A DNA stretch of 64,000 nt, taken from the IMG/VR virus record IMGVR_UViG_3300017778_003242, positions 15,284-79,283 of that record. The stretch is one strand, 5' to 3'. The position numbers were made by a program, and so were the translations under genes. The DNA comes from a virus (lineage: Duplodnaviria; Heunggongvirae; Uroviricota; Caudoviricetes). Below are positions 1-64,000 of the stretch, piece after piece. Each line of letters starts with the position of its first letter. Positions within the stretch are counted from its first letter, which is position 1. The notes below the pieces were generated by a model, which ran no database searches, had not been told where the DNA came from, and worked only from the letters and a program-made list of their open reading frames with translations.

Positions 1-170
1 CTGGCAAATACCATCCGATCCTCACCGTACACGATGAGCTGATCGCCGAAGTGCTGTTGGGCCAAGGCGATGCGAAAGAGTTCGAAGGGATCATGGAACT
101 GATGCCACCGTGGGCCGCAGGCTTCCCGCTGAAATCGGAAGCTGACATCCTGCACAGGTATCGCAAATGA
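1..170 (+). CDS. DNA polymerase I (family A) C-terminal fragment, truncated at the window start
   Basis: Open frame from nt 3 to TGA 168-170 reads GKYHPILTVHDELIAEVLLGQGD... The VHDE motif is Pol A motif C. The stop overlaps the next ATG (ATGA). Confidence 0.55.
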   Translation, partial: GKYHPILTVHDELIAEVLLGQGDAKEFEGIMELMPPWAAGFPLKSEADILHRYRK

Positions 171-517
171 CGCCTGATCTCGCTGCACGTCGATTGCTCA
201 TGGCCGCGTTGCTGTACTACGAATTCAGCACGAACGTCATGAGCGACCACGAGTACGACGCTCTGGGTGTTTTCGTGAGAGACAACTTCAGCACGCTCAA
301 CGAGACATTGCGTTTCTGCATTGGCGAAGAATGGCCTATCGATGATGGATTGTCATGGACGGCGAGCGGTGCGAGTTTCAAGTACACCCGTCGCATGTTC
401 TACGGCGCGCTCGCGTGGGCTGACCACGAAGGCCTCCGCGTAGACAATCGACGTGAGTGGGAGATGGTTGACTTCGATCTGGAAACTGGAATAGAATACG
501 ATCAAGCAAGAGGCTGA
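167..517 (+). CDS. hypothetical protein (116 aa)
   Basis: ORF translationally coupled to the neighbouring genes. No recognisable motif. Confidence 0.4.
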   Translation: MTPDLAARRLLMAALLYYEFSTNVMSDHEYDALGVFVRDNFSTLNETLRFCIGEEWPIDDGLSWTASGASFKYTRRMFYGALAWADHEGLRVDNRREWEMVDFDLETGIEYDQARG

Positions 518-1062
518 TGATGACCATTTTTCTCGACGTTGACGATACTCTCGGTGACTTCCGCGGCCACGCTATCGACCTCGGCGTGCCCCCATGGGAA
601 GGCTCTTGGTACACGACTGATCCAGCGACATGGACGCAGGAACAGAAGGACATCCAGAAAGCCACCAACGACATCATGCGGAAGGAAAGCTTTTGGTTGA
701 CGATGCCGGTTACGCCGGGCGCTCACGAGCTGATCGCTGCCGCGTTCACGCGGGATGAAACGTATCTTCTCACGGCGCTTCCGTCGTTCGCGAAGGACAA
801 AGAAACTCAGGACATGATCCGCGGCGTTAAACTGGAGTACGCCCGGAACACGCTTCACATCCCGAAGGAACGTGTCATCATCTGCCAGCGCAAGGACAAG
901 GTAGACTATGCCGTACAACATGACTATGACAATGAACCAAATCTGCTGGTGGATGATGCTGCACAAAACGTCAGTGAGTGGAATGCTGGCGGCGGCATTG
1001 CAATTCATCACACAACTGTCTCTCATTCAATTCGTGCATTGAAGGCTCACTTCGGCAGGTGA
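517..1062 (+). CDS. HAD-superfamily 5'(3')-deoxyribonucleotidase-like phosphatase
   Basis: N-terminal FLDVDDTLGDF is a DxDxT HAD motif I. Size and context (next to dNMP kinase and RNR) fit a phage dNMP phosphatase. Confidence 0.55.
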   Translation: MMTIFLDVDDTLGDFRGHAIDLGVPPWEGSWYTTDPATWTQEQKDIQKATNDIMRKESFWLTMPVTPGAHELIAAAFTRDETYLLTALPSFAKDKETQDMIRGVKLEYARNTLHIPKERVIICQRKDKVDYAVQHDYDNEPNLLVDDAAQNVSEWNAGGGIAIHHTTVSHSIRALKAHFGR

Positions 1063-2576
1063 TTACCGAGCCTCCATACCGCTCTAAGACCAAGCCATAC
1101 AAGCACCAAGCTCGCGAGTTCGAAGAGAACCGCAACGAGCGCAAGCGTGCGATGGCGTGGTCAATGAGGACTGGAAAGACGAAGGCTATCTTCGATCTTG
1201 CCGACTACCTGCATCGTGGGCGTGACATCGAAGCGGTCATCGTCATCGCGCCCGATGGCGTCCAGACGAACTGGATCAAGCGGGAGCTTCCCGTCCACTT
1301 CGCGGGCATGTCTTCTACCTTCATCTACAATCCCGCCGCGGCTGGCAATCAAGGCTACAAAGCCCGGTTCGCACAGACGATGACGAGCAAGGTCTATAAC
1401 GGTCGTCTCCAGATATTCGCCATCGGATCGGACAGCATCCGCACCGAGAACGGCAAGAAGTATCTGACTGAGATGATCCGTGCGCGCCAAGGCCGCGTGC
1501 TTCTAGTGATCGACGAATGCCATATGTTCGGATCGCCCTCATCGTCGCGAGGCCGCGTCGCTCGTGCGCTAGGAAAGGGATGCAACTGGATTCGGATCAT
1601 GTCTGGATCGATTGGCGGTAACACGCCGCTGCGCATCTGGGGCCAGTACGAAATCCTCGAACCCGGCGCGCTGGGGTTCAAGACCCATGGCGCGTTCAAG
1701 GCACATATCGCGACTGAGGTAACGCGCCGGACGCGCGACGGACGCAACTATCAGGAGATCACCGGGTACAAGAACCTCGACGACCTAGCTATGCGTCAAT
1801 CCAAATTCACGTCCATTGTGCGACGGGAAGATTGCGACGACATGCCGAAGCTCAATCGCATCCGGCGCGTGGTCGTGATGACCGACAAGCAGAAGGCGCT
1901 CTACAAGAAGGTCGAGAAGGAAGGCTTGCTCAACGAGTACGAAGTCAGCGGCGCTGGTCTTCTGAGCAAGCTCGCGCAGATCGCGGGCGGTTGGTACTAT
2001 GATGAGCATAGCATCGCGCATGACATCATCGATCCCGGCCATAACCCGCTCGTCCAAGCGATCCTGAACGAAGTGTCCGAGGGACGCTCGCCGGTCACCA
2101 AGGAAGACGGCCCGACCACCGGCGAGATCAAGCGCAAGAAGTATATCATCTGGGCTAACTACACCCACGATCTCGAACTCATGTCCGCTGCGCTGAAGAA
2201 GGCGGACATCCCTCACGTGACGTACTTCGGCACGGGGATGAGCAAGGAAGAGAAGCAGTCGGCGATCGACAGCTTCATGAACAATCCCGAGATCGCGGTG
2301 TTCATCGGTCAGCCGAAGAGCGGCGGTATCGGTCTGAACCTGTCCGCCGCCGATGTCATTATCTGGATGTCGCACACGTTCGACATCGTCGTTCGCGAAC
2401 AGGCTGACGAGCGCGCGACCAAGGTCGGCGGTAAGACCATCGACATCATCGACTTTGAAGTCGAGAATTCAGTGTTTGGGTACATCCTTGAGGCACAAGA
2501 ATTCAAGATCGATATTCGTGAACAAGTGGCCGGGCTTGGTCTGAAAACGATCATCGAAATGCGCGGCCTGATTTGA
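1059..2576 (+). CDS. SNF2/DEAD-like superfamily II DNA helicase
   Basis: KPYKHQ Q-motif, GKT Walker A (MRTGKTKA), DECH box (LLVIDECHMFG) and a helicase C domain (GMSKEEKQSAIDSF, GGIGLNL). The start is placed at GTG 1059, which overlaps the upstream stop (GTGA). Alternative starts are possible. Confidence 0.7.
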   Translation: MITEPPYRSKTKPYKHQAREFEENRNERKRAMAWSMRTGKTKAIFDLADYLHRGRDIEAVIVIAPDGVQTNWIKRELPVHFAGMSSTFIYNPAAAGNQGYKARFAQTMTSKVYNGRLQIFAIGSDSIRTENGKKYLTEMIRARQGRVLLVIDECHMFGSPSSSRGRVARALGKGCNWIRIMSGSIGGNTPLRIWGQYEILEPGALGFKTHGAFKAHIATEVTRRTRDGRNYQEITGYKNLDDLAMRQSKFTSIVRREDCDDMPKLNRIRRVVVMTDKQKALYKKVEKEGLLNEYEVSGAGLLSKLAQIAGGWYYDEHSIAHDIIDPGHNPLVQAILNEVSEGRSPVTKEDGPTTGEIKRKKYIIWANYTHDLELMSAALKKADIPHVTYFGTGMSKEEKQSAIDSFMNNPEIAVFIGQPKSGGIGLNLSAADVIIWMSHTFDIVVREQADERATKVGGKTIDIIDFEVENSVFGYILEAQEFKIDIREQVAGLGLKTIIEMRGLI

Positions 2577-2638
2577 AATAGTTGTTGACGCTGTCGCGAG
2601 GCCGCGTTAACCATTCCCCAAGCAAGAAGGAAGACCAC

Positions 2639-3184
2639 ATGACCCACATCGTCGGCATCACGGGTTTCATCGGATCGGGCAAGGACACTGCCGCCGAATA
2701 CCTCATCCAGAATTACGGCTTCAAGGGCGTGAAATTCGCCGATGGTCTGAAGGACATGATGCGCGCGATCGGGATCACCACCGAAGAGCTGGAGGACCGC
2801 AAGCTCAAGGAAGAGCCTCACCCGCTTCTCTGCGGTCGCTCGCCCCGCTATGCCATGCAGAAGCTTGGCACCGAATGGGGCCGCAACCTGATCGCTGATG
2901 AGATGTGGACGAGCCTGTGGGCCGCGCGCTGCAACGGCAAGCGCCTCGTGGTCACCGCCGACATGCGCTTCTTCAACGAAGCCGCTATCGTCGAGAAGAA
3001 CAACGGCATCCTCATCCGTATCCGCCGCCCGGCCACTGATCCGCATCCCGCGACTTGGGCTGACCTTCACCCGAGCGAGCGCGACATCCCCAATCTCCCC
3101 GTCCACTATGAAGTCGAGAACAGCGGTACAATCACCGAACTGTGCAAGACGGTGTACGGCCTCGCATTCCACAAACCGCAGTAA
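2639..3184 (+). CDS. deoxynucleoside monophosphate kinase (T4 gp1-like P-loop kinase)
   Basis: MTHIVGITGFIGSGKDTAAEY P-loop resembles the T4 dNMP kinase N-terminus. An AAGGAAG SD lies 7 nt upstream of ATG 2639. Confidence 0.55.
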   Translation: MTHIVGITGFIGSGKDTAAEYLIQNYGFKGVKFADGLKDMMRAIGITTEELEDRKLKEEPHPLLCGRSPRYAMQKLGTEWGRNLIADEMWTSLWAARCNGKRLVVTADMRFFNEAAIVEKNNGILIRIRRPATDPHPATWADLHPSERDIPNLPVHYEVENSGTITELCKTVYGLAFHKPQ

Positions 3185-3192
3185 GGGCTCAC

Positions 3193-3642
3193 ATGGCTAT
3201 CGACGCAGGACTATGGGCATGGATTCAGCCCGTCTGGAAAACAATCACGGGCTTGCACGTCGAACGTGTCGAGAACACTGTCGCGTCCGGCACGCCCGAC
3301 GTTGACGGATGCTATCAATCGTCAGCGTTCAAGATCGAACTGAAGCGTGGCGTCACGTTCAAGACGAACGATGAAGTCGAGATCACCTTCCGCAAGTCAC
3401 AGCCCGGCTGGTTGAAGTCGCGCTGGAACGCGGGCGGCAACGCTTGGGTCTTGATCAAAACCGGGATGGCGGCTAAGATGAAAGTCTACCTCATCCGTGG
3501 ATGTGACATCGGGAAGCTTCGTACAGTCGGCGAAAAGTCGATCTGGCGGACCAACGAGCGGCATCTGTCGGATATTTCCGTCATCGCACCGAACGCAAAA
3601 CCCGAAGATATTCTGCGGGCCGCGGCGGGCATCAGCTTCTAA
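3193..3642 (+). CDS. VRR-NUC / PD-(D/E)xK family nuclease
   Basis: GTPDVDGCY...SAFKIELK matches the PD...(D/E)xK catalytic motif. A TAAGGG SD precedes ATG 3193. Confidence 0.5.
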   Translation: MAIDAGLWAWIQPVWKTITGLHVERVENTVASGTPDVDGCYQSSAFKIELKRGVTFKTNDEVEITFRKSQPGWLKSRWNAGGNAWVLIKTGMAAKMKVYLIRGCDIGKLRTVGEKSIWRTNERHLSDISVIAPNAKPEDILRAAAGISF

Positions 3643-3656
3643 GGAACTACTTCACC

Positions 3657-5567
3657 ATGCAGAACGACATCACCTCCGTTGAACTTCCAACGGACTACCA
3701 AGCTTTTATTCACAAGTCGCGATACGCCCGGTATCTCGATGACAAGAAACGTCGGGAGAGCTGGGGTGAGACGGTCGTCCGCTACATGGAGTACATGGTC
3801 ACCCATCTGCACAAGCAGCATGGCTATACCGCTGACCCGTTCACAGTTGCGGAGATTACCGGCGCTATTCTCCGCTTGGAGATCATGCCGTCGATGCGGG
3901 CGCTGATGACCGCTGGCGAAGCGCTTGATCGCGACCACATTGCGGGCTTCAATTGCTCGTACATCGCCGTCGATCATCCGCGCGCCTTCGACGAAATCCT
4001 CTACATCCTCATGTGCGGCACTGGTGTCGGCTTCTCCGTCGAGCGTCAGCATGTCAGCAAGCTCCCCGCCGTGCCGGAGGAATTCCATCCCGCCGGTTAC
4101 GCGATCAAAGTCGGCGACAGCAAGCTTGGCTGGGCCAAGGCCTACAAGCAGCTCATCGCCGCGCTCTGGGCAGGCGAGATACCCGAATGGGATGACAGCG
4201 GCGTACGCCCGGCTGGAGCCCGTCTGAAGACCTTCGGCGGTCGCGCCTCCGGCCCCGCTCCGCTGCGCCGCCTGTACGACTTCACCGTCGCCATGTTCAA
4301 GAACGCCGCCGGTCGCCAGCTCGAAAGCATCGAAGTCCACGACATCGTCTGCTATATCGCTGACGTGGTCGTCGTTGGGGGCGTCCGCCGGTCAGCTCTG
4401 ATCTCGCTCTCGAACCTGTCCGATCTTCGTATGCGCGAAGCCAAGTCCGGCGCATGGTGGGAAAAGACTGGTCACCGCCAGCTCGCCAACAACTCTGTCG
4501 CCTATAAGGACAAGCCCGAGATGGCTCTGTTCATGGACGAGTGGATGGCCCTCTACAAGTCGAAGAGCGGCGAGCGCGGCATCTTCAACCGTGCGGCGGC
4601 GAAGGCCAAGTGCCGTGAGACTGGACGCGATGAGAAGCATGAGTTCGGCACGAACCCGTGCGGCGAGATCATCCTGCGTTCCATGGGCTTCTGCAACCTG
4701 ACTGAAGTGGTCGCCCGCGCCGACGATTCGGAAATGTCTCTGGAGCGAAAGGTCCGCCTCGCGACCATCCTTGGGACGTGGCAATCGACGCTGACGAACT
4801 ACCGCTACATCCGCAAGAAGTGGCAGGAGAACGCGGAAGAGGAACGTCTGCTTGGCGTTTCGATCACGGGTATCCACGACGCCGCGATCCTGTCGCCGGA
4901 CAACACCCGCCTCGCCGGGATGCTGGGCGCACTGCGTCGTCTGGCGCGAGACACCAACAAGGCTGAAGCCGCGGCGATCGGGATCAATGCCTCTGCCGCC
5001 ATTACGTGCGTGAAGCCGTCTGGGACCGTCTCCCAGCTCGTTGACAGCGCGTCTGGCATCCATGAGCGGCATTCCGAATACTACGTCAGGTGCGTCCGCA
5101 ATGACGCCAAAGACCCGCTGACGAAGTTCATGTTCGACAAGAACTTCATGATGGAAGCCGACCAGATGAACCCCGCCGCCATGGTGATCGAATTCCCGAT
5201 CAAATCACCGGCGGCGGACAAGCCGAAGATGACGGCCATCGAACAGCTCGAATTCTGGAAGACGTACGCTGTCCACTGGTGCGACCACAATCCTTCGACG
5301 ACGGTTTATATCCGGGAAGACGAATGGCTGGCGGTCGGCGCTTGGGTCTACAAGAACTTCGACATCTGCGGCGGGCTGAGCTTCCTGCCCCACGATGGCG
5401 GGACTTACAAGCAAATGCCTTACGAATCGATCACCAAGGCCAAGTATGACGCACTGGTAAGTCAACAGCCGGTCGGCGTGGTCTGGAACGACATGATCGA
5501 GGAAGACGACATGACTGTCGGCTCGCAAGAGCTGGCGTGCTCTGGCGGGTCTTGCGAAATCCGCTAA
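3657..5567 (+). CDS. nrdJ: ribonucleotide reductase, class II (adenosylcobalamin-dependent)
   Basis: 636 aa with the FGTNPCGEIIL active-site cysteine loop typical of RNR. The length and N-terminal region fit monomeric class II NrdJ. Confidence 0.8.
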   Translation: MQNDITSVELPTDYQAFIHKSRYARYLDDKKRRESWGETVVRYMEYMVTHLHKQHGYTADPFTVAEITGAILRLEIMPSMRALMTAGEALDRDHIAGFNCSYIAVDHPRAFDEILYILMCGTGVGFSVERQHVSKLPAVPEEFHPAGYAIKVGDSKLGWAKAYKQLIAALWAGEIPEWDDSGVRPAGARLKTFGGRASGPAPLRRLYDFTVAMFKNAAGRQLESIEVHDIVCYIADVVVVGGVRRSALISLSNLSDLRMREAKSGAWWEKTGHRQLANNSVAYKDKPEMALFMDEWMALYKSKSGERGIFNRAAAKAKCRETGRDEKHEFGTNPCGEIILRSMGFCNLTEVVARADDSEMSLERKVRLATILGTWQSTLTNYRYIRKKWQENAEEERLLGVSITGIHDAAILSPDNTRLAGMLGALRRLARDTNKAEAAAIGINASAAITCVKPSGTVSQLVDSASGIHERHSEYYVRCVRNDAKDPLTKFMFDKNFMMEADQMNPAAMVIEFPIKSPAADKPKMTAIEQLEFWKTYAVHWCDHNPSTTVYIREDEWLAVGAWVYKNFDICGGLSFLPHDGGTYKQMPYESITKAKYDALVSQQPVGVVWNDMIEEDDMTVGSQELACSGGSCEIR

Positions 5568-5613
5568 TCCGTTCTATGGTTAACGCGCTGCGACTGGTCC
5601 TCGTAGCCCTTGC

Positions 5614-5652
5614 GCTCGCCCCTCTGGCCCCGGTCGGAGGGGCGTTTCGCGT
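5614..5652 (+). terminator. rho-independent terminator after nrdJ
   Basis: GCCCCTCTGGCCCCGGTCGGAGGGGC hairpin followed by GTTTCGCGTTT. Confidence 0.5.
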
Positions 5653-5695
5653 TTAGGGCTTGACGGTCTGGCACGCGTTATGCTTCCATTCGTTC

Positions 5696-6037
5696 ATGAA
5701 AAATAAACGCAATCCGCCGCTGTCTTTCGCGTCCCAGTATGAAATCCTTCGTCCAGAGGATAGGGTCATCCTGTTCGCAATCATGGACAATGTCCGTGAG
5801 GGCAAGCGGTGCGTGATTCGGAACCGGGCGATGGATAACGCCTCGATCATCCTGTCCTATGCCGGGCTGATCCGGGTCGGCCAAGAGATCGGTCAACAGC
5901 CGGTCATATACGCGATCACGGCGCGCGGCGTGAAGTTCCACCAGTATATGCAGCAGAAGACCACCCCACAAGCGCAGATGGCGGCGTTGCCACCGTCACA
6001 CCCGCTGCGGACGCTACCACCCTCACAGGCCGCGTAG
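5696..6037 (+). CDS. hypothetical protein
   Basis: ORF after the terminator. The first ATG is at 5696; the listed start at 5660 is TTG. No motif. Confidence 0.3.
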   Translation: MKNKRNPPLSFASQYEILRPEDRVILFAIMDNVREGKRCVIRNRAMDNASIILSYAGLIRVGQEIGQQPVIYAITARGVKFHQYMQQKTTPQAQMAALPPSHPLRTLPPSQAA

Positions 6038-6089
6038 GGCTCACTAACAGTCGATTTGGATGCTAACATCGGCGATGTTACAATACGTC

Positions 6090-6124
6090 GGCACTGTTAG
6101 ATAAATGCCGACGTTTCGTATCAG
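6090..6124. terminator. bidirectional terminator between convergent genes
   Basis: ACGTCGGCA-N12-TGCCGACGT inverted repeat, plus the TAACATCGGCGATGTTA palindrome just upstream. Confidence 0.45.
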
Positions 6125-7770
6125 CGCTGCTTGAACCCGGCCCACGGCTTGCCATTCCAGATCGCCACCATCGCGCGCTTGCCGTTGGCATATGTCACGA
6201 TGAAGCTGTGGGACCAGTTGGACGGGCCTTTATTATACCCTTGATCGAGCGCGCCCATCACGCCAGCCCACCATGCACCGAGCATGATGACACAGCCATG
6301 GATGTGACCGTAGTTCGCCTTGCGTCCGATCTTGGACAGGTTCGCCGTGCCGCCGCGCGCCCCGTTCGAGCCGCGATGCCCGTGATTGCCGCACTCGATA
6401 CCACCACCGAATTCCCTTGCGATGACGAAGCTCTCGTCCTCCCGCAAGAAGCGGGCCTTGGTATCGCAGAACTGATTCAGCGCGTATTCGAGAAGGTGGA
6501 AGTCATCGTCGCCGCGCGCGATCGCCTCATACTTGGCGAGCTGGAGCTTCAGGAAGTACAGGGCGTTCGGCGGGTCGGTCTTATAGTCAGCCTCACGAAG
6601 CCACCGCTCCAGAGCTTCATCGTGGTTGCTATCGACGACCACTGTCTCGCACCACGGGCGGTACACTTCATCGGCGAGGAAGTGAGCACACTCGCGCGTC
6701 TCGTCTTCCACCTTATCCTTGCCCCGGACGTACTTGTCGTACATCTGGTGGGCATCTTTCATGTCGTGGTGCGACCGGCGATCCATGTCGAACAGATCGT
6801 GCTCGAACTCATAGGCCGGGCGCAGTTGATCCTTGATCCCGTTCTTGCCCCAGAACAGGGTCTTCATCCACTGTTCGAGTTTCGCATGGTGGATGTCGCC
6901 GGGGTTCAGGGCGAGCACGATATTTGGGTCAACCTTGGTCGGCTTGATCGTGCGGACCTTGCCGTCGGCGACCACTTTGTTCAGGTCTTGGAAGTTGCCG
7001 TCGTCGTCAGCGGAGAGCTGGCGAACGAACCAGTCGCCGTCGCTATCCACTTCGACGATCAGGGCGGCGAAGCTGTGGTGGAATTCGGCTTTGAGCCCGG
7101 CGTCCTTGTGGATGTAATTCTTCAGCGTCAGAGCGCCTGTAGAATACATGAACTTGGTCGGCTCGTGCTTGCTGGACGCGATCGACTGGAGAGCGACCTT
7201 GGCGTGCGGGATGATGCCCGACTTGCGTCCAGTATACGTCTCATAGCCCGTGAGAGGATGGACCTTGGTCGGGAGGATGTTCGTCTCGCCGCACCACGCG
7301 AGGCCGGGAGCAAGCTCCACGCGGCGATCGACGATGAAGGGGACAATGCGCGGGTCGTACCAGAGCTTGTCTTGGTGTTCGACCTTGGTGCCTTTCTTGA
7401 CGGACATCTCGCCGAAGGCATTGTGGCTGTAGGTGAAGGTGGAGATCATGATCTCCGCGCCAAGGTCGTCGGCGTATGCTTCAAGGTTGGCCCACAAGCC
7501 GTCGTGGATCGCGGTGTTGTTCTGGGCGCTGGTGACGATGTACCGGCTGATATTGGAGCCCTTGGGGAGCGCCTTCTTCTCGATCTTGACCTTGCCCTCT
7601 TTCGATCCGCCCCACATGGGCTTGACCTTCAGATCGGATGATTGGGCCAGACGTTCGCGGATCGCACGCCGGGACACGCCCATGATCTCTGCGACTTTAT
7701 CGGTTGAGCCGTGTTGGTCCATCAGCGCGCGAGTTTCACTCAGAACGCGCAGGTTCGTCGTCGATCCCAA
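6121..7770 (-). CDS. HTH-domain protein fused to a calcineurin-like metallophosphoesterase
   Basis: N-terminal AEIMGVSRRAIRERL HTH. C-terminal half carries GDIHH, SNHDE, GNHGH and GHIHG metallophosphoesterase motifs. It is the last gene of the leftward transcription unit. Confidence 0.55.
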   Translation of the reverse strand: MGSTTNLRVLSETRALMDQHGSTDKVAEIMGVSRRAIRERLAQSSDLKVKPMWGGSKEGKVKIEKKALPKGSNISRYIVTSAQNNTAIHDGLWANLEAYADDLGAEIMISTFTYSHNAFGEMSVKKGTKVEHQDKLWYDPRIVPFIVDRRVELAPGLAWCGETNILPTKVHPLTGYETYTGRKSGIIPHAKVALQSIASSKHEPTKFMYSTGALTLKNYIHKDAGLKAEFHHSFAALIVEVDSDGDWFVRQLSADDDGNFQDLNKVVADGKVRTIKPTKVDPNIVLALNPGDIHHAKLEQWMKTLFWGKNGIKDQLRPAYEFEHDLFDMDRRSHHDMKDAHQMYDKYVRGKDKVEDETRECAHFLADEVYRPWCETVVVDSNHDEALERWLREADYKTDPPNALYFLKLQLAKYEAIARGDDDFHLLEYALNQFCDTKARFLREDESFVIAREFGGGIECGNHGHRGSNGARGGTANLSKIGRKANYGHIHGCVIMLGAWWAGVMGALDQGYNKGPSNWSHSFIVTYANGKRAMVAIWNGKPWAGFKQR

Positions 7771-7828
7771 TGTCGGCTCCTATATGACTTCGGCGCACCA
7801 TGACTGCGTCAAAGTCGCAAGTCAATAG

Positions 7829-8086
7829 TTAATTGCCGTCGCGGGTCTTTTCCAGAACGAACACACGGGCCTTCAAATCGGCGATCTCGGTCGCGTAGTT
7901 GTTGTCACCCTGTTCGCTTATTTGCGCCTGAAGGTTCGATACCTTCTCGGTCAACGTGGCGACGCTAACTGTCAGGCCTTGCGTGGTCATAGCCATCCAC
8001 GCACAGACCGCGCCGAGCGCGGCCATGATCATGGTCTGAAGGTGCCGCTCAACGAAGCTGGCGGATTGTTCGACTTCTTCGGACAT
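7829..8086 (-). CDS. small membrane/coiled-coil protein (lysis-associated?)
   Basis: 85 aa, one TM (MIMAALGAVCAWMAM) followed by a coiled coil. Start overlaps the o-spanin stop. Confidence 0.4.
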   Translation of the reverse strand: MSEEVEQSASFVERHLQTMIMAALGAVCAWMAMTTQGLTVSVATLTEKVSNLQAQISEQGDNNYATEIADLKARVFVLEKTRDGN

Positions 8087-8409
8087 TACGACCCCTCACG
8101 CTGGCGGTAGAAATCAAGTTGGACGACGGCTTCGGCGATCCACCGATATAGTTCGGCGATGTTCTCCATCAGCTTCTCGTGTTCCGATGCTGAGTAGATG
8201 ACGACCACGTTGCCAGATTGCGGGATATCATTGGGCGCGGCGCGGAGATGCGCAGTCACTTCCTGAACTTCAATTGGGGCGGGTAGGGGAAGGACGGGCG
8301 ACGCCGGGACCGGCAGAGGGGCCGGTGACACGCTCGAACATGCCGAACAGAGCAGCGATGCGCCGATTAAGAGCGGCTTCAGCACCCGAGGGATCATCAG
8401 TGAACTCAT
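8086..8409 (-). CDS. outer-membrane spanin (Rz1-like lipoprotein)
   Basis: Signal peptide with LLCSAC lipobox, proline-rich mature part. Overlaps the 3' end of the i-spanin gene in another frame. Confidence 0.6.
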   Translation of the reverse strand: MSSLMIPRVLKPLLIGASLLCSACSSVSPAPLPVPASPVLPLPAPIEVQEVTAHLRAAPNDIPQSGNVVVIYSASEHEKLMENIAELYRWIAEAVVQLDFYRQREGS

Positions 8410-8734
8410 CTTCGATCTCCGCGGCCTTCAGGCCCTTCAAGGCGTCACGAACTTGGCCGCGGATTTGGATCGAAGACTGCCGGAGTTTTTCCAGATCGGA
8501 TTCGAACTTTTCTTGGGCGACGACGAACTCGTCAATCCGGGTCGTTGCGGCTTTGTAATCCGCCTCGATCTGACCAACTTTCGCCTTCAGGTCCGCGTTT
8601 TCACGCTTGGTCCCTGTATAGTCGAAGTACCAGAAAGTGGCAAGCCCGATGAGCGCCATGACGGCCATCATTTGCAGGGCTTGGATCGGGTTCCCCTTGA
8701 TCCATAAGCCGATATTGATAAGCCATAGTGGCAT
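8270..8734 (-). CDS. inner-membrane spanin (Rz-like)
   Basis: N-terminal TM (LWLINIGLWIK...MMAVMALIGLATFW) then a long coiled coil. AAGGA SD before ATG 8734. Embeds the Rz1-like ORF. Confidence 0.6.
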   Translation of the reverse strand: MPLWLINIGLWIKGNPIQALQMMAVMALIGLATFWYFDYTGTKRENADLKAKVGQIEADYKAATTRIDEFVVAQEKFESDLEKLRQSSIQIRGQVRDALKGLKAAEIEDEFTDDPSGAEAALNRRIAALFGMFERVTGPSAGPGVARPSPTRPN

Positions 8735-8738
8735 TGGG

Positions 8739-8999
8739 TTATTCCTTGGCCGGTGCCGCGACGGGCTCGTTGGTCTTTCCGAACTTCCGCTGGTTCGCAT
8801 GGTCCCATGTGGCACCGAAAACGTAGGTGCCGGTCAGCATCGCGAGCGTCCAGAAGCCGTTGGTCAGGATGACTTCGCCGAGACTATCCCCAGCATACCC
8901 CAGAGCCGACCAGCCCATCAAAAGCATGATGAACGCCGTCACCGCGAACAGGTAACGACGCCGGAACAGCCAATGGTGTTTGTCATCCTTGGAAATCAT
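8739..8999 (-). CDS. holin (class II-like, 2 TM)
   Basis: 86 aa with two hydrophobic helices (YLFAVTAFIMLLMGWSALGY; FWTLAMLTGTYVFGA). Sits immediately upstream of the spanins. Confidence 0.55.
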   Translation of the reverse strand: MISKDDKHHWLFRRRYLFAVTAFIMLLMGWSALGYAGDSLGEVILTNGFWTLAMLTGTYVFGATWDHANQRKFGKTNEPVAAPAKE

Positions 9000-9011
9000 G
9001 TCCGTGAGGTA

Positions 9012-9695
9012 TCACGGAACGAAGGTTGAGATCAAGCCTTCGCATGGGGGCAGAGGGGCTGTCAGAGCCTCTGGGAGAGCCACGTAGGGGATATCTGGCC
9101 GTCCGGGCAGCGTCGCCCTCACCACCGGCACGCCCACGTCCCTGAGACGCTGGCAGAGGCCGGAGAGGCGCGGGCCGTAGCGGTCGGTATAGTACATCGG
9201 ATTCGACGGCGTCTGATGCTTGTTATGGTAGTGGCTGGAGCCGTCCTCCGCGTAGCCGCTGTCATAGCCGAGCAGGATGATCCGGGAAGCGCCAAGGTGG
9301 AACGCCAGATTGACGGCCACGCAACCGCTGTCGATGCCCGCCAGATGCGTACGCTCATGGCAGAGCCCGGCATCCTTATCCCGGATCATCCGGCGGAAGT
9401 CGAGCCCCGGCGGGAACATGGACTTGCCCACGGTGACCTTGATCGACGGCGACGCATCGACGGCTTTCTGGTTCCACACATACCAGCGGCGGTCGGCGAA
9501 CAGATGGTACTTGGCCCACGGCGCAATCTCGAACGACTGGTTTACCGATATGGTCGGAATGTGCCGGTAAGGCTCCAGATCGAAGCCCTTGAGCGACGGA
9601 CCGCCGCCGACGCATATGACGGCCTTGCCGAGAAAATCCTCGTCAGGCTGAGCGGCCCACAATTCCCTGCCGGGTCGGTCCATAGGCTTGGGCAT
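9012..9695 (-). CDS. hypothetical protein, Rossmann-like (DUF115/MAF-like?)
   Basis: VICVGGGPSLKGF glycine-rich loop near the N-terminus; 227 aa. Heads the lysis cassette, but no lysozyme or amidase motifs were recognised. Confidence 0.4.
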   Translation of the reverse strand: MPKPMDRPGRELWAAQPDEDFLGKAVICVGGGPSLKGFDLEPYRHIPTISVNQSFEIAPWAKYHLFADRRWYVWNQKAVDASPSIKVTVGKSMFPPGLDFRRMIRDKDAGLCHERTHLAGIDSGCVAVNLAFHLGASRIILLGYDSGYAEDGSSHYHNKHQTPSNPMYYTDRYGPRLSGLCQRLRDVGVPVVRATLPGRPDIPYVALPEALTAPLPPCEGLISTFVP

Positions 9696-9703
9696 CTTTC
9701 ACC

Positions 9704-10996
9704 TTAGAAGAAGAAACGACTGTCTACATAAACGCCGCTTCCTCCGAAGCCAACGTCCGCGATTGACAGCGCCATGAACAGATACGCTGTCGCTGGCGCG
9801 GTCGTGTAGTTGAGCGTGAAGCCGTCGCTGTCGAATGAGCTGAACTCACCGGCCAGCACATCATCGAACGCTGCATCGCCAAGAGATATCAGACTTCCGT
9901 CCGAGTTGGAATAGCCGCGCGTGACCGAGGGGTCCACGTTGAACTGGCTTTTCTGAACGTACATGCCAACGTCACCGCCGTCCATTTTCATGGAGTTGTA
10001 ATGGCTGGCGTTCGCCGCGTTCGGCCCGGACGGAGTATTGATCGTCGTGGAGCCCCCGCCCGCCAGAATGAGAGCGTCGGGCAAGAACCCAACGCCGGTA
10101 TAAGCCTGCGTTCCCGTCGATGTTTTCGACAGGAAGTCGTCGAGCGAGAAGTTCAGGCCCGGAGCCTTGATCGCCAGAGACGACATGAGAATGCTCGACG
10201 CACTCGACGACGGTGTGACGCTATACCCGCTCGCATCGAAGGTGCCGATGCTGACCTTCCATGTGATCGACGGCGACGTTCCGCCCTGAACGAATGACGC
10301 GAAGCAGTCATCGTGGACGCAATAGTTCTGGCGGTTGACTGTAGTCGTGCCGGAGCCATCCCGGTACGATGCGCAACGCTGCGTGTCGAGCCCATCGTTC
10401 AGCCCGATACCGAACGAGATGAGGCCAAAAGCTGCGGCGGAAGTTGAAATCCCGGTTGCGGTCCGAGCGCAGTGCGCCGCGAACACGATGTCCGGTTCAA
10501 AGCCCGGCGCGGTGATGTCTATAGCGGACGTGCCGGTGCCGAGGTTGATCTCGCTGAGATAGGCTTCGCAGTCCGCGCCGCCGAACACGATCATCGTGAA
10601 TTCGCGCGTGAGACTGGTCGTGATCGGGACGTTCAAGAAGTTGAACTGGACGTTGTCAGCGGAGAACGAATTGACGTAGACTTCCCAGTCTTGGCTGAAG
10701 ACCGAGCCCGTATAGAGAATGCGGTCGTTGCGATAGTCGGTGTTCGAGCTTTGGACGCTGTTGGCGTCCTGTTGCACGCATCGGATCGCGTGCTGCGCGG
10801 TAGCGGTCGCGAAGCCGTAGCATGTATCGGGTCCGCGTGTAGTTCCGACAGTCGTTCCCGCAGTCCCGTTTGCCGCCTTGTGGCAGTTGGTCATGAGGAT
10901 GATAGCCTTGGGCGTTTCGCCCCCAAGGTTCACCGGGATATTGAGCGCAGTGTTCTTGGCCGAAACCGAGAACGTGACGATGTCAAAGACAGCCAT
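9704..10996 (-). CDS. tail fibre / distal tail structural protein
   Basis: 430 aa, Ser/Thr/Gly-rich beta-rich composition. Positioned between the host-specificity protein and the lysis genes. Confidence 0.5.
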   Translation of the reverse strand: MAVFDIVTFSVSAKNTALNIPVNLGGETPKAIILMTNCHKAANGTAGTTVGTTRGPDTCYGFATATAQHAIRCVQQDANSVQSSNTDYRNDRILYTGSVFSQDWEVYVNSFSADNVQFNFLNVPITTSLTREFTMIVFGGADCEAYLSEINLGTGTSAIDITAPGFEPDIVFAAHCARTATGISTSAAAFGLISFGIGLNDGLDTQRCASYRDGSGTTTVNRQNYCVHDDCFASFVQGGTSPSITWKVSIGTFDASGYSVTPSSSASSILMSSLAIKAPGLNFSLDDFLSKTSTGTQAYTGVGFLPDALILAGGGSTTINTPSGPNAANASHYNSMKMDGGDVGMYVQKSQFNVDPSVTRGYSNSDGSLISLGDAAFDDVLAGEFSSFDSDGFTLNYTTAPATAYLFMALSIADVGFGGSGVYVDSRFFF

Positions 10997-11712
10997 TAGT
11001 CGATGCTCGCGACCAGAGTAATAGCGATACCGGCCAGCAATTCGAACGCGGCGGGCATCGTGAATGTCAGGCGGTCACCGGCCACGAAACTGGTGAGCGT
11101 GGAGTTAAAGTGCGCTGCCGCGATCGACGTGAAGAACTCGATGGTGCCGAACGGCGTGCCATTCTTCTTCACCGTGATCATGACATCGAACGATCCAGTA
11201 TGGACAGTACCCGCGTACGCCCGTGAGCCGAGCAAGTCGGCGGGGAACGTCACGTCGCGCGTGAAGATGTACGTCAGGTCTTTGTTCTCGTCCACGCCTT
11301 CACCTGTGACGAAAAGCGATACGAGATGTTCATTGCCCGCCGCGCCGCCGCTGACGCCGCTGATCTCGTCCGACCCGTCACAGTACAGCAGGAGGCCGGT
11401 GCCAATCGGCACATCGGCAGTGACGGCGAAAGACCCTGCGCGAATCGTCAGGATGCCGTTGGTGTTGTTCTGGACATAGAAAAGGCGTTGCGTGTTCGGG
11501 ACAGTGACCGTCGTCGCGCCGAACGTGCCGGTGAAGACATGCCGGAAGAAGTCGGTGAACTGGGCAGTCGTCAGCGTCGTAGCCGCAGTGATCGCCGCTG
11601 TACGCGTCGCCTGCATCGCTTCTTCCAGCGCGCGGATAGCCTCGTTGATCGTCACTTCCTTGTTGGATTGTGACTGAGAGACTTCGGGGATGCTGAGAAT
11701 AGGGGTAGTCAT
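10996..11712 (-). CDS. tail structural protein
   Basis: 238 aa Thr/Ala/Gly-rich protein, translationally coupled (ATGA) to the flanking tail genes. Confidence 0.45.
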   Translation of the reverse strand: MTTPILSIPEVSQSQSNKEVTINEAIRALEEAMQATRTAAITAATTLTTAQFTDFFRHVFTGTFGATTVTVPNTQRLFYVQNNTNGILTIRAGSFAVTADVPIGTGLLLYCDGSDEISGVSGGAAGNEHLVSLFVTGEGVDENKDLTYIFTRDVTFPADLLGSRAYAGTVHTGSFDVMITVKKNGTPFGTIEFFTSIAAAHFNSTLTSFVAGDRLTFTMPAAFELLAGIAITLVASID

Positions 11713-14700
11713 TATCCGACCTCGACCGTGATTATGCGACCGAAGCCGCGCCCGACTGTTGCGCTCATTTGGTAGACCCCGACCTTGAGCGTGGCCGGGG
11801 TAGCCGTCAGTTGATCCGTCAGGACGATGGCGGCGAGATAGTCAACCTGTGACACCGTCGAAGTCAACGTCCGGAGGACAGTTGTACCCGCGACGTTGTA
11901 GATGTCAATCTCGTAGGCTTCTGTGGCTTCGGACAGAGGGACATCGATCAAGTCCTCCATCTCACCGCCAATTCGTGTACGACGCTCCCAGTTGATGACG
12001 ATGTCACCAACCGTATCAAGGAACGCGGTAACGTGATCCGGTGCATAGGGCTTCAGATCAGCACACGTGTAATTGCTCTGTTCGGCCAGCGTCTCGTTGA
12101 CCAGAAGGCCGCGCGTGACGACCTTATAGTATTGGTCGTCCGCGAGCGTCTGGGCGACGGGCTGGGCGAAGATGCCGTAGGTCGAAGCGTCATCATCGAA
12201 CGTGCCGTCCGACAGGAACACGATGCGGTCACCAGCCGCGGCGACCAGATTGGTGTCGGTGCCACGACGGCCACGGAGAAGCGAGTGAAGCTCCAGCGCC
12301 CGGTCGCTGACTTCGACGACTTCGGCGAAAGAGATCAGCTCGTACGTGCCATCCGCATGGCAGATCACGGCGCGGTTATACGGGCCGGAGATCATCGTCT
12401 CATGGGAGATCGTGTACTCGGACGCGGCCAGATAGCCGGAGTTCATGAAGACATGCACGACGTTCGTGTTGTCCGTCACCCACGGGCTGTCGGGCGCGGC
12501 GAGCGCTTGCGTGAGGATGCCCCAGTTGGAGCGATTGATACGCGCGTCCAATTGGTCATAGATCATGTTGTCGTACGAGCGATACAGGAACGCGCCCGGC
12601 CATGAGTTGGTTTCTGCGCCGTAGTCGGAGCCCGCCCAATAGCCGATGGACAGGTTATTGCTCGTGGGGACATCATCATCGTTCAGGAACGGGATGTCGA
12701 GCAGGAAAGGTTCAGACGGCGCGGACAGGTAGACCGGCGGATCGCTCCACTGGCCCGTCGCGCTCGTTGCGAACGACACGTACATGCCGGGCGATTGCTC
12801 GACGCTATACGCCTTCATGGTGAAGTCCGCGCCGATGGACACGCGGTCAAGCATGATGTCGCTCGAATAGCCCGAAGGCTGTACGAAGGTCAGAAGGTCG
12901 CCGGGCGTGTACGCGAGCCACCGGGGCGGCAGACCGAACTCGTACGCGTTGCGCTCGATCCACGACGCGTACATCAGCTTCTCGACTTGCTGCTTGGCGT
13001 CAGCCGGATCGAGAGCGATGTCGATCGCGAAGTTCTCGGTGTTCGTCGAAGCCGTCGTCGCGATAGGATACTTCACGCGGCTCGCGCGCTGGATGCCCTT
13101 CTCGTAATCGCGGATGCGGTCCACGTATTCGACTTCGTACGTCTGGGGGAGCGCGCTCTCTTCTTCGCGATTGCGCTTGAACACATCGCCCCGACCGCCG
13201 GACAGCATATCGTCCGTGGTCAGCGTGTCGAGCGACACCGTCTGGCGTTCCTCGAAATAGATACGATGGTCGCGCTCGACCACGTTGATCTGGTAGAATT
13301 CCAGCAGCGGATCGAGATGCTTCTTGCCCTCATCCGTTTTCGAGATCAGATAGCCGGGGACAGGGATGTCGTCGATTGCGCTGACATCGAAGTCATATCC
13401 CTCGACCAAGCCACACTCGCTCGCAACTTTGCGCACGATGCTGGACAAAGATGAGCTGGTCTGATCGCCGAGGAAGAGTTGGATCGTCTGAAGCACATCC
13501 GGTCCAGAGGGGTTCTTCTCCCACATATAGATTTTGCTTGTGCTGTCATCGTACACCTGCTTGTCGATGTCAGCACTGATGCCAAAGTATCCGTTGTTGA
13601 CGCCATCATATTCCGTGGAGATCACCCCATCGGCCAAATTGACGGCGCAGATTTGAGAGCCATTCGTGAAGGCCCAATGCCCGCCGGTGAGACGCGGGAA
13701 GAACATGCTGCTAGTCTCGTTAGAGAACACGCCGAAGGGGACTTCCGTCACCCACACGAGCCCGTTCGATTCAGTCCAAGCGAACATGCGGACAACAGAC
13801 ACGCTGTCCTTGACGCCTTCAACGAACCCTATGACACGACCATTGCCATCGTCCCAGCCGAGCACACTGGAGAAGCCCGTAGCCGAGAACGTGTCAAGAT
13901 CGAATGCAGCGGGAAGCATCGTCGCGTAGTCAGTCTTGAACGACCCGTCCGCGCCATCACAGCGGACCATCGTGAGGATGCCGCCGGTCATGTAATATGC
14001 AAAGCCGAAGCGCGCGTCGCTGACACCGACCGGCGTGGCGAGGGACACGATGCCCCCGGTCGTCGAGATCGTGATGTTGGAGAGCAGACCTACTTCGATA
14101 TCGTGCGCGTTGATCGTATACTGAATTGCTGACAGCGCGCGGCCAACTGTGAACAGGCAGCGTGTCGTGCTGCCCGGCGATTCGTACAGCATCGGACCGC
14201 CGCGACGGCCAAGCAAAGGCTTGGTGTTGGTGTGGTCCGAGTATTCAGGTTCGCCGGTAAACGAGTTATAACGGTCGCCACCGTTGCCATCGTAGCCGTA
14301 ATGCTGGTTGAATTCCATGTCGATGACGATTGGCCCTTCCTGAAGAGCCGTGAGATCGGTAACTGACCGGATAAGAGTGCCGTCGAGGCTGTATACATCG
14401 AGGCTGACTTCGTTCGCGCCGTTGTTCTGCTTGTAGATGAGGCCGCGCTTGTAGTCGATCTGCAACGTACCGCGATCGCTGATCTCCGTCGCGACCGTCG
14501 TCTCCCAAATGCTGATGTTGGACCCACCGACATCGAAGATGAATTCAGCGCGGACCTTCGGGATTTTGTTGTCGAACTGTTCTAGCTTCAGACGGTCGAA
14601 CACGATGTAGCACATGCCGCGATAGGCGGGAGTGTTCGCCGCGCCTTCGATAGCGACGATGGTCGGGTCTTGTTCCTGATCTTCCGTGCCAAGATAGAGC

Positions 14701-15143
14701 TTGTACGGGATACGGCTTTCCTGTTGCTTGCGGAACTGATCCGAAAGAAGCTTGGCCCGGATGCCACGGAACAGAAGCGGCTCGTATTCCTGAATGACAG
14801 GGTCCGTGGTGTCGATGTTGGCACCATCATAGACCAGCAGATCGTCCATCCAGAGACGGACGAGCTTGGTCGCCGGGCCTTCGCCGAACCACACAGCGAA
14901 CGACGCGAAATAGTCATACGTGGACGTGGTGACCTTCGTTCCGCCGATGCCGAGGATCGCGCCCTTTTTCTTGGACGAGCGCGTGACCCGTTCTTCAATG
15001 GGGGCGAACCAGAGGTTTTGGCCATCGACAATACGCGATCCGAACACGTACGGGATGTTTTTCCCATACGATCCGCCACCGGCAAACTCTTCGACCTTGC
15101 CGATGTCGATGTTACGTTTCGCGCTGCCGAGCCTAAGTCCCAT
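11712..15143 (-). CDS. tail host-specificity protein (GTA ORFg15 / gpJ-like)
   Basis: 1143 aa. N-terminal GSYGKNIPYVFG region is typical of the alphaproteobacterial GTA / siphophage host-specificity protein. Follows the BR0599 gene. Confidence 0.65.
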   Translation of the reverse strand: MGLRLGSAKRNIDIGKVEEFAGGGSYGKNIPYVFGSRIVDGQNLWFAPIEERVTRSSKKKGAILGIGGTKVTTSTYDYFASFAVWFGEGPATKLVRLWMDDLLVYDGANIDTTDPVIQEYEPLLFRGIRAKLLSDQFRKQQESRIPYKLYLGTEDQEQDPTIVAIEGAANTPAYRGMCYIVFDRLKLEQFDNKIPKVRAEFIFDVGGSNISIWETTVATEISDRGTLQIDYKRGLIYKQNNGANEVSLDVYSLDGTLIRSVTDLTALQEGPIVIDMEFNQHYGYDGNGGDRYNSFTGEPEYSDHTNTKPLLGRRGGPMLYESPGSTTRCLFTVGRALSAIQYTINAHDIEVGLLSNITISTTGGIVSLATPVGVSDARFGFAYYMTGGILTMVRCDGADGSFKTDYATMLPAAFDLDTFSATGFSSVLGWDDGNGRVIGFVEGVKDSVSVVRMFAWTESNGLVWVTEVPFGVFSNETSSMFFPRLTGGHWAFTNGSQICAVNLADGVISTEYDGVNNGYFGISADIDKQVYDDSTSKIYMWEKNPSGPDVLQTIQLFLGDQTSSSLSSIVRKVASECGLVEGYDFDVSAIDDIPVPGYLISKTDEGKKHLDPLLEFYQINVVERDHRIYFEERQTVSLDTLTTDDMLSGGRGDVFKRNREEESALPQTYEVEYVDRIRDYEKGIQRASRVKYPIATTASTNTENFAIDIALDPADAKQQVEKLMYASWIERNAYEFGLPPRWLAYTPGDLLTFVQPSGYSSDIMLDRVSIGADFTMKAYSVEQSPGMYVSFATSATGQWSDPPVYLSAPSEPFLLDIPFLNDDDVPTSNNLSIGYWAGSDYGAETNSWPGAFLYRSYDNMIYDQLDARINRSNWGILTQALAAPDSPWVTDNTNVVHVFMNSGYLAASEYTISHETMISGPYNRAVICHADGTYELISFAEVVEVSDRALELHSLLRGRRGTDTNLVAAAGDRIVFLSDGTFDDDASTYGIFAQPVAQTLADDQYYKVVTRGLLVNETLAEQSNYTCADLKPYAPDHVTAFLDTVGDIVINWERRTRIGGEMEDLIDVPLSEATEAYEIDIYNVAGTTVLRTLTSTVSQVDYLAAIVLTDQLTATPATLKVGVYQMSATVGRGFGRIITVEVG

Positions 15144-15154
15144 GGTTTATCCCG

Positions 15155-16840
15155 TTAGTTTGCTCTGGCACCGTAACGAGCGAAAACAGACGCCGGTGCG
15201 CGCGGTTGAACAGACGTAGCCGTTTTCATCTGGATCGTTTCTTCGATAGGCACGTCGGGCTCGCCGCGGAAGTTCTTCACGTTTCCAAGGGCAAAATTCG
15301 TCGATCCTGCGATCACGAACTTGTCCCGGCACGTCGGCTTCGTTTTGTCACATCCCGGAGAGATGCGCAACTGATCACCGGGCGCAAGGTCAAAAGCGAA
15401 CGGCAGGAAACACTCTACAATGTTCCCTGCATCCGTCCATGATTTGACTTCAATGGTTTTTCCGAGATTGGCCCCACTCTCAATAGTGATGGAGCCGTCA
15501 GCGAACCACGCGTCCACTGCCCGGCTCTCTGTCACAGTGATCGAGAAAGTCTTGCGGTCTGTGACAGTCGCCACCGTGGCGTGCCTCATGAACGCCTCGC
15601 GGGCCGTGAAGACCGCTGTGCCGTCCGTGGTGGGATTGCCTACGACAGTGTCATAGGTCGGCTGGGTGCCAGCCGTAGCGCCCGCCGTGGTGCATTCGTA
15701 GATACGGTTCTCGAACGATGTCTGGAACCCGTAGCCGCTGGCGTAGGTCGTGATCTCGGACAGGATGTCATCGAAGGCGATGTGGGCATACAGCTCAGCC
15801 GGGTCGCGCTGCATCCAGAGCGTGATTCGGAGCTTGCGCGACAGCGGCGGGATCGGCTTGTCGGAATAGGCTTGCTGGACCCACGTCTTCTGCGGGAAGA
15901 AGGTGATGAAGTCGGTGTCGAGCAAGACCGCCGTAACGTCGTCATTGTCATCCAGCGTCTCGTACACGACGCGCCCCTTGGGGATGGCCGTGAGCGTGCC
16001 TGACAGGGCGCGAGCCCCGCCGGAGATCGTCGCCCGGCCCGTATCGATAAGATCGAGATCAAGGCCGACGATGGTGTCGAGATCAACTACCTGTTCGACT
16101 TGGTTGGTCGCGCCGTTCGTGTTTCCACGAAGAAGCTGTGAACCCACGTACGGGCCGACGCCATCGAGAGCCGTGTCGCGCCGCACGAAGCCTTGGACAA
16201 CCGTCCACTCCGCGCCGAGAGCGCTTTCAAAGCTGGGGTTTACGAACGGCACCGAGTAGGTCGTGATGCCCGAAGGGTCGGTCAGGACGCGCACGAAATC
16301 GCCGACGGCATATGTGCGGCCACGTTGAATAAGCGGCGGCTGGATGGGCGTCTTGCACTTCAGCGAACCGAGTTCGGTCCGGCATGTGGGCGAGGACTTG
16401 TTACCGATGCGGTTGCGGAACGCTTCCGTGATCGAGCGGAACGTGGCGTTGAACAGGCCTTCTTGCGTATGCTCGAATTCACCGAGCTTACCGCGCATGA
16501 GCGCGATAACGCCCTGCGTCGTATCGAGGTGGTTGACGATCCAGATGCGCAGCTCCGCGCCGTCGAACAGACCGTTGTCGATGTCCTGTTGGGTGATGCT
16601 GGCATCGTCGAAGAAGCCGCTGATATCCATGTTGTCGGACTTGAGCCCGAGCTGGGTGTCGATCGCGGTGCGCTGGTACGAGTTGACTGAGGAAGACACT
16701 TCCCCGGCCACTGTGAGCGGCACGTCGCAATCCGTCAGGCGGAACGTGACGTTGTCCTGACGGATGATCTTCCACACAGTCGCGAGCGACGTGACTTCCT
16801 GATCAAGATGCGTTGCGAGGGCGACGGGGACTAGACGCAT
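15155..16840 (-). CDS. tail protein, DUF2163 + phage BR0599 C-terminal domain (GTA g13-like)
   Basis: 561 aa. C-terminal GCDKTKPTCRDKF...NFRGEPDVP matches the BR0599 conserved Cys motif. Confidence 0.6.
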   Translation of the reverse strand: MRLVPVALATHLDQEVTSLATVWKIIRQDNVTFRLTDCDVPLTVAGEVSSSVNSYQRTAIDTQLGLKSDNMDISGFFDDASITQQDIDNGLFDGAELRIWIVNHLDTTQGVIALMRGKLGEFEHTQEGLFNATFRSITEAFRNRIGNKSSPTCRTELGSLKCKTPIQPPLIQRGRTYAVGDFVRVLTDPSGITTYSVPFVNPSFESALGAEWTVVQGFVRRDTALDGVGPYVGSQLLRGNTNGATNQVEQVVDLDTIVGLDLDLIDTGRATISGGARALSGTLTAIPKGRVVYETLDDNDDVTAVLLDTDFITFFPQKTWVQQAYSDKPIPPLSRKLRITLWMQRDPAELYAHIAFDDILSEITTYASGYGFQTSFENRIYECTTAGATAGTQPTYDTVVGNPTTDGTAVFTAREAFMRHATVATVTDRKTFSITVTESRAVDAWFADGSITIESGANLGKTIEVKSWTDAGNIVECFLPFAFDLAPGDQLRISPGCDKTKPTCRDKFVIAGSTNFALGNVKNFRGEPDVPIEETIQMKTATSVQPRAPASVFARYGARAN

Positions 16841-17457
16841 TATGCCAGCTCTTCCGGGCGAAGTTCAACGAGAGGAATGCCTTGCACCTGACCAGCTTCG
16901 ACCCACTGAAGGGTGACATCGAGACTGTCCGTGTCGAAGCGGACCGGCACATCGAATTCGCCGGTGACTGTGATCGCCTGTCCGCCGGTCGGCGCGACGA
17001 CGAACGTGATGACGCCGGTCGAATGGTTAATGGTGTAATGCGTAGTCAGGGTTTGCAAAACCCCGGCTTTGTAAACTTGAATGGTGCCGCTGACAGGCTT
17101 GTAGATGTTGCGGACGTATGAGCCCCCAGCATCGCTGTACGTCTTGGTGATCTGGAACGCCGTAAGCACGCCGTTGCCGGTGCCGATGTTCTCTTCAGTG
17201 AGCGTATAGTCCGCCCAATCCTTGAAGCGGAAGCCGTACGCCCGGCCACGCCGGATGTAGAAGAAGTTCAGGATTTGGCGATAGAGCTGTTGCGAGCCGA
17301 TGCCATACGAGATGTCATAGGCGCAGCGCTGTTGCGCCCAATTGATGTTGCGCTGTTCCTTGCCCGAAGCGAGTTGGGATACGCCCGTGTTGAAGCCGGG
17401 GCCACCTTTGGCCCCGCGCTCAACGTCTACAGGAAGGCGCACGTCATGGAACGACAT
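16840..17457 (-). CDS. distal tail protein, DUF2460 (GTA g12-like)
   Basis: MSFHDVRLPVDVERGAKGGPGFNT N-terminus is characteristic of DUF2460/TIGR02217. Lies directly downstream of the tape measure. Confidence 0.65.
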   Translation of the reverse strand: MSFHDVRLPVDVERGAKGGPGFNTGVSQLASGKEQRNINWAQQRCAYDISYGIGSQQLYRQILNFFYIRRGRAYGFRFKDWADYTLTEENIGTGNGVLTAFQITKTYSDAGGSYVRNIYKPVSGTIQVYKAGVLQTLTTHYTINHSTGVITFVVAPTGGQAITVTGEFDVPVRFDTDSLDVTLQWVEAGQVQGIPLVELRPEELA

Positions 17458-17459
17458 GG

Positions 17460-20363
17460 TTAATTATTCCTCGCGATGGCGCGCTCGACGACGCGAGCCG
17501 TGTCCTGTGCAACTTGACGGCCAGATGCGCGGAAGCCGTTGGCATCCGTGACACCGTTCACGTTCTGGGTGAGGTTTAGCGTCAAACCGCCGCCCTGTCC
17601 AGAATTAAATCGGCCCGAGTTGATCGCTTCCAGCAGATCGGAGTTGCGGGCCGCGGCGTCCGCGCGCACGACGAATTCGCCGTTCGACAGTGCCGCGCTG
17701 ACCGCGTCATCTCGCGGACCGCCGGGGCCGACAACGAAGCCACCATCCTTCAGTGCCACGTCAGGGGCGACCGCGCCCTTGATCGAAGTCAGCAGTTGCA
17801 GACCGGACGCGCCGACTTGCGCCATGGCCGCGAGGTTGGCCGGGAAGGGCAACGACACGGACGCGTTCATGATAGCTTGGTTCAGCTTCACGAAGCCGTC
17901 CGCGATCGCAAACGCCTTGGACACGGCAAACAGCGTTTTGTATACACCCGAGCTTTCCTTCACGAAGCCTTTCGACAGCTCCGCGAGATCGCCGAACGCC
18001 GAAGATGCGTTCTGGAACTGGAGGCTTTGCGCAGCGAGTTCGATCTCCTGACGTTGCTTGGTGTAGATTTCCGTCAGCGCCGTCTTCTGCGCTTCGAACT
18101 CTTCCTGTTGGATGAGTTCGTTCGACTGGAGTTCCGCCAGCAAGGTAAGGCGCGCGTTGAACTCATCCGTCAGCAGCTCTTGTTCCGCCGCGACTTTCGC
18201 GCCCGGATCAGAAGAGTTGTCGCCGAGGAATTTGTTCAAGTCTTTCTTGTCTTGGCCGAGTTCAGTGTCGCCCAAGAACTTCGTCTGTTGACCTTCAGTG
18301 ATCGTGCCTTTGGCCACAAGCTCGTTAGTCGCAGCGAGCGTCGCTGCGTACTGGTTCGTCTTGCGCGTCAGGCTATCGAGGATGTTGTCCTTCTCGCGCT
18401 GCGTGTCGATGACTTCACGCTCAAGCCGGAGCGTTTCCGCAAGCTGGTCGATCTGGTCCTGCGTGGGGTCAATGCCATCTTTCAGAGTTTGCACCAGCAG
18501 GCGATATGCCTTGTAGTGATCGAGCGAAGATTGCGCAGCGTCCTTCTGGGCGATGTGCTCTTTGTTAAGCTCGTCCACTGCCTGCAAGCTGTACTTCTGG
18601 CGCAGCGCGCCGAACTCAGCCTGTTGAGCGCCGTTCTCTTTGAGCTTCTTCGCGATGTTTTCGTCGCCCTGAAGTTTGGCATATTGCTCTTGGGCGCGCT
18701 TCAGCTCACGCAGCGATTCGACCGCGTTGTCCGAACCATCGCGGAGTTCTTTCATGCGGTCGGTGAAGCTGTCCAGACGACGCTGGTCGTTGGCGTTCAA
18801 CTGGATTTCCACCGGCAGGGCTTCCTTGCCTCCGGCCACTTGGTCCAGCGTATCCGAGACTTCCTGCGTTTCAGTCTTCAGCTTCTTCAGCGCTTCAGCC
18901 GAACGCTGGCTGAACGCGACGATCGCGTTACCGGCTTTTGCACCGGCGACCTCGAACGGCGCGAATACCTTGTTGACCGTCTCGCTCAGTTTGTTGGCCG
19001 CGTCCGTGCCCGCAGTGATGGGGTCCACGAACTCGTTCTTGAACTGGTCGTTCTGCGAGCTGAAATCGACCTTGGCGATCTTTTCCGTTTCGCCCTTGAA
19101 CACGTTGACGGCGTCGATCAGGAAGTTGACCAAGCCTTCGGCGGCGCTCGTGATCAGGTCGAACGCCGAGTCGAACGCGAGGAAGATGTCCTTGCCGACA
19201 GCGGCGAAGAAGCCGCCGATGAAAGCCGCGCCGCGGACGAACGTGTTGACCAGATTTTTGAACGCGTTGAAGATGAAGCCGAAAGAGTTCACGAACACTT
19301 TTGTCAGCGTGACGCCCACGTCTTCACCAGAGCCCGCGACGATGCCGAACGCACCGAGCACGGTAGAGGCCATGTCGATGAAGAGCTGCGCGATCGACGT
19401 GGTGAATTCTGTGCCGACCTTCAGTAGATCGGCGAAGAGCTGGATGCCTTCCGACAGGATCACGATGAACGGACGGATCGCCGTGACGATCCCCGGAATT
19501 TGTTCAGCGAAGTCGATCAGCGCCGTAGCGACCGACTTGGCGAACAGACGGAACGACGGGTCGCGCGCAAGGGCGATGAAGTTGTTCTTGACGATCTCGA
19601 TGCTGTCTTCGATCGTCGGCGTCGTGCGCTCGAATTCCTCGTTGAGCTTGCTCAACTGAGTGAGCAGCGCCTTGGTGATCAGCTCGCCGGTGAGCTTGCC
19701 CTGCGCGCCGAGCGTGCGCAAGCTGCCCGACAGGAGTTCCGCGGAGATTTTGCCCGATTCGAAATCCTTGAAGATACGACCGAACTTCGCGCCGAGTTCT
19801 TTCCCTTCCGGGATTTCATTCAAGCCGTCAGCGATCGCCTTCGCCAGACGCGGAGCCTGTTCCAAAACGGAGCGCAATTCGTCGCCGCGCAACACACCGA
19901 CTGAGAGGCCCTGTGTAAACTGGATCAACGCGGCAGTCGCTTCCGCCGACGTGTTGCCGAAGATTTTGAATGACTGGTTGATGCCTTTGGTCAGATCAAG
20001 AAGCTGTCGGCCAGTCAGGTTGTATCCGACCGTCACGCGTTCCAGACGTGCATAAGTTTCGACCGTCGGCTCCAGTGCCGAACGCGTCGAGTTGGCGACC
20101 TTCAGCAACTCGTTGAAGAGTTCGTTCGACCGGGCTTGCGAGCCCGTCAGCACGTTCAGTCGGTTGTCCAGACGCGTGGCAACGTCGGTGATCGCCAGAA
20201 GCCCTTTGGCCAGCGATACGACCGAGAACCCCAGAAGCAGATTGCGCAGATTGAACACAGAGCGGTGAGCACGATTTGCAGCGTTGCCGACCCCGGTGAT
20301 GGAGTTGGCCGCGCTGTTCGCGCCATTAACTGTGATCGAAATGACAATAGGCTGGGTAGCCAT
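17460..20363 (-). CDS. tail tape measure protein
   Basis: 967 aa, largely coiled-coil with Ala/Leu/Gln/Glu repeats and hydrophobic segments. Canonical position after the chaperones. Confidence 0.8.
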   Translation of the reverse strand: MATQPIVISITVNGANSAANSITGVGNAANRAHRSVFNLRNLLLGFSVVSLAKGLLAITDVATRLDNRLNVLTGSQARSNELFNELLKVANSTRSALEPTVETYARLERVTVGYNLTGRQLLDLTKGINQSFKIFGNTSAEATAALIQFTQGLSVGVLRGDELRSVLEQAPRLAKAIADGLNEIPEGKELGAKFGRIFKDFESGKISAELLSGSLRTLGAQGKLTGELITKALLTQLSKLNEEFERTTPTIEDSIEIVKNNFIALARDPSFRLFAKSVATALIDFAEQIPGIVTAIRPFIVILSEGIQLFADLLKVGTEFTTSIAQLFIDMASTVLGAFGIVAGSGEDVGVTLTKVFVNSFGFIFNAFKNLVNTFVRGAAFIGGFFAAVGKDIFLAFDSAFDLITSAAEGLVNFLIDAVNVFKGETEKIAKVDFSSQNDQFKNEFVDPITAGTDAANKLSETVNKVFAPFEVAGAKAGNAIVAFSQRSAEALKKLKTETQEVSDTLDQVAGGKEALPVEIQLNANDQRRLDSFTDRMKELRDGSDNAVESLRELKRAQEQYAKLQGDENIAKKLKENGAQQAEFGALRQKYSLQAVDELNKEHIAQKDAAQSSLDHYKAYRLLVQTLKDGIDPTQDQIDQLAETLRLEREVIDTQREKDNILDSLTRKTNQYAATLAATNELVAKGTITEGQQTKFLGDTELGQDKKDLNKFLGDNSSDPGAKVAAEQELLTDEFNARLTLLAELQSNELIQQEEFEAQKTALTEIYTKQRQEIELAAQSLQFQNASSAFGDLAELSKGFVKESSGVYKTLFAVSKAFAIADGFVKLNQAIMNASVSLPFPANLAAMAQVGASGLQLLTSIKGAVAPDVALKDGGFVVGPGGPRDDAVSAALSNGEFVVRADAAARNSDLLEAINSGRFNSGQGGGLTLNLTQNVNGVTDANGFRASGRQVAQDTARVVERAIARNN

Positions 20364-20396
20364 CGTTATCCACCGTTAAGGTTAAGGCCGGATAAT

Positions 20397-20903
20397 CTAC
20401 ACTGCGTCGAATTTAGTCAATAGCTGACCCGTACGGATGTACGATCCGATGTACCCTTGCGCGAGCTGGATGGCGATCGCGTCGAAGTTGCCCTCCGGGT
20501 TCTGGCGCGAAAAGCCCGCGTTCAGAAGGCCAATGTGGGGCGTCGGGTTGCTGACATAGATTGGGCGACCGGCGCACACGTGATCCGTCGTGATAGACCG
20601 GGCGCTGCGTTTGGCCGCGCCGACGACGGACGCCAGCGCCGCGCGCTCGCCGATCCCGAGATGGCGCTTGCCCGAGACATAAGGCGGGCGGACAACGGTG
20701 ACCCGGCTGGTTTCTAGCGTCCAGTTGGACCGGGCTTCCGAGGTATCGACAGGCGTGCGGACCGCGGCCTCTTCGACCACGACCACGCCCGCTTTCTTCG
20801 CCATCACGGCCACGTTGTTCCGGAATCGGTCGCCGAGAATTCCAAGGTTATCGGCTAGGACTTCGAAGGTGTGGATGGGGCTGGGGGCGAGGTTTTTTGC
20901 CAT
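20397..20903 (-). CDS. hypothetical virion protein
   Basis: ORF between the chaperone and the tape measure. Start uncertain (GTG 20942, ATG 20903 or ATG 20804). No SD recognised. Confidence 0.3.
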   Translation of the reverse strand: MAKNLAPSPIHTFEVLADNLGILGDRFRNNVAVMAKKAGVVVVEEAAVRTPVDTSEARSNWTLETSRVTVVRPPYVSGKRHLGIGERAALASVVGAAKRSARSITTDHVCAGRPIYVSNPTPHIGLLNAGFSRQNPEGNFDAIAIQLAQGYIGSYIRTGQLLTKFDAV

Positions 20904-21738
20904 GAGGCTTTTATCCGGCTGTGGAAGTGTTCCTGATAACACTTATCCATAGCGCGCAAATATGCAACCATGCGCTCGCTCTGTTCGAAGTCCAGCTCGT
21001 AGCGGTCGCAATACTGGATGATCGCCGTCCATGGGATCGGGCCGATAAAACCCTGTCCCATCATGCGTGTAGTGGTCAGCACACCGAAGGCGTCCCAAAA
21101 GAGATCGAGCCCTTCTTGGAGCTGCGGACAATCTCTCAGGAATTCGGGTATCTCGCCACGGCGCTTGGCCGCTGCCGTGGCGATCTGGACCTCGTTCTCA
21201 CCGTGGACAAGGTGATAGGTGAGAACGTCTGTTAGTTTTTTGCTGCGTCCTTGTCCCCGTCGTTCGAGAACGACGTGATGTTTTCAGCAGCTTCCTTGAT
21301 CACGTCGAAGATGTACGGGACTTCGATCAGGATGTCCTTGACGTTGTCCGGGGTGACTTCGCCCATGGAGCCGTCGGCGAGTTCGATGCCGGACTTCCAG
21401 ACCACGACCGGATCGGACAGGCCGTCGCCAGCGTCTTCATGCTTGTATTCCCAGTCCACCACGATCGCCTTGGCGTAGCCTTCGGCGACGATGGCCTTCA
21501 TGGTCGCTTCCGGCAACTGGCCGAGCTGGAGCATACGCCTGTGGGGCGCTACCAGCTTCTCCATCGTCTTGGAATAGAGCTTGTTCGCGCCTCCGGCCCG
21601 GCGGATGCGGACCCGGAACGTGGTGAAATCGACGATGATGCCTTCGGCCTCTTTCTTGGCGTCGGTCTTGAAGGCGTCGTACATGGACATGGTGCGTATT
21701 CCCTTGGCTTGTTGAGCGTTAGGGTTAATGGCTACCAC
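20855..21738 (-). CDS. tail assembly chaperone G-T fusion via -1 programmed frameshift
   Basis: The -1 frame is open with no stop from the slippery site A AAA AAC (plus-strand 21235-21241) down to 20855. The frame offset matches a -1 shift. Confidence 0.45.
21232..21690 (-). CDS. tail assembly chaperone (gpG-like)
   Basis: 153 aa acidic protein between the major tail and tape measure genes. AAGGGA SD before ATG 21690. Ends ...GCA AAA AAC TAA. Confidence 0.55.
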   Translation of the reverse strand: MSMYDAFKTDAKKEAEGIIVDFTTFRVRIRRAGGANKLYSKTMEKLVAPHRRMLQLGQLPEATMKAIVAEGYAKAIVVDWEYKHEDAGDGLSDPVVVWKSGIELADGSMGEVTPDNVKDILIEVPYIFDVIKEAAENITSFSNDGDKDAAKN

Positions 21739-21833
21739 TGGGCCGGATTATGGTCAATAGGCAAAATGAAAGGGGCCGGTCTTTCGACCAGCCCCTAACC
21801 GCCCTTTCTTCTGAGAGCCCGCGGGCTAGGCCC

Positions 21834-23399
21834 TTATGCCGCTGCCGCATCCGGCAGGTAGTTGAAGTAGCACGCGATGAGCGTGGTGAGCAGGGTTTCG
21901 TGCTTCGCACCGGCGAGCGAGACGGGGATGGTGATCGGGGCATCCTTCTCGACCGCTAGACGGCCTTCGCCGAGCGACAGCAAGGGGATGTCGAACACCC
22001 AGCCCGCATTGTCCTTGGACAGCGCGAAGTCCACGGTCACGTCAGCGTTGTCGCGGACGGCGTTGATCGCGGCCACGTCGCTGAAGTACGCGGTGATGTT
22101 GCCTTCGACAACGAAGTCGCCGACCGTCATGTCGAACGCGCCGAGCACGCCGACGGCCTTGGCCGGGGTGACGTTGTTGTTGATGTTCAGCGTCAGGTCG
22201 GTGATGAAGGCGAACAGCGGAGTCGAAGCGACACCCGTTTCCGCGGTGCGGATGCGGGAGAAGTCGGACGACGTGTTGAACGCCGTGGCCGAAGTCGCGA
22301 TCTCCGGGAACGTGCCCGTCTTGCGCGCTTCCTGCGCAACGTGATCCGTCGAGACGAATGCCAGATCGATGTTGACCTTGTCAGCCGTGGCGACGTTCAG
22401 GGCCAGCGTGTTGCCGACCGAGCCCTTGACGTATTCGTAACCAGCCGTCGAGAGCGAGCGCTCGAACTGGTACGACTTGGTCTTGATCAGGGTCGGGTCG
22501 TTTTCGTTCTTGATCAGGTCCGGGAAGAAGAGTTGGATCGTCTTGCCCGTACCGGCGTCGGTCGTCATCGTGTTCTGCGTCTTGTCGAAGAAGATCGACC
22601 CGGCAGTGACAGAGTGGACGCGCGCGAAGCCGTTGTTGTTGGCACCGGCGAAGAGCTTGGCCGTGGCATCGCCACCGATGTAAATCCACTGACCGGCCAC
22701 GAGGCCGAGCGAGGTCATCGTGAAGGCGGCGCTGTCAATGGCCGGGAACGATCCGCTCACGTCGATGGAGAGATCGGTCGCCGCGAACTGGTGACCGACC
22801 TTGCGGACTTTGACGTTCGCGTTGTTGGCCTCGACCGTGAAGCCGGGCGAGCCGCCCGTCAGGGTCGTGACCGTGATCTGGTCAGGCGTCGAGATGTTCG
22901 AGACGAGGAACGCGCCGTTGTTGGCGGTGTTCGTGAAGCCAGAGACGCGGATGATATCGCCGACGATGAAGAAGGTGTCGATGCCGTCGATGAAAGACTG
23001 GGCGATACCGCCGATGACAGCCGCGCCAGTGACCGCAGCGTTCTCGCCCGTGTAGAGCGGGGTCGCGCCGAGACGCCAGTCAGCGAAGAAGAAGCCGGGC
23101 ATCAGGTCTTGAATGTTGTCTTCCGTGAAGTCGATCTGGAAGCCTGCGGAGGCGTCGAGATCGGTCGTCACGCCTTTGGAGCGCTGACGGCTCGCCGTGA
23201 TCGGCGTGCGGGCAACGGTCGTGATCTGGCCACCGAAGTCGCTGTACGAGTTCGGTTCGAGGGGTTTCCACTCAGGCGTACCGCCCGGCAGAACACCGTC
23301 GTCGGGATGGGTTTCACCCGGCAGGTAGCCGATATAGCCATCGGCTTCGGGAGCGAAGCGGAGGCCGGTGAAGTTGCTGTCGATCTTGTTGGAAGGCAT
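21834..23399 (-). CDS. major tail protein (521 aa, probably with extra Ig-like domains)
   Basis: Large Thr/Ala/Gly-rich beta protein directly upstream of the chaperones. Translationally coupled to the upstream gene. Confidence 0.5.
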   Translation of the reverse strand: MPSNKIDSNFTGLRFAPEADGYIGYLPGETHPDDGVLPGGTPEWKPLEPNSYSDFGGQITTVARTPITASRQRSKGVTTDLDASAGFQIDFTEDNIQDLMPGFFFADWRLGATPLYTGENAAVTGAAVIGGIAQSFIDGIDTFFIVGDIIRVSGFTNTANNGAFLVSNISTPDQITVTTLTGGSPGFTVEANNANVKVRKVGHQFAATDLSIDVSGSFPAIDSAAFTMTSLGLVAGQWIYIGGDATAKLFAGANNNGFARVHSVTAGSIFFDKTQNTMTTDAGTGKTIQLFFPDLIKNENDPTLIKTKSYQFERSLSTAGYEYVKGSVGNTLALNVATADKVNIDLAFVSTDHVAQEARKTGTFPEIATSATAFNTSSDFSRIRTAETGVASTPLFAFITDLTLNINNNVTPAKAVGVLGAFDMTVGDFVVEGNITAYFSDVAAINAVRDNADVTVDFALSKDNAGWVFDIPLLSLGEGRLAVEKDAPITIPVSLAGAKHETLLTTLIACYFNYLPDAAAA

Positions 23400-23842
23400 T
23401 ACCTTGCATCCTCGTATTCAAATGGGGTGACGGTGCGGATCACGAACCAGCGATCCTGTGCGCCTTCCTCGTTGCTAGACATTCCGCGAAGCACCAGCCC
23501 CGAAGAACCGCGGACACCTTGCAGCGCACGCCGGGCGATACTAACCATACTATCGCCCAAAGTCAATCCTTGATCCTTGGGAACGTAGAACTTGACCACT
23601 ACCAGACCCACTGCCTTATAGTTCGGACGCCCATCCCCAAAACTGTCCATGGGCTTATCGGTGTGGATCACACTGACTTCCACTTTGACAGCGTCCGAGC
23701 GCGGCGCGTCGGACGGAGCGATGTTGTCATAATAGACTGGGGGCTCGACGGTGATGCCGGGCAGGGTTGACCAGCCGTTCACGCCTTCCCAGACCGTGTT
23801 CCAGAGCTGGTAGATCGCCAGCCGGGCTTCTGCGGATGTCAT
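23399..23842 (-). CDS. tail terminator / neck protein (DUF3168 / HK97 gp10-like?)
   Basis: Roughly 148 aa. Position between the head-tail joining and major tail genes. Confidence 0.4.
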   Translation of the reverse strand: MTSAEARLAIYQLWNTVWEGVNGWSTLPGITVEPPVYYDNIAPSDAPRSDAVKVEVSVIHTDKPMDSFGDGRPNYKAVGLVVVKFYVPKDQGLTLGDSMVSIARRALQGVRGSSGLVLRGMSSNEEGAQDRWFVIRTVTPFEYEDAR

Positions 23843-23851
23843 TGTCATGGC

Positions 23852-24265
23852 TTATCCCGCGACCAGAATGTCATAGAGAATGGATTGATCGCCCGGCTTG
23901 AGCTGACTGATGCGGACGATGCGATACTCGCGATCGCCATCCGTGATCACATCCTTGGTCGTCAGCGTGGGTAGACTGTCATCCAGCGAAGGGGCATTGG
24001 CCAGAACCCATGCAGCGTACGCCGTTTCCGCGTCGGCGGACGCAAAGTAACAGCGTTGGAAGTTGCCGGGGATGACCGTGCCCTTGTCGTCCTTGACCGT
24101 GGTCGGGACGAACATCATGATTACCGTAAGGGGAATGTCGATCGTGGTCGCGATATCCCAAGGGTTCGAGCCGGGCACAGTGGTCCGGAGCGTCAGGGTA
24201 GAGGATCGCCCGTTCTTCTGGAGAAGTCGAGAAGCGAGGGTGACGAATGACGAATGATCAGACAT
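23852..24265 (-). CDS. head-tail joining (head closure) protein
   Basis: Roughly 138 aa. Position and size fit SPP1 gp16-like proteins. Confidence 0.4.
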   Translation of the reverse strand: MSDHSSFVTLASRLLQKNGRSSTLTLRTTVPGSNPWDIATTIDIPLTVIMMFVPTTVKDDKGTVIPGNFQRCYFASADAETAYAAWVLANAPSLDDSLPTLTTKDVITDGDREYRIVRISQLKPGDQSILYDILVAG

Positions 24266-24267
24266 TC

Positions 24268-24780
24268 TTAGCCCCTGTGAATTCGTCCGCTCCGCTCGAC
24301 CAGACCGGAAGCGATCAGCCATTGATCCGCGATGGGATACTTCGGCATCTTCACGACAGCGCCTTCGGCGTATTCGATTGATTCGGAAACCGGCCCGGCG
24401 CGGCTGGAGCGCGACTTGACGGACGCGCCGTATTCATCGCGCGTCGGGGTTGGGTTCAGGGTAGCGGCGAGCGCGATGCGCGCGTACTCAGCCGTGGCGT
24501 TCTTGATCTCGCGAGGGATGCCATAGCGGATACGGTCGTTGTTGTCGCGCGCGGACAGGCGCGGCCACTGTGTCGCCTGACTTTCATCGGCGACATAGCC
24601 GACGAACGTGAAGCGCGTATCGAGGTATTGGGAAGCGCGGATGATGGCCGCTTGGATGGCCGCTGTGTCACCCGTATAAGTCTGGGCGCGATCGGCGTGA
24701 TAGGTCGTGAAGAAGGCGACCGAGATGTAGGCGTTCGCATCAGCGACCGAACCGTTGTCGTCCTGAAGAGTGAAGGCCAT
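24268..24780 (-). CDS. head-tail connector (adaptor) protein
   Basis: Roughly 170 aa. First gene after the capsid block. Confidence 0.4.
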   Translation of the reverse strand: MAFTLQDDNGSVADANAYISVAFFTTYHADRAQTYTGDTAAIQAAIIRASQYLDTRFTFVGYVADESQATQWPRLSARDNNDRIRYGIPREIKNATAEYARIALAATLNPTPTRDEYGASVKSRSSRAGPVSESIEYAEGAVVKMPKYPIADQWLIASGLVERSGRIHRG

Positions 24781-24868
24781 TTGGGTGGGGCTCCGATTGT
24801 GCGACCATATGGTTAACACCAAGCCCCGTGAAGTGCAAGGCCCACCTTTCGATGGGCCTTGCAGTCAC

Positions 24869-25054
24869 TTAGGCCTTGGGAGCGTCCGGCTGGAACGCTT
24901 CGATCAGGGCGACAACCGCCGTGAACGCGCCGAACACGAGCTGGACTTGGCCAGCGGTGACCACGACGCCGACACCGGCGGCGACCGCGGCGAGCATCCG
25001 CCACGTGCTGAGTTCTTTGAGACGGTCGAAGATATACGGAAGATTGAGCTTCAT
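24869..25054 (-). CDS. small membrane protein
   Basis: 61 aa with a TM (MLAAVAAGVGVVVTAGQV). AGGAGG SD before ATG 25054. Confidence 0.35.
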   Translation of the reverse strand: MKLNLPYIFDRLKELSTWRMLAAVAAGVGVVVTAGQVQLVFGAFTAVVALIEAFQPDAPKA

Positions 25055-25177
25055 GTTGATGCCCCTCCTATGGGCCACTCTCCTGTACCATACTGGGATC
25101 AGATACAGCAAGACCCCCGGCGGTAACCGAGGGCCTTGTCGTCGTCCGCTCCTGTGTACCGCAGGCCGGAGCGCAGC

Positions 25178-25702
25178 TTATGTCAGGTCGTCAGCGTTCA
25201 TGCTGTCGGCCTTGGGGCCATTGCCTAGAAGCGCTGCCCGTTGGGCGGGGTCCAGCTTTGTCGGGGTGGCGACGCTGGAACCTTTCTTCGTGCTACCGCC
25301 TCCACGTTGCCCCCGGATGGCTTCCAATGAAGCTCCGTCGGGACCGCTGGGTGCAGAAGGTCCGCTCCCTTGGGGCGGTTGTCCTTCGGTGACGGGAGTA
25401 CCCTCGTCAACGAGGCCGAGAATGCCTTGAGATTCGGATTGCGGTGAGAAGGTGCGCGAGCGCGTAGGAACATCCACACGTTGAAGTACCTCGTTGTAGA
25501 TGCCGAAGGTCCGTTCGAGGAACCGGGCATTGCGCTCAGACTTGTGAGCCGGGAGATAGAGCGACATGGCCCCATCGGTGAAATTGAACCCGCCGATAAC
25601 CTTGATCCCGGACAGGTCGATCTTGGACCCCGCCGGTGTGCGAGGGTTCTTCGGATGGCCGTACGCATAGAACGCGCGTTGTTCGAATGGGCTGGACTTC
25701 AT
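25178..25702 (-). CDS. hypothetical virion protein
   Basis: 174 aa. Gly/Pro-rich C-terminus. Downstream of the capsid gene. Confidence 0.4.
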   Translation of the reverse strand: MKSSPFEQRAFYAYGHPKNPRTPAGSKIDLSGIKVIGGFNFTDGAMSLYLPAHKSERNARFLERTFGIYNEVLQRVDVPTRSRTFSPQSESQGILGLVDEGTPVTEGQPPQGSGPSAPSGPDGASLEAIRGQRGGGSTKKGSSVATPTKLDPAQRAALLGNGPKADSMNADDLT

Positions 25703-25783
25703 GGTCAGGTTCCTTGGCTTAAAAACAAATCGAGCCCGGAAGGTAAACCCTCCGGGCTCGTTCTGTCAAGTGTCAGGCGTCGA

Positions 25784-26749
25784 TTAGTTCGTGACGCCTT
25801 GGAGGACCGTGAGGCCTTTGCGCGAGAACTGCGCGAGGCCAGCGTACCACTTCACGCGGGTCAGCGAGGCGTCCGAGCCTTCCAGCGCGCCGATCTCATC
25901 GACGACGATGCCGCCGTTGGTGCGCGAAGTCAGGCCAGCCACGCCGTACTGGCGCGTGCCGTCGTCGAACGTGCCGAAGATGACCGCAGTTTCGGTCTGC
26001 GCGGCAGTTTCGCCGAGGTTGGTCGGCAGGTATTCGTTCTTGAAGATCGGGACGCCTTCGTAGGCAATCACGATGTCGCCGCTTTCCAGCGTGACAACGT
26101 CGTCGATCGCGGCACCGCCGAGCGCGCGGAGCAGGGCTTTGTAGGCCCGGCGCGTGCGTGCGGCCATGACGATGTAGTCCACGACGCCGTCCTTGTCCTT
26201 CACTTCGTCCATGGCCGTGTCCATGTCGAGGAAGGACAGAGCGCCCGTTCCGTCAACTTGGCTGTCGGCGAGGACGAGCAGGCCGTCGAACTGGAGCGAG
26301 GACACGCTCTCGTTGCCGTTCATCATCAGGTCTTGGTAGATACGACCAACCTGCTTGGCTTTCGCGGCGATCTGCGAAGCCGTCTGGTCGGTCGTGTCCG
26401 ACATCTGCGCCTGCACCAGACCGTTCACTTCGGCGTCGCCGATGATGGTCTTCAGGGTGAAGGTTTCCTGCGTCCAAGTCGCAGGGTCTTTGAAGTTCGT
26501 ACCCGCGCCGACACCGGCGATGGCCGGGATGCCGTTGGCCGGGACAGCGCCAGCGAGCGAGCCGCCGACAGCCGCAAGACCAGCACCGGCGAGAGCGTTC
26601 TCGCGGTTAACGGTCAGGCCCGTGCCTTCGTACGAGTCGAAGGGGAGAACCTGATACATCTGGTTCACGGTGATGATGTCTTCGATGATGCCCGCGACGA
26701 GTTCGTCTTGGGTCAGTAGACCAGCTTGGACTTCGGACAGAACCGTCAT
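25784..26749 (-). CDS. major capsid protein (HK97 fold)
   Basis: 321 aa. Composition and position (after the scaffold, before the connectors) are typical. Confidence 0.65.
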   Translation of the reverse strand: MTVLSEVQAGLLTQDELVAGIIEDIITVNQMYQVLPFDSYEGTGLTVNRENALAGAGLAAVGGSLAGAVPANGIPAIAGVGAGTNFKDPATWTQETFTLKTIIGDAEVNGLVQAQMSDTTDQTASQIAAKAKQVGRIYQDLMMNGNESVSSLQFDGLLVLADSQVDGTGALSFLDMDTAMDEVKDKDGVVDYIVMAARTRRAYKALLRALGGAAIDDVVTLESGDIVIAYEGVPIFKNEYLPTNLGETAAQTETAVIFGTFDDGTRQYGVAGLTSRTNGGIVVDEIGALEGSDASLTRVKWYAGLAQFSRKGLTVLQGVTN

Positions 26750-26896
26750 CTTTGTATTCCTTTGTCTGTGCCCTCATGGGCGTGGAGTGCCGGGGTGGCC
26801 CTCCAAAATGGAAAAGGGCACCATGCCTAAGCACGATGCCCTTCTTGTACCAAGCCATTGATGGACTGTCAAGTCCATGGTTAATGGCAGAGCTTA

Positions 26897-27730
26897 TCAG
26901 CCACGCGCCGCGCGCCGCGCACGAAGCCCGTCCGCGATCTTCTGCTTGGACGATTTGTTCGACGGATCGACAGCGTTCACTTGGCGTTGGTCGGTCTTCT
27001 TGGACGGCACATTGCCGCCCCCACTTGCAACTCGCCCCTCGAATGCGGGAGCGAATTTGTCGTCTTTCTTCATGACTTCCACGAGCTGCGGAACAGTCAT
27101 CGGATCGCCTTGGCCGTTGTAGCGAATCTCGCCTTTGTCGTCGAGAACGCGGACGGCGTACGTGCCGTCGTCCTGCTTGACGACCTTGGTCTGGCGATCG
27201 ATGTGCGGACGCAGGAAGAGCGAGTTGCCCTTGTGCTCCGACAGCGCCGAGTTGGCGACATCGCCGACCATGTAGTTGAAGAGCGAGCCCTGCATCTGGG
27301 CGAGTTCGCCGTCCTTGGCTTTCAGGGCTTCGGCCTTGTCGCGAGCCATCTCAGCCTTGACGGCCTCGATCTGGCGAATGGCATCGTCGCCTTTCTTGCC
27401 ACCGGCAGTTGCCTTAACGGCAAGCGCGTCGAGATAGGCCTTCAGGCCTTCGGGCGTGCGCTGGTCTTCCGGGAGATCGGGGAGGGCTTCGACGATAGCC
27501 TTGAAGCTGGAAGCCGACTGGCGGAATTCCTGCGCTTCCTTGTTCTTGTTGGTGACCTTGGTGCGTTCGGTCTTCAGGTTCGTCGAAAGACCGTTGATAC
27601 GCTTGGCCGCGCCGACCATCGTCGGGGCCACTTTGTAGCCGGTGCCGTCCTTGGCGTAGAAATGCTTCAGGTCGTCCGGAACGCTGTCGAGATTTTCGAT
27701 GGCGCTGTCCAGATCAAATTCGTATTCCAT
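26897..27730 (-). CDS. scaffolding protein
   Basis: Highly charged, Ala/Lys/Glu-rich helical protein between portal and capsid. AAGGG SD before ATG 27730. Confidence 0.5.
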   Translation of the reverse strand: MEYEFDLDSAIENLDSVPDDLKHFYAKDGTGYKVAPTMVGAAKRINGLSTNLKTERTKVTNKNKEAQEFRQSASSFKAIVEALPDLPEDQRTPEGLKAYLDALAVKATAGGKKGDDAIRQIEAVKAEMARDKAEALKAKDGELAQMQGSLFNYMVGDVANSALSEHKGNSLFLRPHIDRQTKVVKQDDGTYAVRVLDDKGEIRYNGQGDPMTVPQLVEVMKKDDKFAPAFEGRVASGGGNVPSKKTDQRQVNAVDPSNKSSKQKIADGLRARRAARG

Positions 27731-27839
27731 GTTCCCTTTGCCTCGCGCTTTGGGGTAGTAACTGTGGCCTCTCGCCACGATCCCCGAACGGCCTCACGCC
27801 TTTCGAGTGACCCCAAAATGGCAGAACATGGTTAACGCG

Positions 27840-28367
27840 TCAAGCCCCGCGTCCGCGCTCCCAGTCGATCTGGGACTTCCCATCGACTTCCTGAACGCGC
27901 GCCGTCCAGCCGTTCTTGAATGTCGGCCAGTGCGGGAGCGTCTTCATGAATTCGAGGCGTTTGGCATTGTATTCAGCCAGTTTTTCCTTCGGCGCGTGGA
28001 ACACCGCGGCAACGGTTTTGGGGCCGATGACGCCATCCGGAGTGAGCCCGAGAACGGTCTGAAGGACGCGCACCGCGCGCCCCGGTCCGGAGTTATAGGC
28101 GAAGTCCACGACCGCGTAATCCCAGCCATGCTGGAGCTTGTCGCCCTTAACGGCCATCCAGTATTTGACATTGAAGATCGCCCGAGCCTGTTGGCGCGTG
28201 ATCATCTTGACGCTGTACGGCGCGGTGCCGGACGCGGCCAGATACTCGTTGAAGACCTTCTGCGTCACGCCAAGATTGGTCGCGCCGCCGGGGTCTTTCG
28301 GATTATCGACGTAGCCGCCTTCGTGCGCGAGCATACGTTCGAAGATGCGTTCGAAATTCGGCGTCAT
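27840..28367 (-). CDS. endolysin, glycoside hydrolase family 108 + peptidoglycan-binding domain
   Basis: EGGYVDNPKDPGGATNLGVT GH108 signature. C-terminal LGLTPDGVIGPKT PG_binding_3-like motif. Confidence 0.8.
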   Translation of the reverse strand: MTPNFERIFERMLAHEGGYVDNPKDPGGATNLGVTQKVFNEYLAASGTAPYSVKMITRQQARAIFNVKYWMAVKGDKLQHGWDYAVVDFAYNSGPGRAVRVLQTVLGLTPDGVIGPKTVAAVFHAPKEKLAEYNAKRLEFMKTLPHWPTFKNGWTARVQEVDGKSQIDWERGRGA

Positions 28368-28370
28368 GAC

Positions 28371-30035
28371 TTACGCTCCCTTCTTGATCCCGGCATTGAC
28401 CGGGCCTTCCTTGGCGACTTCTTTCGCGACTTGGGCGTTCTTGTCCGCGAGCGCGAGCTGCGTGTCCTTGGTCTTGTCGGCGACCTTGAGCTGGCCCTCG
28501 GTCTGCGCGCCGATCTCTGCCATCTTCGGATTGTAGAACGCGCCGATCTGATCGGCCTTCTCTTTGAGAAGGTGGGCCAAATCCTCGTCCGTGTGGAAGT
28601 CTTCCGCGAGGATACCGCGGCGCTTCAGCTCGTTGATGAAGCCGACGCGCGAGATCGCGCGCTTGTCGTACGCGACTTGCAGCGTTTGCAGATCGACCAC
28701 GTCGCCACCTTCGAACGCGAAGTCGGTGTGGATGATGATCGAACCACCGTCGTTGCCGACGCCGCCCATCTGGGCCATGGCTTTGAAGCAGTTTTCAAGG
28801 ATGTCCTTGAATCCGAGCGCCATCCGCTGAAGGTCGGACGACGTGTTCTTTTCCTCGATAGAGCGTGACGTGGCCGTCTCGCGGTCTGGGCGCTTGCGCA
28901 GCAGCGACGCGCCGTAAAGACCCATCTGGTTTTCCAGATCGGCGAGGTTTTCCTTGGACGAGGTGAGGGCGAGGCCCTGATGCTCGACGTAGTAGTATTT
29001 GGAGTTCGGGTCTTCCAGCGTGAGCACGTTACGCGGGCCGATCGTGACGCTTCCCGCATCCTCCGGCGCGACGCCGGACGCGGCCAAGATCGGGAACGAC
29101 GCCACCGTCAAGGTGTTCATGTGGTCCGAATAGCGCTGATAGTGCAGCACGTTCATGTGGGCCAGATCGAGCAGGGGAGGCTTCGAAACCATGAAGCCGT
29201 CGCGGCGCGCGTAGAACGTGAAAATCGGAATGTAATCAAGGTCTGTGGGCTTGGCATCGACCTTTTTCCACGACTTGGCGGACGCGCCAGTCTTGCCCTC
29301 GATCTTCTTGTACATGCCGGTCTGGACGGAGCGCTTGCCCTCGTTATCAACGAACAGGGTCATCTCGCGGATGATCAGCTCTTCGACTTCGGCGAAGCCA
29401 TCACGCTTCGTGGTCATCTCGTACCAGCGGATGTGCGTCAGCACTTCGGCACCGTCTTGGCGCACGCTGTTGGCCGCGATGACATTCTCCGGATGGATGT
29501 GAACGAAGTAGGGGCGGATACCCTCTGCCTTCTCATCGGCCAGTGTGTACGTGCGGCTGGGGTCTTTGGCCGGAGTGTCCACGAGGATGTGGGTATAGCC
29601 CTTCGACACGCCGTCGCGGAAGACGCGCGCGGCGAATTGGTCGATGTGATTGCCTTCCAGATCGATGTCCTCGATCCAGCCGCCGGTCAGCAGCGTGTCC
29701 TTCTCCGCAGTCTCGCTCTTCTCTTCGCCGGACTTCTGGAGGACGCCGCGAATTTGCTCCGGGACATCGTCGCCGAATTGCAGCGCTTCGGTGAAGGGCT
29801 TACCCGACAGGGTCGCCACGGTCAGGTCGAAATAGTTGATCAGGATGGAGCGCTTCAGGCGTTCCTTGTAGTCTTCCGGATACTCGCGGCTGTGCTGCGG
29901 AAGGTAGCGAGTTCCGGCCAGACGCATGGCCTCGGTGCCGCCGAGCAGCGCGTTGATCAAGTCCCAGCGCTCATCCATGACCGCATGGAATTGGCCCGGC
30001 GTCGCCGGATTTTCCTTCTCGCGTTGGGAAGCCAT
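28371..30035 (-). CDS. portal protein
   Basis: 554 aa acidic protein immediately downstream of the large terminase. Confidence 0.65.
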   Translation of the reverse strand: MASQREKENPATPGQFHAVMDERWDLINALLGGTEAMRLAGTRYLPQHSREYPEDYKERLKRSILINYFDLTVATLSGKPFTEALQFGDDVPEQIRGVLQKSGEEKSETAEKDTLLTGGWIEDIDLEGNHIDQFAARVFRDGVSKGYTHILVDTPAKDPSRTYTLADEKAEGIRPYFVHIHPENVIAANSVRQDGAEVLTHIRWYEMTTKRDGFAEVEELIIREMTLFVDNEGKRSVQTGMYKKIEGKTGASAKSWKKVDAKPTDLDYIPIFTFYARRDGFMVSKPPLLDLAHMNVLHYQRYSDHMNTLTVASFPILAASGVAPEDAGSVTIGPRNVLTLEDPNSKYYYVEHQGLALTSSKENLADLENQMGLYGASLLRKRPDRETATSRSIEEKNTSSDLQRMALGFKDILENCFKAMAQMGGVGNDGGSIIIHTDFAFEGGDVVDLQTLQVAYDKRAISRVGFINELKRRGILAEDFHTDEDLAHLLKEKADQIGAFYNPKMAEIGAQTEGQLKVADKTKDTQLALADKNAQVAKEVAKEGPVNAGIKKGA

Positions 30036-30038
30036 GGG

Positions 30039-31472
30039 TTATCCTCGCTGTCGTCCGGCGCGACGTGAAGCCCTCCGCAGGTAATAACGGAGTTCGTCGC
30101 CGATGTGATCCTCGCTCTTTGTATCAACATCATCCGGGTCTTTCAAGTCTCGCGGAAGCGTTGGGACCAAATCAATGAAGTGTGTGCATGTACTAAAGAT
30201 GAACAATCCGGGGCGTTCACGTGTTCCGTGTTCGCCCGGAATTGAGTTCAGAAATCGCTCGCGCGCGACTTGCCAGCCCATCTTCCGGCTGTTCGGACCC
30301 TTGTCCGCCATGTCGAATCGGAGATGGAACGGGTCGGCCCGGAGCGTATCGTAAATCGATCGCCCGTGGCTCTTGTCGAAGATGTTCACGTCAGCCGGGC
30401 CAGCCGTCACGCGACCGCGGACACCGGCCTCTTCCTCGCACGCGACCATGCACTTAGCGATCTCCAGAGGCGTGAGGTTCAGGCCCTCATCCTCTTGGCC
30501 GCTGGTAGAGTACCACTCGCCGATCCGGAAGCTATCGCCGGGCACGAGGCCACGGTATATGCCCGGCCCAACCTCGACGCAGTCGCCATTACTTTCCGCC
30601 CATAGGCCATACGATCCGGGCTTGGCACCGCCCCAGTCGTACGCGCGCCGGATCGTCCACGTGTTGGGGATATAGAAGGGCTTGACGACGTGGACGCCAG
30701 CGTTCCAGATGTCATCGAACATGCCGCCCGACACAGCATCCCAGTCACCGAACAGCCACGCCTTCAGCTTCTCTTGGTTGCCCGCCGCCGACTGCTTAAG
30801 CGTCTGCACATACCGCGGATCAGTCCGCAGTAGTATCTTGTTTTCAATAAGAAATCCGGGAATAGCGAGGCGGGGAGGGGACATCATCCCATCCTCTTCC
30901 CGCTCCTGCCAGACCTTGTACCGATGGCTGGGGAGCTTGAACCGGCGCTTGACCCAGTTCTTGCCGACGCCGTACGGGTTCGTGGTGGACCGAATGATGC
31001 GAGGCATGTTAATCGGACCGGCAGAACGGTTGCACGAGAACATGCTGAGATAGCCCTTGTTCGTGGGCCACGTCGTCAACTCTTCCCATCCGATGAAAGG
31101 CAATTCCTGACCGTGCCACGACCAATAGTCGTTCTCGTCAAAGAAGTGCGCGAAGGTCAGCATCTCGCCGCCGGGCCAGACCCACGTCTTCTCGGTCTTG
31201 TTATAGACCGCGTCCGGATAGATGCGCCCGAATTCGCGCTTCGACTTTTCGATGATGTCGTCAAGGTCGCCGCTCTCGCGACGGAAGATCACGCCGCGCC
31301 AGTGCGAGCCATACCCCTTGCCGGTGTGCTGGGCGAACGCGAACAACATCGACCACGTCTTGCCGGGGCCGCGCTCGCCTTCGAACAGGACTTCCTTGAT
31401 CTTGCTCGACTGAAGGAACAGCGTTTGTGAGCCCGGTTGGGGCATCACAGCATCAGCTACCATTACGGACAT
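30039..31472 (-). CDS. terminase large subunit
   Basis: FEGERGPGKTW Walker A region. C-terminal nuclease-domain acidic residues. 477 aa. Confidence 0.8.
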   Translation of the reverse strand: MSVMVADAVMPQPGSQTLFLQSSKIKEVLFEGERGPGKTWSMLFAFAQHTGKGYGSHWRGVIFRRESGDLDDIIEKSKREFGRIYPDAVYNKTEKTWVWPGGEMLTFAHFFDENDYWSWHGQELPFIGWEELTTWPTNKGYLSMFSCNRSAGPINMPRIIRSTTNPYGVGKNWVKRRFKLPSHRYKVWQEREEDGMMSPPRLAIPGFLIENKILLRTDPRYVQTLKQSAAGNQEKLKAWLFGDWDAVSGGMFDDIWNAGVHVVKPFYIPNTWTIRRAYDWGGAKPGSYGLWAESNGDCVEVGPGIYRGLVPGDSFRIGEWYSTSGQEDEGLNLTPLEIAKCMVACEEEAGVRGRVTAGPADVNIFDKSHGRSIYDTLRADPFHLRFDMADKGPNSRKMGWQVARERFLNSIPGEHGTRERPGLFIFSTCTHFIDLVPTLPRDLKDPDDVDTKSEDHIGDELRYYLRRASRRAGRQRG

Positions 31473-32098
31473 CAGGTCAGCCCCGCGAGATCGTCTTCCT
31501 CTTCATGGACCTCATGGAACTCCGCGTCAATAGGGGGAGTGCGGCCAGCCGCGTCGATGCGGTCCATCATGCCTTGCAGGCCTTCCGACTGGATAAGCCG
31601 GGTCTTGTCCGCCTGCGCGGCGAGAAGCTTCTCAAACTGGTCAGCCATGACTTCCTCCGGCAGATAGAGGGTCGTGCGGTTGTCCACCTTGACTTGTATT
31701 TGGTCACCGTACAGGTCAGGCCGGATGCGCTCCGCGAACTTCTTCAGCAGCGAATCGCTTTGGCTTTCCTCGTAGATGTACCGCGTGTCCCCGGTGTCGA
31801 GATCGATGTACGTCAGGGGCTTGCCCTCGAACATCTTGGGCACGCGGTTCTCGCCCATGCTTCGGGCATAGATGCGTTCCTCAACGACCGAGAAGCCGAC
31901 TTGCATGGCCCATTCGATCATCTCATTGAGCTGGGGGTCCGCCTTGCGGGCGAACGCCAGCGCTACCGGATGGATGCACGCGCGCTTGCACGCCCTGATC
32001 TCAACAGGTTCCTCACCCAGCGCTAGGAGTAGCGTGGGCAGTTTGTCCATCGTGAACTTCAGTTGTTCAGGGACGGGAAGATCAGGCAGGGTCATCAT
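31472..32098 (-). CDS. putative terminase small subunit
   Basis: 208 aa acidic protein directly upstream of the large terminase. Its stop and the next start share a base. Assigned from position only. Confidence 0.35.
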   Translation of the reverse strand: MMTLPDLPVPEQLKFTMDKLPTLLLALGEEPVEIRACKRACIHPVALAFARKADPQLNEMIEWAMQVGFSVVEERIYARSMGENRVPKMFEGKPLTYIDLDTGDTRYIYEESQSDSLLKKFAERIRPDLYGDQIQVKVDNRTTLYLPEEVMADQFEKLLAAQADKTRLIQSEGLQGMMDRIDAAGRTPPIDAEFHEVHEEEDDLAGLT

Positions 32099-32133
32099 GC
32101 GCCATTCAACATGGCACAGTGATTAACGCCTGT

Positions 32134-32622
32134 CTAGTCCAGACCCCAGTCCTTGTTCTTACCCTTGAGCAAATCACGGGTCAGAGGGTCATCAGCCGAA
32201 GCACGTGAAACGCGATCAGCGGGCTTGTCCTCGTTGCCGGGAGAGTATGCAGAGTAGGGCGTAAGGGTGCCAAACCCGTGCATGAGCTTGTTGTCCTTCA
32301 GGACCGCGTACCAAGCTTCAGCCGTCTTGAGCTGGACTTCCTTGATATCGTGGTTGTCCTTCCAGAGTTCGTTCTGGCGCTGGGCAAGCATCGCCGATGA
32401 GATCATCAGCACGCGTTTGATCGCCGTCTCGCTCCCAAGAGATTTGAGATTGAAACGCTGGATCGAGCCGCGCCCCTTCAGGGCGTTGCTGTCCACTTTC
32501 AGGACAAGGCTTGTCCTGTCCTGACTGATGGCGATCGCGACGTGAGTGTCCTTGGACTTAGGCCGAAGGAACTTCCGGCGCATCGAGTTGGGCATCGCCC
32601 GTTTCGCGTCGAAGTATCTCAT
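32134..32622 (-). CDS. hypothetical protein
   Basis: 162 aa. AAGGAAGCGGAAG SD before ATG 32622. Confidence 0.45.
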   Translation of the reverse strand: MRYFDAKRAMPNSMRRKFLRPKSKDTHVAIAISQDRTSLVLKVDSNALKGRGSIQRFNLKSLGSETAIKRVLMISSAMLAQRQNELWKDNHDIKEVQLKTAEAWYAVLKDNKLMHGFGTLTPYSAYSPGNEDKPADRVSRASADDPLTRDLLKGKNKDWGLD

Positions 32623-32923
32623 AGTCTTCCGCTTCCTTCAGGGCTTTCACGCGACCGGCGAGGGCGGCGTTGATGTGATCGAACGGAGGCGAACGGAGCT
32701 TCCGAACATGGTCGAGCAAGATGTACCCGGTTTCCTGATGGAAGACAAGGTCCACCGGAGTATCGTGAAAATACCAGATCGCCGGGCTTGGATTGACATA
32801 CGGCTTGGCCGCATGATCCCTGAAACGATCAGCGAGCGGGCGCGAGTTCTGCGCCAGTATCATCCCCGCCATGAGCGGGGCGCACGCTTCCCGAATCATG
32901 TGGTGCGTCTGGAAGGGCATCAT
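32558..32923 (-). CDS. hypothetical protein
   Basis: 121 aa. ATGA-coupled to thyX. Its 3' end overlaps the next gene by 65 nt. Confidence 0.4.
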   Translation of the reverse strand: MMPFQTHHMIREACAPLMAGMILAQNSRPLADRFRDHAAKPYVNPSPAIWYFHDTPVDLVFHQETGYILLDHVRKLRSPPFDHINAALAGRVKALKEAEDYEILRRETGDAQLDAPEVPSA

Positions 32924-33768
32924 AGTTCACCTCGTTGTTCCATCTGGTTGCGCAGCGATTGCCAACCGACAAAGTTTGCATAGCGACCGTACTTGCCGAG
33001 CGCATTCACGCCATGCGCCATGGCCTGATGCTCGATAGGAGAGGCGTGGGCAGGCTTCATGACGATGAGCCTGTCATAGAGCGCCACGTCCTCGTCCACT
33101 GTGCTGGGCTTGCCCTCGTGCGTCATATAGCTGACGCGGGCGCAGCGGGCCGCGCTGATCTTCTGCTTGATCACGTCGCTGTATTCCTGTTCGCTCGCGC
33201 GCACGTACGGCAGGCGCCATTGGCCGGGCTCAAGGAAGTTGATGCGATCGTACCAGTACGTGTCGGTCATGGCTTCGCGCATCTTCACCGCGAGCGCCCT
33301 GATCTCAGGCTGTGCTTCCTTGTGGTCGCGGAGCTGGAAGAAGTTGTCCCACTCGGTCGCCGTCACGATGACGCTGATGTGGGCGTACGGTTCGAGCAAG
33401 CGGTTCGCCGCCTGCTTGTGGAGGCCGAGCGCCACCAACTTCTCGACGTGCCCAATGGCATCTTCCATGGACGCGCGCCATTCGAGCTTCGCCAGCTTGA
33501 TCTCTTCGGGCGTCAGCTCGACATCCGCCTGCATACCCGACTGGTTGCGGCCCCAGTGTACGAGCATCGCCGGGTCCATGCGGATGTCCTCGATCATCTT
33601 CTTGACCGGGATCGCGCGCGACGACGATGCGTTGCGCGAGAAGACGCGATGCGTCATGAACTCCGCATGGATCAACCGCGGGTAGCGGAGCTGTAGCGTC
33701 CATATGGGCGGGGCTCCGTTCGGCTCTTTGAGCTGCGAACAGAGAATTACTTTTGCAGAGATGGTCAA
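32920..33768 (-). CDS. thyX: flavin-dependent thymidylate synthase ThyX
   Basis: FMTHRVFSRNASSSRA matches the ThyX (R)HRx7S signature with Thr replacing the first Arg. DNFFQLRDHKEAQPEIR matches the ThyX HFxxLRxxxxAQxEIR region. Confidence 0.75.
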   Translation of the reverse strand: MTISAKVILCSQLKEPNGAPPIWTLQLRYPRLIHAEFMTHRVFSRNASSSRAIPVKKMIEDIRMDPAMLVHWGRNQSGMQADVELTPEEIKLAKLEWRASMEDAIGHVEKLVALGLHKQAANRLLEPYAHISVIVTATEWDNFFQLRDHKEAQPEIRALAVKMREAMTDTYWYDRINFLEPGQWRLPYVRASEQEYSDVIKQKISAARCARVSYMTHEGKPSTVDEDVALYDRLIVMKPAHASPIEHQAMAHGVNALGKYGRYANFVGWQSLRNQMEQRGEL

Positions 33769-34733
33769 TGTAGTAGCTTCCTTGCTGCATCCGCCCGGTC
33801 TTGCGCGAGCGGATCACTTTCAATTTGATATGTTTTTATGATCGTGCCCAACTCTGGGTTGCCCCTCTTATGAGGTTTCACCCACACTTCCCGGCCAGAC
33901 TTGAGTCTGCGAAGATGGCGACGAACTTCGTGCTGCCGAACTTCTCTGTGCCCTTCCTGTATAGAGCCATCTTCCTCCAGAATGATCCGGGCCGCGTTCG
34001 GTTGGATACGCACGACCAGAGGTTCGTACGAGGGCTTGCTGTCACCATTCACAAACACACGTCCAGCGCGGTACGACTTCGGAAGAACGATCGTCTCGCG
34101 TTCGACGTTCATAAGGGCCAAGTATGCCAGATAAACGCGAGCGCTTCCGGGCTGGTGCATGACCATCAGATCATTGTCCTGAAGGACTTCCAAGATCGGC
34201 ATGAGCTTTGGGTACTCAGGATAATCTGAAGCACCCATGTGATAGTCGCGAAAGTCTTTGAGCGAACGAATTGTCGCTCCACCCATCCCCAAAGTCGCGA
34301 GATCGTTTGTCGGGAGGTTTCGGAAATAGTCGTCCGCTTCTTTCTCAAGCTGTTCAATGCCTTCTGGTTCGGACCAAAAGAAACACAGTGGGCTGAAAGT
34401 CACGTTCGTTCCGAGACGTTTGACTTTATCCTTGGGCAGCTCGCGAATGCACAGCGACATCTTGTCGATGTGAATCCACCCCGGACGACACTTGTGCAGG
34501 CTTCGGTTGTTTTCTATCACCTCTGGTCCGAGGATTTCCGTTTTGTACTCCAAAATAAATTGGTCAAACGGAGGCGCGAGAAGGTGATGCCAGTCTTTCA
34601 TGGGCGAGTTCGCCAACTTGAAAACCAGCGAGTCCTCTTTGCCTCCGTCTATTAGGAAGCATTGAAAACTCTCCATAGGTTGATGCCGCCGAATAATCGG
34701 TTCGGTGCCTACCAGTGTTGCAAGAGAAGCCAT
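33765..34733 (-). CDS. hypothetical protein (322 aa), co-transcribed with thyX
   Basis: ATGA overlap with thyX. Basic C-terminus. No motif recognised. Confidence 0.45.
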   Translation of the reverse strand: MASLATLVGTEPIIRRHQPMESFQCFLIDGGKEDSLVFKLANSPMKDWHHLLAPPFDQFILEYKTEILGPEVIENNRSLHKCRPGWIHIDKMSLCIRELPKDKVKRLGTNVTFSPLCFFWSEPEGIEQLEKEADDYFRNLPTNDLATLGMGGATIRSLKDFRDYHMGASDYPEYPKLMPILEVLQDNDLMVMHQPGSARVYLAYLALMNVERETIVLPKSYRAGRVFVNGDSKPSYEPLVVRIQPNAARIILEEDGSIQEGHREVRQHEVRRHLRRLKSGREVWVKPHKRGNPELGTIIKTYQIESDPLAQDRADAARKLLH

Positions 34734-35140
34734 CAGAAACTCATCTCGTACCAGTCATCCGGGCACTCGGGCCAGATGATCTTTTGATTTGCTTTCGTCA
34801 CTGCACGAACCTTGCCATCGCCGGTCAGTGCCGCGCGAATAAACTTCTCGCGATCGAACCGTCCCAGTGATCCGGCTTGCTGCCAGATGAAGACGCGCAC
34901 GATGTTGCCCCACTCCGTATATTCTTCGGAGTGCAGATAGGTGTGGTACTTGCACGCAAGCGGGATTTCCCGGCACGCGTTCTCGTGGGTGATAGGCCCA
35001 TCGTCAAGGGGCTGGGGCTCCATGAGATTGAGCTGGCTGTGCGTGTGGTCCCAGCGCTCGCCGTGGCACGGACCGCCGATCAGGTAGCCGCTGTATGGTC
35101 TATCGGATCGCATGGGACATCGCATCGGAGATGATGGCAA
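34733..35140 (-). CDS. hypothetical protein
   Basis: 135 aa Cys/His-containing ORF. Translationally coupled to the downstream gene. Confidence 0.4.
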   Translation of the reverse strand: MPSSPMRCPMRSDRPYSGYLIGGPCHGERWDHTHSQLNLMEPQPLDDGPITHENACREIPLACKYHTYLHSEEYTEWGNIVRVFIWQQAGSLGRFDREKFIRAALTGDGKVRAVTKANQKIIWPECPDDWYEMSF

Positions 35141-35249
35141 AGCTGTCGAAGCTGTCGAAGATGTTGCTGGTCTTCTGGACCAGCGCGATCGAAACCCAGA
35201 CGAGCACGATCAACGAGATGTAGAGAACGAGCTGCGCGACGTACTTCAT
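35100..35249 (-). CDS. small membrane protein (49 aa)
   Basis: MKYVAQLVLYISLIVLVWVSIALV TM. Its ATG overlaps the upstream stop. The longer R-rich 161-aa reading of this frame is judged spurious. Confidence 0.35.
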   Translation of the reverse strand: MKYVAQLVLYISLIVLVWVSIALVQKTSNIFDSFDSFAIISDAMSHAIR

Positions 35250-35458
35250 TTGCGCATGTCCACGGTCCAGCCGTCGTTCGAGTAGAAGTCGAACAGATCG
35301 TCGGGAGTGGTCGGGCCATACATCATGTAGCCCGTGTCGGACACCGCCGAAAGCTTGCGCGGTTCGCCACACGAACAGATGAGCCGATAGCGCGGCGTTT
35401 GATCCGCGTTGACCAGCCACGTGCCCGGTTTGATATCGCTGAGTTCGAGCTTCTTCAT
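35246..35458 (-). CDS. hypothetical protein (70 aa)
   Basis: GGGAGG SD 6 nt before ATG 35458. CxC pair. Confidence 0.4.
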   Translation of the reverse strand: MKKLELSDIKPGTWLVNADQTPRYRLICSCGEPRKLSAVSDTGYMMYGPTTPDDLFDFYSNDGWTVDMRK

Positions 35459-35520
35459 TTGAGCCTCCCACTTGTTTGATGGGAGCGTGCCAGAGCGGGA
35501 CTTGGGTGTCAACGGCTTGT

Positions 35521-36186
35521 TCACAATTTCCTCCGGAAAACGAACGACATGATGTCCTCGCGCCCGATGCGCGTCTCTGTGTCATCCTTCATCAGAAGTT
35601 CGAAACCCTCGCGCTTCATGAACGCCTCTATGCCAGCTTCGGTGAAGTACCAGATGTGTTCATCCGGGCGGAAGTGCTTCGACGCCAACGCGTGTTCCCG
35701 ATTGCGGAAGATCGGGATCGACATGGCGACCGACTTAGCCGACTTGATCGTCTGGTCAGGACGAAGGATGTGCTCGAACGAATCCCAGAAGCACATGCAG
35801 GACCAGTGCGGTTCATCGCCCGGTTGGTTTGGCACTGCGAACCGGCTCTCGTCCATGAGCCTTCCGATCATGACCGGGTTCACGTCGAAGCCGAAAACAT
35901 AATCCTCGTCTGTGGGTAGTTCATTGGACAACGCGCGCATGAACGCGCCATCGCCGGGGCCTATGTCGATGAAGTTCCAGATGCGCTTGCCTTGCTCTGC
36001 TTGGTCCGCCGCGTACAGGGCCAACGAGCAGCGGTGCTGGTTCAAGCGATCCGCTATTTTCGTGTTGGCCATCTCTTCGTACTTCTGGACGTACGCCGCA
36101 TTATACGGCGCGTCCGAAGGGTCACACGGGTAAAACCCGAAGCCCATGTCAGCATTCCAGAAAAGCAGATCAGACGGGGAGAGCAT
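35521..36186 (-). CDS. SAM-dependent methyltransferase (class I Rossmann)
   Basis: IWNFIDIGPGDGAFM motif I (hh(D/E)hGxGxG). 221 aa. Confidence 0.6.
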   Translation of the reverse strand: MLSPSDLLFWNADMGFGFYPCDPSDAPYNAAYVQKYEEMANTKIADRLNQHRCSLALYAADQAEQGKRIWNFIDIGPGDGAFMRALSNELPTDEDYVFGFDVNPVMIGRLMDESRFAVPNQPGDEPHWSCMCFWDSFEHILRPDQTIKSAKSVAMSIPIFRNREHALASKHFRPDEHIWYFTEAGIEAFMKREGFELLMKDDTETRIGREDIMSFVFRRKL

Positions 36187-37096
36187 GGTTCACCTTGTTA
36201 ACGAAGTCCAAGAGATGGAGCGTGAAATTCGAGATGGTTTTATCGCAGGCGCATTCCCCTGTCGAGTGCCTACAGAAATTATCTGGGATGGCGTTGACAA
36301 CTTGCGAAAGGTCCATGCGCCGGTCGAAGATGCGCTCCGGATTGTCGAGCCTTCCACGCGCGCCCCAGATCGCCAGCAGCGGACGTTTCGCCGCCACGGC
36401 CATTGGCATCGCGAAGCCGGGGCCGGACACGACGCCGGACGAATGGCGGACCAGCTCGATCATCTCCGGGAAGCTGAGTTCTCCCCGCTGATAGTTGATG
36501 TCGCAATGTGGTATAGGGCCAACGCATTCTTCGCCGTCGCCGATGCGGGCGATGCCCACCGTCAGGATGCCGGAGGCCTTGAGCAGCGCTACAGCATCAT
36601 GAATGTATCCGGGCAGGCAGTTGCGCGCCGACGTGCCGAAGCCCTCACGGACCACGACAGGGCGAATGACCACATACTTCCGACGCGAGTTGATCAGCCA
36701 TTTGATATACGAATCGACTCCCTGAAAGTCCGGAGGCGGCAGATCAAACTGGTACAGGTGGTGTACCGGAAAGGCACGCCCGATCTGTTCCGTTACATTG
36801 GCCGGATCGTTCGGATCGTATGCCATGAAGATGGGCTCCATCTGGTGCTCGTCATCAGGCTTCACACGCGGAGCGCCACGCCAGTCGCGCGTCTCGCCCC
36901 AGTCGCGGATGTTCTTCTTCACATAGGGAAGCGATGTCTGGGCGCGCACAAGGCGTATCCCGCGGATGTCCCCGAACAATTGAGGGAAGCCCGTCATCAG
37001 AGAAACCTGATAGCGCATCGCCAAGTCTTTGATGAACGGGCGCGCGTAGAGATTGTCGCCAATCCCGACCATGGCGCGGATGTATATCTTGTGCAT
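36170..37096 (-). CDS. glycosyltransferase family 9-like (heptosyltransferase fold) protein
   Basis: N-terminal IRAMVGIGDNLYARPFIKDL (GT9 GDxxxxxP motif). C-terminal VVSGPGFAMPMAVAAKRPLLAIWG resembles GT9 [22 protein letters not shown]. Confidence 0.55.
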   Translation of the reverse strand: MHKIYIRAMVGIGDNLYARPFIKDLAMRYQVSLMTGFPQLFGDIRGIRLVRAQTSLPYVKKNIRDWGETRDWRGAPRVKPDDEHQMEPIFMAYDPNDPANVTEQIGRAFPVHHLYQFDLPPPDFQGVDSYIKWLINSRRKYVVIRPVVVREGFGTSARNCLPGYIHDAVALLKASGILTVGIARIGDGEECVGPIPHCDINYQRGELSFPEMIELVRHSSGVVSGPGFAMPMAVAAKRPLLAIWGARGRLDNPERIFDRRMDLSQVVNAIPDNFCRHSTGECACDKTISNFTLHLLDFVNKVNHALPV

Positions 37097-37494
37097 CAGA
37101 AATTGATCTCGACGCTGACGAGGGCGAGATAGAAGCCCTTGTACCCGGCCCTGTTGGGGGTGATCGGTTTGATCTCGAACTCGACGATGATGTCCCGCTC
37201 ACGGAAGATCATATCCTTCGACCGATTGCGGACTTCGTTCAACTGGCATTCGCGCAGCAGTTCGTACGGCTCGTTCGTTTTGACTTCCGGGCGCTTGCGC
37301 GTGCTAATCTTCGTGGTAGTCTTGCCCGCGAGGTGGGGCGTCTTGGCGATGTATTCGTCCATCTCCGGGAATCCCTTCATGTACTCCGCGTCGATGCAGA
37401 CCATGTAGTCCTTCCTGCCGCCGTCGTCGATGTAGCTGTGCGGCTCATAGACGTGAACGAACTTGGCGAGGCCAGCGGGGACAAACATCTTCAT
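37096..37494 (-). CDS. DUF2815-family putative ssDNA-binding protein
   Basis: MKMFVPAGLAKFVHVYEPHSYIDDGGRKDY resembles the DUF2815 N-terminus. ATGA-coupled to the HNH gene. Confidence 0.45.
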   Translation of the reverse strand: MKMFVPAGLAKFVHVYEPHSYIDDGGRKDYMVCIDAEYMKGFPEMDEYIAKTPHLAGKTTTKISTRKRPEVKTNEPYELLRECQLNEVRNRSKDMIFRERDIIVEFEIKPITPNRAGYKGFYLALVSVEINF

Positions 37495-37967
37495 AGGTCG
37501 TGCTCCGGAAAGGGAATGTCCGTCAGGTATTGCAACGGACGTGCCACGGCGTCTTCCTGACAATACCGATTGCTCTTGGCCACGTTATCCCGTTCGGTAA
37601 GTATCTGAAGGTTCCATGGGACATGGAGGCCAGAGCAATCTGTCCCATTAAGAGGAATGATATGATCGACGCGGTGAAGCTCGCCCGTCTCGCGCGTGAG
37701 ATAATCGGCATCAGCGTACCTGCTTTCGATCTCTGCAATCATCGACGCAGATAGCCACCTTGGGACGCGGTTGCGCGCGGAGGCGCGTTTCATGGCATCC
37801 TTTGCTGCCCTTCCTCTTGGCCTTGCGCTCTTCGTTTCTCTGTCGCATTCGACGCAGGTTTTCGATCTCGTGTACCGCGGCGCTATGTGACCACGTGAAC
37901 AGGGTTCCGCTGTGAAATAGAGCGGAAGGCCCTTCTTCACTGCTATAGCGCGGGTTCTCTTCCTCAT
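37491..37967 (-). CDS. HNH homing-type endonuclease
   Basis: HRVDHIIPLNG...NLQILTERDNVAKSN HNH motif plus an N-terminal Cys/His zinc-finger (CSRGH...CVEC). Confidence 0.7.
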   Translation of the reverse strand: MRKRTRAIAVKKGLPLYFTAEPCSRGHIAPRYTRSKTCVECDRETKSARPRGRAAKDAMKRASARNRVPRWLSASMIAEIESRYADADYLTRETGELHRVDHIIPLNGTDCSGLHVPWNLQILTERDNVAKSNRYCQEDAVARPLQYLTDIPFPEHDL

Positions 37968-38190
37968 ACTCGATGATCTCGTTAACCAGTTCCCGACCTT
38001 GGCGCGTCAACGTCCAGCTCTCGCCTTGCCACGAACGATAGCACTTGGCCGCTCCTACGTGGAACAGGTACATAAGGCGACCGTGGGGCGGGGCAACAAG
38101 GTGATTGCGGCGTGGATAGCACTTCAGCTCGCGACCGCGAATCCAGAACAGAGCCGCGAGAGTTTCGTCGTGCAGCTCCATCCGGATCAC
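37711..38190 (-). CDS. hypothetical protein overlapping the HNH gene
   Basis: 159-aa ORF. The N-terminal 74 aa (38190-37968) are non-overlapping. The remaining 257 nt overlap the HNH ORF in another frame, so the true extent is uncertain. Confidence 0.3.
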   Translation of the reverse strand: MIRMELHDETLAALFWIRGRELKCYPRRNHLVAPPHGRLMYLFHVGAAKCYRSWQGESWTLTRQGRELVNEIIEYEEENPRYSSEEGPSALFHSGTLFTWSHSAAVHEIENLRRMRQRNEERKAKRKGSKGCHETRLRAQPRPKVAICVDDCRDRKQVR

Positions 38191-38315
38191 GTGCTGACTT
38201 TCTCAACCAGTTCTGCCCCCGCGCCAACCGCGCACGACACCGACGACAGCGTCGCCCATACGAGAAACGAGAACATGATGACCAGCACCATGCCTTTGAC
38301 GATCGCGTCCATCAT
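38187..38315 (-). CDS. small membrane protein (42 aa)
   Basis: MMDAIVKGMVLVIMFSFLVWATL TM. ATGA overlaps on both sides. Confidence 0.35.
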   Translation of the reverse strand: MMDAIVKGMVLVIMFSFLVWATLSSVSCAVGAGAELVEKVST

Positions 38316-38734
38316 GAGCACTTCCTCCACAAGACACTGGCCGAACCGTCGTGCGGTTGGCCGTTCCAATCGAACCGTTTGATATTCGCATGAAGCGTGC
38401 CATCCGGCAACACCTCATTCGCGATGATCGGGAATTCTTCCGCCGTCGTGTTGTAGATCGCGATGATCTCCCAGACGCGACCGCCGTGTGTACACCAGAG
38501 CGAGCCGATGTTGAACGCCTTGAACGCGTCCATGCCCACGACTTCTACCTGTTCGACCAGATGGCTTTTCTTGGAGAGCGATTGGAGGACGCCGTTGAGA
38601 TCGTAATTGCCGCGCTCGCCACGCTGGTTCTCACCAGTGTAGTAATACACCTTGCCTTCGATGCTGACCTCGTGAGTGATCTTGACGAGAACGCCTTGGC
38701 TGTTCTTCCAGACCTGACCGGCTTCCAGTTTCAT
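38312..38734 (-). CDS. hypothetical protein (140 aa)
   Basis: Purine-rich SD before ATG 38734. No motif. Confidence 0.4.
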   Translation of the reverse strand: MKLEAGQVWKNSQGVLVKITHEVSIEGKVYYYTGENQRGERGNYDLNGVLQSLSKKSHLVEQVEVVGMDAFKAFNIGSLWCTHGGRVWEIIAIYNTTAEEFPIIANEVLPDGTLHANIKRFDWNGQPHDGSASVLWRKCS

Positions 38735-38897
38735 CTGCGTCTCTTCTCTTTCGGTGGATCGTAACGGCGTGGATCGTCCTGCCAGCGGTAACTTCGTTCC
38801 CGCTGGCACGACGGAGGTATCTAGCTGTCTTCGACTTCGAACTCGCCTACGGCTCGTTCGAAGTCAAGCTCCCGCACGCCGTTATACTTCATAACTT

Positions 38898-39746
38898 TCA
38901 TCGTGCCAACATTTTTGTTATGCGCGCGACATCCTTCGACGGCGGCACTTCCGATGCCATCAGCGGGACGTAAGGCGTGCCGGGTTTGATCCACGAAGAG
39001 AGGAAGCCGGGGACGAAGCGGTCCGGGTAGATCGCGACAGTCGGCGTCTGGAAGTGATTGCCGAGAACCGTCATGCCGCTGATGATGCCCGTCAGCGACT
39101 TGGCGTTTCGGATGATCGCGGCGACCGCGGGTAGCGTCGTCTCGCTGATCAGGTTGTCCGCATCGACGGGGCCGATGGCTTTGAAGAAGTCCTTGTCCCA
39201 TCCTGCGCCGATGATCAGAGGGCGCTCGCCCGTCTGGTCCCCCAGCTCGTGGATGAGGTGACGCCAGAAGCCGGGACCGCGATCAGGGAACCAGTGTTTA
39301 TTCACGCCTTCGGAGCTGGCGTAGACCACATGCCTGTCGCTGAACCGGGACGGTATGGCGGGCGTCTTGATCTCGATATCGAGGTTCAGCTCGTACTCCG
39401 GCATCCAGTTGCGCAGATGTTCGCCGCGATCGATGACCGCGTTGGGCCACATCACGACATCGACGCCGGGCTTGCGGCACGAGAAGCCTGTCTCGCGGAT
39501 GCCGGGGTTCGTCCCGAAGTCGAACTCTTCAGCGGCATCGACGCAGTCCACCATGCCGGGCCACGAGAGCGCACGCTTCAGCTCGTGCGCCTTGACGCAC
39601 AAAGTCACGTGCTCGATGTTGTGCTTCTCCCTGAAGCTCTCAAGCTTGCAGAGAGCCCAATAGGTATCGCCGACGCCGGGCGGAACGCCGATGCGGATGC
39701 GCTTGGGAAGCGAGCGAACAACGCGGATGTTGTGCGCCTTGATCAT
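38898..39746 (-). CDS. glycosyltransferase family 9-like protein (second copy)
   Basis: IRIGVPPGVGDTYWALCKL N-terminus. LISETTLPAVAAIIRNAKSLTGIISGMTVLGNHFQTPTVAIY closely matches the GT9 C-terminal consensus. Confidence 0.6.
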   Translation of the reverse strand: MIKAHNIRVVRSLPKRIRIGVPPGVGDTYWALCKLESFREKHNIEHVTLCVKAHELKRALSWPGMVDCVDAAEEFDFGTNPGIRETGFSCRKPGVDVVMWPNAVIDRGEHLRNWMPEYELNLDIEIKTPAIPSRFSDRHVVYASSEGVNKHWFPDRGPGFWRHLIHELGDQTGERPLIIGAGWDKDFFKAIGPVDADNLISETTLPAVAAIIRNAKSLTGIISGMTVLGNHFQTPTVAIYPDRFVPGFLSSWIKPGTPYVPLMASEVPPSKDVARITKMLAR

Positions 39747-40054
39747 GCCGCGAGCCCTAGAGCCACACCAGCGCAGAGCATAGCGACGGCCACTACAAGG
39801 ACAGCGAGGAAGCGGAGGCCGTCAGCGACATCGGCCTTCTCGATCTCGTCACGGCACGCGGGGCAACGCTCAAGGCTCTCATTGAAGCCGTGCAGTTTGC
39901 ATTGGTATGGGTTCACGAGAAGTAGTCTCCTACGGGTTTCTTGTCGAGTGATCTCATAGCACTTTCTATCACGCGCGCCTGAGAACGCAAGATGGAAAGT
40001 TGGCGAAGTTTTCGAGCGCGGAAGCTGACGAGCGCTTCCTCTTTGGTCGGGCAC
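39743..40054 (-). CDS. small zinc-ribbon membrane protein (start uncertain)
   Basis: CKLHG...CPAC pair and a C-terminal TM (FLAVLVVAVAMLCAGVALGLAA). ATGA-coupled to the GT9 gene. No internal ATG, so a non-ATG start is probably used. Confidence 0.3.
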   Translation of the reverse strand: MPDQRGSARQLPRSKTSPTFHLAFSGARDRKCYEITRQETRRRLLLVNPYQCKLHGFNESLERCPACRDEIEKADVADGLRFLAVLVVAVAMLCAGVALGLAA

Positions 40055-40266
40055 GCGAAGCGCTTCGTGGCCTCAAGCCGAACGAAGCGATCGCGCCAGT
40101 AACGATGGTCCCTTATCCTGACGCCCTTGGGCGTGACCTTGATCACTTCGAATTCCTCGAACTCGACAGTCGCGTGGGAGAAGTAGGACGCGGAATAGCT
40201 CCCGTCCACTTCGACGCCACCGCCAGTGTAGTGCTTACGCTCGACGGCGCGATACCAGACAACCAT
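39913..40266 (-). CDS. hypothetical protein (117 aa)
   Basis: ORF. No motif. Confidence 0.4.
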   Translation of the reverse strand: MVVWYRAVERKHYTGGGVEVDGSYSASYFSHATVEFEEFEVIKVTPKGVRIRDHRYWRDRFVRLEATKRFACPTKEEALVSFRARKLRQLSILRSQARVIESAMRSLDKKPVGDYFS

Positions 40267-40407
40267 TCAGGCCCCCATGATCAGCGCGCCGATCAGCAGC
40301 GCGATCTCCCACTTGATATACTCGAACCGCCGCGTGCAGTCATCCGGATCATCGTGCTTGCGACGATTTGTGCAACCGGGCGTCAGCTCGCAAACGTAGT
40401 TCCTCAT
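40267..40407 (-). CDS. tiny membrane protein (46 aa, below ORF-track cutoff)
   Basis: ATG 40407 reading MRNYVCELTPGC...WEIALLIGALIMGA. Its stop abuts the next ATG. Weak SD. Confidence 0.25.
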   Translation of the reverse strand: MRNYVCELTPGCTNRRKHDDPDDCTRRFEYIKWEIALLIGALIMGA

Positions 40408-40408
40408 T

Positions 40409-40618
40409 TCAGAGCCGTCGCGTGAGGTTAGGGAAAAAGACGAGGACCGCTATGACCACTATGATAGCGAAGATCGCGCCACCCGAGTCTGGTGTCCGGT
40501 TTGGGTCTGTGACTTCCGGGCTCCCAGTGTCCGAAGGTACGGCACTGCCGTACGTGTACGTCGTCTGGTTGTTCTGGCTGTTCGGGTTGAGAGGGGACAT
40601 TTCCCATGTTTCATCCAT
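40409..40618 (-). CDS. small membrane protein
   Basis: C-terminal TM (GGAIFAIIVVIAVLVFF). ATG at 40618. Confidence 0.35.
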   Translation of the reverse strand: MDETWEMSPLNPNSQNNQTTYTYGSAVPSDTGSPEVTDPNRTPDSGGAIFAIIVVIAVLVFFPNLTRRL

Positions 40619-40901
40619 TGCGCGTGAGCCTTTTGCCGAACGCTCCAACGATGTACATCGGCGTTGCGTGGAGAACGACATCGCCGTTCGATTTGGTCCA
40701 GAAGTATTCGAGCTTCACCGGCGACGGGTCAGCGAACCTTGCTTCCCTGCGCGCGATCAGCTCGTGCGTGCGAGCGTCATCCTCCGCGGCCATTCTCTTT
40801 TCTTGGATGGAGGGAAGTTGAGGGAACTCGCGTGAGACTTCAGTGTACATCTCGCGCCCGTCCGATTGCCACGTTACTTTCGTGATGTGTCTGAAGATCA
40901 T
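40611..40901 (-). CDS. hypothetical protein (96 aa)
   Basis: Strong TAGGAGG SD before ATG 40901. Confidence 0.45.
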   Translation of the reverse strand: MIFRHITKVTWQSDGREMYTEVSREFPQLPSIQEKRMAAEDDARTHELIARREARFADPSPVKLEYFWTKSNGDVVLHATPMYIVGAFGKRLTRNG

Positions 40902-40992
40902 TTTAGGCCTCCTACTAAATGGCAAGAGGCCCGCCATTGCTGACGGGCCTCCGCTCTCTACTGTCTGGCACTCAAGAGCGACAGCGTTCGAC

Positions 40993-41886
40993 CTACTTGA
41001 CGTTGATGAAGGGCACAGCTTGGCCCGGCACCATCGTCGTGGGCAGTTTGCCGTCCCACTTCTCAGCGAGCGTCAGCTCGACGAGCTTGGGCGACGAGGC
41101 GATAGCTTCCGAGCGCGCCCGGATCGCCGCCGCTTCAGCATCGCCGCGGAGGCGGGTCTGCTTGGCATCAGCTTCGGCTTGGATCACGAGCATGTCCGCG
41201 TCGATCTGCGCCGTCTGCTTCTGTTGCTCGCGCTTCTGCACTTCGACTTGTGCCATCATGCGCGCTTCGACCGCGTTCTCGTAGGCGTCAGAGAACGAGA
41301 TGTCCTGAACCTGCACAGCCGACACGACGACCGGGTATCCCTTCAGCAGTTCCTTCAGCGCGATCGCGACATCAGCGTTGAACTTCGACCGTTGCTGGAT
41401 GACCGTCACCGCGTCGTAGCCGCCGAACACGTTCTTGACCGCCTCGACCGTCTTGGGGACGACGACCGTGGTGCGGAAGCGCTCGCGCGATCCGTATGTC
41501 TGGTAGATGTCCGAGATCGTCGCGTCGTCAGCCGGGATGGACCACGCCACGTTGAGCGCGATCTCCGCGGGCTGTTGGTCGCGCGAGTACGAGTTCATGC
41601 GGCTGTCGCCATCCTCTTTCGAGTATTGCCACGCAATCGGTTGCTCGCGCACGTCCATGATGCGGAAGTCGTCAACGAACGGCACTTTCAGGTTCAGGCC
41701 GGGCTTGGTGATGCCGACGAGCGCGCCGGTGCGAGTGTGGACCGCGCGTTCACCTTCGCCGACAGTGTAGAACGAATTGCAACCGGCGATCGTCAGCGTG
41801 AGGACGGTGACGACAGAGATCACTGCATTGCGGACGAGGCCGACGATGCGCTTGAATTTGAGGGCTTCTTCTTCTTCGTAGGTCAT
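40993..41886 (-). CDS. SPFH/band-7 (prohibitin/HflC-like) membrane protein
   Basis: N-terminal TM then an SPFH core (YTVGEGERAVHTRTGAL...) and a C-terminal coiled coil (QKREQQKQTAQIDAD...). AAGGAA SD before ATG 41886. Confidence 0.65.
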   Translation of the reverse strand: MTYEEEEALKFKRIVGLVRNAVISVVTVLTLTIAGCNSFYTVGEGERAVHTRTGALVGITKPGLNLKVPFVDDFRIMDVREQPIAWQYSKEDGDSRMNSYSRDQQPAEIALNVAWSIPADDATISDIYQTYGSRERFRTTVVVPKTVEAVKNVFGGYDAVTVIQQRSKFNADVAIALKELLKGYPVVVSAVQVQDISFSDAYENAVEARMMAQVEVQKREQQKQTAQIDADMLVIQAEADAKQTRLRGDAEAAAIRARSEAIASSPKLVELTLAEKWDGKLPTTMVPGQAVPFINVK

Positions 41887-42074
41887 TTTGGTTCCTTGAG
41901 CGTTACTGATGAGCAAGGTAGAGCAAGTGCCGTGCCACGCGCCTTGCACGCAGGGCATTCGTAGTCGTGAGGGTTAACGGCGACGCAGATCGCGTCGGGG
42001 TGTGTACGGTGAACCGGAGGCCCACCGTACATTCCGCTTTCCATGAAGGCGCGGATGTCTTCCCGACTGATCAT
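41883..42074 (-). CDS. small Cys-rich protein (64 aa)
   Basis: HDYECPACKARG zinc-ribbon-like motif. ATGA-coupled to the SPFH gene. Confidence 0.3.
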   Translation of the reverse strand: MISREDIRAFMESGMYGGPPVHRTHPDAICVAVNPHDYECPACKARGTALALPCSSVTLKEPK

Positions 42075-42448
42075 CAGAAGCCACTTTCCGATTCGAAGTT
42101 CTTGTACGCCTGTCGCCCGCGATAGGGCGAAGGCACGATCATGATCATGATGTCGATGCGCCTGCCCGTGTCGGTGCGCCATTCTTCGACATGCTTCATG
42201 TCCGGCTCTTTCCATCCCGACCGCATCTGGGACGATGTCCTGATCTGGACCATCCCATAACGACGCAGGTAGTCGTAGAGGCCGGTCAGCCCCGCGCCGT
42301 GATACGGGATAGCGACGATGTCCAAATCCTTTTTGGAGTAGCCGTGATTGAGGACACCGCCGCCGAGCGCGAAGCACCAACCGAAGCGCTTCGCGTCCGC
42401 GTTCATGCAGCGGAGATAGTGGACCGCTTCATCTAGGTTCCACATCAC
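42074..42448 (-). CDS. nucleotidyltransferase-fold-like protein
   Basis: GWCFALGGGVLNHGYSKKDLDIVAI resembles the minimal NTase hG[GS]...D.D motif. Weak match. Confidence 0.35.
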   Translation of the reverse strand: MMWNLDEAVHYLRCMNADAKRFGWCFALGGGVLNHGYSKKDLDIVAIPYHGAGLTGLYDYLRRYGMVQIRTSSQMRSGWKEPDMKHVEEWRTDTGRRIDIMIMIVPSPYRGRQAYKNFESESGF

Positions 42449-42993
42449 TCGCCGCCGTACTGGCAGTTCGAGACAGCTTCCTTGAATTCGTCGAAGCGTT
42501 CGCTCTGGAGGGTCGTGAAGATTTCCTCCCGATTGGCGTCCGCCGCTTCATCCTCTTCGAAGTTGTCGGTGATGTACTCATCGACATCATCGTCCGAGAC
42601 TTCTTCGGGCTTCTCGACTTGCTCCAGCTCGCTCGCCCACTCTTCGCAGGCTTGCGCGCGGCCTTCCAGCAATTCGCCAGTACCGGAATACTGGAGATTG
42701 TCCGGGAGGTTCTGGTGCTTCTCTTCCTGTTCGGAGCCGAGCTGGCGGATGTCTTCGATGATGCCGTCGAGATCATCAGCGTCCGACAAGGCTTCAAGCG
42801 CGTCCTCCAGATCGTAGAGAGCCGCCTTGAATTCCGAGTTGGTGAGCTGCGATCGCCGGGGCGGGGTCTTGCTGTAACGCTTGACGCCGCGCCCGCCGGA
42901 CATGAGGCTCCAGTGGTAGTAGGAGCTTCCCGCGGGGAGATCGAGTTGCGGAACCGGGCCGCGCGATTTCTTGACGTGTACGACTTTAACCAT
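42445..42993 (-). CDS. highly acidic protein (candidate DNA mimic)
   Basis: C-terminal roughly 120 aa are extremely Asp/Glu-rich (DLEDALEALSDADDLDGIIEDIRQ...EEVSDDDVDEYITDNFEEDEAAD). Basic N-terminus. Confidence 0.4.
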   Translation of the reverse strand: MVKVVHVKKSRGPVPQLDLPAGSSYYHWSLMSGGRGVKRYSKTPPRRSQLTNSEFKAALYDLEDALEALSDADDLDGIIEDIRQLGSEQEEKHQNLPDNLQYSGTGELLEGRAQACEEWASELEQVEKPEEVSDDDVDEYITDNFEEDEAADANREEIFTTLQSERFDEFKEAVSNCQYGGE

Positions 42994-43143
42994 GGTCAGT
43001 GCCCTTGCTGAAAATTGTCCGGTGTCTCTCCCGGCGTCAAGCCTTCTGCGCTGGCTTTCGCGATCGACCGATTGACGCGCTTCTTGGAGCCTGCCCGCTG
43101 ATCAACGGGTCGTTACGGGTTCCCCATCGAGATCGCGCCCGGC

Positions 43144-43446
43144 CTATGCTGTCCGCGTCACGACCACGCCGTCAGACGGCGCTGTCCAGTTTCCGTACAG
43201 CACGCCGCCGCGGACGGTGCTCGACGAGAACTTCATCTGCTTCGAACGCTGCACGAAGGCGATCGCGTTGGACAGGCGACGCGCCGTCTTCACGACAGTC
43301 TCCATCTCGCCGCTGATGTCGTCCACCACACGCGCGCCATGGAAAGCGCTCTCACCGACGGCCATTGCACGCAGGCCATAGATGTCCGAGCCGGTGCGCC
43401 CGCCAAAGCCTTGGCGCTTGGGCTTCTCGAAACCTTCGATCTTCAT
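43144..43446 (-). CDS. hypothetical protein (100 aa)
   Basis: First gene of the leftward cluster, after the tRNA. No motif. Confidence 0.4.
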   Translation of the reverse strand: MKIEGFEKPKRQGFGGRTGSDIYGLRAMAVGESAFHGARVVDDISGEMETVVKTARRLSNAIAFVQRSKQMKFSSSTVRGGVLYGNWTAPSDGVVVTRTA

Positions 43447-43594
43447 TTGGTCATTCCTTGCTAGAGCCCCAGTGCGGAGCGGTCAGACGTGTTATGCAGG
43501 CAGCGTGCCACATCGTCAACAACTATTTTACTGCATTAGATAAAAAGATGGCCGGACACGAATGCCCGGCCATGTTCTTACTGAGTTCGGTAAA

Positions 43595-43671
43595 TGGTAC
43601 GAAGGGAAAGAATCGAACTTTCGACCTCGCGGTTATCAACCGCGCGCTCTTCCCAACTGAGCTACCCTCGC
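43595..43671 (-). tRNA. tRNA-Ile (anticodon GAU)
   Basis: Reverse complement reads GCGAGGGTAGCTCAGTTGGGAAGAGCGCGCGGTTGATAACCGCGAGGTCGAAAGTTCGATTCTTTCCCTTCGTACCA. D-arm GCTC/GAGC, anticodon stem CGCGG/CCGCG with loop TTGATAA, T-arm GAAAG-TTCGATT-CTTTC, encoded CCA. Confidence 0.7.
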
Positions 43672-44182
43672 AAACGGTTAGTCGCGAGACATGGTAATTC
43701 GCTTCGGACCCTTGGACTTGCGGGCGAGCGCGGCCAGAGGCTTCGCCGCGGGTTTCTGGGCGACGGCTTTCTTCTGACGGGACTTCTTCAGCATGGACAT
43801 GGGCAATACCCCTTGAAATGATGGCCCGCCCGTACGCCGGAGCGCAGAGGGACGGGGCGTTACCTTTACGTTGTCCCATGTCCATGGACGGAAGTCAAGA
43901 CTATCGGGCTGTGGGCCGATAAGGGCTGTTATCGGGCGATGGGCCTTACCCCCTGCGGAGGCTAGAAGCCTTTTAACCCCCGTAAGGGATAAATTTCTAA
44001 AATTTTTTATGAAATCAAGGGGCTAAGAGGCGGGGCTATAATATAAGTACCCCCGGTCTAATTTCCTACCCTCATACGAGCGTATAATGACTGGCGTAGT
44101 AAGGTTAATGACCCATGTTGGGGCATTACCCCCTGTTAGGGTTAACAAATCCCTAAGCGGTAAGGTTAATCGATCGTTAAGG

Positions 44183-44300
44183 TTAATAAATAATAAAAAT
44201 AATAAATAATTAATTATTTATTATTTATTAATGTTACATTACATACTGTTAATGTTACATGCTATGTATATACTATGTGTTAAGGTTAATAACATACTAA
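44183..44300. repeat. nearly pure A/T low-complexity tract with palindrome AATAAATAATTAATTATTTATT
   Basis: Roughly 120 bp almost devoid of G/C in a 60% GC genome. Contains a perfect 22-bp AT palindrome at 44201-44222 and flanking AAGGTTAAT motifs. Confidence 0.6.
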
Positions 44301-44654
44301 TGCACACACCATGCTGTATAGGTTAATTGTTATTAACCATGCTCTATATAAGGGGGCTTAAATAGAGGGGGCTTAGCAGTGGGTTAACCTTAACAGAAAG
44401 CCACATTCTGTTAAGGTTAATAATTTGCGAATTTCTGGTATGGTTAATAAAGACCCTCAAAAAATTAACCAAGAAAGTAAGGTTAACAAATCATGTTGAA
44501 AAATTAACCCTAACAATGGATTAATTTAGTACCTCACAATTAGATTAAATTCATTTGAAATAACTGCCAATATCCCGCTATTCCGATAAAGGTAAAGAAA
44601 CCCATCATCCCTAACAGTCGCTTAATAGTGATCATGAAATTCCCCTTGTGTGGT

Positions 44655-44686
44655 AAGCCCCCTCTTTAGGAGGGGGCTTAGCCTTT
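44655..44686 (-). terminator. terminator downstream of minus-strand gene 44686-44934
   Basis: AAGCCCCCTC-TTT-AGGAGGGGGCTT hairpin. Confidence 0.5.
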
Positions 44687-44934
44687 CATTTACCGATGCC
44701 GAACTGGGCGGCGAGATTGCCTAACGCTTGGTTAAACCAGTAGATGAATTCCGCTTCCGTCTTGATCGTGCGGCCCTTCATCTGGGCGAGGCGTTGGGCG
44801 CGTTTCAGAACGTACAGGATAGGCTCTTTACCCTTGTAACCGAGCCCTGCGGCGATCTCGTCAATCGCGGCTTTCGTGGCGCTTGCGCCCGGCTGAGTGG
44901 CGTCGTTCAGTTTGGTCCAGTAAGAGGTGGTCAT
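44686..44934 (-). CDS. hypothetical protein (82 aa), divergently transcribed from cassette 1
   Basis: ACGGAGA SD before ATG 44934. Shares the palindromic operator with the rightward genes. Confidence 0.45.
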   Translation of the reverse strand: MTTSYWTKLNDATQPGASATKAAIDEIAAGLGYKGKEPILYVLKRAQRLAQMKGRTIKTEAEFIYWFNQALGNLAAQFGIGK

Positions 44935-45007
44935 TTGCTGTCTCCGTTTTGATGAGTTAGTTATGCCATAGGCTTGCAGGGAATGCAAGCGCATAATGCA
45001 GAATTCT

Positions 45008-45027
45008 ACATTACAAATTTGTAATGT
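45008..45027. promoter_or_regulatory. operator palindrome ACATTACAAATTTGTAATGT (cassette 1, divergent)
   Basis: Perfect 20-bp inverted repeat followed by AATGCA(A)AA..GCTATTGCATATCC and SD AACGGAG. Confidence 0.55.
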
Positions 45028-45110
45028 TCAAAATGCAGAAAATGCAAAAAAGGCTATTGCATATCCGGCCAACCTATGCGAGAAAGGGTCATCAACAACG
45101 GAGACACCAA

Positions 45111-45293
45111 ATGCAAATCAACTACCGCCAGACAGACGAAGAAATCCGCCGCGAATGGGCGGGCGTCGAGCGCCGCGCGCCGATCACGGCAGAAACGGCT
45201 CCCAAAGCCGTCGTGAAGCGCGACCGCTTCGCTTGCGTGGTTGTGGCCGTGTTCGTGGCCGTCGCGATCCTCGGCGTTGTGGTGACGTTCTAA
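45111..45293 (+). CDS. small membrane protein (60 aa)
   Basis: ATG 45111 after CAACAACGGAGAC SD. C-terminal TM (FACVVVAVFVAVAILGVVV). Confidence 0.45.
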   Translation: MQINYRQTDEEIRREWAGVERRAPITAETAPKAVVKRDRFACVVVAVFVAVAILGVVVTF

Positions 45294-45454
45294 TGGACAC
45301 GGAAAACAGCCTTTACCTGCATGGCCGCAAGCCTACGCTGGGCGAGATCATGCGACAGCTCAAAATCGTCGAGAAAGTCTGCCAAGAGATTCGCGACGAA
45401 GAGACTTCCTTTCAACCCCGCGACCAATTCGCGGAATTGCTTTTCGAGGATTGA
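45293..45454 (+). CDS. small protein (53 aa)
   Basis: TAATG-coupled. MDTENSLYLHGRKPTLGEIMRQ... Confidence 0.35.
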   Translation: MDTENSLYLHGRKPTLGEIMRQLKIVEKVCQEIRDEETSFQPRDQFAELLFED

Positions 45455-45458
45455 TCAC

Positions 45459-45779
45459 ATGCCCGGAGATATGGAACTGATCGCCAGCGACGCGCGCGGA
45501 ATTTACATTCCGCAGCATGTGGCCGAAGCTTGCACGCTGGAGCCTATCAGGAAGACGCCGCAAAGCATCGCCCGGCTAGCCGTCAACGTGGCGACATGCC
45601 TAGAAGGGCCGGACGCCGAAAACTACTGGGAAGCATGGAGCGAGATTCTAGACCTAGCCTGCATCCGAGTCGGACGCGCGCGGTGGTCGCTCTATCAGGA
45701 CGGCGATTGCTGGGCAATTCGAATGTGTGCCCGCGCGCGGAAAGAAGCGGCCCACGCGTTTGGGTGGGATGTGGATTGA
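45459..45779 (+). CDS. hypothetical protein (106 aa)
   Basis: GAGGA SD before ATG 45459. Confidence 0.4.
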   Translation: MPGDMELIASDARGIYIPQHVAEACTLEPIRKTPQSIARLAVNVATCLEGPDAENYWEAWSEILDLACIRVGRARWSLYQDGDCWAIRMCARARKEAAHAFGWDVD

Positions 45780-45787
45780 AGCAAGAA

Positions 45788-45823
45788 CCATGCCAACCGC
45801 GAGGTCGGCATGGTTAATTTTTC
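45788..45823 (+). terminator. rho-independent terminator
   Basis: CCATGCCAACCGCGAGGTCGGCATGG hairpin + TTAATTTTTC. Confidence 0.6.
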
Positions 45824-45833
45824 TTCTCGGTTT

Positions 45834-45862
45834 GTTAACCTTAACAACCTATTAAGGTTAAC
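45834..45862. promoter_or_regulatory. TTAA-N7-TTAAG hairpin element (GTTAACCTTAACAACCTATTAAGGTTAAC), copy 1
   Basis: 11-bp inverted repeat conserved after several small genes. Matches the CtrA-box-like spacing TTAA-N7-TTAA. Confidence 0.45.
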
Positions 45863-45938
45863 AAATCATTAACGCGGAAAAATAGGTCGTCAATCCATTA
45901 TATCACAAAAATCCGACCGGGTCAAGAGGAAAAATGCA

Positions 45939-45958
45939 ACATTACAAATTTGTAATGT
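45939..45958 (+). promoter_or_regulatory. operator palindrome ACATTACAAATTTGTAATGT (cassette 2)
   Basis: Identical 20-bp palindrome. Downstream TTGCAT -35-like element and AACGGAG SD. Confidence 0.55.
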
Positions 45959-46035
45959 AGCAGAAAAATGCAAAAAGCCTATTGCATATCCTGATCAATG
46001 TGCTATCTCTATTGCATCAACAACGGAGCGACCAA

Positions 46036-46134
46036 ATGGAAACGGTTCTGAAAATCGCCTTTTTCTTCTTCCCTTCGGAAGAACTCAGCAACCGGATTTG
46101 CGCGGTGCGCTTTCACAAAAAATGGAGCCGCTAA
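46036..46134 (+). CDS. tiny protein (32 aa)
   Basis: ATG 46036 after the cassette-2 SD. Hydrophobic FFFF stretch. Below the ORF-track cutoff. Confidence 0.25.
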   Translation: METVLKIAFFFFPSEELSNRICAVRFHKKWSR

Positions 46135-46135
46135 C

Positions 46136-46396
46136 ATGAAACTGGGACCGAAAGACAAGGTTATTGCGAAGGGCCATTCGCTCGTGGTTTTCGAATGCAC
46201 GGACATGGGTCCGGACGATGGCAATCGTTATTTTGTCTGCTTCTCCAATGAGAACGGCAAACACTCGTCCAGCCTCGGCTGCGCCTTGTCCATGGGCTTC
46301 ATGGACGACAACGGAAGCGGCCAAGGCGATTTCAAGTTTACGCCTGTCCAGATGATTTTCCTCGAACGCACGGCGGACTCGCTCCCCGACTATTAG
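46136..46396 (+). CDS. hypothetical protein (86 aa)
   Basis: ORF. No motif. Confidence 0.4.
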   Translation: MKLGPKDKVIAKGHSLVVFECTDMGPDDGNRYFVCFSNENGKHSSSLGCALSMGFMDDNGSGQGDFKFTPVQMIFLERTADSLPDY

Positions 46397-46412
46397 TCAA
46401 GCGAATAGTGCA

Positions 46413-46432
46413 ACATTACAAATTTGTAATGT
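46413..46432 (+). promoter_or_regulatory. operator palindrome (cassette 3) with TTGACC-N17-CATAAA promoter
   Basis: GCAACATTACAAATTTGTAATGTTGC, then TTGACCTATGCAGTGAGCTATGGCATAAAGGGTCATCAACAACGGAG. Confidence 0.55.
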
Positions 46433-46509
46433 TGCACTTTTTTCGAATTATCCAGTTGACCTATGCAGTGAGCTATGGCATAAAGGGTCATCAACAACGG
46501 AGAACGTCA

Positions 46510-46713
46510 ATGACCAAGAAACACTTCATCGCCATCGCGAAGCGCATGGCCGACCACCGCTTCAACCTCTCGAAAATCTCGGACAAGGCGACGCGTGACG
46601 CAAGCCTGAACGTCCTCGACGACACGATTCGCGATCTGGCGATTACTTTCGGAGACGTTAACCCGAACTTCGATTTCCGCCGCTTCGCCGACGCCTGCGG
46701 TTTGCCCAACTAG
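46510..46713 (+). CDS. hypothetical protein (67 aa)
   Basis: ATG 46510 after AACGGAGAAC. Confidence 0.45.
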   Translation: MTKKHFIAIAKRMADHRFNLSKISDKATRDASLNVLDDTIRDLAITFGDVNPNFDFRRFADACGLPN

Positions 46714-46726
46714 GGAAAGGAAGAAT

Positions 46727-46762
46727 TAACCCTGCGCCCCCACCGCGCAGGGTTAATTTTTG
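46727..46762 (+). terminator. rho-independent terminator
   Basis: TTAACCCTGCGCCCCCACCGCGCAGGGTTAATTTTT. Confidence 0.6.
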
Positions 46763-46772
46763 GCCTCGCGGC

Positions 46773-46801
46773 GTTAACCTTAACAGCCTATTAAGGTTAA
46801 C
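46773..46801. promoter_or_regulatory. TTAA-N7-TTAAG hairpin element, copy 2
   Basis: GTTAACCTTAACAGCCTATTAAGGTTAAC. Confidence 0.45.
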
Positions 46802-46877
46802 AAACCATTAACGCGGAAAAAATGCTTTTAGCCTCAGAATATCATATAAAGCGAGCCGGGTCAATAAGAAAAATGCA

Positions 46878-46897
46878 ACATTACAAATTTGTAATGT
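46878..46897 (+). promoter_or_regulatory. operator palindrome (cassette 4) with TTGACG-N17-CATAAA promoter
   Basis: Near-identical duplicate of cassette 3. Confidence 0.55.
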
Positions 46898-46974
46898 AGC
46901 ACTTTTTTCGAATTATCCTGTTGACGTATGCAGAGAGCTATGGCATAAAGGGTCATCAACAACGGAGAACTGCA

Positions 46975-47241
46975 ATGACAATGTTTTCGGGCCAAGTTTC
47001 GGTTTCAGTGTTCCAATGCCTGACCATCGCGTCCGGGCTGGATATGTACCGGAAATTCAAAATGATGCCGAACCGCAACTATACGCCGAAAGCCATGATG
47101 GACGCGGCGTCGCGGATCACGGGCCAGAAATTCAAGGCTCGCGATTACGAAGGCGCTGCAATCGCCCTGCGGGCGCTGGCGGAAAAGACCAAGAACGAAA
47201 TCCACGCTGGCCAGCATGAAGGGAACTCGATCACCCCTTAA
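46975..47241 (+). CDS. hypothetical protein (88 aa)
   Basis: ATG 46975 after AACGGAGAAC. N-terminal hydrophobic segment. Confidence 0.45.
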   Translation: MTMFSGQVSVSVFQCLTIASGLDMYRKFKMMPNRNYTPKAMMDAASRITGQKFKARDYEGAAIALRALAEKTKNEIHAGQHEGNSITP

Positions 47242-47271
47242 GCCCGGCCCCGGCTCGGGGACGGGAGTTGA

Positions 47272-47303
47272 CCATGGCCCGAAAGGGCCATGGTTAATTT
47301 TTT
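47272..47303 (+). terminator. rho-independent terminator
   Basis: CCATGGCCCGAAAGGGCCATGG + TTAATTTTTT. Confidence 0.6.
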
Positions 47304-47313
47304 GCCTCAATCC

Positions 47314-47342
47314 GTTAACCTTAACAGCCTATTAAGGTTAAC
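47314..47342. promoter_or_regulatory. TTAA-N7-TTAAG hairpin element, copy 3
   Basis: CGTTAACCTTAACAGCCTATTAAGGTTAAC. Confidence 0.45.
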
Positions 47343-47418
47343 AACTCATTAACCGCCGAAAATAGGTCGTCAATCCATTATATCACAAAAATCCGGGCCT
47401 GTCAAGTAGAAAAATGCA

Positions 47419-47460
47419 ACATTACAAATTTGTAATAATGCAAAATAGCTATTGCATATC
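47419..47460 (+). promoter_or_regulatory. operator cassette 5 (ACATTACAAATTTGTAAT + ATGCAAAATAGCTATTGCAT)
   Basis: Variant of palindrome 1 followed by second palindrome ATGCAAAATAGCTATTGCAT. Confidence 0.5.
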
Positions 47461-47572
47461 CTCCAATCATGTGAGATACCTTGCACATCGAGAGAGGGGA
47501 GCGGGACAAGCAACCGCCCACCGGAAGCCCCGGCAGCTCCCCTCTCCCGACCAAAAAAATGGAGACGAAATC

Positions 47573-47839
47573 ATGAGCCGCGACCTGATCAATATCGACG
47601 CAGTGGCCCCCGCACATTGGGCCTGCTATTTCTTCAATGACGACCCGGAAGGCCTGTCTGATGCGGATATCGCCGCCGCTGATGCCTTCATCGCTCGCGT
47701 GGACGCTGGAGCCCCGGCGCACATGGACGAAGAGGAAGAGCATTATTTTGCGCATGGCCATCAGGTCGCGCTGCTTTGCCCCGAAGCGCCGCGCCTCGGT
47801 TGCACTCTGGCCATGTATTACTTTTTGAAGGAGGCATAA
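47573..47839 (+). CDS. hypothetical acidic protein (88 aa)
   Basis: GGAGA SD before ATG 47573. Confidence 0.45.
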   Translation: MSRDLINIDAVAPAHWACYFFNDDPEGLSDADIAAADAFIARVDAGAPAHMDEEEEHYFAHGHQVALLCPEAPRLGCTLAMYYFLKEA

Positions 47840-47841
47840 GC

Positions 47842-48138
47842 GTGGAACACTCAACGCAAATGGTTCTCGTCCTGCTTCATACGCGGATTCCGGGCAATGA
47901 GAATTGCGCTCGCATGACCCTCGATCGCCCGGCCACTAGGCGAGCCGCTGAGCGCTACGCGCGCGACGCGTGGGATTTGGTCGCGACGCTCGACGATCTC
48001 GCCCACCGCTTCGCGTGGGACTATAACCTGCCTGTCCTGTTGGCCCGTTCCATGCTGGTCACATGCTGTCAGGAAATTTACAAGCGGGAGGGGTTTGACT
48101 TCAATCAACCCCTCGACGTGATCCGGGAGGTTTTCTAG
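47842..48138 (+). CDS. hypothetical protein (98 aa)
   Basis: GTG start 7 nt after GAAGGAGG SD. Confidence 0.4.
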   Translation: MEHSTQMVLVLLHTRIPGNENCARMTLDRPATRRAAERYARDAWDLVATLDDLAHRFAWDYNLPVLLARSMLVTCCQEIYKREGFDFNQPLDVIREVF

Positions 48139-48383
48139 TGGCGCAATCGTTTGGTGGACGCCTGCGTCCAATCATTGAAGGGGTATACACGGAAGGCGCA
48201 CAAGCGCCTTCCAAGCCTCCCTTTGAGTGTGAGCGAACCGGCTGGACGCCCGCCGACCTATTGCCGCGATGGGTCGCGGATATCGGCTGGATTATCGGGC
48301 TATTGCTGCGCAAGATATGGCTTTACGTTTGTGCGCCGACCGGCGCACTGGCGTTCGGGATCGCCTTCCTGCATCTGAGCTAG
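48138..48383 (+). CDS. small membrane protein (81 aa)
   Basis: GTG start overlapping the upstream stop. TMs (GWIIGLLLRKIWLYVCAPTGALAFGIAFL). Confidence 0.35.
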   Translation: MAQSFGGRLRPIIEGVYTEGAQAPSKPPFECERTGWTPADLLPRWVADIGWIIGLLLRKIWLYVCAPTGALAFGIAFLHLS

Positions 48384-48465
48384 GGGTTTCTCTCCGTTTC
48401 CCCTAGTGACACTGGCCCGGCTTGCCACGCGCGCGAGCCGGGCCACTTTTTTGAAATAATGCAAA

Positions 48466-48490
48466 ATAGCTATTGCATACCCGGCTATTC
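48466..48490 (+). promoter_or_regulatory. operator cassette 6 (ATGCAAAATAGCTATTGCAT only)
   Basis: Second-palindrome copy without the ACATTACAAA element, upstream of gene 48531. Confidence 0.4.
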
Positions 48491-48530
48491 TATGCCATCA
48501 ATAGCAGGTCAGCAAAAACGGAGATGCGAC

Positions 48531-48806
48531 ATGGCTTTGACCTTCACCATCGACCAGTTTAACGAGTACATCGAGAATGGCCCGTACGCATGGCCCGGCG
48601 GATATCCGCTCTACTTCGTCACGCGTGACGGTGAGGCGCTGTCATTTGACGCCGTTCTCGCCAATATCGAGTACATTCGCGAGGCAATCCAGCAGGACTA
48701 TAGCACTGACTGGCGCGTGATCGCTTGTGAGATCAATTGGGAAGACGCCGACCTGATTTGCTCCCACACTGGCAAGCGAATCGAGTGCGCGTACCCGCAG
48801 GACTAA
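48531..48806 (+). CDS. hypothetical protein (91 aa)
   Basis: ATG after AAAAACGGAGATG. Confidence 0.45.
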   Translation: MALTFTIDQFNEYIENGPYAWPGGYPLYFVTRDGEALSFDAVLANIEYIREAIQQDYSTDWRVIACEINWEDADLICSHTGKRIECAYPQD

Positions 48807-48812
48807 GGAAAG

Positions 48813-48850
48813 GTTAACCGCGGCCCGCAAGGGTCGTGGTTAATTTTTCG
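48813..48850 (+). terminator. rho-independent terminator
   Basis: GGTTAACCGCGGCCCGCAAGGGTCGTGGTTAATTTTTC. Confidence 0.6.
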
Positions 48851-48859
48851 CCGCCGCGC

Positions 48860-48907
48860 GTTAACCTTAACAGCCTGTTAACCTTACCGCCCTGTTAAGG
48901 TTAACAA
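48860..48907. promoter_or_regulatory. TTAACC/TTAAGG hairpin element, copy 4 (expanded)
   Basis: GTTAACCTTAACAGCCTGTTAACCTTACCGCCCTGTTAAGGTTAAC. Confidence 0.4.
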
Positions 48908-48981
48908 CTCATTAACGCCGAAAAAATGGTTTTAGCCTCAGAATATCATAGCCCTGTCAAAGTGTCAAGGCATAAAATGCA

Positions 48982-49021
48982 ACATTACAAATTTGTAATA
49001 ATGCAAAATAGCTATTGCATA
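48982..49021 (+). promoter_or_regulatory. operator cassette 7
   Basis: ACATTACAAATTTGTAATAATGCAAAATAGCTATTGCAT, identical to cassette 5. Confidence 0.5.
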
Positions 49022-49070
49022 TCCTCCAATCATGTGGCATTGTCTCTTTATCAGAAACGGAGTTGATCAG

Positions 49071-49253
49071 ATGACCTACCTCGAAACCCGCGCCGCCGTC
49101 TCCCGCGCTCTTGAAGAGCCGGGCGTTGAACACGTCAATTCGGATGCCTTCTTCGCGGCGTGCGACAAGTGGGATATCGAGCCCGGCGATCTGGAAGACG
49201 CCCTGTTCGAGTGTGGCGTGCAAGAGGCGGAAGACCGCCGCCACTTTGACTAG
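49071..49253 (+). CDS. hypothetical acidic protein (60 aa)
   Basis: ATG after AAACGGAG. Confidence 0.4.
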   Translation: MTYLETRAAVSRALEEPGVEHVNSDAFFAACDKWDIEPGDLEDALFECGVQEAEDRRHFD

Positions 49254-49315
49254 ACTGGAGCCCCGAAAGCTCTGGAGCCCCTGAACCGGGCTCAACTGGA
49301 CTGGCCCGCAGTGGC

Positions 49316-49345
49316 TACCCGCCCTTAACCATGGGGCGGGTTTTT
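49316..49345 (+). terminator. rho-independent terminator
   Basis: CCCGCCCTTAACCATGGGGCGGG + TTTTTC. Confidence 0.55.
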
Positions 49346-49369
49346 CTTAGTTAATGCCTATTAACCAAG

Positions 49370-50200
49370 AAACTATGGTTAATGGCCCATTAACCTTAAC
49401 ACGCCGTTAACCTTAACGCCGTTAACCTTAATAGCCTGTTAAGGTTAACGGAGCATGAAAATTAATCGACGCGTCGGATTTATCGGTTATTAACCTTGAA
49501 GTCCCCCGCGGCTTCTCAAAGCTGAAGTCCCCCTCGGCCTTGAAGTCCCCCACGGCCTCTTGATTAACCTTAACAGATTAACCTTAATAGCCTGTTAAGG
49601 TTAATAAGAAATGTCTTATTAACATGCACGGCTCGCATCAGAATTTTCTTATGAATATATTAACCTTAACGCCTTGAAGTCCCCCTCGGCCTCTCGCAAA
49701 ATTAACCTAAACGGCGCTAATTAACCCTAATTTATAGCCGATTAAGGTTAATTAGTATACTTATAGACGAGGTTATACGGGCTGTTAGGGTTAATTTTAC
49801 GTTATACGGCGTTAAGGCTAATTAGCGCTCCGCCCTCCCGGCCTTATGGCTAATATAGCTCGACCATTAACCTTCCGCCCTATGGCGTCCAGTGTGAGGT
49901 CGCAAAAGGGGCATTTGGGCCTTTATTTATAAGGGTTTTTGACAATCACTACCTATTAACCTTCCTCTCATCTTAAAGTGCTGAGAAAATATTATGGATA
50001 ATGGAGTGTCCCAAAAGGGGATTGGCACCCTATTATAAACCCTAATAGGCTTAATTAGGGTGATGCCACCCTACTTATACGGGGACGGTAACCCTAACCG
50101 CCCTCCCCGCCCTGAGCTGGCTCTTCACCTATCTTAGGAACGTTATCGCGCACCGCCTTTTAACCTAAACGCTGCCCAACCTCTTAAGACGGGGTGACCC
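49370..50200. repeat. noncoding region densely packed with TTAACC(T)TAA / TTAACCAT motifs
   Basis: More than 25 copies of TTAACC or GGTTAA in about 830 bp. Includes tandem GTTAACCTTAA units and TTAACACGCCGTTAAC, a perfect TTAA-N7-TTAAC. Confidence 0.6.
49497..49692 (+). repeat. iteron-like direct repeats TGAAGTCCCC-NNGGCCT (x4)
   Basis: Copies at 49497, 49523, 49541 and 49674. Adjacent CGACGCGTCG palindrome and AT-rich stretch. Confidence 0.55.
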
Positions 50201-50215
50201 GCCCCAGTTAAAAGG

Positions 50216-50965
50216 GTGACGGCCCCCTTGCCCCGTGGCCCGTCCCTTGCTATGTGCGGAAGCATGATCGACGCAACCGCCCTCGCAAGACACCGCGCCC
50301 TGATAGGACGCAATGACCAACTCAATGATGTCCCGCGCAACTATGAGGCGTGGACGTTATCCGGCCTTGGGGCGTCCGGCCCGGTCGAGATGGGCCTCCC
50401 GCCTGCTTTGCGTGGCGACCTGCTTAGGGAGTACATGGGGCGCGGACCCACAACGACGGCCAAGTCAATCTTTGGTCGAGACGTGGACCCATTGCGGCCT
50501 CTGGACTATCAGGCGCGCATCACCCGGACCCTCGGCTTTAAGGCCAAGCAAGGCCTCCCGACGTTTATCTACTGGCATCACCTTCCCATTATGAGACTCC
50601 AGTCTTATGGGGAGACGCCGCACATTCTGATATCATCCTATCACGCCCGCGCATCAAAGCAGGCGACCCGCGCGCTATTCGCTGCAAACAACATGCTGGA
50701 CTACCTGTTGACCGGCGTCCGCCTATCCATGAAAGGCGTCGAGATCACGCGGCGGCATGAGGTCACGCCATGGCCCGGCACACTCAACAAGCCCGACGTG
50801 TACATCCCAGTGCAGGGCCGCAATGGGAAGGGCCTCCCATTCTGGGACGCCATATCGTTCCAATTCGTTTCATGTCGGCCATTGGCATACGCGGGCGGCA
50901 TGGAGTACGAGCCCATAAAGCCATTCCCTAATCGGGTCGGCAGTGACGACGGCATGGCATTCTAA
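50216..50965 (+). CDS. hypothetical protein (about 234-249 aa), first gene after the iteron region
   Basis: ORF. Start ambiguous (GTG 50216, ATG 50252 or 50264). No motif. A candidate replication initiator by position only. Confidence 0.4.
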   Translation: MTAPLPRGPSLAMCGSMIDATALARHRALIGRNDQLNDVPRNYEAWTLSGLGASGPVEMGLPPALRGDLLREYMGRGPTTTAKSIFGRDVDPLRPLDYQARITRTLGFKAKQGLPTFIYWHHLPIMRLQSYGETPHILISSYHARASKQATRALFAANNMLDYLLTGVRLSMKGVEITRRHEVTPWPGTLNKPDVYIPVQGRNGKGLPFWDAISFQFVSCRPLAYAGGMEYEPIKPFPNRVGSDDGMAF

Positions 50966-51001
50966 TTGCATCACACTGATCAGAGCAAGCAAGGGCATCA
51001 C

Positions 51002-51247
51002 ATGACTGACGGCGAAAGCATCGTTGACACAATGGCCCGGCGCACAATCGCCAAAGCGATCGCGACGGCCAATCGTTCCGGCACGGCGACGGATCACTAC
51101 CGGACGTTGTCCGGTCAACAGATTCAGTTTGCCGCGAATTGGGACGCGGGGGAGTGCGCCCTTTCAATGCAGTGGACGGTCAACGGCGCGGCCTGCAATC
51201 CGTCTATCTGCGCCCACCTTATCGACTGCCACATCAGGAGCCTCTAG
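51002..51247 (+). CDS. hypothetical protein (81 aa)
   Basis: AAGGG SD before ATG 51002. Confidence 0.4.
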   Translation: MTDGESIVDTMARRTIAKAIATANRSGTATDHYRTLSGQQIQFAANWDAGECALSMQWTVNGAACNPSICAHLIDCHIRSL

Positions 51248-51306
51248 GCCTCTGGTGGCATGACGATTGCATCAACCTGATCAGAGCAACACAACGGAGC
51301 ACGACA

Positions 51307-51582
51307 ATGAACCTGATCAAGAAAGACGCAGACGCCCGTTTTCTGGCGGAAGCCGCGACCCTCGCGACCCGTCAAGCTAACGCGCTGCACGCCGCACGGG
51401 AAGCACGCGACGCTGAAGACGCGGCGCGGCGGCGCTGGGCCAATTGCCCGGACGAGCTGGAGCGCTCACGTCTGGCTGGCGCGTACATCGCCGCGCAAGA
51501 GTACACGGCCAAGGCCATCGCGTACGCCAATGACATGCTGCGCATCAAAATGGAATTCCCGCGCTCGCGTCGCGCGGCATAG
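51307..51582 (+). CDS. hypothetical protein (91 aa)
   Basis: ACAACGGAGC SD before ATG 51307. Confidence 0.45.
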   Translation: MNLIKKDADARFLAEAATLATRQANALHAAREARDAEDAARRRWANCPDELERSRLAGAYIAAQEYTAKAIAYANDMLRIKMEFPRSRRAA

Positions 51583-51623
51583 GGATTGCATCGTCTCACT
51601 TAGAGCAACCCGAGAGTTTCAAC

Positions 51624-51890
51624 ATGACGCACGGCTTCACCATCATCGACGACATGGCCCGCAAGGCAACGCTGCGCGCGGTCACCGGCGCGAACTTCGC
51701 GCTGGAGGAAAACATTTACACGCTGCGCGACGGCCATCAAGTCATCGCGTCGGCGTGCTGGGAAAATGGAGGCGTGACCCTCAAATACCGGCTTGACGGC
51801 CTGACGGTAACGCGCGAAAGAGCGGCAGAGGTTATCGACGACAACTGGCGCGCGGTTGCATTCGCGGCCATGAGCGAGAAGGCGGTCTAA
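51624..51890 (+). CDS. hypothetical protein (88 aa)
   Basis: ORF preceded by a TTGCATC...AGAGCAAC motif. Confidence 0.45.
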   Translation: MTHGFTIIDDMARKATLRAVTGANFALEENIYTLRDGHQVIASACWENGGVTLKYRLDGLTVTRERAAEVIDDNWRAVAFAAMSEKAV

Positions 51891-51891
51891 C

Positions 51892-52131
51892 ATGGAACGC
51901 GTGACACTGCTGCGCCAGCTTTACCCGCATGGCCCTTTCGTCGAGATCGCGACGTACGGCCAGCCGGAGGAATTCAGCAAAGCCCTGCCCGGCCTTCTGG
52001 GACCGCTGGACGGCCTGCTGGAGTATCATCGGCATCGCGGGCTACGCCACGATATCATCGAGATCGAGAAACGCATGGTTGACGGCACAGTCTCCAAAGA
52101 GCGTTACAAGGTCACCGGGCTAGGCGCGTGA
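51892..52131 (+). CDS. hypothetical protein (79 aa)
   Basis: Tightly spaced ORF. Confidence 0.4.
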   Translation: MERVTLLRQLYPHGPFVEIATYGQPEEFSKALPGLLGPLDGLLEYHRHRGLRHDIIEIEKRMVDGTVSKERYKVTGLGA

Positions 52132-52191
52132 ATATGGCACGGCCATTGCATTGTACTGATCACTGCCAACCGACCACCGAGAGACACAAAA

Positions 52192-52410
52192 ATGCGTTAC
52201 GACTTCATGCGGATCAATGCGAACCACATCACCGGCCCGGTCAACGTGTCGATTGACGGCAGGCTTGTGGCCCGGTTCGAGACGACACTGGGCTCGCCCT
52301 TCGCGGCCTTCGTTGAAGGCATCGCCCGGTCCGGCGCGTCGCTGTATGACGCGGACCGCGCTCAATACATCGTCGGCAATCTTGACCAACTGATGGGAGT
52401 CGCACCGTGA
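52192..52410 (+). CDS. hypothetical protein (72 aa)
   Basis: ORF preceded by a TTGCATTGTACTGATCA motif. Confidence 0.4.
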   Translation: MRYDFMRINANHITGPVNVSIDGRLVARFETTLGSPFAAFVEGIARSGASLYDADRAQYIVGNLDQLMGVAP

Positions 52411-52637
52411 AGGAATTCAGTGTAGACGTGCCCGTCTGGGCAACGCTGTACATCAAGGCCAACTCTGAAGAGGAAGCCAAGGCGAAGGCGCTGGAATACG
52501 TCGGCACGCACGTCAAGCCTAAATTCGCGACGCTCAACATTGAGAGCGACGGTGATGAGCCGGAAGGCGTGAGCTTGTCCGAAGTGGCCACGATCCACGG
52601 CCTGCCTGACGATGCAACTCTGGACGAGTGCGACTAA
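52407..52637 (+). CDS. hypothetical acidic protein (76 aa)
   Basis: GTG start overlapping the upstream stop. Confidence 0.35.
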   Translation: MKEFSVDVPVWATLYIKANSEEEAKAKALEYVGTHVKPKFATLNIESDGDEPEGVSLSEVATIHGLPDDATLDECD

Positions 52638-52909
52638 TGCCGAAAGGCGTGTACGCCCGGCGACCGGACGCCAAGCGCCACCCGGCGCAAACGATGGCGG
52701 ACGGGCGTCTGGCGCACAACCGGAAGCCATCAGCACGAACGCGCACGCTTCTTGCACTGATGGAGAAAGAGCGATCCTGCGACGCTGTGGCAAAGGCGAC
52801 GGGCCTTGCGGTAAGCAACGTGTGGGATAGAGTGAAACGCTGGCGTCCCGAATTGCTCGGGCGGCGGTATATCAAGAGAAGCGCAAGGGAACGATATGAA
52901 TCACGCTGA
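52628..52909 (+). CDS. small HTH DNA-binding protein
   Basis: CDAVAKATGLAVSNVWDRVKRW helix-turn-helix-like segment. 93 aa. Confidence 0.4.
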   Translation: MRLMPKGVYARRPDAKRHPAQTMADGRLAHNRKPSARTRTLLALMEKERSCDAVAKATGLAVSNVWDRVKRWRPELLGRRYIKRSARERYESR

Positions 52910-53309
52910 GCTGACTGCCCTACTGATCAAGGAACGCAAGACCATCGACCCGGAGCTGGCGCAAATGCTGAGCACGGGGTCGGCCCCCATTGTCGCGCTG
53001 CTGCGCCAAGGCGTGAGCGCTTGGGCGGAAAAACTGGCGGCGGACATCCTCGGCCCGGTTGTCGTTTATCGGGTCACCGTCTCGAAACATGACGGCGCTG
53101 GCATGATTAACGGGATCAAGGCGCTGCGCCAGTGGTCCGGCAACCTCGGCCTGAAGGAAGCCAAGGACATCACGGAAGGCCTGCGCGACGGCACAATGGT
53201 TGCACAGACCATTCTGACGACGGATGACGAGAACGCGGCGGAACAGGCGCGCAAGGAACTGATCATTGCAGGCTTCAATGCCACCGTGATCAAGAAAGAA
53301 AGGGAATAG
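52896..53309 (+). CDS. protein with ribosomal bL12 (L7/L12) C-terminal-domain homology
   Basis: C-terminal 70 aa [68 protein letters not shown] align with E. coli bL12 CTD [30 protein letters not shown]...[22 protein letters not shown]. Confidence 0.6.
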   Translation: [137 protein letters not shown]

Positions 53310-53312
53310 GAC

Positions 53313-53519
53313 GTGGCTAACTTCCTGCTGCGCGGCACGGACATCAAAACCGGGCGCATCATGTTCTACACCGGCAAGCAAGGGCCGGAGGCGTTCACTG
53401 TTAACCGGCGTCTCGCTAAGGTTTACAAGCGAGACGACGGCGACGCTGACCTGACCTGCGAAAGTCTCAACAAGGGACGCGCGACGCATCGGATGGACTT
53501 CAATGTTGAACCGCTTTAA
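53313..53519 (+). CDS. hypothetical protein (68 aa)
   Basis: GTG start 6 nt after AAGGGAA. Confidence 0.35.
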   Translation: MANFLLRGTDIKTGRIMFYTGKQGPEAFTVNRRLAKVYKRDDGDADLTCESLNKGRATHRMDFNVEPL

Positions 53520-53739
53520 CCATTGGGTCGCGAAGCACTGGCGCGAGATCATCGTGGTTAACATGGTCGCTGGGGCATCAACCCTAATGTCGATCGTGGC
53601 CTATGTTGGCACGCGTCCCAATTGCGCACAAGACTATTCCCGAAATGGCGTGACGGTTCACTACCTGAGTTGCGTCCCGCCCGGCTACGGCCCTGCGATA
53701 CGGGCGCACCCGCCTGCGGACTTGCGCGGCCACACGTGA
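53503..53739 (+). CDS. small membrane protein (78 aa)
   Basis: TM (IIVVNMVAGASTLMSIVAYVG). Confidence 0.35.
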   Translation: MLNRFNHWVAKHWREIIVVNMVAGASTLMSIVAYVGTRPNCAQDYSRNGVTVHYLSCVPPGYGPAIRAHPPADLRGHT

Positions 53740-53750
53740 AGGCGACGGCC

Positions 53751-53867
53751 ATGATATTGGTCGCGTTGCTCTTCGTGGCATGTCTCTTGCTTCCATCCCG
53801 GCAGAGCAACCTACTCAACGAAGAGCGAGACAAAGGCAACCAAACGCAAGCAGAAAACGCGCGCTGA
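53751..53867 (+). CDS. tiny membrane protein (38 aa)
   Basis: MILVALLFVACLLLP TM. GAAGG SD before ATG 53751. Confidence 0.3.
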   Translation: MILVALLFVACLLLPSRQSNLLNEERDKGNQTQAENAR

Positions 53868-53880
53868 ACTGGCGCGCGAA

Positions 53881-54117
53881 GTGAAAGAGCTGACGGCGCA
53901 ACTGGCATCGACGGCACACTTCGCAGCGGCAGAGATCAAGAAACTGGGGACGGACCGCATCATGGGGAGCGCGGTCATCCTTGAGCTGAGCGTGCTGGGC
54001 GGTCGCACGGTTCACCCGGTCGCAATCCGGGACGGCCTGAGCCCCGAGACTATCGCGGCGCTGGTCAATGACCTGAAGCGCAGCTATGACATTGCGACCA
54101 TCTTCAAACCAAAGTGA
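53881..54117 (+). CDS. hypothetical protein (78 aa)
   Basis: ORF. Confidence 0.4.
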   Translation: MKELTAQLASTAHFAAAEIKKLGTDRIMGSAVILELSVLGGRTVHPVAIRDGLSPETIAALVNDLKRSYDIATIFKPK

Positions 54118-54124
54118 GACAGCT

Positions 54125-54322
54125 ATGTTTCGACTGAGCACGATCCAGCGCGACGGCATGACGTACACGGTCCGGCTGAAAGTCTATTCAACGGCGTTTG
54201 ATCGCCTGCTAGATGCGATGGACAACGGCGCGTTGTACGGCGTGATTCTTGACGATAGCGACCTAGTTGTGGACGAACGCGTCCGCAATATCGCGGCGCT
54301 GGCGTATGAGCTGCGCCAATGA
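54125..54322 (+). CDS. hypothetical protein (65 aa)
   Basis: ATG 54125. Confidence 0.35.
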   Translation: MFRLSTIQRDGMTYTVRLKVYSTAFDRLLDAMDNGALYGVILDDSDLVVDERVRNIAALAYELRQ

Positions 54323-54492
54323 TCACGTATCACCTGACAAGGCTAAGCGACGGTCGCGTCATGTTCGCGCCGCCCTTCAATCTGCCGTCTCACACGTTCC
54401 CGGATGAAGGCGCGGCGCGCTGGTTTTTGCGCGGCTGGTTCTATGCACTTCACCCGCGCGCAAGCTATGCCTACAAGGTAGAGATCGATTAA
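54319..54492 (+). CDS. hypothetical protein (57 aa, below ORF-track cutoff)
   Basis: ATGA overlap upstream, TAATG overlap downstream. MITYHLTRLSDGRVMFAPPFNLPSHTF... Confidence 0.35.
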   Translation: MITYHLTRLSDGRVMFAPPFNLPSHTFPDEGAARWFLRGWFYALHPRASYAYKVEID

Positions 54493-54686
54493 TGGACAAG
54501 GACACGCTCGCGCTGGCGAAAGAGCTGACGGCGTGGCTAGAGATCGACGGCCATCTACATACAGCGTCGGCGATCCTGTGCGACGCGCTGAGACAGGCCA
54601 CACTCCCGGCCACCGTTCACTGGCTGGCGGCGATTGCCGAACGCTACGGCTTCCAGCAAGCGCCTTCAATTAATGACTTGACCTGA
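54492..54686 (+). CDS. hypothetical protein (64 aa)
   Basis: ORF. Confidence 0.4.
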   Translation: MDKDTLALAKELTAWLEIDGHLHTASAILCDALRQATLPATVHWLAAIAERYGFQQAPSINDLT

Positions 54687-54748
54687 TAAAGAACGCCATG
54701 GCATAGCGGTTGCATCATCATCACTAGAGCAACCGAAGAGTTTCAAAA

Positions 54749-55285
54749 ATGTACAGCGGCGACACTTTCGAATTGAACGGCGCGACCTTCACGGTAGAGA
54801 TAACGCACGATGACAGCCACGGCGCACCGTGGGATGAAAATTGTGGCCACGGCGTTGTCGGCAAATGGGAGCGCCGCGACTATTCGGACGCCCCGCGTGG
54901 TCACTGGATACTCGCGACGGATCGCGGGAGCTGGCGTCTCTACAACTGGTTCGAGACGATGGCCATTGCAAAGCGTGACGGCTGGGGGCTGTGCGATGAA
55001 GAGAAGGCGAAGCTTGCCAAGCGCCTGAAGCGTGAGCCCACCGCGCGCGACGTACGCAAGGAAGCTGTGCGCCGCGACTTCAATTATCTGTATGGCTGGG
55101 CCAATGATCAATGGCAGTATGTCGTTATCGGCGTGACCGGCGAAGACGGCGAGTCGGAATACCTCGGAGGCGTCGAGGACAGCGACCCGAAATATATCGA
55201 GGAATGCGCGCGAGAGTTGGCAGGGGAATTGCTTTACACTGTGAACAAAGCAAAAGACCTTTGCGAAATGGAACTCGGAGGCTAA
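54749..55285 (+). CDS. hypothetical protein (178 aa)
   Basis: ORF preceded by a TTGCATCATCATCACTAGAGCAAC motif. Confidence 0.45.
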   Translation: MYSGDTFELNGATFTVEITHDDSHGAPWDENCGHGVVGKWERRDYSDAPRGHWILATDRGSWRLYNWFETMAIAKRDGWGLCDEEKAKLAKRLKREPTARDVRKEAVRRDFNYLYGWANDQWQYVVIGVTGEDGESEYLGGVEDSDPKYIEECARELAGELLYTVNKAKDLCEMELGG

Positions 55286-55286
55286 C

Positions 55287-55505
55287 ATGATTAACACGGA
55301 CATCAACGTACAATTCCCGCAACCCGACTATGCCGTCGTCTTTTTCGGCGACGCGGCAGTCAAGAGCCTGACGGCGGCGGACTTCGGCGGCGACCGGGCC
55401 ATGCTGAAACTCGCGGCCATGCAATATGCCAACGGCTTGGTGGAGGGTTTTTCGCAGGCGCGTTCTATTCTAGGCAACTGCATCCCGAGCGTTCGCACCC
55501 GCTAG
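55287..55505 (+). CDS. hypothetical protein (72 aa)
   Basis: GGAGG SD before ATG 55287. Confidence 0.45.
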   Translation: MINTDINVQFPQPDYAVVFFGDAAVKSLTAADFGGDRAMLKLAAMQYANGLVEGFSQARSILGNCIPSVRTR

Positions 55506-55555
55506 ACGGCACGGCGCTTGCATCACTGACTACAGAGACAACCTGAGAGATCAAG

Positions 55556-56080
55556 ATGACACAAGAGAAACGCCCCGGTTACGACTTCAACAAGGTCACG
55601 CGGCTGATCAATGGCCGCGACAATGCGATGAACATGAGCGACACAAAGGAAGTTGTCGCGCGTTACCTCTTCGCGGCCATCAATCCGGAATTCAAACCCG
55701 GCGACCGTTACGCCAAGCGGATCATAACGCCCGTGGACGTTCGCGTCTACATGGGGCGCGGATCGTCGGCCAGCGTGGTCTATTGTTCCGTCTGGGCACG
55801 CTCGCGCAAAGGCGCGAAGCTGGTCAACGTCTTCACCGATGCGAAGCAACCGCAACGTCTCGCAATGGACCCGTCGCAAACTATCCACGTCTCCGGACGT
55901 GGCAACGCGGGCGGCTATGGTTACCATAAAGAGAGCGCCGCGATTGAAGACGCTTTCACGTCGGCAGGCTTCACCTTCGCGGGACACTTCGGCGGCTGTG
56001 GCGACACGCCAGCAGAGCACGCAATCGAAGCGGCGGCGCGCTTCCTCGGCTGGACGCGCGGCACGGTTATCCGCGCATGA
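55556..56080 (+). CDS. hypothetical protein (174 aa)
   Basis: ORF preceded by a TTGCATCACTGACTACAGAGACAAC motif. Confidence 0.45.
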   Translation: MTQEKRPGYDFNKVTRLINGRDNAMNMSDTKEVVARYLFAAINPEFKPGDRYAKRIITPVDVRVYMGRGSSASVVYCSVWARSRKGAKLVNVFTDAKQPQRLAMDPSQTIHVSGRGNAGGYGYHKESAAIEDAFTSAGFTFAGHFGGCGDTPAEHAIEAAARFLGWTRGTVIRA

Positions 56081-56265
56081 CCCGGATCGAGAAACTGACG
56101 GCCAACATTGACACGCTCGCGGCGGCGCTAGGCGTCACCGTGGAGCGGCCTGACGCATTTGCCCGCGCGTGGATAGTCCGCAAGGGGGACCGCGTCCTGC
56201 ACGCCACGGCGCGCACGCTGCGCGCGATGATTTGCGAATGTGGAGACGACCCCCTTGACGACTGA
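56077..56265 (+). CDS. hypothetical protein (62 aa)
   Basis: ATGA-coupled. Confidence 0.4.
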   Translation: MTRIEKLTANIDTLAAALGVTVERPDAFARAWIVRKGDRVLHATARTLRAMICECGDDPLDD

Positions 56266-56272
56266 CAAGCCC

Positions 56273-56428
56273 ATGGGCCACGTCTGCCAATGTGGCGAGC
56301 GCCACCGCTGGACGCTGTACGTTTACGCGCACCAAAGCGAGACGCTTGTTCACACGTGCAAGTGCGGTATCAAAACGAAACTGCGGCGGCTGATGACCGT
56401 ACCGAAGCGAGAACTGTTCTATGGTTAA
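56273..56428 (+). CDS. small zinc-ribbon protein (51 aa)
   Basis: CQCGERH...CKCG Cys pairs. Alternative GTG start at 56240. Confidence 0.3.
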   Translation: MGHVCQCGERHRWTLYVYAHQSETLVHTCKCGIKTKLRRLMTVPKRELFYG

Positions 56429-56566
56429 CGGTTAACCACGCGATCGGCAGTAAGGTTAAAGCGCCCGCGATCCGCGGCCATTAACCCTAACACTCACCGT
56501 CCGGCCACGTGGCACGGCGCTTGCATTGTGTTGTCTGGGCACATCAACGTGTCCCGATATTTGACA

Positions 56567-56929
56567 ATGGAGAGACTGGTGAAAAAAGGCAGAGACTTCG
56601 ATGCGGAAGATATTGGCCGCACCGATTACATCGCAATGACCGAATCGTTCCCCGGCTACTGGGCACGTTCGGAAGATAGCGCTTTCGACGCTGTGCTGGA
56701 ATTGCTCAAGCAAAACCAGAATGCGCTGGACAAGTCGATCAGACTGATACAGATCGATAGCCCGAAACGGGACGGCACAAAACCGTACATTGACGAGATG
56801 GGCGGGCTGACCTATCAGCAAAACGCGGAGACGTGGAAACTGGAAAAGATCAGCATCCCCGGCCTTGCTGAAAAGATCGGGAAGCTAGTGGACAAATGCG
56901 ACGACCTTGACGGCATCGTCCACGCCTGA
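56567..56929 (+). CDS. hypothetical protein (about 120 aa)
   Basis: ORF. Start uncertain (GTG 56528 or ATG 56567). Confidence 0.4.
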   Translation: MERLVKKGRDFDAEDIGRTDYIAMTESFPGYWARSEDSAFDAVLELLKQNQNALDKSIRLIQIDSPKRDGTKPYIDEMGGLTYQQNAETWKLEKISIPGLAEKIGKLVDKCDDLDGIVHA

Positions 56930-56936
56930 CCGTGGC

Positions 56937-56967
56937 ATAGCTCTTGCTCATTGTGAGCAAGAGCTAG
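56937..56967 (+). terminator. hairpin TAGCTCTTGCTCA-TTG-TGAGCAAGAGCTA (terminator or operator)
   Basis: 13-bp perfect stem with a 3-nt loop directly after a stop codon. No T-run. Confidence 0.35.
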
Positions 56968-57004
56968 TTACCTGCAACACAGAGAGACACCGATGTGAAA
57001 CTAC

Positions 57005-57433
57005 GTGGAACTGATCAACAACGCACACGCGGCGGCGACTGCCGCGATGGCGACCGTTCTGGAAAGCTATCGCGCCGCTGTGAAGGCGCGCGGGGATGAG
57101 GCATGGGATCGCGCTGTGCAAGCCTGCGGCGGCGAGCGCGCGGTCGAGCCGATGTATTGCGGCTTTGCGTGGGTCATCGTTCCGAAACGCGAGAACCCCG
57201 AACTGATCAAGGCCTTGCGCGTCGCGGCGACGCTCGTGCATGGCCGCGACATGGGCCACGCGACCGGCTACTCAAAGAAAGGCGTCCACGGGTCGGCGGA
57301 CTGGAAATTCCACGGCCCCGGCCAATACAGTGGCCAGTCTATGGACATCAAAGAAGCGGGCGCGCGTGCATTCGTGGAATACCTGACGGAGCACGGCGTT
57401 GTCGGCGCGTTCGCAGAATCGCGGGCGGACTAA
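57005..57433 (+). CDS. hypothetical protein (142 aa)
   Basis: GTG start. TAATG-coupled downstream. Confidence 0.4.
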   Translation: MELINNAHAAATAAMATVLESYRAAVKARGDEAWDRAVQACGGERAVEPMYCGFAWVIVPKRENPELIKALRVAATLVHGRDMGHATGYSKKGVHGSADWKFHGPGQYSGQSMDIKEAGARAFVEYLTEHGVVGAFAESRAD

Positions 57434-57795
57434 TGGGCCAGCATCAGGTTTACCGCGCGAAGAGATCGACGCAGCGATGGCTTGAAGGCGCACCGGACTA
57501 TGTGCTGGCGTGCTTTGACGGCGGCAAAGGATTCGCGGATCGTTACACCGTGATCATCGGCGGACGTTTTCAGGAAGGCGGACCGCACTATCGCGACGCA
57601 TGGCTACACGTGGCCCACATTGGCCCGGCCAGCTATGGGTCACATCCGGGCGGCTGGGCAAGCATGACGGCAAACGAGGCGGCGACGTTCCGCTACAATT
57701 TCCGGCACAAGAAAATGAAGTGGAGCGATTTGCCCGAATGTATACGCGGCACAATCGTTGCATTTGGAAAAGAAGAGACGGAGCAAGCAGCATAA
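57433..57795 (+). CDS. hypothetical protein (120 aa)
   Basis: Real C-terminal part of the longer R-rich ORF 57103-57795. ATG 57433 overlaps the upstream TAA. Confidence 0.4.
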   Translation: MGQHQVYRAKRSTQRWLEGAPDYVLACFDGGKGFADRYTVIIGGRFQEGGPHYRDAWLHVAHIGPASYGSHPGGWASMTANEAATFRYNFRHKKMKWSDLPECIRGTIVAFGKEETEQAA

Positions 57796-58412
57796 TGGCC
57801 AACCTCAGAAGCACCCGCGACGTGAAGACAGGCAAGAGCCTGAACCTCGGATTTGCGACGCGCGCGACGCGTCTGGCGGACGGCACGCTTAGCGTGGTCC
57901 ATCATGCGACGGAGATCGTTCGCATCGGCTTGTTCGGATCATACGGCCACAACGTCAAGATTGACGCGGCGGGCTGGCGGTCGCGCACGACGCTCGAACG
58001 GATCGACCATGCGCTGGAATGTGAAGGCGTCGCGGCGCGCGTCTCAGATCACGGCGCGACCGTCGGCTGGCGTGTACACTTCGGCCCGGCGTCGATGGCG
58101 TTCTGCGACGGCATGGTCCTGCGGATCGTTATGGACGCGGTCGAGATCGTCGAGCCGGGCCGCGACTATCCCATTCCTGCGGATCAACTTGAGGCGCTTG
58201 CGACGCTCGGCCAACTGGTCAAGCGTGGGCATGAGCTGAACCGGGACGCTATCAACGCGTTTTGTTCCTTCACCGGGCGGCGCGTGTACTTCGGCGCGGC
58301 GGACGCGTTGCGCACGATGCGACGCAAGGCGCGGCATCACGCGCCAGATTTTCGTTTTGCCCTTCCCGCGATCTTGCGCGCGGAAGGTATGTTAGGCCGA
58401 AAGGCCACCTAG
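57795..58412 (+). CDS. hypothetical protein (205 aa)
   Basis: ATG 57795 overlapping the upstream TAA. MANLRSTRDVKTGKSLNLGF... Confidence 0.45.
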   Translation: MANLRSTRDVKTGKSLNLGFATRATRLADGTLSVVHHATEIVRIGLFGSYGHNVKIDAAGWRSRTTLERIDHALECEGVAARVSDHGATVGWRVHFGPASMAFCDGMVLRIVMDAVEIVEPGRDYPIPADQLEALATLGQLVKRGHELNRDAINAFCSFTGRRVYFGAADALRTMRRKARHHAPDFRFALPAILRAEGMLGRKAT

Positions 58413-58900
58413 TTGCTCAAGGGAGGGAACTCTAACCGCGCGTGAACGGCGCGGGCTCGAACTGGTAACAGACTGCAAAGTCGGATTAGGGCGCAAGCCT
58501 GAAAACTCTGCCCTCCCGTCATGATCGCCCGCAAGGCTAGAGCATGATTAGGAACGGAACAATTCGGCACGGTTCACATTTTTCTGGCGTAGCGTGGTAT
58601 AGGTATTGCATGGGTAGTTGGCTGACGGATGGACGCAAGGGCCGAAGTTTCTGGTCCGGGTTTTTCTGGTTCACAAAGAAACGGCGACGAAAGAGCCGAA
58701 GGGTTTTATAGGACGCGCCGCTGCAACGGCTAGGGGAAAGTGATCGCCCCGAACGAAGGCCCGCAAGGCTGAAAAGATGGCTAGGGGTCAAAGGGAGTCG
58801 GGTAGCGTGGAGGGGTAACCCGCTGAAGCGTCCGGCTCCCTCCCGAGCCCCGGCCATTAATCTTAACACCGGCACGTTTCACGACGACGTTTCACACTGT
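58413..58900 (+). ncRNA. candidate structured noncoding RNA (GNRA-hairpin-rich, ORF-free)
   Basis: 490-nt gap with no credible ORF. Repeated GGCGCAAGCC / GCCCGCAAGGC GCAA-tetraloop hairpins each followed by GAAAA. Distant complementary GGGAGGGA ... TCCCTCCC segments at the two ends. Repeated TTTTTCTGGTTCACA. Confidence 0.3.
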
Positions 58901-59003
58901 CAGAAACTCGCGCGTTTTTCTGACACTTTTTTATTGATCCGTTAGGACCGGCGTGGCATGACAATCGCAAGAGACAACGCAGAGAGTTTTTGGAGCTATC
59001 GTT

Positions 59004-60494
59004 ATGACACAGTGGTCCGAATTTCAGGAAGCCATCTTTGCCCACGTCGAGAACCCGGAAGGCGGGAACTTGATCGTCGAGGCAGTCGCCGGGTCCGGCA
59101 AGACCACGACCATCGTCGAGGCAACGAAGCGTTGCGGCGACGCGCGCGTGATCTTCCTCGCCTTCAACAAGTCAATCGCAACGGAGCTGAAGTCGCGCGG
59201 CGTGAACGCCCGGACGTTTCACTCGCTCGTCTTCAATCCGGCGTTGAACCTTCGCGGCGTTCGCGACGCGACGACGGATAAAATGTACAAGCTGACCGAC
59301 TCGGACGCTGGTCACTGGGAAGATAAGGACGCGCGCCTGTACGCGAAATTTGTGCGCAAGCTTGTCGGCCTTGCCAAAGGCGTCGGCATCGGTTGCTTGC
59401 TGGAGGATACCGAATCGGAATGGGTCGCGCTGGCGGACCATCACGATATGGAACTGGAGAGCGACGCAGCGGACTTCGCGACGGCCATCGAATGGTCGCG
59501 CAAATTCCTGCGCATCTCGAACGCGTCCAAAATGGTGGACTTTGACGACATGCTTTATCTGTGCGTCAAGGAAGGCGTGAGCCTCCCCAAATTCGACTGG
59601 GTTTTTGTTGACGAGGCGCAAGATACGAACCCGATTCAGCGCGCGATCCTTCGCAAGATCATGCGCGACGGCTCACGCCTTGTCGCGGTCGGCGATCCTG
59701 CGCAAGCGATCTATGGCTTTCGCGGCGCGGACTCGGAAAGCCTCGCCATGATCGCCTCGGAATTCAACGCCACAACGCTCCCCCTTAGCGTCTCCTATCG
59801 CTGCGCCCAATCCGTGGTCAACTACGCCCGCCAATGGGTCGGCCACATCCTGCCCGCGTCTACGGCCCCGGAAGGCACCGTTGACACAATGGCAGACTGG
59901 ACGCTGGATATGCTCGCCCCGGCTGACCTTGTCGTCTGCCGCAATACCAAGCCCCTGATCGCCCTCGGCTACAAAATGCTGAAGGCGCGCAAGCCCGTCC
60001 GCATCCGCGGGAAAGAGATCGGCGAGGGTCTGGTCAAGCTGATCGAAAAGCAGCGCGCGAAAGGTATCGACCGGCTGGTGGAAAAGCTTTCCGCTTTCCG
60101 CGACCGCGAAGTCGAGAAAGCTATCGCCGCGAAGCAACCGGCCAAGGCGGCGGCGGTTGCTGACAAGGTGGACGCGATCCTTTGCCTGATCGACTCGCTG
60201 GACGAAAACGCGCGCACCATCCCGGCGCTTCTGGACATCATCCGCACGCTTTTCGAAGACGTGCGCAACGCGACCACGCTCTGCACCATTCACAAGTCGA
60301 AAGGACTTGAGGCGACGCGCGTGTTCTGGCTTGACCGCTCCCTGTGCCCGTCCAAATGGGCGACGCAGGAATGGCAGAAGAAGCAAGAGCGGAATCTCTG
60401 CTACGTCGCAGTGACGCGCGCCAAGTCGGCGCTGGTCATCGTCGAGAGCGACCGCCTGCTAGAAGACGCCCCCAAGGCGAAGGCGGCGGCATGA
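59004..60494 (+). CDS. UvrD/PcrA-like superfamily I DNA helicase
   Basis: AGSGKTTT Walker A, VFVDEAQD Walker B, IHKSKGLEA and VAVTRAKS late motifs. 496 aa. Confidence 0.75.
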   Translation: MTQWSEFQEAIFAHVENPEGGNLIVEAVAGSGKTTTIVEATKRCGDARVIFLAFNKSIATELKSRGVNARTFHSLVFNPALNLRGVRDATTDKMYKLTDSDAGHWEDKDARLYAKFVRKLVGLAKGVGIGCLLEDTESEWVALADHHDMELESDAADFATAIEWSRKFLRISNASKMVDFDDMLYLCVKEGVSLPKFDWVFVDEAQDTNPIQRAILRKIMRDGSRLVAVGDPAQAIYGFRGADSESLAMIASEFNATTLPLSVSYRCAQSVVNYARQWVGHILPASTAPEGTVDTMADWTLDMLAPADLVVCRNTKPLIALGYKMLKARKPVRIRGKEIGEGLVKLIEKQRAKGIDRLVEKLSAFRDREVEKAIAAKQPAKAAAVADKVDAILCLIDSLDENARTIPALLDIIRTLFEDVRNATTLCTIHKSKGLEATRVFWLDRSLCPSKWATQEWQKKQERNLCYVAVTRAKSALVIVESDRLLEDAPKAKAAA

Positions 60495-60628
60495 TCAAGG
60501 TCAAGCAACACCTAACGTCGCGCGGCGACTGGGTCGATTATCACGGCTGGAACTGGGCGGCATTGCCTTTGCATGAGCGGAGGATAATCTCGCGACAGGT
60601 GACCCATGAAGAAGAAAGAGCCCCCTAA
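60491..60628 (+). CDS. small protein (45 aa)
   Basis: ATGA-coupled to the helicase. Confidence 0.3.
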   Translation: MIKVKQHLTSRGDWVDYHGWNWAALPLHERRIISRQVTHEEERAP

Positions 60629-60758
60629 GCCCCGCAACGTCCCGGCGCGCAACCTCGCCCGCCCGGAGTGCAAGCCCCGCGTCATCCCGGACAAGCGGCA
60701 AGTGCGCCGCTATCTGATCGATGACAAGCGGATCATCGACCTTGGCCCTGTGGATTAA
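60606..60758 (+). CDS. small basic protein (50 aa)
   Basis: MKKKEPPKPRNVPARN... Confidence 0.3.
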   Translation: MKKKEPPKPRNVPARNLARPECKPRVIPDKRQVRRYLIDDKRIIDLGPVD

Positions 60759-60760
60759 CC

Positions 60761-61018
60761 ATGAACAAAGAACCCGGCTATCGCCCCTTTTGTCTTGTGT
60801 GCTCCACAATGGGGCGCATGACGATCACGCCGTCCGGCTTCCGCTGTGACGGCGACGGCGATGCGTTCGCACGGCCCGGCTGTGGCAACGAGATCGACCC
60901 GGACGGGCGACGCCTGCCCGGATCGCCCGGACCGTCTCCAGCGGCGCTGGAGGCGCAACGGCGCATAATGGAGAGCCCCGTGTCATTCGCCGCCTTGCTT
61001 GCCGCTTCGCGCCTGTAG
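60761..61018 (+). CDS. small Cys-containing protein (85 aa)
   Basis: CLVCS...CDGDGD...CGNE. Confidence 0.4.
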   Translation: MNKEPGYRPFCLVCSTMGRMTITPSGFRCDGDGDAFARPGCGNEIDPDGRRLPGSPGPSPAALEAQRRIMESPVSFAALLAASRL

Positions 61019-61139
61019 GGCTTGCCCCGTGGCCCGGATCATGCAACGCTCTGGACATCCCGGCGCTGCGCCGGACGAAAGGAGGTGATCCAAGCATCTC
61101 ACCCCCTGCCCCGATCCGACTGGGGCGCTGCGACGGAGG

Positions 61140-61370
61140 CGGCTATGAAGTAAGATTAATGGCGTTGGCGGTGAAATCCCGCGTGTTAATCAGGGCCGGG
61201 AAGTAGTGTTAACACCTGTACCCCGGCCCGCCCAACACAAGAAATCGCAGTAAGGTTAACATGACACCGCCCTCATGTTAAGATTAACGGCGATCGTTGC
61301 TATTAACCCTAACGGCAGTTTCGTTTCATTAACCTTAATTCGCGTTAACCATAACGCCGCGCCGCGATCT
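61140..61370. repeat. second TTAACC / TTAACCAT motif cluster
   Basis: GTAAGGTTAAC, ATGTTAAGATTAAC, TATTAACCCTAAC, CATTAACCTTAAT, CGCGTTAACCATAACG. Confidence 0.5.
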
Positions 61371-61403
61371 TCATCCAAATTTCATGCAAACCGGCACCGA
61401 GTC

Positions 61404-61454
61404 TGAAGTCCCCTCCGGCCTCCCAGCGTTTCAAGTCTGAAGTCACCTCCGGCC
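61404..61454 (+). repeat. second copy of TGAAGTCCCC-NNGGCCT iterons (x2)
   Basis: TGAAGTCCCCTCCGGCCT and TGAAGTCACCTCCGGCCT, 33 bp apart. Confidence 0.5.
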
Positions 61455-61694
61455 TCACAGCTTTTCAGCATTGACTTTTCCCGCGACCATCGGCATCTTC
61501 GCAAATCCACGTCCCTCCCGTCTTGGCTTTTCTGTCCGAGCGCGACATCTGGACAGTGTGACGCGGCCCGATTATTGCACCCCTTTACTGAGGGCGACAG
61601 ATCGGGCCGCAAACACTCTGTCAGAAAAATGTGGACGTTTATCTGACAACGTGCTAAGGCTCGAATTCGCGAATTCTTGCAACCGGAATGGACC

Positions 61695-62084
61695 ATGAGC
61701 GACAACTGGCTTTCCACCGATGAGCAGATCAGGGAAGTCTGCGACCAAGCCGTGAAGGAATACGGCGGTTCCGACATCCTCTCTATCCGCTGCCCCACCA
61801 AGGAAATTCAGGCCAAGGTGCGCAAGTACCTTGACAGCAAACGCGGCGGCAAGACGATCGACACATATGTCGGCGCGCTGAACGACAACCGGGCTGGAAT
61901 GATCGATACGGGGCATGGCACCCGGTCAAAAACCCGGTCCAAGAAAGGGGATAGTACCCCTATCGAATTGGAGGGGGAGGGGGATGACACCCCGGATCAA
62001 GACATTGACCATATCCTCGATCAGAAGCACTATGCGCAGATGGCGGATTTGACGCCGGACGATGATTTGGACGGGCTCGTATGA
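61695..62084 (+). CDS. hypothetical acidic protein (129 aa)
   Basis: ORF. Confidence 0.4.
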   Translation: MSDNWLSTDEQIREVCDQAVKEYGGSDILSIRCPTKEIQAKVRKYLDSKRGGKTIDTYVGALNDNRAGMIDTGHGTRSKTRSKKGDSTPIELEGEGDDTPDQDIDHILDQKHYAQMADLTPDDDLDGLV

Positions 62085-62527
62085 CCACGATTGTCTACTC
62101 TCGGAAGCACAAGACAATGGCGGGCGATTCCCAGCTCACCTATGGGTCTACGAGAGAGATGTCGATGCGGAAGGTATTCCGCAGGCCCAAGGACGGCGCG
62201 CTCATAGGCGTGGCTGGGATAGCCTCCCTAGCGACCAAGATCGTCGAGTGGTTCATGAACGATGAAGAGTATGGGGAGCGCCCCCCGTTCGGGATCGAGA
62301 GCAAGCAAGCCCAAGCGATCCTCGTGCGCCCGGACGGCACGGTCGAGTTCCATGACCTTTATGGATACCATCACGTCGATGGGGACTTCTTTGTCGGCGG
62401 CACTGGCGCTGACGTGGCGCTGGGCGCGCTCGAAATGGGGGCGACACCCCAACAGGCGGTGCGGATCGCGGCCAAGTACGACACCAAGACCGGCGGCAAG
62501 GTCCGTTACGTCAAGCTCAAGAAGTGA
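62081..62527 (+). CDS. HslV-like N-terminal-nucleophile (proteasome beta-like) peptidase
   Basis: MTTIVYSRKHKTMAGDSQLTYGSTREMSMRKVFRRPKDGALIGVAGIASLA aligns with E. coli HslV [53 protein letters not shown]. C-terminal FFVGGTGADVALGALEMG matches [20 protein letters not shown]. Confidence 0.6.
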   Translation: MTTIVYSRKHKTMAGDSQLTYGSTREMSMRKVFRRPKDGALIGVAGIASLATKIVEWFMNDEEYGERPPFGIESKQAQAILVRPDGTVEFHDLYGYHHVDGDFFVGGTGADVALGALEMGATPQQAVRIAAKYDTKTGGKVRYVKLKK

Positions 62528-62598
62528 TTCCTCGGTACTTACGGCTAAGTACCGAGGATTTGTACCATAAACGTCCCATAAATGTCTTATAAGAGACG

Positions 62599-63093
62599 TT
62601 AGCGGAACCAGCTCAGCGGGTTCCACCACGACTTGTCGTTGTCGGCCTTGATCGCGGCGACCGCGGCGTCCGTCTCAGCATCCGTCATGTTCAACTCAAC
62701 GGCGGCGACTTGCGCACCATTGGTCGCGTTCTTCAGAGCCGTCGCAGTCTCCATCAGGAGGCCGCCGATCTCGCGGTTCTTGGCGGTCAGGGCTTGGACC
62801 TGTGCGCGCAGATTGTCCTTCTCAGCGTCTTCCGCAGCGACTTGAGCCTCAAGCTCAGCCGTCCGGGCCGCGGAGATCATGTTGAATTCGGCCAGCACAG
62901 CCGGGAGGGTGATACCCTCTCTCACGGCGGCGACCATATCCTTCTGGACTTCCTGTCCGACGATGCGCGTGCCGTCGTCGAATTCCTTGACCGTGACTTG
63001 GTTCACGAATGCGCCAAAGCCACGCTCCGGCTGGGCCGGGTCGTACATCTGGGCATAGAACGTCGTCGAGTGGGTCGTCTCAGTAAAGGCCAT
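62599..63093 (-). CDS. coiled-coil protein (tail fibre assembly/chaperone?)
   Basis: 164 aa. Central ELEAQVAAEDAEKDNLRAQVQALTAKNREI coiled coil. Downstream of the glycine-rich genes. Confidence 0.4.
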   Translation of the reverse strand: MAFTETTHSTTFYAQMYDPAQPERGFGAFVNQVTVKEFDDGTRIVGQEVQKDMVAAVREGITLPAVLAEFNMISAARTAELEAQVAAEDAEKDNLRAQVQALTAKNREIGGLLMETATALKNATNGAQVAAVELNMTDAETDAAVAAIKADNDKSWWNPLSWFR

Positions 63094-63106
63094 TGTAGTT
63101 CCCTTC

Positions 63107-63955
63107 TTAGAAGATTTCAGTGATGAATATCACGCCGTCGCCGCCACGTCCACCGTCGCCGCCGGTCGTGCCGCCACCGCCGCCACCGCCGCCGGAACCG
63201 ACACCGCCGTTACCGCCGCGCCCGCCCCCGCCTGCGTTGAACGAACCAGCGCCCGATCCGCCGGATGCAAAGAACGGCTTCCAAGACGTGATGCCGTTGA
63301 AGCCTTCGCCGCCCGACACACCGCCGCCCGAGATAAGGGGGATGAGGCCCGTTGCCGTGATGTTACCGCCCGCGAGGTCCGCGCCGGTACAGCCCGCGCC
63401 GCCCGCGCCGCCACCGACGATACGAGTAGGAGTAATGGACGTACCGGCTGTGGTGGGAGTGCCCCCGGCCACGCCAGCAGCGCCAGCGATCGATAGGAAC
63501 GTGGCGTAGTCAGAGAACATGCCGTTGGTGCCGATGACACCGCCGGAGCCCGCAGCGCCCGCAGCAGCGCCCGTACCAGTACCGCCCGCACCACCACCGC
63601 CGACGGTATAGATGTTCGTGGTGGTCGAGTTAGCGGCCCGGAGGCCTATGATTGTCGCGCCACCGGCGACGGTCGTAGCACCACCAACGCCCGGCTGGAG
63701 GAAGATCGTATCTGGCAACAGGAGCGCGGGGATCGTAACACGCAGCAAACCGCCGCTACCGCCGCCCCCGCCGCCGCCGCGCGCCGCCGCCGCCGCCGCA
63801 GTGAAGCCCCGGCCACCGCCACCGCCCGCGCCGATCGCCAAGATTTGCAGCGCGACGACGTTGGCCGGAACCGTGTACGGAATCCAGTCAGCGCCTCGCG
63901 GCAGGAAAATCGACGATCGTTTGTCGTTGCGGATATTGGGGGCCGGATCAAACAT
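63107..63955 (-). CDS. glycine-rich fibre-like protein
   Basis: 282 aa, more than 40% Gly with GGGGxGG runs. Confidence 0.5.
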   Translation of the reverse strand: MFDPAPNIRNDKRSSIFLPRGADWIPYTVPANVVALQILAIGAGGGGGRGFTAAAAAARGGGGGGGSGGLLRVTIPALLLPDTIFLQPGVGGATTVAGGATIIGLRAANSTTTNIYTVGGGGAGGTGTGAAAGAAGSGGVIGTNGMFSDYATFLSIAGAAGVAGGTPTTAGTSITPTRIVGGGAGGAGCTGADLAGGNITATGLIPLISGGGVSGGEGFNGITSWKPFFASGGSGAGSFNAGGGGRGGNGGVGSGGGGGGGGTTGGDGGRGGDGVIFITEIF

Positions 63956-63956
63956 T

Positions 63957-64000
63957 AGTAGTCACCGCCAACGCCAGACACGGCGTAACCACCGGCGACG
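63957..64000 (-). CDS. C-terminal fragment of a further glycine-rich gene, truncated at the window end
   Basis: Frame reading ...VAGGYAVSGVGGDY* with TAATG overlap to the next gene. Confidence 0.35.

Follow-up and report, generated by a model that had tools for sequence, protein, structure and literature searches.

Among described phages, the closest relatives of the genes analysed here are orf7, orf12 and orf13 of Pseudomonas phage D3 and their counterparts in PAJU2, PMG1, Psp6, Mulvp2 and Eowyn (PHROGs 4603, 6804 and 6564), for which we found no experimental test in any phage in the literature searched. The genes are homologues of three of the four genes that we describe in the window, a 64,000-nucleotide stretch of the caudoviricete record IMGVR_UViG_3300017778_003242, which derives from a YuA/M6-like phage. 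Identity to the D3-type proteins is 31-32% for the glycosyltransferase GT1 and 29-37% for the methyltransferase (35% to D3 orf13), and tblastn recovers the GT42-like gene at E-values from 1e-8 to 6e-12, the lowest with PAJU2 ORF10. As in the D3-type phages, the glycosyltransferase precedes the methyltransferase and their reading frames overlap, by 17 nt in the window. By contrast, the D3-type genes are contiguous within the head-tail module, whereas those of the window are split between 9.0-9.7, 35.5-37.1 and 38.9-39.7 kb, and a second glycosyltransferase, GT2, is an addition missing from the isolated phages. The glycosyltransferases are no local oddity: the first-pass annotation overlooked the GT42-like component, and also that the family is already present in D3 and many other phages.

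Table 1 Cassette genes of the window and their context
Feature	Position	Strand	Evidence or remark
GT42/Cst-II-like (MptE-like, DUF115-type) putative CMP-ulosonic-acid transferase, 227 aa	9012-9695	-	phrog_4603 6e-28
Class I SAM-dependent methyltransferase, 221 aa	35521-36186	-	Methyltransf_23 9e-12; phrog_6564 7e-43
GT1, GT9-fold putative glycosyltransferase, family A1 (phrog_6804), 308 aa	36170-37096	-	phrog_6804 3e-51; putative catalytic Asp14 in GIGDNLYARP
132-aa ORF	37096-37494	-	context only, outside conserved cassette
HNH/endonuclease VII-like gene	37491-37967	-	phrog_1035 1e-17; context only, outside conserved cassette
GT2, GT9-fold putative glycosyltransferase, family A2, 282 aa	38898-39746	-	putative catalytic Asp27 in PPGVGDTYW

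Both glycosyltransferases had been placed in the Glyco_transf_9 family from motifs, but neither is a Pfam GT9 member by its own sequence: GT1 gave no match to PF01075, GT2 scored 13.1 bits (E 0.062) under the curated cutoff of 22, and NCBIfam scores of the window GT9-like proteins were marginal (TIGR02193, 15.5 bits where the cutoff is 185). The link to GT9 comes instead from homologues, with PF01075 matched at E<=0.01 by 3 of 21 members of one window GT family (best 8.7e-7) and 26 of 34 members of the other (best 1.2e-13), and from family profiles that matched WaaF (1.4e-4) and WaaC (6.6e-3) in the PDB. These LPS heptosyltransferases are the closest solved structures, and the predicted GT-B fold was supported, with two Rossmann domains nearest those of solved GT9 enzymes; GT1 and GT2 are putative glycosyltransferases of the GT9 (heptosyltransferase) fold. 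The A1 profile stops short of canonical GT9, given that it recovered only 956 relatives among 1.8 billion proteins. Some records already label the family 'GT family 9'.

Of the two proteins to which the GDxxxxxP motif had been ascribed, GT1 has it in full (GDNLYARP), whereas GT2 reads GDTYWALC, so that only the GD with its invariant Asp is common. This residue, D14 in A1 and D27 in A2, is placed by AF2 secondary structure at the β1/α1 junction, and both families are therefore predicted to have the Asp that ends β1 in GT9 enzymes, corresponding to the catalytic Asp13 of WaaC. In the C-domain, where WaaC Lys192 and Asp261 bind ADP-heptose, the basic R158 of A1 aligned to the KR-WP motif of WaaF. 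At the site aligned with WaaC D261 or the DSG motif of WaaF, A2 has a Ser and A1 a Gly, suggesting that the donor may differ from ADP-heptose.

The methyltransferase was correctly recognised as a class I SAM enzyme paired with GT1. All its Pfam matches (Methyltransf_23/12/25) are to families that act on small molecules and none is to a C5-methylase family, the (D/N/S)PP(Y/F/W) DNA-methylase motif is absent, and its pI is 5.0. The missing motif and the Pfam family argue against a DNA methyltransferase (N6A/N4C or C5), and the enzyme is probably a sugar O-methyltransferase. The GT42-like gene lies ~26 kb from GT1 and the methyltransferase, where the tail-fibre genes end. Its product matched Pfam MptE-like at 5e-5 (23.6 bits, below the cutoff of 34.6), and the phrog_4603 family profile matched Campylobacter Cst-II at 4e-6 over ~130 positions, where the GPSL and LLGxD motifs are conserved. 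In PAJU2, the GT42-like ORF10 carries the depositors' label 'structural protein'.

The pair of a GT9-like and a Methyltransf_23 gene is constant in D3 (orf12/13), PAJU2, Psp6 and Mulvp2, and equally so in Eowyn, a jumbo phage, in one T4-like cyanophage and in ~200 IMG/VR contigs. Nearly all of ~95 loci have the methyltransferase, an obligate partner, adjacent to the GT9-like gene, and almost every A1-type locus of sufficient length places it directly 3′ of the A1-type gene; most loci also have a GT42-like gene close by, 0-2.4 kb upstream of the GT9-like one. The window proteins belong to all three PHROGs (Table 1), although the GT42-like gene is displaced rather than within about 2.5 kb upstream. 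Contiguous orders include GT42-GT9b-GT9a-MT (L041) and GT9a-GT9b-MT (L067, L072). Moreover, GT42-GT9 fusions occur in nine of the listed cluster representatives (plain GT42-GT9a in eight), multi-domain fusions join GT42-GT9a-GT9a-GT9b (P0062), GT9a-GT9a-GT9b (P0068) or GT9b-GT9a (P0181), and four proteins (P0077, P0097, P0156 and P0168) carry an N-terminal class I methyltransferase, read by eye, before GT9a. These natural fusions indicate that the GT42-like, GT9-like and methyltransferase families belong to one pathway. No non-enzyme gene was found to travel with the cassette, and the A2 family is rarely prophage-borne, being found in 1 of 185,579 species genomes. We read the four window genes as one dispersed copy of a widespread, mobile, self-contained phage cassette, probably for glycan assembly.

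Of 18 independent lineages, nine have the cassette inside or beside virion genes, five, including the window, just upstream of the terminase, and four adjoining RNR or DNA polymerase. In D3 and PAJU2, the cassette fits seamlessly between head-tail adaptor/closure genes and tail-completion genes; in Psp6 it separates capsid from connector, and in Mulvp2 it is flanked by capsid and tail tube. Elsewhere it lies between portal/collagen-like genes and a connector with 4-7 nt overlaps (L009), between a Gp10-like gene and an SU10 adaptor gene (L011), directly 3′ of the major head protein (L084), after tail protein J (L041), before a tail fibre (L065), or, in the T4-like cyanophage, after the neck gene gp14. 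Portal, major head, major tail, neck and TerL were the top PHROG families in 136 neighbouring proteins.

The window genes had been located in a DNA-metabolism block, which is only partly right: the plus strand encodes the helicases, dNMP kinase, RNR and deoxyribonucleotidase (0.5-5.6 kb and 59-60.5 kb), whereas the GT genes belong to a minus-strand array that continues into TerS, TerL, portal, head and tail genes, with no convincing terminator (no terminator excess) before TerS/TerL. Within this array, the HNH gene and the 132-aa ORF are translationally coupled to GT1 (ATGA and TGATG junctions). The latter (37096-37494, or to 37563), read in the first pass as a DUF2815 SSB-like protein, had no match in Pfam, PHROG, NCBIfam or the PDB and is conserved only in close relatives of the window. 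Given that the cassette is mobile and mostly found among head, neck and tail genes elsewhere, with few copies beside RNR or DNA polymerase, the cassette's neighbours in the window say little, and the weight once placed on them is unsupported.

The block had also suggested DNA hypermodification, in which sugars placed on a modified base would evade restriction or CRISPR. Consistent with this, the cassettes of four lineages (L059, L067, L109 and L110) adjoin RNR, glutaredoxin, C5 DNA methylase, DNA polymerase or dCMP deaminase genes, ThyX is a few kb or less away in three (the window, L007 and BUCT-ZZ01), DNA is an acceptor that all these very different phages have, and phage GT-B enzymes can put heptose or Kdo on 5hmC (bioRxiv 10.1101/2023.12.21.572611). 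The window encodes no hydroxymethylase and no M6-type hypermodification genes. We consider DNA a very unlikely acceptor, and virion proteins more likely.

Taking as a starting point what is directly observed, namely the folds, gene pairing, co-occurrence, fusions and genomic positions, we tentatively propose, at somewhat less than an even chance, that the cassette encodes a late-expressed glycan-assembly line whose most probable acceptor is virion proteins, giving the particle a glycan coat. The GT42-like, two GT9-like and methyltransferase enzymes would be soluble in the cytoplasm; no signal peptide or membrane anchor was noticed when the sequences were read by eye. As no recognised sugar-nucleotide synthesis genes lie near the window cassette genes, host nucleotide sugars would have to be used. 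The GT42-like enzyme may take a CMP-activated ulosonic acid such as CMP-Kdo, and the GT9-like enzymes an ADP- or NDP-sugar (ADP-heptose, for example), the N-terminal Asp serving as putative general base; acting in turn, the transferases would build a short oligosaccharide, which the methyltransferase would finally cap by O-methylation. The most uncertain part of this scheme is the acceptor, proposed to be one or more virion proteins. The co-directional array into terminase, portal, head and tail genes suggests that the chain is probably made late.

The virion-gene context, the 'structural protein' label of PAJU2 ORF10 and a methyltransferase devoid of DNA-methyltransferase motifs make virion proteins the most likely acceptor. 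Against this, no non-enzyme gene travels along, the major capsid protein of the window can be aligned over its full length with its counterpart in M6, a phage in which no GT1 relative was detected, and has no extra Ser/Thr-rich tail, four of the 18 lineages lie near RNR, glutaredoxin, C5-methylase or DNA polymerase and five upstream of the terminase rather than among structural genes, and the best-studied GT9 and GT42 enzymes target LPS/LOS. To our knowledge, virion glycosylation has not been demonstrated in phages of Gram-negative hosts, and no case was found in the literature searched.

The cellular relatives point to another reading, in which the cassette alters an inner-membrane lipid-linked glycan (LPS/LOS inner core, Kdo-Hep-type, or other carrier-linked), changing the phage receptor so as to exclude superinfection or keep progeny off debris. 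The nearest structures, WaaF/WaaC and the LOS sialyltransferase Cst-II, fit this idea, which the first-pass annotation had also raised, and the presumed donors, CMP-Kdo and ADP-heptose, are the two from which most Gram-negative hosts build the inner core. D3 is a serotype-converting phage, and its pair comes after a gene for a KilA-N regulator, the intergenic gaps being short and the arrangement moron-like, but the serotype conversion by D3 is assigned to iap, wzy-beta and oac rather than to these genes. The genes are, in most lineages, translationally coupled to late structural genes that are silent in the prophage; the cassette occurs in lytic-type phages (Eowyn, the T4-like cyanophage and the window's own phage), the A2 family is seldom in prophages, and LPS made late in the lytic cycle would probably come too late to replace surface LPS. 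Envelope remodelling, a suggestion made in PMC10449497, matches the cellular relatives better than the late, lytic-type setting, and we judge it unlikely.

A further candidate acceptor is a host protein (pilin, flagellin or autotransporter, in the manner of Maf or TibC), or else a small molecule or nucleotide, as in counter-defence. However, the C-terminal Cys/His cluster of GT1 (C275, H277, C282 and C284) has no sequence link to TibC, hosts from Pseudomonas to cyanobacteria share no obvious protein target, and late co-expression speaks against host takeover, making such an acceptor distinctly unlikely. 

A broader form of the virion reading, possible if rather doubtful, is that the particles of many tailed phages, with Gram-negative or cyanobacterial hosts, wear a methyl-capped oligosaccharide of the phage's own making, which resembles the LPS inner core in its ulosonic acid and heptose-type sugars. 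The portable GT42-like/GT9-like/MTase cassette would assemble it in the cytoplasm, drawing on CMP- and ADP-sugars of the host. If so, no earlier virion glycosylation system would have been described for phages that infect Gram-negative bacteria, and GT9 would gain a protein-directed branch.

If virion proteins are the acceptor, a widespread phage class would have a sugar coat that has so far gone unsought. To this class belong D3, a classic phage of P. aeruginosa, and phages of Pseudomonas, Klebsiella and Enterobacter that are relevant to therapy. The coat could influence how particles are recognised by the immune system, how stable they are and how they adsorb, as well as the pharmacology of phage therapy. 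If the acceptor is LPS or DNA, LPS-core enzyme families would have yielded new receptor-masking or anti-restriction chemistry. Either way, a fixed enzyme set, fusions and hundreds of family clusters turn an isolated oddity into a defined, genetically tractable target in cultivable phages.

Compared with WaaC and WaaF (CAZy GT9, PF01075), the window GTs are only ~13-15% identical and shorter (282-308 versus 320-350 aa). With regard to the autotransporter heptosyltransferases TibC and Aah (BAHT, GT9), the GT1 Cys cluster has no TibC match and no dodecamer features were seen. The phrog_4603 proteins have the GPSL and LLG(F/Y)D motifs of Cst-II (GT42) and match MptE-like, but at 150-230 aa are much shorter than Cst-II or the Maf/DUF115 flagellin GTs and fall under the Pfam threshold. 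T4 alpha/beta-GT and the 5hmC GT-A/GT-B enzymes (Pyle et al.) likewise include phage-encoded GT-B enzymes, but they belong to another GT family, and the window GTs have neither specific structural similarity to them nor a 5hmC- or 5hmU-generating partner. Mycobacteriophages carry glycans on capsid and tail-tube subunits, as summarised in PMC12619734. Virion-glycosylating viruses use other GT families, in which we saw no homology to the cassette. In function and in gene or domain architecture, the cassette may be analogous to the mycobacteriophage systems and to chlorovirus PBCV-1 A064R, a GT-GT-methyltransferase that makes a methyl-capped capsid glycan, in pairing virus-encoded cytoplasmic GTs with a methyltransferase to produce a capped glycan.

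Direct searches with the two glycosyltransferase-like proteins of the window, GT1 and GT2, remained below threshold: GT1 had no match in Pfam, and GT2 scored 13.1 bits against PF01075 (cutoff 22) and 15.5 bits against TIGR02193. They were therefore assigned through homologue families and structure prediction. Each has one clear homologue family, A1 for GT1 (phrog_6804; GT9a) and A2 for GT2 (GT9b), with all members from phage-like metagenomic contigs; 3 of the 21 A1 members and 26 of the 34 A2 members matched PF01075 at E ≤ 0.01, and the best PDB sequences for the family profiles were WaaF (1.4e-4) and WaaC (6.6e-3). Both families contain an invariant Gly-Asp at the β1/α1 junction (D14 in GT1, D27 in GT2), the position of the catalytic Asp13 in WaaC, and carry Ser or Gly where WaaC Asp261 and the WaaF "DSG" motif align, so ADP-heptose cannot be assumed as the donor. 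GT1 and GT2 thus have the GT9 fold and GT9 descent, as the first-pass annotation proposed, on the strength of the WaaF and WaaC profile matches and the homologues that match PF01075, but their own scores lie below the curated cutoffs for family membership. A comparison of the A1 and A2 profiles gave a single 39-column match at 17% probability, which marks them as distinct subfamilies and not as recent duplicates. Among 1.8 billion representatives, the A1 profile retrieved 547 clusters at E ≤ 1e-30 and only 956 at E ≤ 1e-3, indicating a separate family of considerable size that has diverged from canonical GT9. The C-terminal Cys/His cluster of A1 was considered as a TibC-type iron finger; a profile built on the final 90 residues of the family found nothing relevant in the PDB.

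The adjoining methyltransferase (MTase), a homologue of phage D3 orf13, was confirmed as a class I enzyme by matches to Methyltransf_23 (9e-12) and phrog_6564 (7e-43), and its gene overlaps GT1 by 17 nt as noted before. The protein is acidic (pI 5.0), lacks a (D/N/S)PP(Y/F/W) motif and has no solved relative in the PDB; all of its Pfam matches are to methyltransferase families of the small-molecule type and none is to a C5-methylase family, and net charge and pI were near neutral and uninformative as an indicator of DNA binding. Its sequence suggests an enzyme that acts on a small molecule or sugar, not a DNA methyltransferase. Because the window head genes are 40-48% identical to those of M6, we searched the window for M6/YuA-type thymidine hypermodification genes and found none. 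The sugar-based DNA hypermodification suggested earlier is therefore very unlikely, as the window offers no base-activating enzyme, no DNA-type methylase and none of the M6 hypermodification genes despite its M6-like head genes.

The minus strand from ~39.7 to 32.9 kb holds eight genes, all co-directional, followed on the same strand by packaging, head, tail and lysis genes. Overlaps of 4 nt (HNH/132-aa ORF) and 1 nt (132-aa ORF/GT1) couple the 132-aa ORF translationally to both neighbours, and the GT2 start codon contains the stop of the upstream ORF. The replication and nucleotide genes of the window (two helicases, dNMP kinase, RNR and deoxyribonucleotidase) lie on the plus strand, and terminators showed no excess between the GT genes and the packaging genes, the promoter and terminator scan being at chance level. 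The association of the GT genes with a "DNA-metabolism block" is consequently weak, and it is not conserved; genes for ThyX and HNH are often found ahead of terminase. The 132-aa ORF, previously labelled DUF2815/SSB-like, loses that label with no match in Pfam, PHROG, NCBIfam or PDB; one IMG/VR contig has GT genes 99-100% identical to those of the window but a counterpart of this ORF at only 62% identity, indicating local mosaicism. The canonical ThyX motif begins RHR; the window ThyX carries THRVFSRNASSSR, a variant common to the ThyX of the T4-like cyanophage BUCT-ZZ01, in which a GT9-like/MTase pair lies 2.5 kb upstream. ThyX occurs near such gene sets in three lineages.

Elsewhere in the window, a Band_7 gene lies just upstream of GT2, and an HslV-family homologue lies among the plus-strand early genes. 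The lysis genes are scattered, with the endolysin gene between portal and head genes and the spanin gene ~19 kb off, on the far side of the tail-fibre genes. Between the late array on the minus strand and the replication genes on the plus strand lies a low-GC interval (0.47-0.52 against ~0.59 elsewhere) with few long ORFs, bounded by a tRNA gene and strong hairpin terminators; it may represent an early/regulatory region or a foreign insert.

Table. Positions of features in the window and in compared loci (L numbers; L002 is phage D3)
Sequence	Feature	Positions	Strand	Size or match
Window	Rz-like spanin	8270-8815
Window	GT42-like (Cst-II-like)	9012-9695		tblastn 6e-12; phrog_4603 6e-28; Pfam MptE-like 5e-5
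Window	GH108-type endolysin	27840-28367
Window	Portal	28371-30035	-
Window	TerL	30039-31472	-
Window	TerS	31472-32098	-
Window	ThyX	32920-33768	-
Window	Several small ORFs and one ORF	between ThyX and MTase	-	322 aa (the one ORF)
Window	MTase	35521-36186	-	221 aa
Window	GT1	36170-37096	-	308 aa
Window	ORF without family match	37096-37494	-	132 aa
Window	HNH/endonuclease VII-like	37491-37967	-
Window	ORF without family match	38312-38809	-
Window	GT2	38898-39746	-	282 aa
Window	Band_7/HflK-HflC-like	40993-41958	-	phrog_200 "lipoprotein", 1.4e-54
Window	Low-GC interval	43548-50000
Window	Hairpin terminator	43573-43548	-
Window	tRNA-Ile(gat)	43595-43671	-
Window	Hairpin terminator	44654-44680	+
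Window	HslV-family peptidase homologue	62081-62527		phrog_1040, 1e-31
L002	orf11, KilA-N + ORF11CD3 domains	7184-7684
L009	Collagen-repeat protein	5140-6018
L011	FkbM-type Methyltransf_21	4619-5296
L095	Third GT9-like paralogue	7103-7867		~254 aa
L110	Radical SAM + NAD-dependent epimerase/dehydratase	10398-12880

Just upstream of the GT9-like/MTase pair, the phages D3, PAJU2, Psp6 and Eowyn encode a small phrog_4603 protein with the annotation "alpha-2,3-sialyltransferase". The window homologue, the GT42-like gene, is distant from GT1 and MTase, with tail-fibre genes on one side and the spanin gene on the other. Its family profile matched Campylobacter Cst-II (GT42; 4e-6) in an alignment that includes the GPSL and LLG(F/Y)D motifs. 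Our own HMMs were run on the window plus 107 fetched loci, 108 sequences in all, to locate this cassette of GT9-like, MTase and, in part, GT42-like genes, termed A1- or A2-type by its GT9-like gene. The MTase gene adjoins a GT9-like gene almost everywhere, 3' of A1-type and 5' of A2-type genes, and most loci have a GT42-like gene 0-2.4 kb upstream; the order is contiguous as GT42-GT9b-GT9a-MT in L041 and as GT9a-GT9b-MT in L067 and L072. Natural fusions join the same domains as GT42-GT9a (8 representatives), GT42-GT9a-GT9a-GT9b (P0062, 1214 aa), GT9a-GT9a-GT9b (P0068) and GT9b-GT9a (P0181); read by eye, four further GT9a proteins have an N-terminal class I MTase region, and P0079 has a LicD-like region fused to GT9a. 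Linkage and fusions together indicate that the four window genes are part of one multi-step pathway of oligosaccharide assembly and methylation.

Another GT9-like paralogue is often present in A2-type cassettes. That of L095, very divergent with an "NGIGDW" motif and a weak WaaF match, has counterparts directly 5' of MTase-GT9b, making six such A2-type lineages (L095, L011, L096, L098, L099 and L101), and no copy in the window. The GT9b domain occurs within 800-960-aa proteins in L102, L104 and L106, and the metagenomic P0088 (1032 aa) fuses a canonical GT9 domain, by eye with an apparent intein-like insert, to an A1-type one. Related cassettes also include sulfotransferases, FkbM-type methyltransferases, dehydrogenases and epimerases. 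Genes for additional tailoring, or for candidate targets, comprise radical SAM with the NAD-dependent epimerase/dehydratase (L110), the FkbM-type Methyltransf_21 (L011) and the collagen-repeat protein (L009); Sulfotransfer_3, transketolase/E1-like and Zn-ADH proteins are among the neighbours.

After dereplication of the GTs at 60% identity and annotation of their neighbours, 18 lineages could be placed. In nine, the cassette is within or next to a set of virion genes: in D3-type phages, where it separates head closure from tail completion genes with overlapping stops and starts; in Mulvp2; directly after the major head protein (L084); after a capsid-like gene (L105-L107 type), tail protein J (L041) or the neck gene gp14 (the cyanophage); between portal/collagen-like genes and connector (L009, whose collagen-repeat gene adjoins the portal gene) or Gp10-like and adaptor genes (L011); and before a tail fibre (L065). 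Five, including the window, are just upstream of terminase (also L007, L014, L015 and L111), and four are in nucleotide/replication context, beside RNR, glutaredoxin, C5-methylase or DNA polymerase (L059, L067, L109 and L110).

The cassette combines three or four GTs of LPS/LOS-core ancestry with an obligate non-DNA-type MTase, is mobile between unrelated phages and is predominantly placed in late operons. No sugar-nucleotide synthesis genes were recognised near it, and no membrane anchors were noticed on its products when sequences were read by eye. We infer a cytoplasmic assembly line that would draw donors (CMP-ulosonic acid, ADP- or NDP-sugars) from the host and make a short glycan with a methyl cap late in infection. 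Remodelling of the host LPS/LOS core by this glycan would agree with the enzyme ancestry but fits poorly with late expression and lytic hosts, and we regard it as unlikely.

We tentatively favour virion proteins as the acceptor, because many lineages couple translation of the cassette to that of head, neck and tail genes, lytic-type phages also carry it, PAJU2 has its GT42-like protein annotated as "structural protein", and both enzyme superfamilies have protein-glycosylating members (TibC/Aah, Maf). Self-glycosylated virus particles, as with PBCV-1 A064R, argue in the same direction. Mycobacteriophages likewise glycosylate their own particles (PMC12619734). Against virion proteins count the four lineages in nucleotide/replication blocks, the lack of a Gram-negative precedent in the literature searched, and the window capsid, which has no extra tail relative to that of M6, where no GT1 relative was detected. 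Clustering of neighbours across 28 lineages for a co-travelling acceptor gene also counts against them, as it yielded nothing beyond ordinary head genes, antisense shadow ORFs and the extra GT9-like paralogue. A different acceptor, for example a host protein or small molecule, seems rather improbable.

Megablast of the window block against 50,697 phage records and tblastn of GT2 against phage records gave no match. GT1 tblastn identified 29 isolated phages, including Pseudomonas D3 (orf12), PAJU2, PMG1, PP9W2, phi1 and Psp6, Enterobacter phage Mulvp2, Klebsiella jumbo phage Eowyn and Synechococcus phage BUCT-ZZ01, and the next gene is an MTase homologue in all regions examined. In D3, orf11 precedes the cassette with short intergenic gaps, and the record likens orf10 and orf14 to LESB58 prophage PLES_25451 and PLES_25491, orf12 and orf13 only to PAJU2; the stretch that separates its head-closure and tail-completion genes resembles a hot spot for insertions. 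Some phage records already bear the label "glycosyltransferase family 9", many uncultured-phage proteins in BFVD are labelled GT9, RfaF or Aah/TibC, and a GT9 and SAM-MTase pair was listed in P. aeruginosa prophages with speculation on DNA glycosylation or O-antigen change and no experiments (PMC10449497), so the GT9 fold in phage is not new in itself. The literature searched on phage GT9, heptosylation and virion glycosylation in Gram-negative phages offered speculation only, and there appears to be no earlier description of the cassette as one unit, of its fusions or of its placement. It is a well-defined, widespread and experimentally tractable target. The window instance is a rearranged member of the cassette found in the classic, long-sequenced phage D3, split and carrying two GT9 subfamilies.

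Follow-up and report, generated by a model that had tools for sequence, protein, structure and literature searches.

Probable CtrA sites crowd the control region between divergent gene blocks of a phage and recur singly at several of its late-gene promoters

RESULTS

The TTAA-containing motifs of this phage are probably bound by CtrA, a response regulator of the host, and are gathered in the control region between two gene blocks and placed singly at several late-gene promoters (Table 1). An earlier note on this DNA had proposed CtrA as the binder. Enrichment of the motifs, alignment with a phage Delta probe, restriction to phages of Alphaproteobacteria, and palindromes at flagellin promoters all support that proposal, though indirectly; its view of the arrangement as unusual and of the hairpin as a structure was not supported.

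Throughout the window, the whole 64,000-nucleotide stretch that was analyzed, the octamer TTAACCAT or its complement occurred 18 times, compared to 0.74 ± 0.75 times in dinucleotide shuffles (maximum, 3). Fifteen of the 18 sites touch noncoding DNA as delimited by heuristic gene calls made in the present analysis. The enrichment claimed for this octamer in noncoding DNA is thus real, and every position previously listed for it was recovered with an offset of at most 10 nt. Perfect TTAA-N7-TTAA sites numbered 13 against 0.15 expected, all of them noncoding and all within 43900-50200; with at most one mismatch there were 34 sites, 33 of them in that interval, versus 4.9 ± 2.5 expected. When the AT-richer interval was shuffled by itself, there were still 13 full sites against 0.28, and TTAACC/GGTTAA words numbered 53 against 3.9. 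Window-wide, 79 of these words were found where about 12 were expected, and 71 touch noncoding DNA. Both published forms of CtrA site far exceed a composition-matched background and are almost wholly noncoding. The emphasis once laid on TTAACCAT was nevertheless too narrow, since the commonest word of noncoding DNA is TTAACCTT/AAGGTTAA, with 33 copies there compared to 12 of the octamer; TTAACCTT is one base off the canonical CtrA half-site. Normalized positional entropy was 0.58 for perfect sites and 0.455 for sites with at most one mismatch, both under the 0.75 cutoff of Mascolo et al., although our values come from a consensus proxy on the 64-kb window and theirs from a PSSM on a complete genome.

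The interval 43900-50200 is a 6.3-kb gap separating divergent gene blocks. It contains a single gene reading leftward and seven rightward promoter-gene-terminator cassettes, with a box array on either flank. In relatives of 75 to 83% identity, the box words are islands of conservation and the DNA between them changes. Alignment to rel2 (L030, 83% identical overall) showed conserved words in both arrays, with divergent DNA between those of the left array, and the long-loop palindrome was kept with one change, in its loop. Half-sites at the orthologous late promoters of relatives were either retained in place or moved yet retained. Specifically, the half-site at 27828 is conserved in relatives L022-L024, and in L025 (87% identical) the one at 26877 has been relocated into the promoter spacer, with the 12-mer GTTAAGGTTAAC upstream, a case of site turnover in which the site is retained.

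TABLE 1. Positions of candidate CtrA sites and associated features in the window
Feature	Position	Strand	Details
TTAACCAT sites	5576, 24809, 26877, 27828, 44333, 44440, 45810, 47290, 49325, 49375, 56421, 61345
Six further TTAACCAT sites	2607, 17023, 17456, 42986, 53516, 60755
Half-site GCGTTAACCAT	2607-2614	+	25 nt upstream of dNMP kinase gene; 16 nt after TTGACG hexamer
Half-site doubling as -10-like AACCAT	24809-24816	-	18 nt after TTGCAC; upstream of head-tail adaptor gene (24268-24780)
Half-site	26877-26884	-	4 nt upstream of TTGACA-N17-TACAAG; ahead of major head protein gene (25784-26749)
Half-site TTAACCAT	27828-27835	-	2 nt after TTGACG hexamer; upstream of head scaffolding gene (26897-27730)
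Left array	44090-44520		14 TTAACC/GGTTAA words; half-sites 44333 (+), 44440 (-); one full box 44166
Long-loop palindrome GGTTAACCTTAACAGAA-N7-TTCTGTTAAGGTTAAT	44382-44421		Inner TTAA starts 21 bp apart
g60, 82 aa, no assigned function	44686-44934	-	Sole leftward gene in gap
Promoter-like site of g60, TTGAAC-N17-TAGAAT	45003-45031	-	O1 palindrome ACATTACAAATTTGTAATGT within spacer
Seven cassettes, small ORFs g61-g71	45111-49253	+	Each with own promoter and leader AAAGGGTCATCAACAACGGAG (or variant)
Intercassette module 1 (repeat family D1)	45787-45965	+	Terminator ending GGTTAATTTTT, then palindrome 45834-45862; full box TTAACAAATCATTAAC 45858-45873; minus-strand promoter 45897-45925; O1 45939
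Intercassette module 2	46724-46904	+	Terminator; palindrome 46773-46801; full box 46797-46812; minus-strand promoter 46836-46864; O1 46878
Intercassette module 3	47267-47445	+	Terminator; palindrome 47314-47342; full box 47338-47353; minus-strand promoter 47377-47405 (12/12 consensus positions and TG); O1 47419
Intercassette module 4	48813-49008	+	Terminator; three 12-mer units, 17-bp pitch, 48860-48911; full box 48901-48916; minus-strand promoter 48940-48968; O1 48982
Right array	49317-49960		18 TTAACC/GGTTAA words; full boxes 49379, 49396, 49428, 49584
Right-array palindromes	49421-49449, 49577-49605
Right-array half-sites	49325, 49375		49325 in terminator loop
Four iteron-like direct repeats CCTTGAAGTCCCCCnCGGCCTCT (repeat family D12)	49493-49694	+	Interleaved with right array
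Secondary cluster, five words (ATGGTTAACGGTTAACC ... AAGGTTAA ... TTAACCCTAAC)	56421-56486		Upstream of g92
Secondary cluster (GTTAAC, AAGGTTAAC, TTAACCCTAAC, TTAACCTTAAT, GCGTTAACCATAAC)	61208-61352

Within the arrays, full boxes of the form TTAAY-N5-RTTAA follow one another head to tail, separated by 2-bp linkers of CC or GG, so that TTAA start-to-start spacings are 6, 11, and 17 bp. The perfect TTAA-CACGCCG-TTAAC reported near 49395 is indeed present, at 49396-49411. Where two boxes adjoin, their junction forms the recurring 12-mer GTTAACCTTAAC. A 29-nt palindrome occurs at 45834, 46773, 47314, and 49421 with 0 to 2 mismatches, with another copy, counted as the sixth, at 49577; it is split into three units at 48860-48911 and has a long loop at 44382-44421. 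It had been described as a hairpin that follows each early gene. The palindrome exists, but it follows only five of the seven cassettes, and it consists of two inverted GTTAACCTTAAC-type junctions around one full box with a 17-bp pitch. It is most plausibly a by-product of how the boxes are packed rather than an independent structure. Two variants, at 44382 and in one spacer of rel2, keep the inverted symmetry with the inner TTAA 21 bp apart instead of 11, a hint that selection may act on symmetry or hairpin potential as well.

Cassette promoters consist of TTGCAT or TTGACC, 10 nt, and then CCTATGCGA or GCTATGGCA, and the cassette proteins are conserved in rel1 and rel2. Boxes in the cassette spacers begin 10 nt past the intrinsic terminator. 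Relative to a minus-strand sigma-70 promoter that is conserved and close to consensus, they occupy roughly +17 to +57. They are 140 to 170 nt upstream of the start site of the next rightward promoter (~110 to 120 nt in phage CcrSC), which is too distant for textbook -35 activation.

Several lines of evidence point to CtrA as the protein that reads these words. About 84 nt of the right array (49359-49442) align in register with the gap probe region of phage Delta, and that probe was shifted by phosphorylated CtrA and repressed DELTA_120 (Mascolo et al. 2022, PMC9437464). Array-like DNA was confined to phages of Alphaproteobacteria in all 26 matching records. Besides the gaps of Delta and BabaJaga, the 6/11/17-bp lattice is shared by Erythrobacter phage L02, a viral contig of 163 kb, and the CcrSC and CcrBL9 terminal repeats; in Delta, CcrSC, CcrBL9, and the Erythrobacter phages it often comes with the same palindrome. 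The inner boxes of that palindrome in CcrSC were already predicted CtrA sites (PSSM, 9.9 to 13.6). The exact palindrome stands 55 nt ahead of flagellin genes in three alphaproteobacterial genomes, two of Methylopila and one of Hansschlegelia, and does so again in a metagenome contig. Against CtrA, it is very rare among bacteria, with 4 matches in 185,579 species. Among the organism names tallied, homologues of the GTA-type host-specificity protein belong almost only to phages of Alphaproteobacteria, and we infer that the host is an alphaproteobacterium. The window encodes no CtrA homologue, and a Pfam scan of ~38 proteins recognized no DNA-binding domain.

DISCUSSION

If the motifs are CtrA sites, several phosphorylated CtrA dimers could occupy each array by cooperative binding. 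The output of the early-cassette, scaffold, capsid, and adaptor promoters would then depend on the state of the CckA-ChpT-CtrA relay in the host (cell cycle stage, motility, or piliation). Such a dependence would follow the logic of "lytic deferment," the published proposal that phage expression is coupled to the host cell cycle (PMC9437464). For the cassette spacers, our best guess is that bound CtrA acts as an insulator or roadblock and not as a classical -35 activator, because the boxes follow a terminator, sit far from the next promoter, and come early in the minus-strand transcript. A roadblock of this kind would halt read-through and antisense transcription between cassettes.

It is also possible, if unlikely, that the arrays are part of a replication origin or packaging site, at which CtrA or another binder gates DNA replication and not mainly transcription. 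This would resemble CtrA at the Caulobacter chromosomal origin, and it is compatible with the CtrA-site explanation. A ~50-nt pure A/T tract (44183-44232) enclosed by the left array fits an origin, as do the iteron-like repeats of the right array, all four of which are conserved in rel2. Unrelated phages likewise pair a CtrA-type array with direct repeats of their own: CCAAAATGGC..TCCATAGCA, present four or five times, in Erythrobacter L02 and L007, and GATTTTCCG..TCACCTTCACCG in Delta. However, no initiator gene was found adjoining the region, the gap holds a single DnaA-box-like match at up to one mismatch, and published reporter data attribute transcriptional effects to such sites. GC skew is no guide here because gene orientation flips at the same place.

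We consider it rather improbable that the palindromes act chiefly as hairpins, whether as backup terminators, 5' stabilizers of antisense RNA, cruciforms, or recombination hot spots at cassette boundaries, with the TTAA words secondary. They do fold at -10 to -19 kcal/mol (z-scores, -3.8 to -7.3; -19.1 kcal/mol for the long-loop palindrome as RNA) and would be transcribed from the predicted minus-strand promoters. Their start is fixed at 10 to 17 nt past the terminator T-run and the distance to the next promoter varies; the long-loop variants lose the N7 spacing and keep the symmetry; and near-identical relatives differ by cassette swaps whose breakpoints fall in the repeated modules. Yet neither strand has a T-run after the palindrome, and the 12-mers are equally frequent in direct orientation with a 17-bp pitch (48860-48911, 49389-49433, L007, and L043). 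Moreover, unrelated phages and flagellin promoters have identical arms, with no compensatory changes. This is the signature of sequence-specific protein recognition, although the search demanded exact arms and so drew a biased sample.

Very unlikely, finally, is a coincidental likeness to CtrA sites in which another protein, either phage encoded (g60 or an unrecognized early protein, for example) or another host factor, reads GTTAACCTTAAC. In its favor, the dominant word TTAACCTTAA has a 6-bp TTAA spacing that by itself matches no described CtrA dimer site, every relative has a TTAACC array downstream of g60, and most proteins of the phage have no known function. Against it, unrelated Caulobacter, Brevundimonas, and Erythrobacter phages have these words and this lattice but no g60 homologue, the Delta probe built of these words is shifted by CtrA, the palindrome is present at chromosomal flagellin promoters, and TTAACCAT and TTAA-N7-TTAAC, the two canonical forms of the CtrA site, are enriched independently. 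In ~100 kb of array-bearing loci searched, one small cassette protein was all that unrelated array phages shared with the window. For g60 itself there was no match in Pfam, PHROG, or PDB or by fold and no homologue among 50,697 phage records, and it is absent from all deposited phages that bear the same arrays.

CtrA sites remain the preferred reading, and phages dense in them have already been described (Mascolo et al. 2022). Because its arrays match those, the present phage is a rich further example rather than a new phenomenon. Like Delta, a Brevundimonas phage (Mascolo et al. 2022, PMC9437464), it has a dense TTAA array in a large noncoding gap between divergent blocks, with the same lattice, TTAACCTTAA words, and a small gene of unassigned function beside the array. 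The two phages are unrelated, with no DNA match outside the arrays. Delta's gap is 1.3 kb, compared to 6.3 kb with seven cassettes and internal box modules here, and the present phage has half-sites at late promoters as well. Four features go beyond the text of Mascolo et al. 2022: the palindrome directly past terminators, conserved antisense sigma-70 promoters directed into the boxes, cassette swapping at repeats, and a promoter-leader module common to CcrSC and CcrBL9.

The succession of terminator and palindrome, which had seemed unusual, recurs in other viral contigs and in the terminal repeats of CcrSC and CcrBL9 (Caulobacter, Bertelyvirus; also LPEG phages). There, a 29-nt palindrome with identical arms lies 15 to 17 nt past intrinsic terminators and upstream of the next small gene. 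These phages also share the promoter-leader module (TTGAC, 10 to 11 nt, CCTATGCGA, and then AAAGGGTCATCAACAACGGAG) and a homologue of cassette protein g70 with 53% identity. In contrast to ours, they are jumbo phages (317 to 322 kb, 64% GC) with cassettes inside 24-kb terminal repeats, lack the conserved antisense promoter, and have only distantly related structural genes. Sphingomonas phage vB_StuS_MMDA13 resembles the present phage in genome size (63.7 kb), GC content (59%), its extended half-site GCGTTAACCAT, and its ~1-kb gap between divergent blocks, where TGCGTTAACCAT forms direct repeats, but that gap holds about six words and no cassette array, and few tail proteins are in common (24 to 39% identity).

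The PeSL cassettes of T4-like phages (PMC2839356, PMC4122927) offer a parallel from another phage lineage with no sequence relationship. Composite repeats of terminator and early promoter flank small ORFs of unassigned function in a hypervariable region, and whole cassettes are gained, lost, or replaced between near-identical relatives, with breakpoints in the repeats; the modules described here have, in addition, CtrA-type boxes, an antisense promoter, and O1 as a second palindrome. On the Caulobacter chromosome, several TTAA-N6/7-TTAA boxes and half-sites work jointly at the pilA promoter and Cori, upstream CtrA sites are able to repress, and either -10 or -35 can be bound by CtrA. Those targets have few, imperfect boxes at irregular spacing, whereas the phage lines up as many as 4 or 5 near-perfect boxes at a fixed 17-bp pitch.

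Enrichment and placement of CtrA-type sites

The CtrA half-site octamer TTAACCAT or its complement occurs 18 times in the window, against 0.74 expected, and there are 13 perfect full boxes (TTAA-N7-TTAA) where 0.15 would be expected. The strong enrichment that an earlier note had claimed for both types of site is therefore upheld. A similar excess was found for the core hexamer TTAACC/GGTTAA (79 copies versus 11.8 ± 3.3 in shuffles) and for full boxes with at most one mismatch (34 versus 4.9 expected). The excess persisted when the AT-richer region 43900-50200 was shuffled on its own, with 53 hexamers versus 3.9 and 13 full sites versus 0.28. By heuristic gene calls, noncoding DNA makes up 16% of the window, and 71 of the 79 core hexamers touch it. 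All 13 perfect full sites and 32 of the 34 relaxed sites are noncoding. The full sites are restricted to 43900-50200, the gap between divergent gene blocks, with a normalized positional entropy of 0.58 for perfect sites and 0.455 for sites with at most one mismatch; half-sites are scattered over the window (0.95).

The half-sites near late genes are found upstream of the -35 element, within the spacer, or at the -10 element, next to sigma-70-type promoters or within them. We rejected a fixed promoter role for TTAACCAT, as a TTGAC-like hexamer lies 17 to 18 nt upstream of AACCAT in just 2 of about 10 dispersed sites and there is no single architecture. Three copies of the octamer (17456-17463, 60755-60762, and 53516-53523) fall on stop or start junctions; TTAACCATG, for instance, contains the TAA that ends one gene and the ATG that opens the following one. 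These junction copies may be coding coincidences rather than regulatory sites. The base following the octamer is G in 9 of the 18 copies. One half-site lies directly downstream of an endolysin gene (27840-28367, minus strand, phrog_315), which is situated between the portal and scaffold genes, within the head module.

A lattice of boxes

The 29-nt hairpin that the earlier note had described after several small genes was recovered as a palindrome at 45834, 46773, 47314, and 49421; a further copy, at 49577, is weaker. Variants include a three-unit form (48860-48911) and a long-loop form (44382-44421). Within 43900-50200, the start-to-start distances between TTAA words peak at 6 bp (21 pairs), 11 bp (13 pairs), and 17 bp (23 pairs), while the rest of the window has just four pairs at 6 bp and lacks pairs at 11 and 17 bp. 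These peaks are what full boxes of the form TTAAY-N5-RTTAA produce when they follow one another head to tail, joined by a 2-bp linker (CC or GG). Where two such boxes meet, their junction is the 12-mer GTTAACCTTAAC, and the 29-mer consists of two of these junctions, inverted, around one box. The same 12-mers recur in direct orientation and at the same pitch at 48860-48911 and 49389-49433, as well as in other phages.

The palindrome can fold as RNA (-10 to -12.5 kcal/mol). In addition, two homologous long-loop variants keep the symmetry with their inner TTAA words 21 bp apart, so that some selection for symmetry itself is possible. Its reading as an intrinsic terminator was rejected, because it is AT-rich, is not followed by a run of T, and has genuine terminators 10 nt upstream. 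Two further candidates fared no better: GTTAAC, the HpaI restriction site, is enriched in the window (32 copies) rather than avoided, and an integron attC site is at odds with cassettes that carry their own promoters and with a GTTAACC that does not fit GTTRRRY. No integrase was found among the scanned window proteins.

Organization of the gap

In the gap, gene orientation changes from the minus strand (genes up to 43885, together with g60) to the plus strand (genes from 45111 onwards). Its main features are listed in the table. The tRNA-Ile gene was the only one to pass an Rfam scan of the gap, with the remaining matches far below threshold, and a 120-aa open reading frame (ORF) at 43523-43885 is probably spurious since it overlaps this gene. 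The adjacent noncoding block at 43880-44060, which contains the inverted repeat CCGATAAGGGCTGTTATCGG, is nearly identical to that of the diverged relative L030, although the adjoining DNA is only ~77% identical. No Rfam family matched the block, which may correspond to an RNA or serve as a site of packaging or replication. Near the right end of the gap, the word TTATACGG occurs three times in 49760-50095 (GAGGTTATACGGGC, ACGTTATACGGCG, and ACTTATACGGGGAC), beside GGGTTAA and TAACCCTAAC, and is conserved in L030. Other array-bearing phages have direct repeats of their own at the same position as those of the window (L007, 4300-4450; L042, 2730-2850; L040, 100-230).

Features in and beside the gap at 43900-50200
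Feature	Position	Strand	Description
tRNA-Ile (anticodon GAT)	43595-43671	-	First feature left of the gap
Left array	44090-44520		14 words around a ~50-nt pure A/T tract
g60	44686-44934	-	Single leftward gene in the gap
Seven rightward cassettes (g61-g71)		+	One to three small ORFs each; own promoter, conserved leader, and ribosome-binding site
Spacer module, first half			Terminator; 10-12 variable nt; palindrome GTTAACCTTAAC-N5-GTTAAGGTTAAC; perfect TTAAC-N6-TTAAC box
Spacer module, second half			~25 nt; minus-strand promoter; O1 palindrome; rightward promoter
Antisense promoters	45897-45925, 46836-46864, 47377-47405, 48940-48968	-	TTGAC(A/C)-N17-TAT(A/T)(A/C)T, TG in front
O1 palindrome ACATTACAAATTTGTAATGT	45008, 45939, 46413, 46878, 47419, 48982		Degenerate copy near 44230
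Right array	49317-49960		18 words; four direct repeats interspersed
Direct repeats CCTTGAAGTCCCCCnCGGCCTCT (also given as TGAAGTCCCCC)	49493-49694		Four; kept in the diverged relative

Five of the seven cassettes finish in an intrinsic terminator, a stem closing with GGTTAA followed by T5. A module of ~180 nt is present in four of the spacers that separate cassettes, its copies having a mean column identity of 64% in alignment. The antisense promoters within these spacers are near-consensus sigma-70 promoters with extended -10 elements; they match 12, 11, 10, and 9 of 12 consensus positions, all four with the TG, and among the paralogous copies their hexamers are invariant while the spacer varies. 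They are conserved in two relatives (L029 and L030), and in the more diverged of these the -10 element stays compatible with the consensus (TAAAAT, TATGAT, and TATAAT). All four face left, so that transcription from them would cross the CtrA-type boxes and then enter the 3' end of the cassette before. Because no conserved ORF lies downstream of them, they probably make antisense RNAs.

The second palindrome of the gap, O1, lies upstream of every cassette promoter and also within the g60 promoter, in its spacer. The copy at 46407-46438 is extended and, with the T6 that follows, also serves as the terminator of the g64-g65 cassette. The gap of Sphingomonas phage MMDA13 (L031, 47860-47990) has CATTAC...GTAATG palindromes that resemble O1. 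The rightward promoter-leader module consists of TTGAC, 10 to 11 nt, CCTATGCGA or GCTATGGCA, and then AAAGGGTCATCAACAACGGAG. Its -10 element and leader CCTATGCGAgAAAGGGTCATCAACAACGGAG are present at 45072-45104, 46473-46503, and 46938-46968 and recur in the comparison loci L012, L013, L016, L002, and L003.

Where several boxes are packed together, the compound CtrA-type site begins a fixed 10 to 17 nt past the terminator and, in this phage group, covers about +17 to +57 of the minus-strand promoter. Relative to the rightward cassettes, the compound sites lie 140 to 170 nt upstream of the start sites (~110 to 120 nt in phage CcrSC), which is not the position of a classical CtrA-activated promoter. 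By our own reading, the inner box of the bacterial flagellin promoters discussed below lies near -35.

Relatives and cassette plasticity

The phage looks like a lytic siphovirus with 58% GC. It encodes a terminase, portal, scaffold, major head protein, and GTA-like tail module, along with helicases, a dNMP kinase, ribonucleotide reductase, thymidylate synthase, and a methyltransferase. Among the organism names tallied, homologs of its GTA-type host-specificity protein occur almost solely in phages of Alphaproteobacteria. GANTC, the target of the alphaproteobacterial cell-cycle methyltransferase CcrM and of HinfI-type restriction systems, is depleted 5.5-fold over the whole window (63 sites versus 345 ± 18 in shuffles). 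The phage's own methyltransferase gene is located at 35521-36186 (phrog_6564). Together with the array matches described below, the host-specificity homologs and the GANTC depletion are indirect signs that the host may be an alphaproteobacterium encoding CtrA.

A megablast search with the gap region and 20 kb of structural genes returned no close relative among deposited phages. One relative contig is 96 to 97% identical to the window (L009/L010/L029), a second is 75 to 83% identical (L006/L030), and several more distant ones were recovered through homologs of g60. Freshwater samples are among the sources of the relatives (for example, JGI 3300017716 and 3300017766). The same gap architecture was found in all of the relatives recovered. 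In pairwise alignments of both arrays, the words form islands of identity and the DNA between them diverges. Half-sites ahead of the scaffold, major head, and adaptor genes likewise persist in relatives. In a relative that is 87% identical, the half-site of the capsid promoter has shifted from upstream of the -35 element into the spacer, and a GTTAAGGTTAAC 12-mer has been gained upstream, a change that we take to be site turnover under selection.

Cassette content differs even between near-identical relatives. In place of 46140-46442 (g65) and 48454-49389 (the cassettes of g70 and g71), the 96 to 97% identical relative (L009/L010) has different genes, with breakpoints at a gene start, the repeated O1/O2 promoters, and the array. 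The 91-aa product of g70 (48531-48806) matches phrog_18452, which is labeled "DNA ligase" (E = 1e-20). The gene is missing from the near-identical relative, and a homolog with 53% identity is encoded in the terminal region of phage CcrBL9 (L004, 9763-9987).

The same elements in other phages and in bacteria

Exact copies of the palindrome are present in CcrBL9 (322,272 bp) and CcrSC (317,489 bp), every one of them within the terminal repeats, as well as in a 163-kb Erythrobacter-phage-like contig, a contig with 66% GC, and further metagenomic contigs. The earlier note had considered the arrangement of hairpin-embedded sites after each early gene unusual. That impression was not borne out, as CcrSC, CcrBL9, and the 66%-GC contig show the same placement, with the palindrome 15 to 17 nt past the terminator. 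The rightward promoter-leader module recurs in at least 10 cassettes of the CcrSC and CcrBL9 terminal repeats, although the blastn match of the promoter-leader taken alone is marginal (E = 0.09). When the right array was compared with 50,697 phage records by blastn, 26 records matched, all 26 from phages with alphaproteobacterial hosts (Brevundimonas, Caulobacter, and Erythrobacter), and every match fell in a gap lacking annotation or in a terminal repeat. The window shares its lattice of TTAA words, with spacings of 6, 11, and 17 bp, with Brevundimonas phage Delta, BabaJaga, Erythrobacter L02, L007, CcrSC, and CcrBL9.

A search of 185,579 bacterial and archaeal species gave four exact copies of the palindrome. 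Three of the four copies are in Alphaproteobacteria (two Methylopila and one Hansschlegelia), and each of these is found 55 nt ahead of the start codon of a gene for flagellin (Pfam Flagellin_N, E = 5e-15). A metagenomic copy of the palindrome has a flagellin context again. Flagellar genes constitute the ancestral CtrA regulon (Mascolo et al. 2022, PMC9437464).

Candidate binding proteins and possible function

One motif that is shared by unrelated phages and chromosomal flagellin promoters would be explained by a host factor common to all of them, and the reading of the boxes by CtrA appears to be the best explanation. As far as sequence comparison goes, the analysis establishes that the sites are of CtrA type, noncoding, conserved, and arranged in a manner suited to occupancy by several dimers. 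How they act is inferred. No homolog of CtrA better than E = 0.3 was detected in the window with tblastn or phmmer and a Caulobacter CtrA query, a result to be taken as a lead. Likewise, no helix-turn-helix, winged-helix, or other recognizable DNA-binding domain was found by Pfam in ~38 window proteins, and none was named by PHROG in ~40.

A phage-encoded binder was also considered in the form of g60, which encodes 82 aa and is the single gene that always adjoins an array. All known members of its narrow family come from metagenomes, and it had no sequence match in Pfam, PHROG, or the PDB and no homolog in the 50,697 phage records. The AlphaFold model of its product has four helices (pLDDT, 82) and gave no fold match below E = 2.5. 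As a common binder of the arrays g60 was rejected, because it is missing from every deposited phage that carries one.

In the simplest model, CtrA bound to the spacer boxes would insulate the cassettes from one another by blocking both read-through and antisense transcription. At the late-gene half-sites, CtrA could either repress or assist; published cases go both ways.

A minority reading, which does not exclude the first, is that the arrays are part of a phage replication origin under CtrA control. Each group of array-bearing phages couples its CtrA-type array with direct repeats of its own, and in the window the array is additionally coupled with an A/T tract, but an origin here is supported by neither an initiator gene nor a set of DnaA boxes. 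DnaA boxes and GC skew were uninformative as origin markers in the gap. Control of phage origins by CtrA is absent from the discussion in PMC9437464.

We also drew these elements together into a single scheme, which we think improbable as a whole. According to this scheme, the ~180-nt module would be a CtrA-gated directional switch and insulator and also a portable recombination joint. In the absence of CtrA, RNAs made from the strong antisense promoters would keep the upstream cassettes silent; these RNAs can be likened to the OOP RNA of phage lambda. Phosphorylated CtrA at +17 to +57 would block antisense transcription and read-through, and the cassettes would fire. Modules shared with the Caulobacter jumbo phages would shuttle early-gene cassettes between unrelated alphaproteobacterial phages, and through the flanking arrays, iterons, and A/T tract, CtrA would also control the origin of the phage.

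Comparison with known systems

CtrA boxes concentrated in gaps or terminal repeats have been described in alphaproteobacterial phages, among them Delta, phiCbK-like phages, CcrSC, CcrBL9, and Sphingomonas phage MMDA13 (PMC9437464). In that study, phosphorylated CtrA gave shifts in electrophoretic mobility shift assays (EMSAs), and reporters were CtrA dependent, with repression in Delta and activation in phiCbK and Cp1R7A-A1. The Delta EMSA probe contains the same words as the window, where 49359-49442 aligns with it in register over ~84 nt. The inner boxes of the CcrSC palindromes are tabulated as predicted CtrA sites 85 to 234 nt upstream of the next gene (PMC9437464, supplement), and a literature search with the palindrome words had a sole match, the primer table of the same paper.

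The window shares several of the traits that define these CtrA-site-dense (LPEG) phages. Motifs are in excess (13 perfect sites versus 0.15; 34 relaxed sites versus 4.9), sites are mainly intergenic (13/13 and 32/34), and the gap lies between divergent gene blocks. The normalized positional entropy in 50 bins (0.58 and 0.455) is below the cutoff of 0.75, as calculated with a consensus proxy on a 64-kb window, not with the authors' position-specific scoring matrix on a complete genome. The window is thus a particularly orderly instance of a phenomenon that has already been published. What it would add is incremental: the reading of the "hairpin" as a lattice, the putative antisense promoters, the module apparently shared with Caulobacter jumbo phages, and the likely swapping of cassettes.

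An unrelated siphovirus of ~64 kb or more joins the phages that apparently read the CtrA relay of their hosts, strengthening the view that evolution or spread of this trait has happened repeatedly in phages of Alphaproteobacteria. The window is unusual for the density and order of its sites, with 13 perfect full boxes, 79 core words, and half-sites at scaffold, capsid, and adaptor genes. It is thereby well suited to three questions: the number of CtrA dimers that load on a lattice of 17 bp, whether CtrA is an activator or a repressor, and whether its action is on promoters, read-through, or replication. The palindrome and promoter-leader module held in common with CcrSC and CcrBL9, together with the cassette swaps, point to an exchange of regulatory cassettes between very different phages, which bears on how phages acquire early host-takeover genes.

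A final comparison is with the PeSL cassettes of T4-like phages, in which repeated modules of terminator plus early promoter are the breakpoints of cassette insertions and deletions, as they are here. The window differs from those phages in that it comes from a siphovirus whose tail module is GTA-like, and its DNA matches no T4-like phage. Judged by their arrangement, its modules are best regarded as a functional analog of the PeSLs and not as a member of that group.

Follow-up and report, generated by a model that had tools for sequence, protein, structure and literature searches.

The cassette array of the window (the whole 64,000-nucleotide stretch of DNA that was analysed) is an early orphan-gene region in which independent transcription units are split by a reused composite module, and the parts of this module and their order can be read directly in the sequence. 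The window comes from a siphophage, as given by its tape measure, portal, terminase, ribonucleotide reductase and helicase genes, and its host is probably Caulobacter-like. The late genes occupy the minus strand (approximately 6-43 kb), the plus strand carries the early genes from 45 kb onward, and the array sits at their divergence point.

Organisation of the cassettes and units

A full cassette contained six elements: terminator, TTAACC hairpin (two CtrA boxes), leftward promoter, palindrome, rightward promoter, and leader with ribosome-binding site (Table 1). The invariant islands of the module were the terminator end GGTTAATTTTT, the TTAA half-sites, the leftward -35 and -10, and AAAATGCAACATTACAAATTTGTAAT; the sequence between these islands drifted among copies, and the terminator stems varied from copy to copy. 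Cassette 3 had no CtrA boxes and no leftward promoter, and cassette 6 had only ATGCAA..TTGCAT, with no palindrome, CtrA box or leftward promoter.

The -35, -10 and start positions were all predicted from consensus sequences. The rightward promoters were of the extended -10 type with weak -10 hexamers. The element ATGCAAAATAGCTATTGCAT was exact at 47438, 48459 and 49001 and diverged at 45968 and 45042; its conserved part was ATGCAA...TTGCAT alone, where TTGCAT is the -35 hexamer. Near-consensus minus-strand promoters, overlooked in the initial annotation, were located directly left of four palindromes, and one of them (cassette 5) was TTGACA-17-TATAAT with an upstream TG. The leftward transcripts are predictions, with no product and a putative target.

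The promoter-gene-terminator array of seven cassettes described in the initial annotation was borne out, as the repeats are genuine, far exceed chance expectation and form seven promoter units read in the early region at the late/early divergence. Cassette 1 does serve divergent genes, with g0 (-) to the left and the unit 1 genes (+) to the right, and TTGACC/TTGACG-N17-CATAAA was found as claimed at 46456 and 46921. The 20-bp palindrome was present in six cassettes and not seven, because the unit at 48459 lacks it, while the reported second palindrome recurs as an element and is imperfect, its reverse complement being off by a 2-nt offset and its centre varying among relatives. The Shine-Dalgarno ACGGAG, said to be the same throughout, preceded the divergent gene and 6 of the 7 first genes, with ATGGAGA in cassette 5. 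The terminator followed by the TTAACC hairpin ended five of the seven units and was absent after 46396 and 48383. One-gene units exist, but the proposed 60-100 aa gene per cassette became 13 ORFs (32-106 aa) driven by seven units, with three genes each for cassettes 1 and 5 and two for cassette 2. The suggested host-takeover-type island fits, since the genes are mostly orphans.

Table 1. Features of the array and the flanking gaps (promoters and starts predicted from consensus; CtrA and response-regulator boxes putative; SD, Shine-Dalgarno)
Feature	Position	Strand	Details
Left non-coding gap	44085-44515		Array of TTAAGGTTAA-type CtrA half-sites; full TTAA-N7-TTAA box at 44166; AT-rich block ~44183-44300; degenerate response-regulator box CATTACATACTGTTAA 44237-44252
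g0 (divergent)	44686-44934	-	82 aa; SD AACGGAGA; four-helix orphan
g0 promoter, conserved	44960-44988	-	TTGCAT 44983-44988, -N17-, TGg-CATAAC 44960-44965
Cassette 1	45008-45103	+	Palindrome 45008-45027; ATGCAA-N9-TTGCAT 45042-45062; -35 45057-45062; -10 45080-85; SD 45098-45103
g1	45111-45293	+	60 aa; hydrophobic C-terminal stretch resembling membrane helix
g1b	45293-45454	+	53 aa
g1c	45459-45779	+	106 aa; phrog_21544
Cassette 2 (full)	45787-46028		Terminator 45787-45823; double CtrA box 45834-45873; leftward (-) -10 45897-45902, -35 45920-45925; palindrome 45939-45958; rightward -35 45982-45987, -10 46004-46009; SD 46023-46028
g2a	46036-46134	+	32 aa; kept in relatives
g2b	46136-46396	+	86 aa; different gene in its place in 97% identical relative
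Cassette 3	46407-46502	+	32-nt perfect palindrome 46407-46438 including core box, then T run; -35 TTGACC 46456-46461; -10 CATAAA 46479-46484; SD 46497-46502
g3	46510-46713	+	67 aa
Cassette 4 (full)	46726-46967		Terminator 46726-46762; double CtrA box 46773-46812; leftward (-) -10 46836-46841, -35 46859-46864; palindrome 46878-46897; rightward -35 46921-46926, -10 46944-46949; SD 46962-46967
g4	46975-47241	+	88 aa
Cassette 5 (full)	47267-47565		Terminator 47267-47303; double CtrA box 47314-47353; leftward (-) TATAAT 47377-47382, TTGACA 47400-47405; palindrome 47419-47438; ATGCAA..TTGCAT 47438-47457; -10 47475-47480; structured leader ~47490-47553; SD ATGGAGA 47559-47565
g5a	47573-47839	+	88 aa; DUF6926
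g5b	47842-48138	+	98 aa
g5c	48138-48383	+	81 aa
Cassette 6 and preceding terminator	48413-48523	+	Terminator 48413-48455; ATGCAA..TTGCAT 48459-48478; -35 48473-48478; -10 48496-48501; SD 48518-48523
g6	48531-48806	+	91 aa; phrog_18452
Cassette 7 (full)	48813-49062		Terminator 48813-48848; triple TTAACC element with CtrA boxes 48860-48916; leftward (-) -10 48940-48945, -35 48963-48968; palindrome 48982-49001; ATGCAA..TTGCAT 49001-49020; -10 49038-49043; SD 49057-49062
g7	49071-49253	+	60 aa; then terminator 49317-49349
Right non-coding gap	49360-50170		Dense TTAACC-type half-sites; full CtrA boxes 49379, 49396, 49428, 49584; four GAAGTCCCCCNCGGC repeats 49498-49690
Leftward promoters, -35 to -10	45925 to 45897, 46864 to 46836, 47405 to 47377, 48968 to 48940	-	
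Rightward starts	near 45092, 46016, 46491, 46956, 47487, 48508, 49050	+	
Leftward starts	near 45890, 46829, 47370, 48933	-	

The TTAACC hairpin and the palindrome

The TTAACC hairpin corresponds to two putative CtrA boxes (TTAA-N7-TTAA). The 64 kb contain 13 TTAA-N7-TTAA sites, every one of them within 44166-49584 (0.27 expected), and TTAAGGTTAA with at most one mismatch gave 43 matches (0.74 expected). As the stem showed no covariation across seven copies (0 of 21 pairs), the hairpin appears to act as a DNA site and not as an RNA structure. In Caulobacter phages CcrSC and CcrBL9, terminator, TTAACC hairpin and promoter follow one another in this order within the terminal repeats as well, and the module from -10 to Shine-Dalgarno that they have in common with the window was up to 28/29 identical. 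The g6 homologues come from Caulobacter, Brevundimonas and Sphingobium phages, where they lie in terminal-repeat early regions. Gel shift and reporter assays have demonstrated binding and regulation by CtrA at TTAA-N7-TTAA sites of this kind in phiCbK, Brevundimonas phage Delta and a Mesorhizobium phage (PMC9437464). More than 100 nt separate the CtrA boxes of the window from the rightward promoters downstream, a long distance for direct activation, and in four cassettes the boxes lie at about +19 to +50, downstream of the predicted leftward start.

The palindrome ACATTACAAATTTGTAATGT (CATTAC-N6-GTAATG) was perfect at 45008, 45939, 46413 and 46878 and matched 18/20 at 47419 and 48982 (zero matches expected by chance), with a degenerate seventh copy at 44237 in the left gap; CATTAC-N6-KTAA had seven sites against 0.05 expected. 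It matched the E. coli HprR/CusR box CATTACAAAATTGTAATG (PMC9302797) at 17/18 positions, and its right half-site GTAA is one base apart from the TTAA of the C. crescentus UzcR site (m_5 motif, CATTAC-N6-TTAA), which precedes start sites by 43 or 53 bp (PMC8963506). Taking the window and a second phage group together, about 43-75 bp separate the palindrome from the predicted divergent start sites downstream of it. The distance from box centre to predicted starts in the window was 58.5-74.5 nt, the rightward distances being non-uniform (58.5, 58.5, 67.5, 68.5, 68.5 and 74.5). Because the palindrome is upstream of the predicted promoters and not over them, an activator position is suggested.

A scan of bacterial genomes counted 86 stretches with the exact 18-mer. 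Among the matches listed, 12 are followed at 26-126 nt by an OmpR-family regulator gene, and the downstream regulators tested (3 of 3) exceeded the TIGR01387 cut-off. In beta- and gammaproteobacteria, exact copies of the palindrome are found ahead of genes for heavy-metal response regulators. Most 18-mer matches do not adjoin regulator genes, and in five alphaproteobacterial genomes the 18-mer is upstream of nrdJ instead. The palindrome is a candidate box for a CopR/CusR/UzcR-type response regulator, and the best binding candidates for it and for the CtrA boxes would be response regulators of the host and not a phage repressor. The single DNA-binding regulator proposed in the initial annotation is not supported, as the cassettes contain at least two kinds of putative site (CtrA boxes and the CopR/CusR/UzcR-type palindrome) and the conserved ATGCAA...TTGCAT. 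The links to CtrA and UzcR come from motif identity and from the modules shared with Caulobacter phages.

The second phage group (GC 45-47%, no CtrA boxes) is apparently unrelated to the lineage of the window. An identical palindrome of 16-22 nt was found there between divergent promoters in the same layout, with predicted starts at about 43 or 53.5 nt from the box centre on the rightward side and 54.5 nt on the leftward side, and only the palindrome and layout, not the repeat sequence, were common to both.

Regulation and exchange of the units

The best explanation, given about an even chance of being correct as a whole, is that these are early units of the host polymerase with host CtrA and response-regulator sites in swappable modules. 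The host sigma-70-type RNA polymerase would start rightward at extended -10 promoters (TTGCAT/TTGACN, N16-17, TGn and a weak -10), and the transcript would contain a short conserved leader, a Shine-Dalgarno and one to three small genes before stopping at an intrinsic terminator. The host cell-cycle regulator CtrA would bind the box pair after each terminator and the box arrays in both flanking gaps. As the boxes lie just downstream of a strong leftward promoter in four cassettes, bound CtrA would block a short leftward transcript antisense to the upstream gene. The palindrome would bind a dimeric winged-helix response regulator of the CopR/CusR/HprR/UzcR family, most likely host-encoded, and its location between divergent promoters suggests a two-way activator site. 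Being repeated, the modules may double as recombination points for gene swaps.

Against a contig 96-97% identical to the window, two replacements exchanging whole genes (46140-46442 and 48454-49389) ended at cassette boundaries. In a 97% identical relative, a cassette-3-type promoter was present without the palindrome, which is therefore dispensable there. In a more distant relative, promoter types were exchanged between orthologous genes. In a more distant relative with a g0 78% identical, ATCAC-N6-GTGAT stood in the place of the palindrome; this change is more typical of a phage-encoded regulator co-evolving with its site and speaks against the best explanation.

A possible, though less probable, reading is that the palindrome is the operator of such a phage-encoded dimeric regulator, which would turn the early units on or off in the course of infection, the resemblance to host boxes being coincidental. 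Repeats of a perfect 20-32 nt palindrome across an early region are what phage operators classically look like, and the altered operator of the relative with the 78% identical g0 would be the expected specificity drift; however, the conserved helices of g0 were constant whatever the operator type, and the site is upstream of the promoters and not over them. No DNA-binding domain above cut-off and no phage-encoded regulator were found in about 40 ORFs, and tblastn (E<=1) gave no response-regulator homologue in the window or viral loci, although the mostly orphan ORFs could conceal an unrecognised DNA-binding fold and there is a weak winged-helix hint at 52628-52909. Moreover, the second phage group has the identical palindrome and no detectable protein in common with the window (tblastn, E<=1e-4, in the stretches compared).

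It is unlikely that the repeats are mainly PeSL-like recombination scaffolds whose motifs are ordinary promoter and terminator parts with no dedicated regulators. The replacements ending at cassette boundaries and the promoter swaps in a more distant relative agree with this, but recombination requires similarity and neither a perfect palindrome nor the TTAA-N7-TTAA spacing; the invariant islands match motifs known as protein sites, amid drifting sequence, and the unrelated phage group has the palindrome and layout without the repeat sequence. A scaffold role is compatible with the best explanation. That the TTAACC arrays of the gaps (about 17 nt spacing, AT-rich block beside) are replication-origin iterons or partition sites of a phage protein and not CtrA sites is very improbable: direct and inverted repeats at 14-17 nt spacing, the AT-rich stretch 44183-44300 and a motif kept in every g0-carrying relative would suit it, but the same hairpin follows individual terminators inside the gene array and occurs in terminal repeats of Caulobacter jumbo phages, CtrA binding was shown experimentally at such sites, every full site obeys TTAA-N7-TTAA, and g0 has no homologue by tblastn in the collection of sequenced phage genomes.

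Comparison with known systems

In Bacillus phage SPO1, the host-takeover module is a cluster of numerous small early genes, in which every group has a strong host-type promoter, a conserved ribosome-binding site and a terminator of its own; host response-regulator sites are not known in those units. The lambda oop RNA is a short antisense RNA that reads from a strong promoter back into the 3' end of the upstream gene, whereas the leftward transcripts here are predictions. The window has no homology to either system. Like the PeSL (promoter-early stem-loop) cassettes of T4-like phages (PMC2839356, PMC4122927), the module is a composite repeat of terminator and early promoter flanking orphan genes in a plastic region, and insertions, deletions and replacements between close relatives end inside the repeats. 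Unlike PeSL, it adds putative transcription-factor sites and a divergent promoter, which are outside the PeSL definition, and the sequence and phage type are unrelated.

The palindrome shares half-sites, N6 spacing, an intergenic position between divergent promoters and a distance of about 43-60 bp upstream of start sites with CopR/CusR/HprR/UzcR boxes, but as a putative site it differs in being in a phage, multicopy, perfectly palindromic and upstream of orphan genes. Regions dense in CtrA boxes, in gaps or terminal repeats, were described for "LPEG" phages and "lytic deferment" by Mascolo et al. 2022 (PMC9437464). As in those phages, TTAA-N7-TTAA is confined to a non-coding/orphan-gene region between divergently transcribed modules and the sites adjoin small genes with no known function; the hairpin and promoter-leader module are common to CcrSC and CcrBL9. 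In contrast to LPEG phages, the boxes here are packaged as an inverted pair in a repeated module that also has a terminator, a leftward promoter and a second palindromic site, they are downstream of the leftward start in four cassettes, and the phage is far from sequenced ones (best portal identity to any sequenced phage 42%).

The CtrA part, judged from its motifs, is a further case of the signature already published for phages of Alphaproteobacteria, while the putative second (palindrome) site and the predicted divergent promoters within such a region are newly described here. The array suggests that the phage senses the cell-cycle and stress state of its host through putative sites for two host signalling regulators.

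Genome setting and structure of the cassette array

The window is a siphophage genome, recognised by its tape-measure, tail, portal and terminase genes. The cassette array, flanked by two low-GC non-coding gaps, lies where the leftward-transcribed late genes (~6-43 kb) diverge from the early genes, which are transcribed rightward from 45 kb. A phage-borne tRNA-Ile gene (anticodon GAT) is located just left of the left gap, and an Rfam search of 43-51 kb returned tRNA alone above threshold. The positions of these features are listed in the table.

Features of the window, with position and strand
Feature	Position	Strand
Tail protein	11712-15143	minus
Tape-measure protein	17460-20363	minus
Portal	28371-30035	minus
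Large terminase	30039-31472	minus
tRNA-Ile	43595-43671	minus
Left low-GC non-coding gap	~44000-44680	
Right low-GC non-coding gap	~49340-50200	
Ribonucleotide reductase and helicases		plus

Megablast of 44000-50000 and blastn of one cassette produced no match to sequenced phage genomes, and the best identity of the portal among sequenced phages was 42%; as judged from these comparisons, no sequenced phage is close to the window phage. A blastn match, MW462191, was rejected as a phage relative, as the record proved to be bacterial DNA carrying a phage label. Its stretch 21992-36011 (MW462191.1, labelled 'Bacteriophage sp.') looks like bacterial DNA, with ccm cytochrome-biogenesis genes, glnE and an htrA-regulator-kinase operon, and a box-like site, CATGACAAATTTGTAAG, was observed upstream of that operon.

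The initial annotation had described seven promoter/operator cassettes under one DNA-binding regulator. The repeats are real: the 20-mer ACATTACAAATTTGTAATGT, said to occur in all seven cassettes, was perfect at four sites and matched at 18/20 positions at two more, where zero were expected, but the unit at 48459 lacks it. The second element, described as another palindrome, has three exact and two diverged copies; it is imperfectly palindromic, and relatives retain only ATGCAA...TTGCAT. The ACGGAG Shine-Dalgarno sequence precedes the first gene in six of the seven units, and the terminator followed by the TTAACC hairpin was found for five, both having been attributed to every unit. Instead of one gene of 60-100 aa per cassette, the seven units together carry 13 ORFs (32-106 aa), only 3 of which had a family match, in families without informative function. 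All seven rightward promoters (7/7) are of the extended -10 type, in which TGn accompanies a weak -10 hexamer. The observation as a whole was partly confirmed, with the reading as a promoter-gene-terminator array supported and the single regulator not supported.

The longest repeat family measured 157 nt and was present in four copies. Within it, just left of four palindromes, lie near-consensus minus-strand promoters that the initial annotation had overlooked, one of them TTGACA-17-TATAAT with an upstream TG. Alignment of the module (four window copies and three from a diverged relative) showed invariant islands at the terminator end GGTTAATTTTT, the TTAA half-sites, the leftward -35 and -10 elements and AAAATGCAACATTACAAATTTGTAAT, while the terminator stems varied between copies.

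Three further features were recorded in and beside the array. A 32-aa ORF at 46036-46134 (METVLKIAFFFFPSEELSNRICAVRFHKKWSR) is 96.9% identical in the close relative L018, with an ORF of similar sequence in the distant relative L131, and probably represents a genuine micro-gene. In cassette 5, upstream of a DUF6926 gene, the long leader (47490-47553) folds into a strong hairpin that is kept in two relatives, where two base pairs show compensatory changes, and it may be a cis-regulatory RNA. The small neighbouring ORFs at 50966-51247 and 51624-51890 have similar N-terminal sequences (MTDGESIVDTMARRTIAKA and MTHGFTIIDDMARKATLRA, respectively) and may be paralogues.

Palindromic box, divergent promoters and candidate binding proteins

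Start sites, like all binding and gene functions reported here, are predictions, with the start assumed to lie 7 nt past the -10 hexamer. The distance from the centre of the palindromic box to the predicted leftward starts was 58.5 nt in all four cases (4/4), the distance to the predicted start of the divergent gene g0 was 64.5 nt, and the distances to the predicted rightward starts in the window were 58.5, 58.5, 67.5, 68.5, 68.5 and 74.5 nt. In every cassette the palindrome is located upstream of the two predicted -35 elements and neither overlaps a promoter core nor lies in a transcribed region; the sole overlap was with a weak alternative promoter in cassette 1. Relative to the predicted starts, the distances of 58.5-74.5 nt in the window would be activator-type and not operator-type positions; in a second phage group the range is 42.5-54.5 nt, and a box in the activator position is expected at ~43 or 53 bp. 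Strict 10-bp helical phasing of the box holds only in part, given the spread of the rightward distances. The palindrome was also rejected as filler of the g0 promoter spacer, as relatives conserve TTGCAT-N17-CATAAC; with this promoter the box is centred at -64.5.

Three lines of sequence evidence link the palindrome to response regulators of the CopR/CusR/HprR/UzcR type. The palindrome has the core CATTAC-N6-GTAATG and differs at one position (17/18 match) from the E. coli HprR/CusR box CATTACAAAATTGTAATG (PMC9302797). The UzcR site of C. crescentus has been reported to be CATTAC-N6-TTAA, present in 44 of 57 ChIP-seq regions, with start sites 43 or 53 bp downstream of it (review PMC8963506); CATTAC-N6-KTAA had seven matches in the window against 0.05 expected. 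A bacterial scan for the exact 18-mer, with one genome per species, counted 86 stretches with a single copy each, and in 12 among the matches listed the site lies 26-126 nt upstream of OmpR-family regulator genes; all three regulators tested (3/3) scored above the cut-off for the heavy-metal subfamily TIGR01387. In five alphaproteobacterial genomes (L059, L077, L100, L116 and L121) the 18-mer is found ~160-380 nt upstream of nrdJ, encoding class II ribonucleotide reductase, beside an NrdR-box-like sequence and DnaA boxes, which suggests a conserved host site. This placement prompted the comparison with the NrdR box, which was rejected since the half-sites are 2 nt closer together than an NrdR box requires and the centre-to-centre distance is 18 bp instead of 31-32.

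In the viral-contig scan, eight contigs contained more than one copy of the palindrome. Two of the eight are related to the window (protein identities 95-100% and 66-95%, respectively), and the other six form a separate group of 45-47% GC. Megablast of L016, a contig of this second group, against sequenced phage genomes gave no match, and no CtrA boxes were found in the six contigs. Here the palindrome separates a leftward TTGACA-17-TAAAAT promoter from a rightward promoter with a small gene, at ~54.5 nt from the predicted leftward start and ~43 or 53.5 nt from the predicted rightward start. Palindromes placed after each gene (e.g. TGACAAATTTGTCA) occupy the position of the CtrA boxes in the window. 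In L016, perfect palindromes GGGTGTGACAAATTTGTCACACCC or CNGCTGTTACAATGTAACAGCNG, without a T run, were observed at the unit ends (5040-5065, 5757-5781, 6443-6466 and 7601-7624), just downstream of the predicted leftward start site; GGGTGTGACAAATTTGTCACACCC resembles the E. coli CusR box. No proteins common to the window and the second group were found by tblastn (E<=1e-4) in the stretches fetched. A common site and layout without common genes in those stretches favours a host factor.

It is possible, if rather unlikely, that the palindrome is instead the operator of a phage-encoded regulator. In the relative whose g0 is 78% identical (L131:1150-2190), the palindrome is replaced by four copies of ATCAC-N6-GTGAT abutting a -35 element TTGGACA, but the sequence of g0 does not change with operator type and g0 had no fold match. 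A 97% identical relative has a cassette-3-type promoter without any palindrome, and most window ORFs are orphans, which could conceal a regulator; yet none of ~40 window ORFs had a DNA-binding domain above the cut-off, leaving no candidate regulator. A search for response-regulator homologues in the window and the viral loci (tblastn E<=1) likewise found none. As a separate observation, the L131 early genes have no terminators, hairpins or leftward promoters between them.

CtrA boxes and exchange of cassettes

The TTAACC hairpin, GTTAACCTTAAC-N6-TTAAGGTTAAC-N6-TTAAC, includes TTAA-N7-TTAA twice and, on sequence, is a pair of candidate CtrA boxes. TTAA-N7-TTAA sites are strongly clustered, with 13 of the 13 in the 64 kb falling within 44166-49584 (0.27 expected); they are intergenic, adjoin promoters of genes of unknown function and lie between divergent modules. 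The decamer TTAAGGTTAA had 43 matches with at most one mismatch against 0.74 expected, almost all in the array region. The hairpin stem was invariant across seven copies and none of its pairs covaried (0/21), which points to selection on the DNA sequence rather than on an RNA fold; a small RNA or RNA structure was rejected on the same grounds.

The same signature of TTAA-N7-TTAA sites has been described in phages by Mascolo et al. 2022, with gel-shift and reporter assays showing binding and regulation of such sites by CtrA, which acts as an activator in phiCbK and as a repressor in the Brevundimonas phage Delta (PMC9437464). The window shares with these CtrA-regulated gap regions of Alphaproteobacteria phages (the LPEG signature) the site clustering and the intergenic placement between divergent modules, so the putative CtrA component is known biology in a new phage. 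In the four full cassettes the CtrA boxes lie at ~+19 to +50 of the predicted leftward transcript, so that any protein bound to them would obstruct leftward elongation.

The hairpin also occurs many times in two contigs of 317-322 kb found in the viral-contig scan. One hairpin-rich contig was shown by megablast to be Caulobacter phage CcrSC, and CcrBL9 was also a match. In the Caulobacter phages the hairpin likewise follows a terminator and precedes a promoter, and the module from the -10 element to the Shine-Dalgarno sequence is up to 28/29 identical to that of the window; the palindrome is absent from the Caulobacter jumbo-phage loci. The best homologues of g6, a gene of the array, are in early regions of Caulobacter, Brevundimonas and Sphingobium phages. 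The module and g6 common to these phages, with the published CtrA signature, point indirectly to an alphaproteobacterium with CtrA, perhaps a member of the Caulobacterales, as the probable host.

Non-coding stretches at 61020-61680 and 56420-56500 contain TTAAGGTTAA-like half-sites without a full TTAA-N7-TTAA box and may represent further regulatory gaps preceding later genes on the plus strand. GAAGTC(C/A)CC-NN-CGGC repeats were observed four times in the right gap (49498-49690) and twice in a third gap (61405-61453), and their reverse complement four times in a relative (L134:197-541).

Comparison with a contig 96-97% identical to the window revealed two replaced blocks with ends at cassette boundaries. 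The block 46140-46442 (g2b and the cassette-3 palindrome) is exchanged for a different 78-aa ORF, and 48454-49389 (units 6 and 7) for a single cassette with a 53-aa ORF. The same replacement behaviour has been described for PeSL elements, the repeat cassettes of T4-like phages (PMC2839356, PMC4122927). As in PeSL, the window cassettes combine a repeated terminator stem-loop with an early promoter, flank variable genes, and show gene replacement between close relatives with ends in the repeats. However, the window phage is a siphophage, none of the genes scanned was T4-like, and its cassette sequence is unrelated; the cassettes are therefore an analogue of PeSL and not a member of the family.

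Combined reading and significance

The reading put forward, tentatively and as less than probable, is that early orphan genes in two apparently unrelated phage lineages have been independently wired to a host two-component regulator of envelope or metal stress, of the CopR/CusR/UzcR type, via a perfect palindromic box between divergent promoters. The mobile cassette of the Caulobacter-type lineage would add CtrA boxes gating a strong antisense promoter. What is new here is the second site, a palindrome, together with the divergent promoters around it and its recurrence in a second, apparently unrelated lineage, all readily testable. The short defined DNA fragments and clear predictions suit gel-shift, reporter and 5'-end mapping experiments, and the same palindrome and layout in the second group provide an independent test. 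If a phage protein binds the palindrome instead, the array would still be a clean case of a repeated operator/divergent-promoter module driving gene shuffling.

That phages read the host cell cycle through clusters of CtrA boxes is a recent, experimentally backed idea, which this locus would extend to a second host signalling pathway, with both kinds of site carried by a single portable module through which orphan genes move from phage to phage. If the host-regulator reading is true, early expression would combine the cell-cycle state of the host with its envelope stress, possibly including stress caused by the infection itself.
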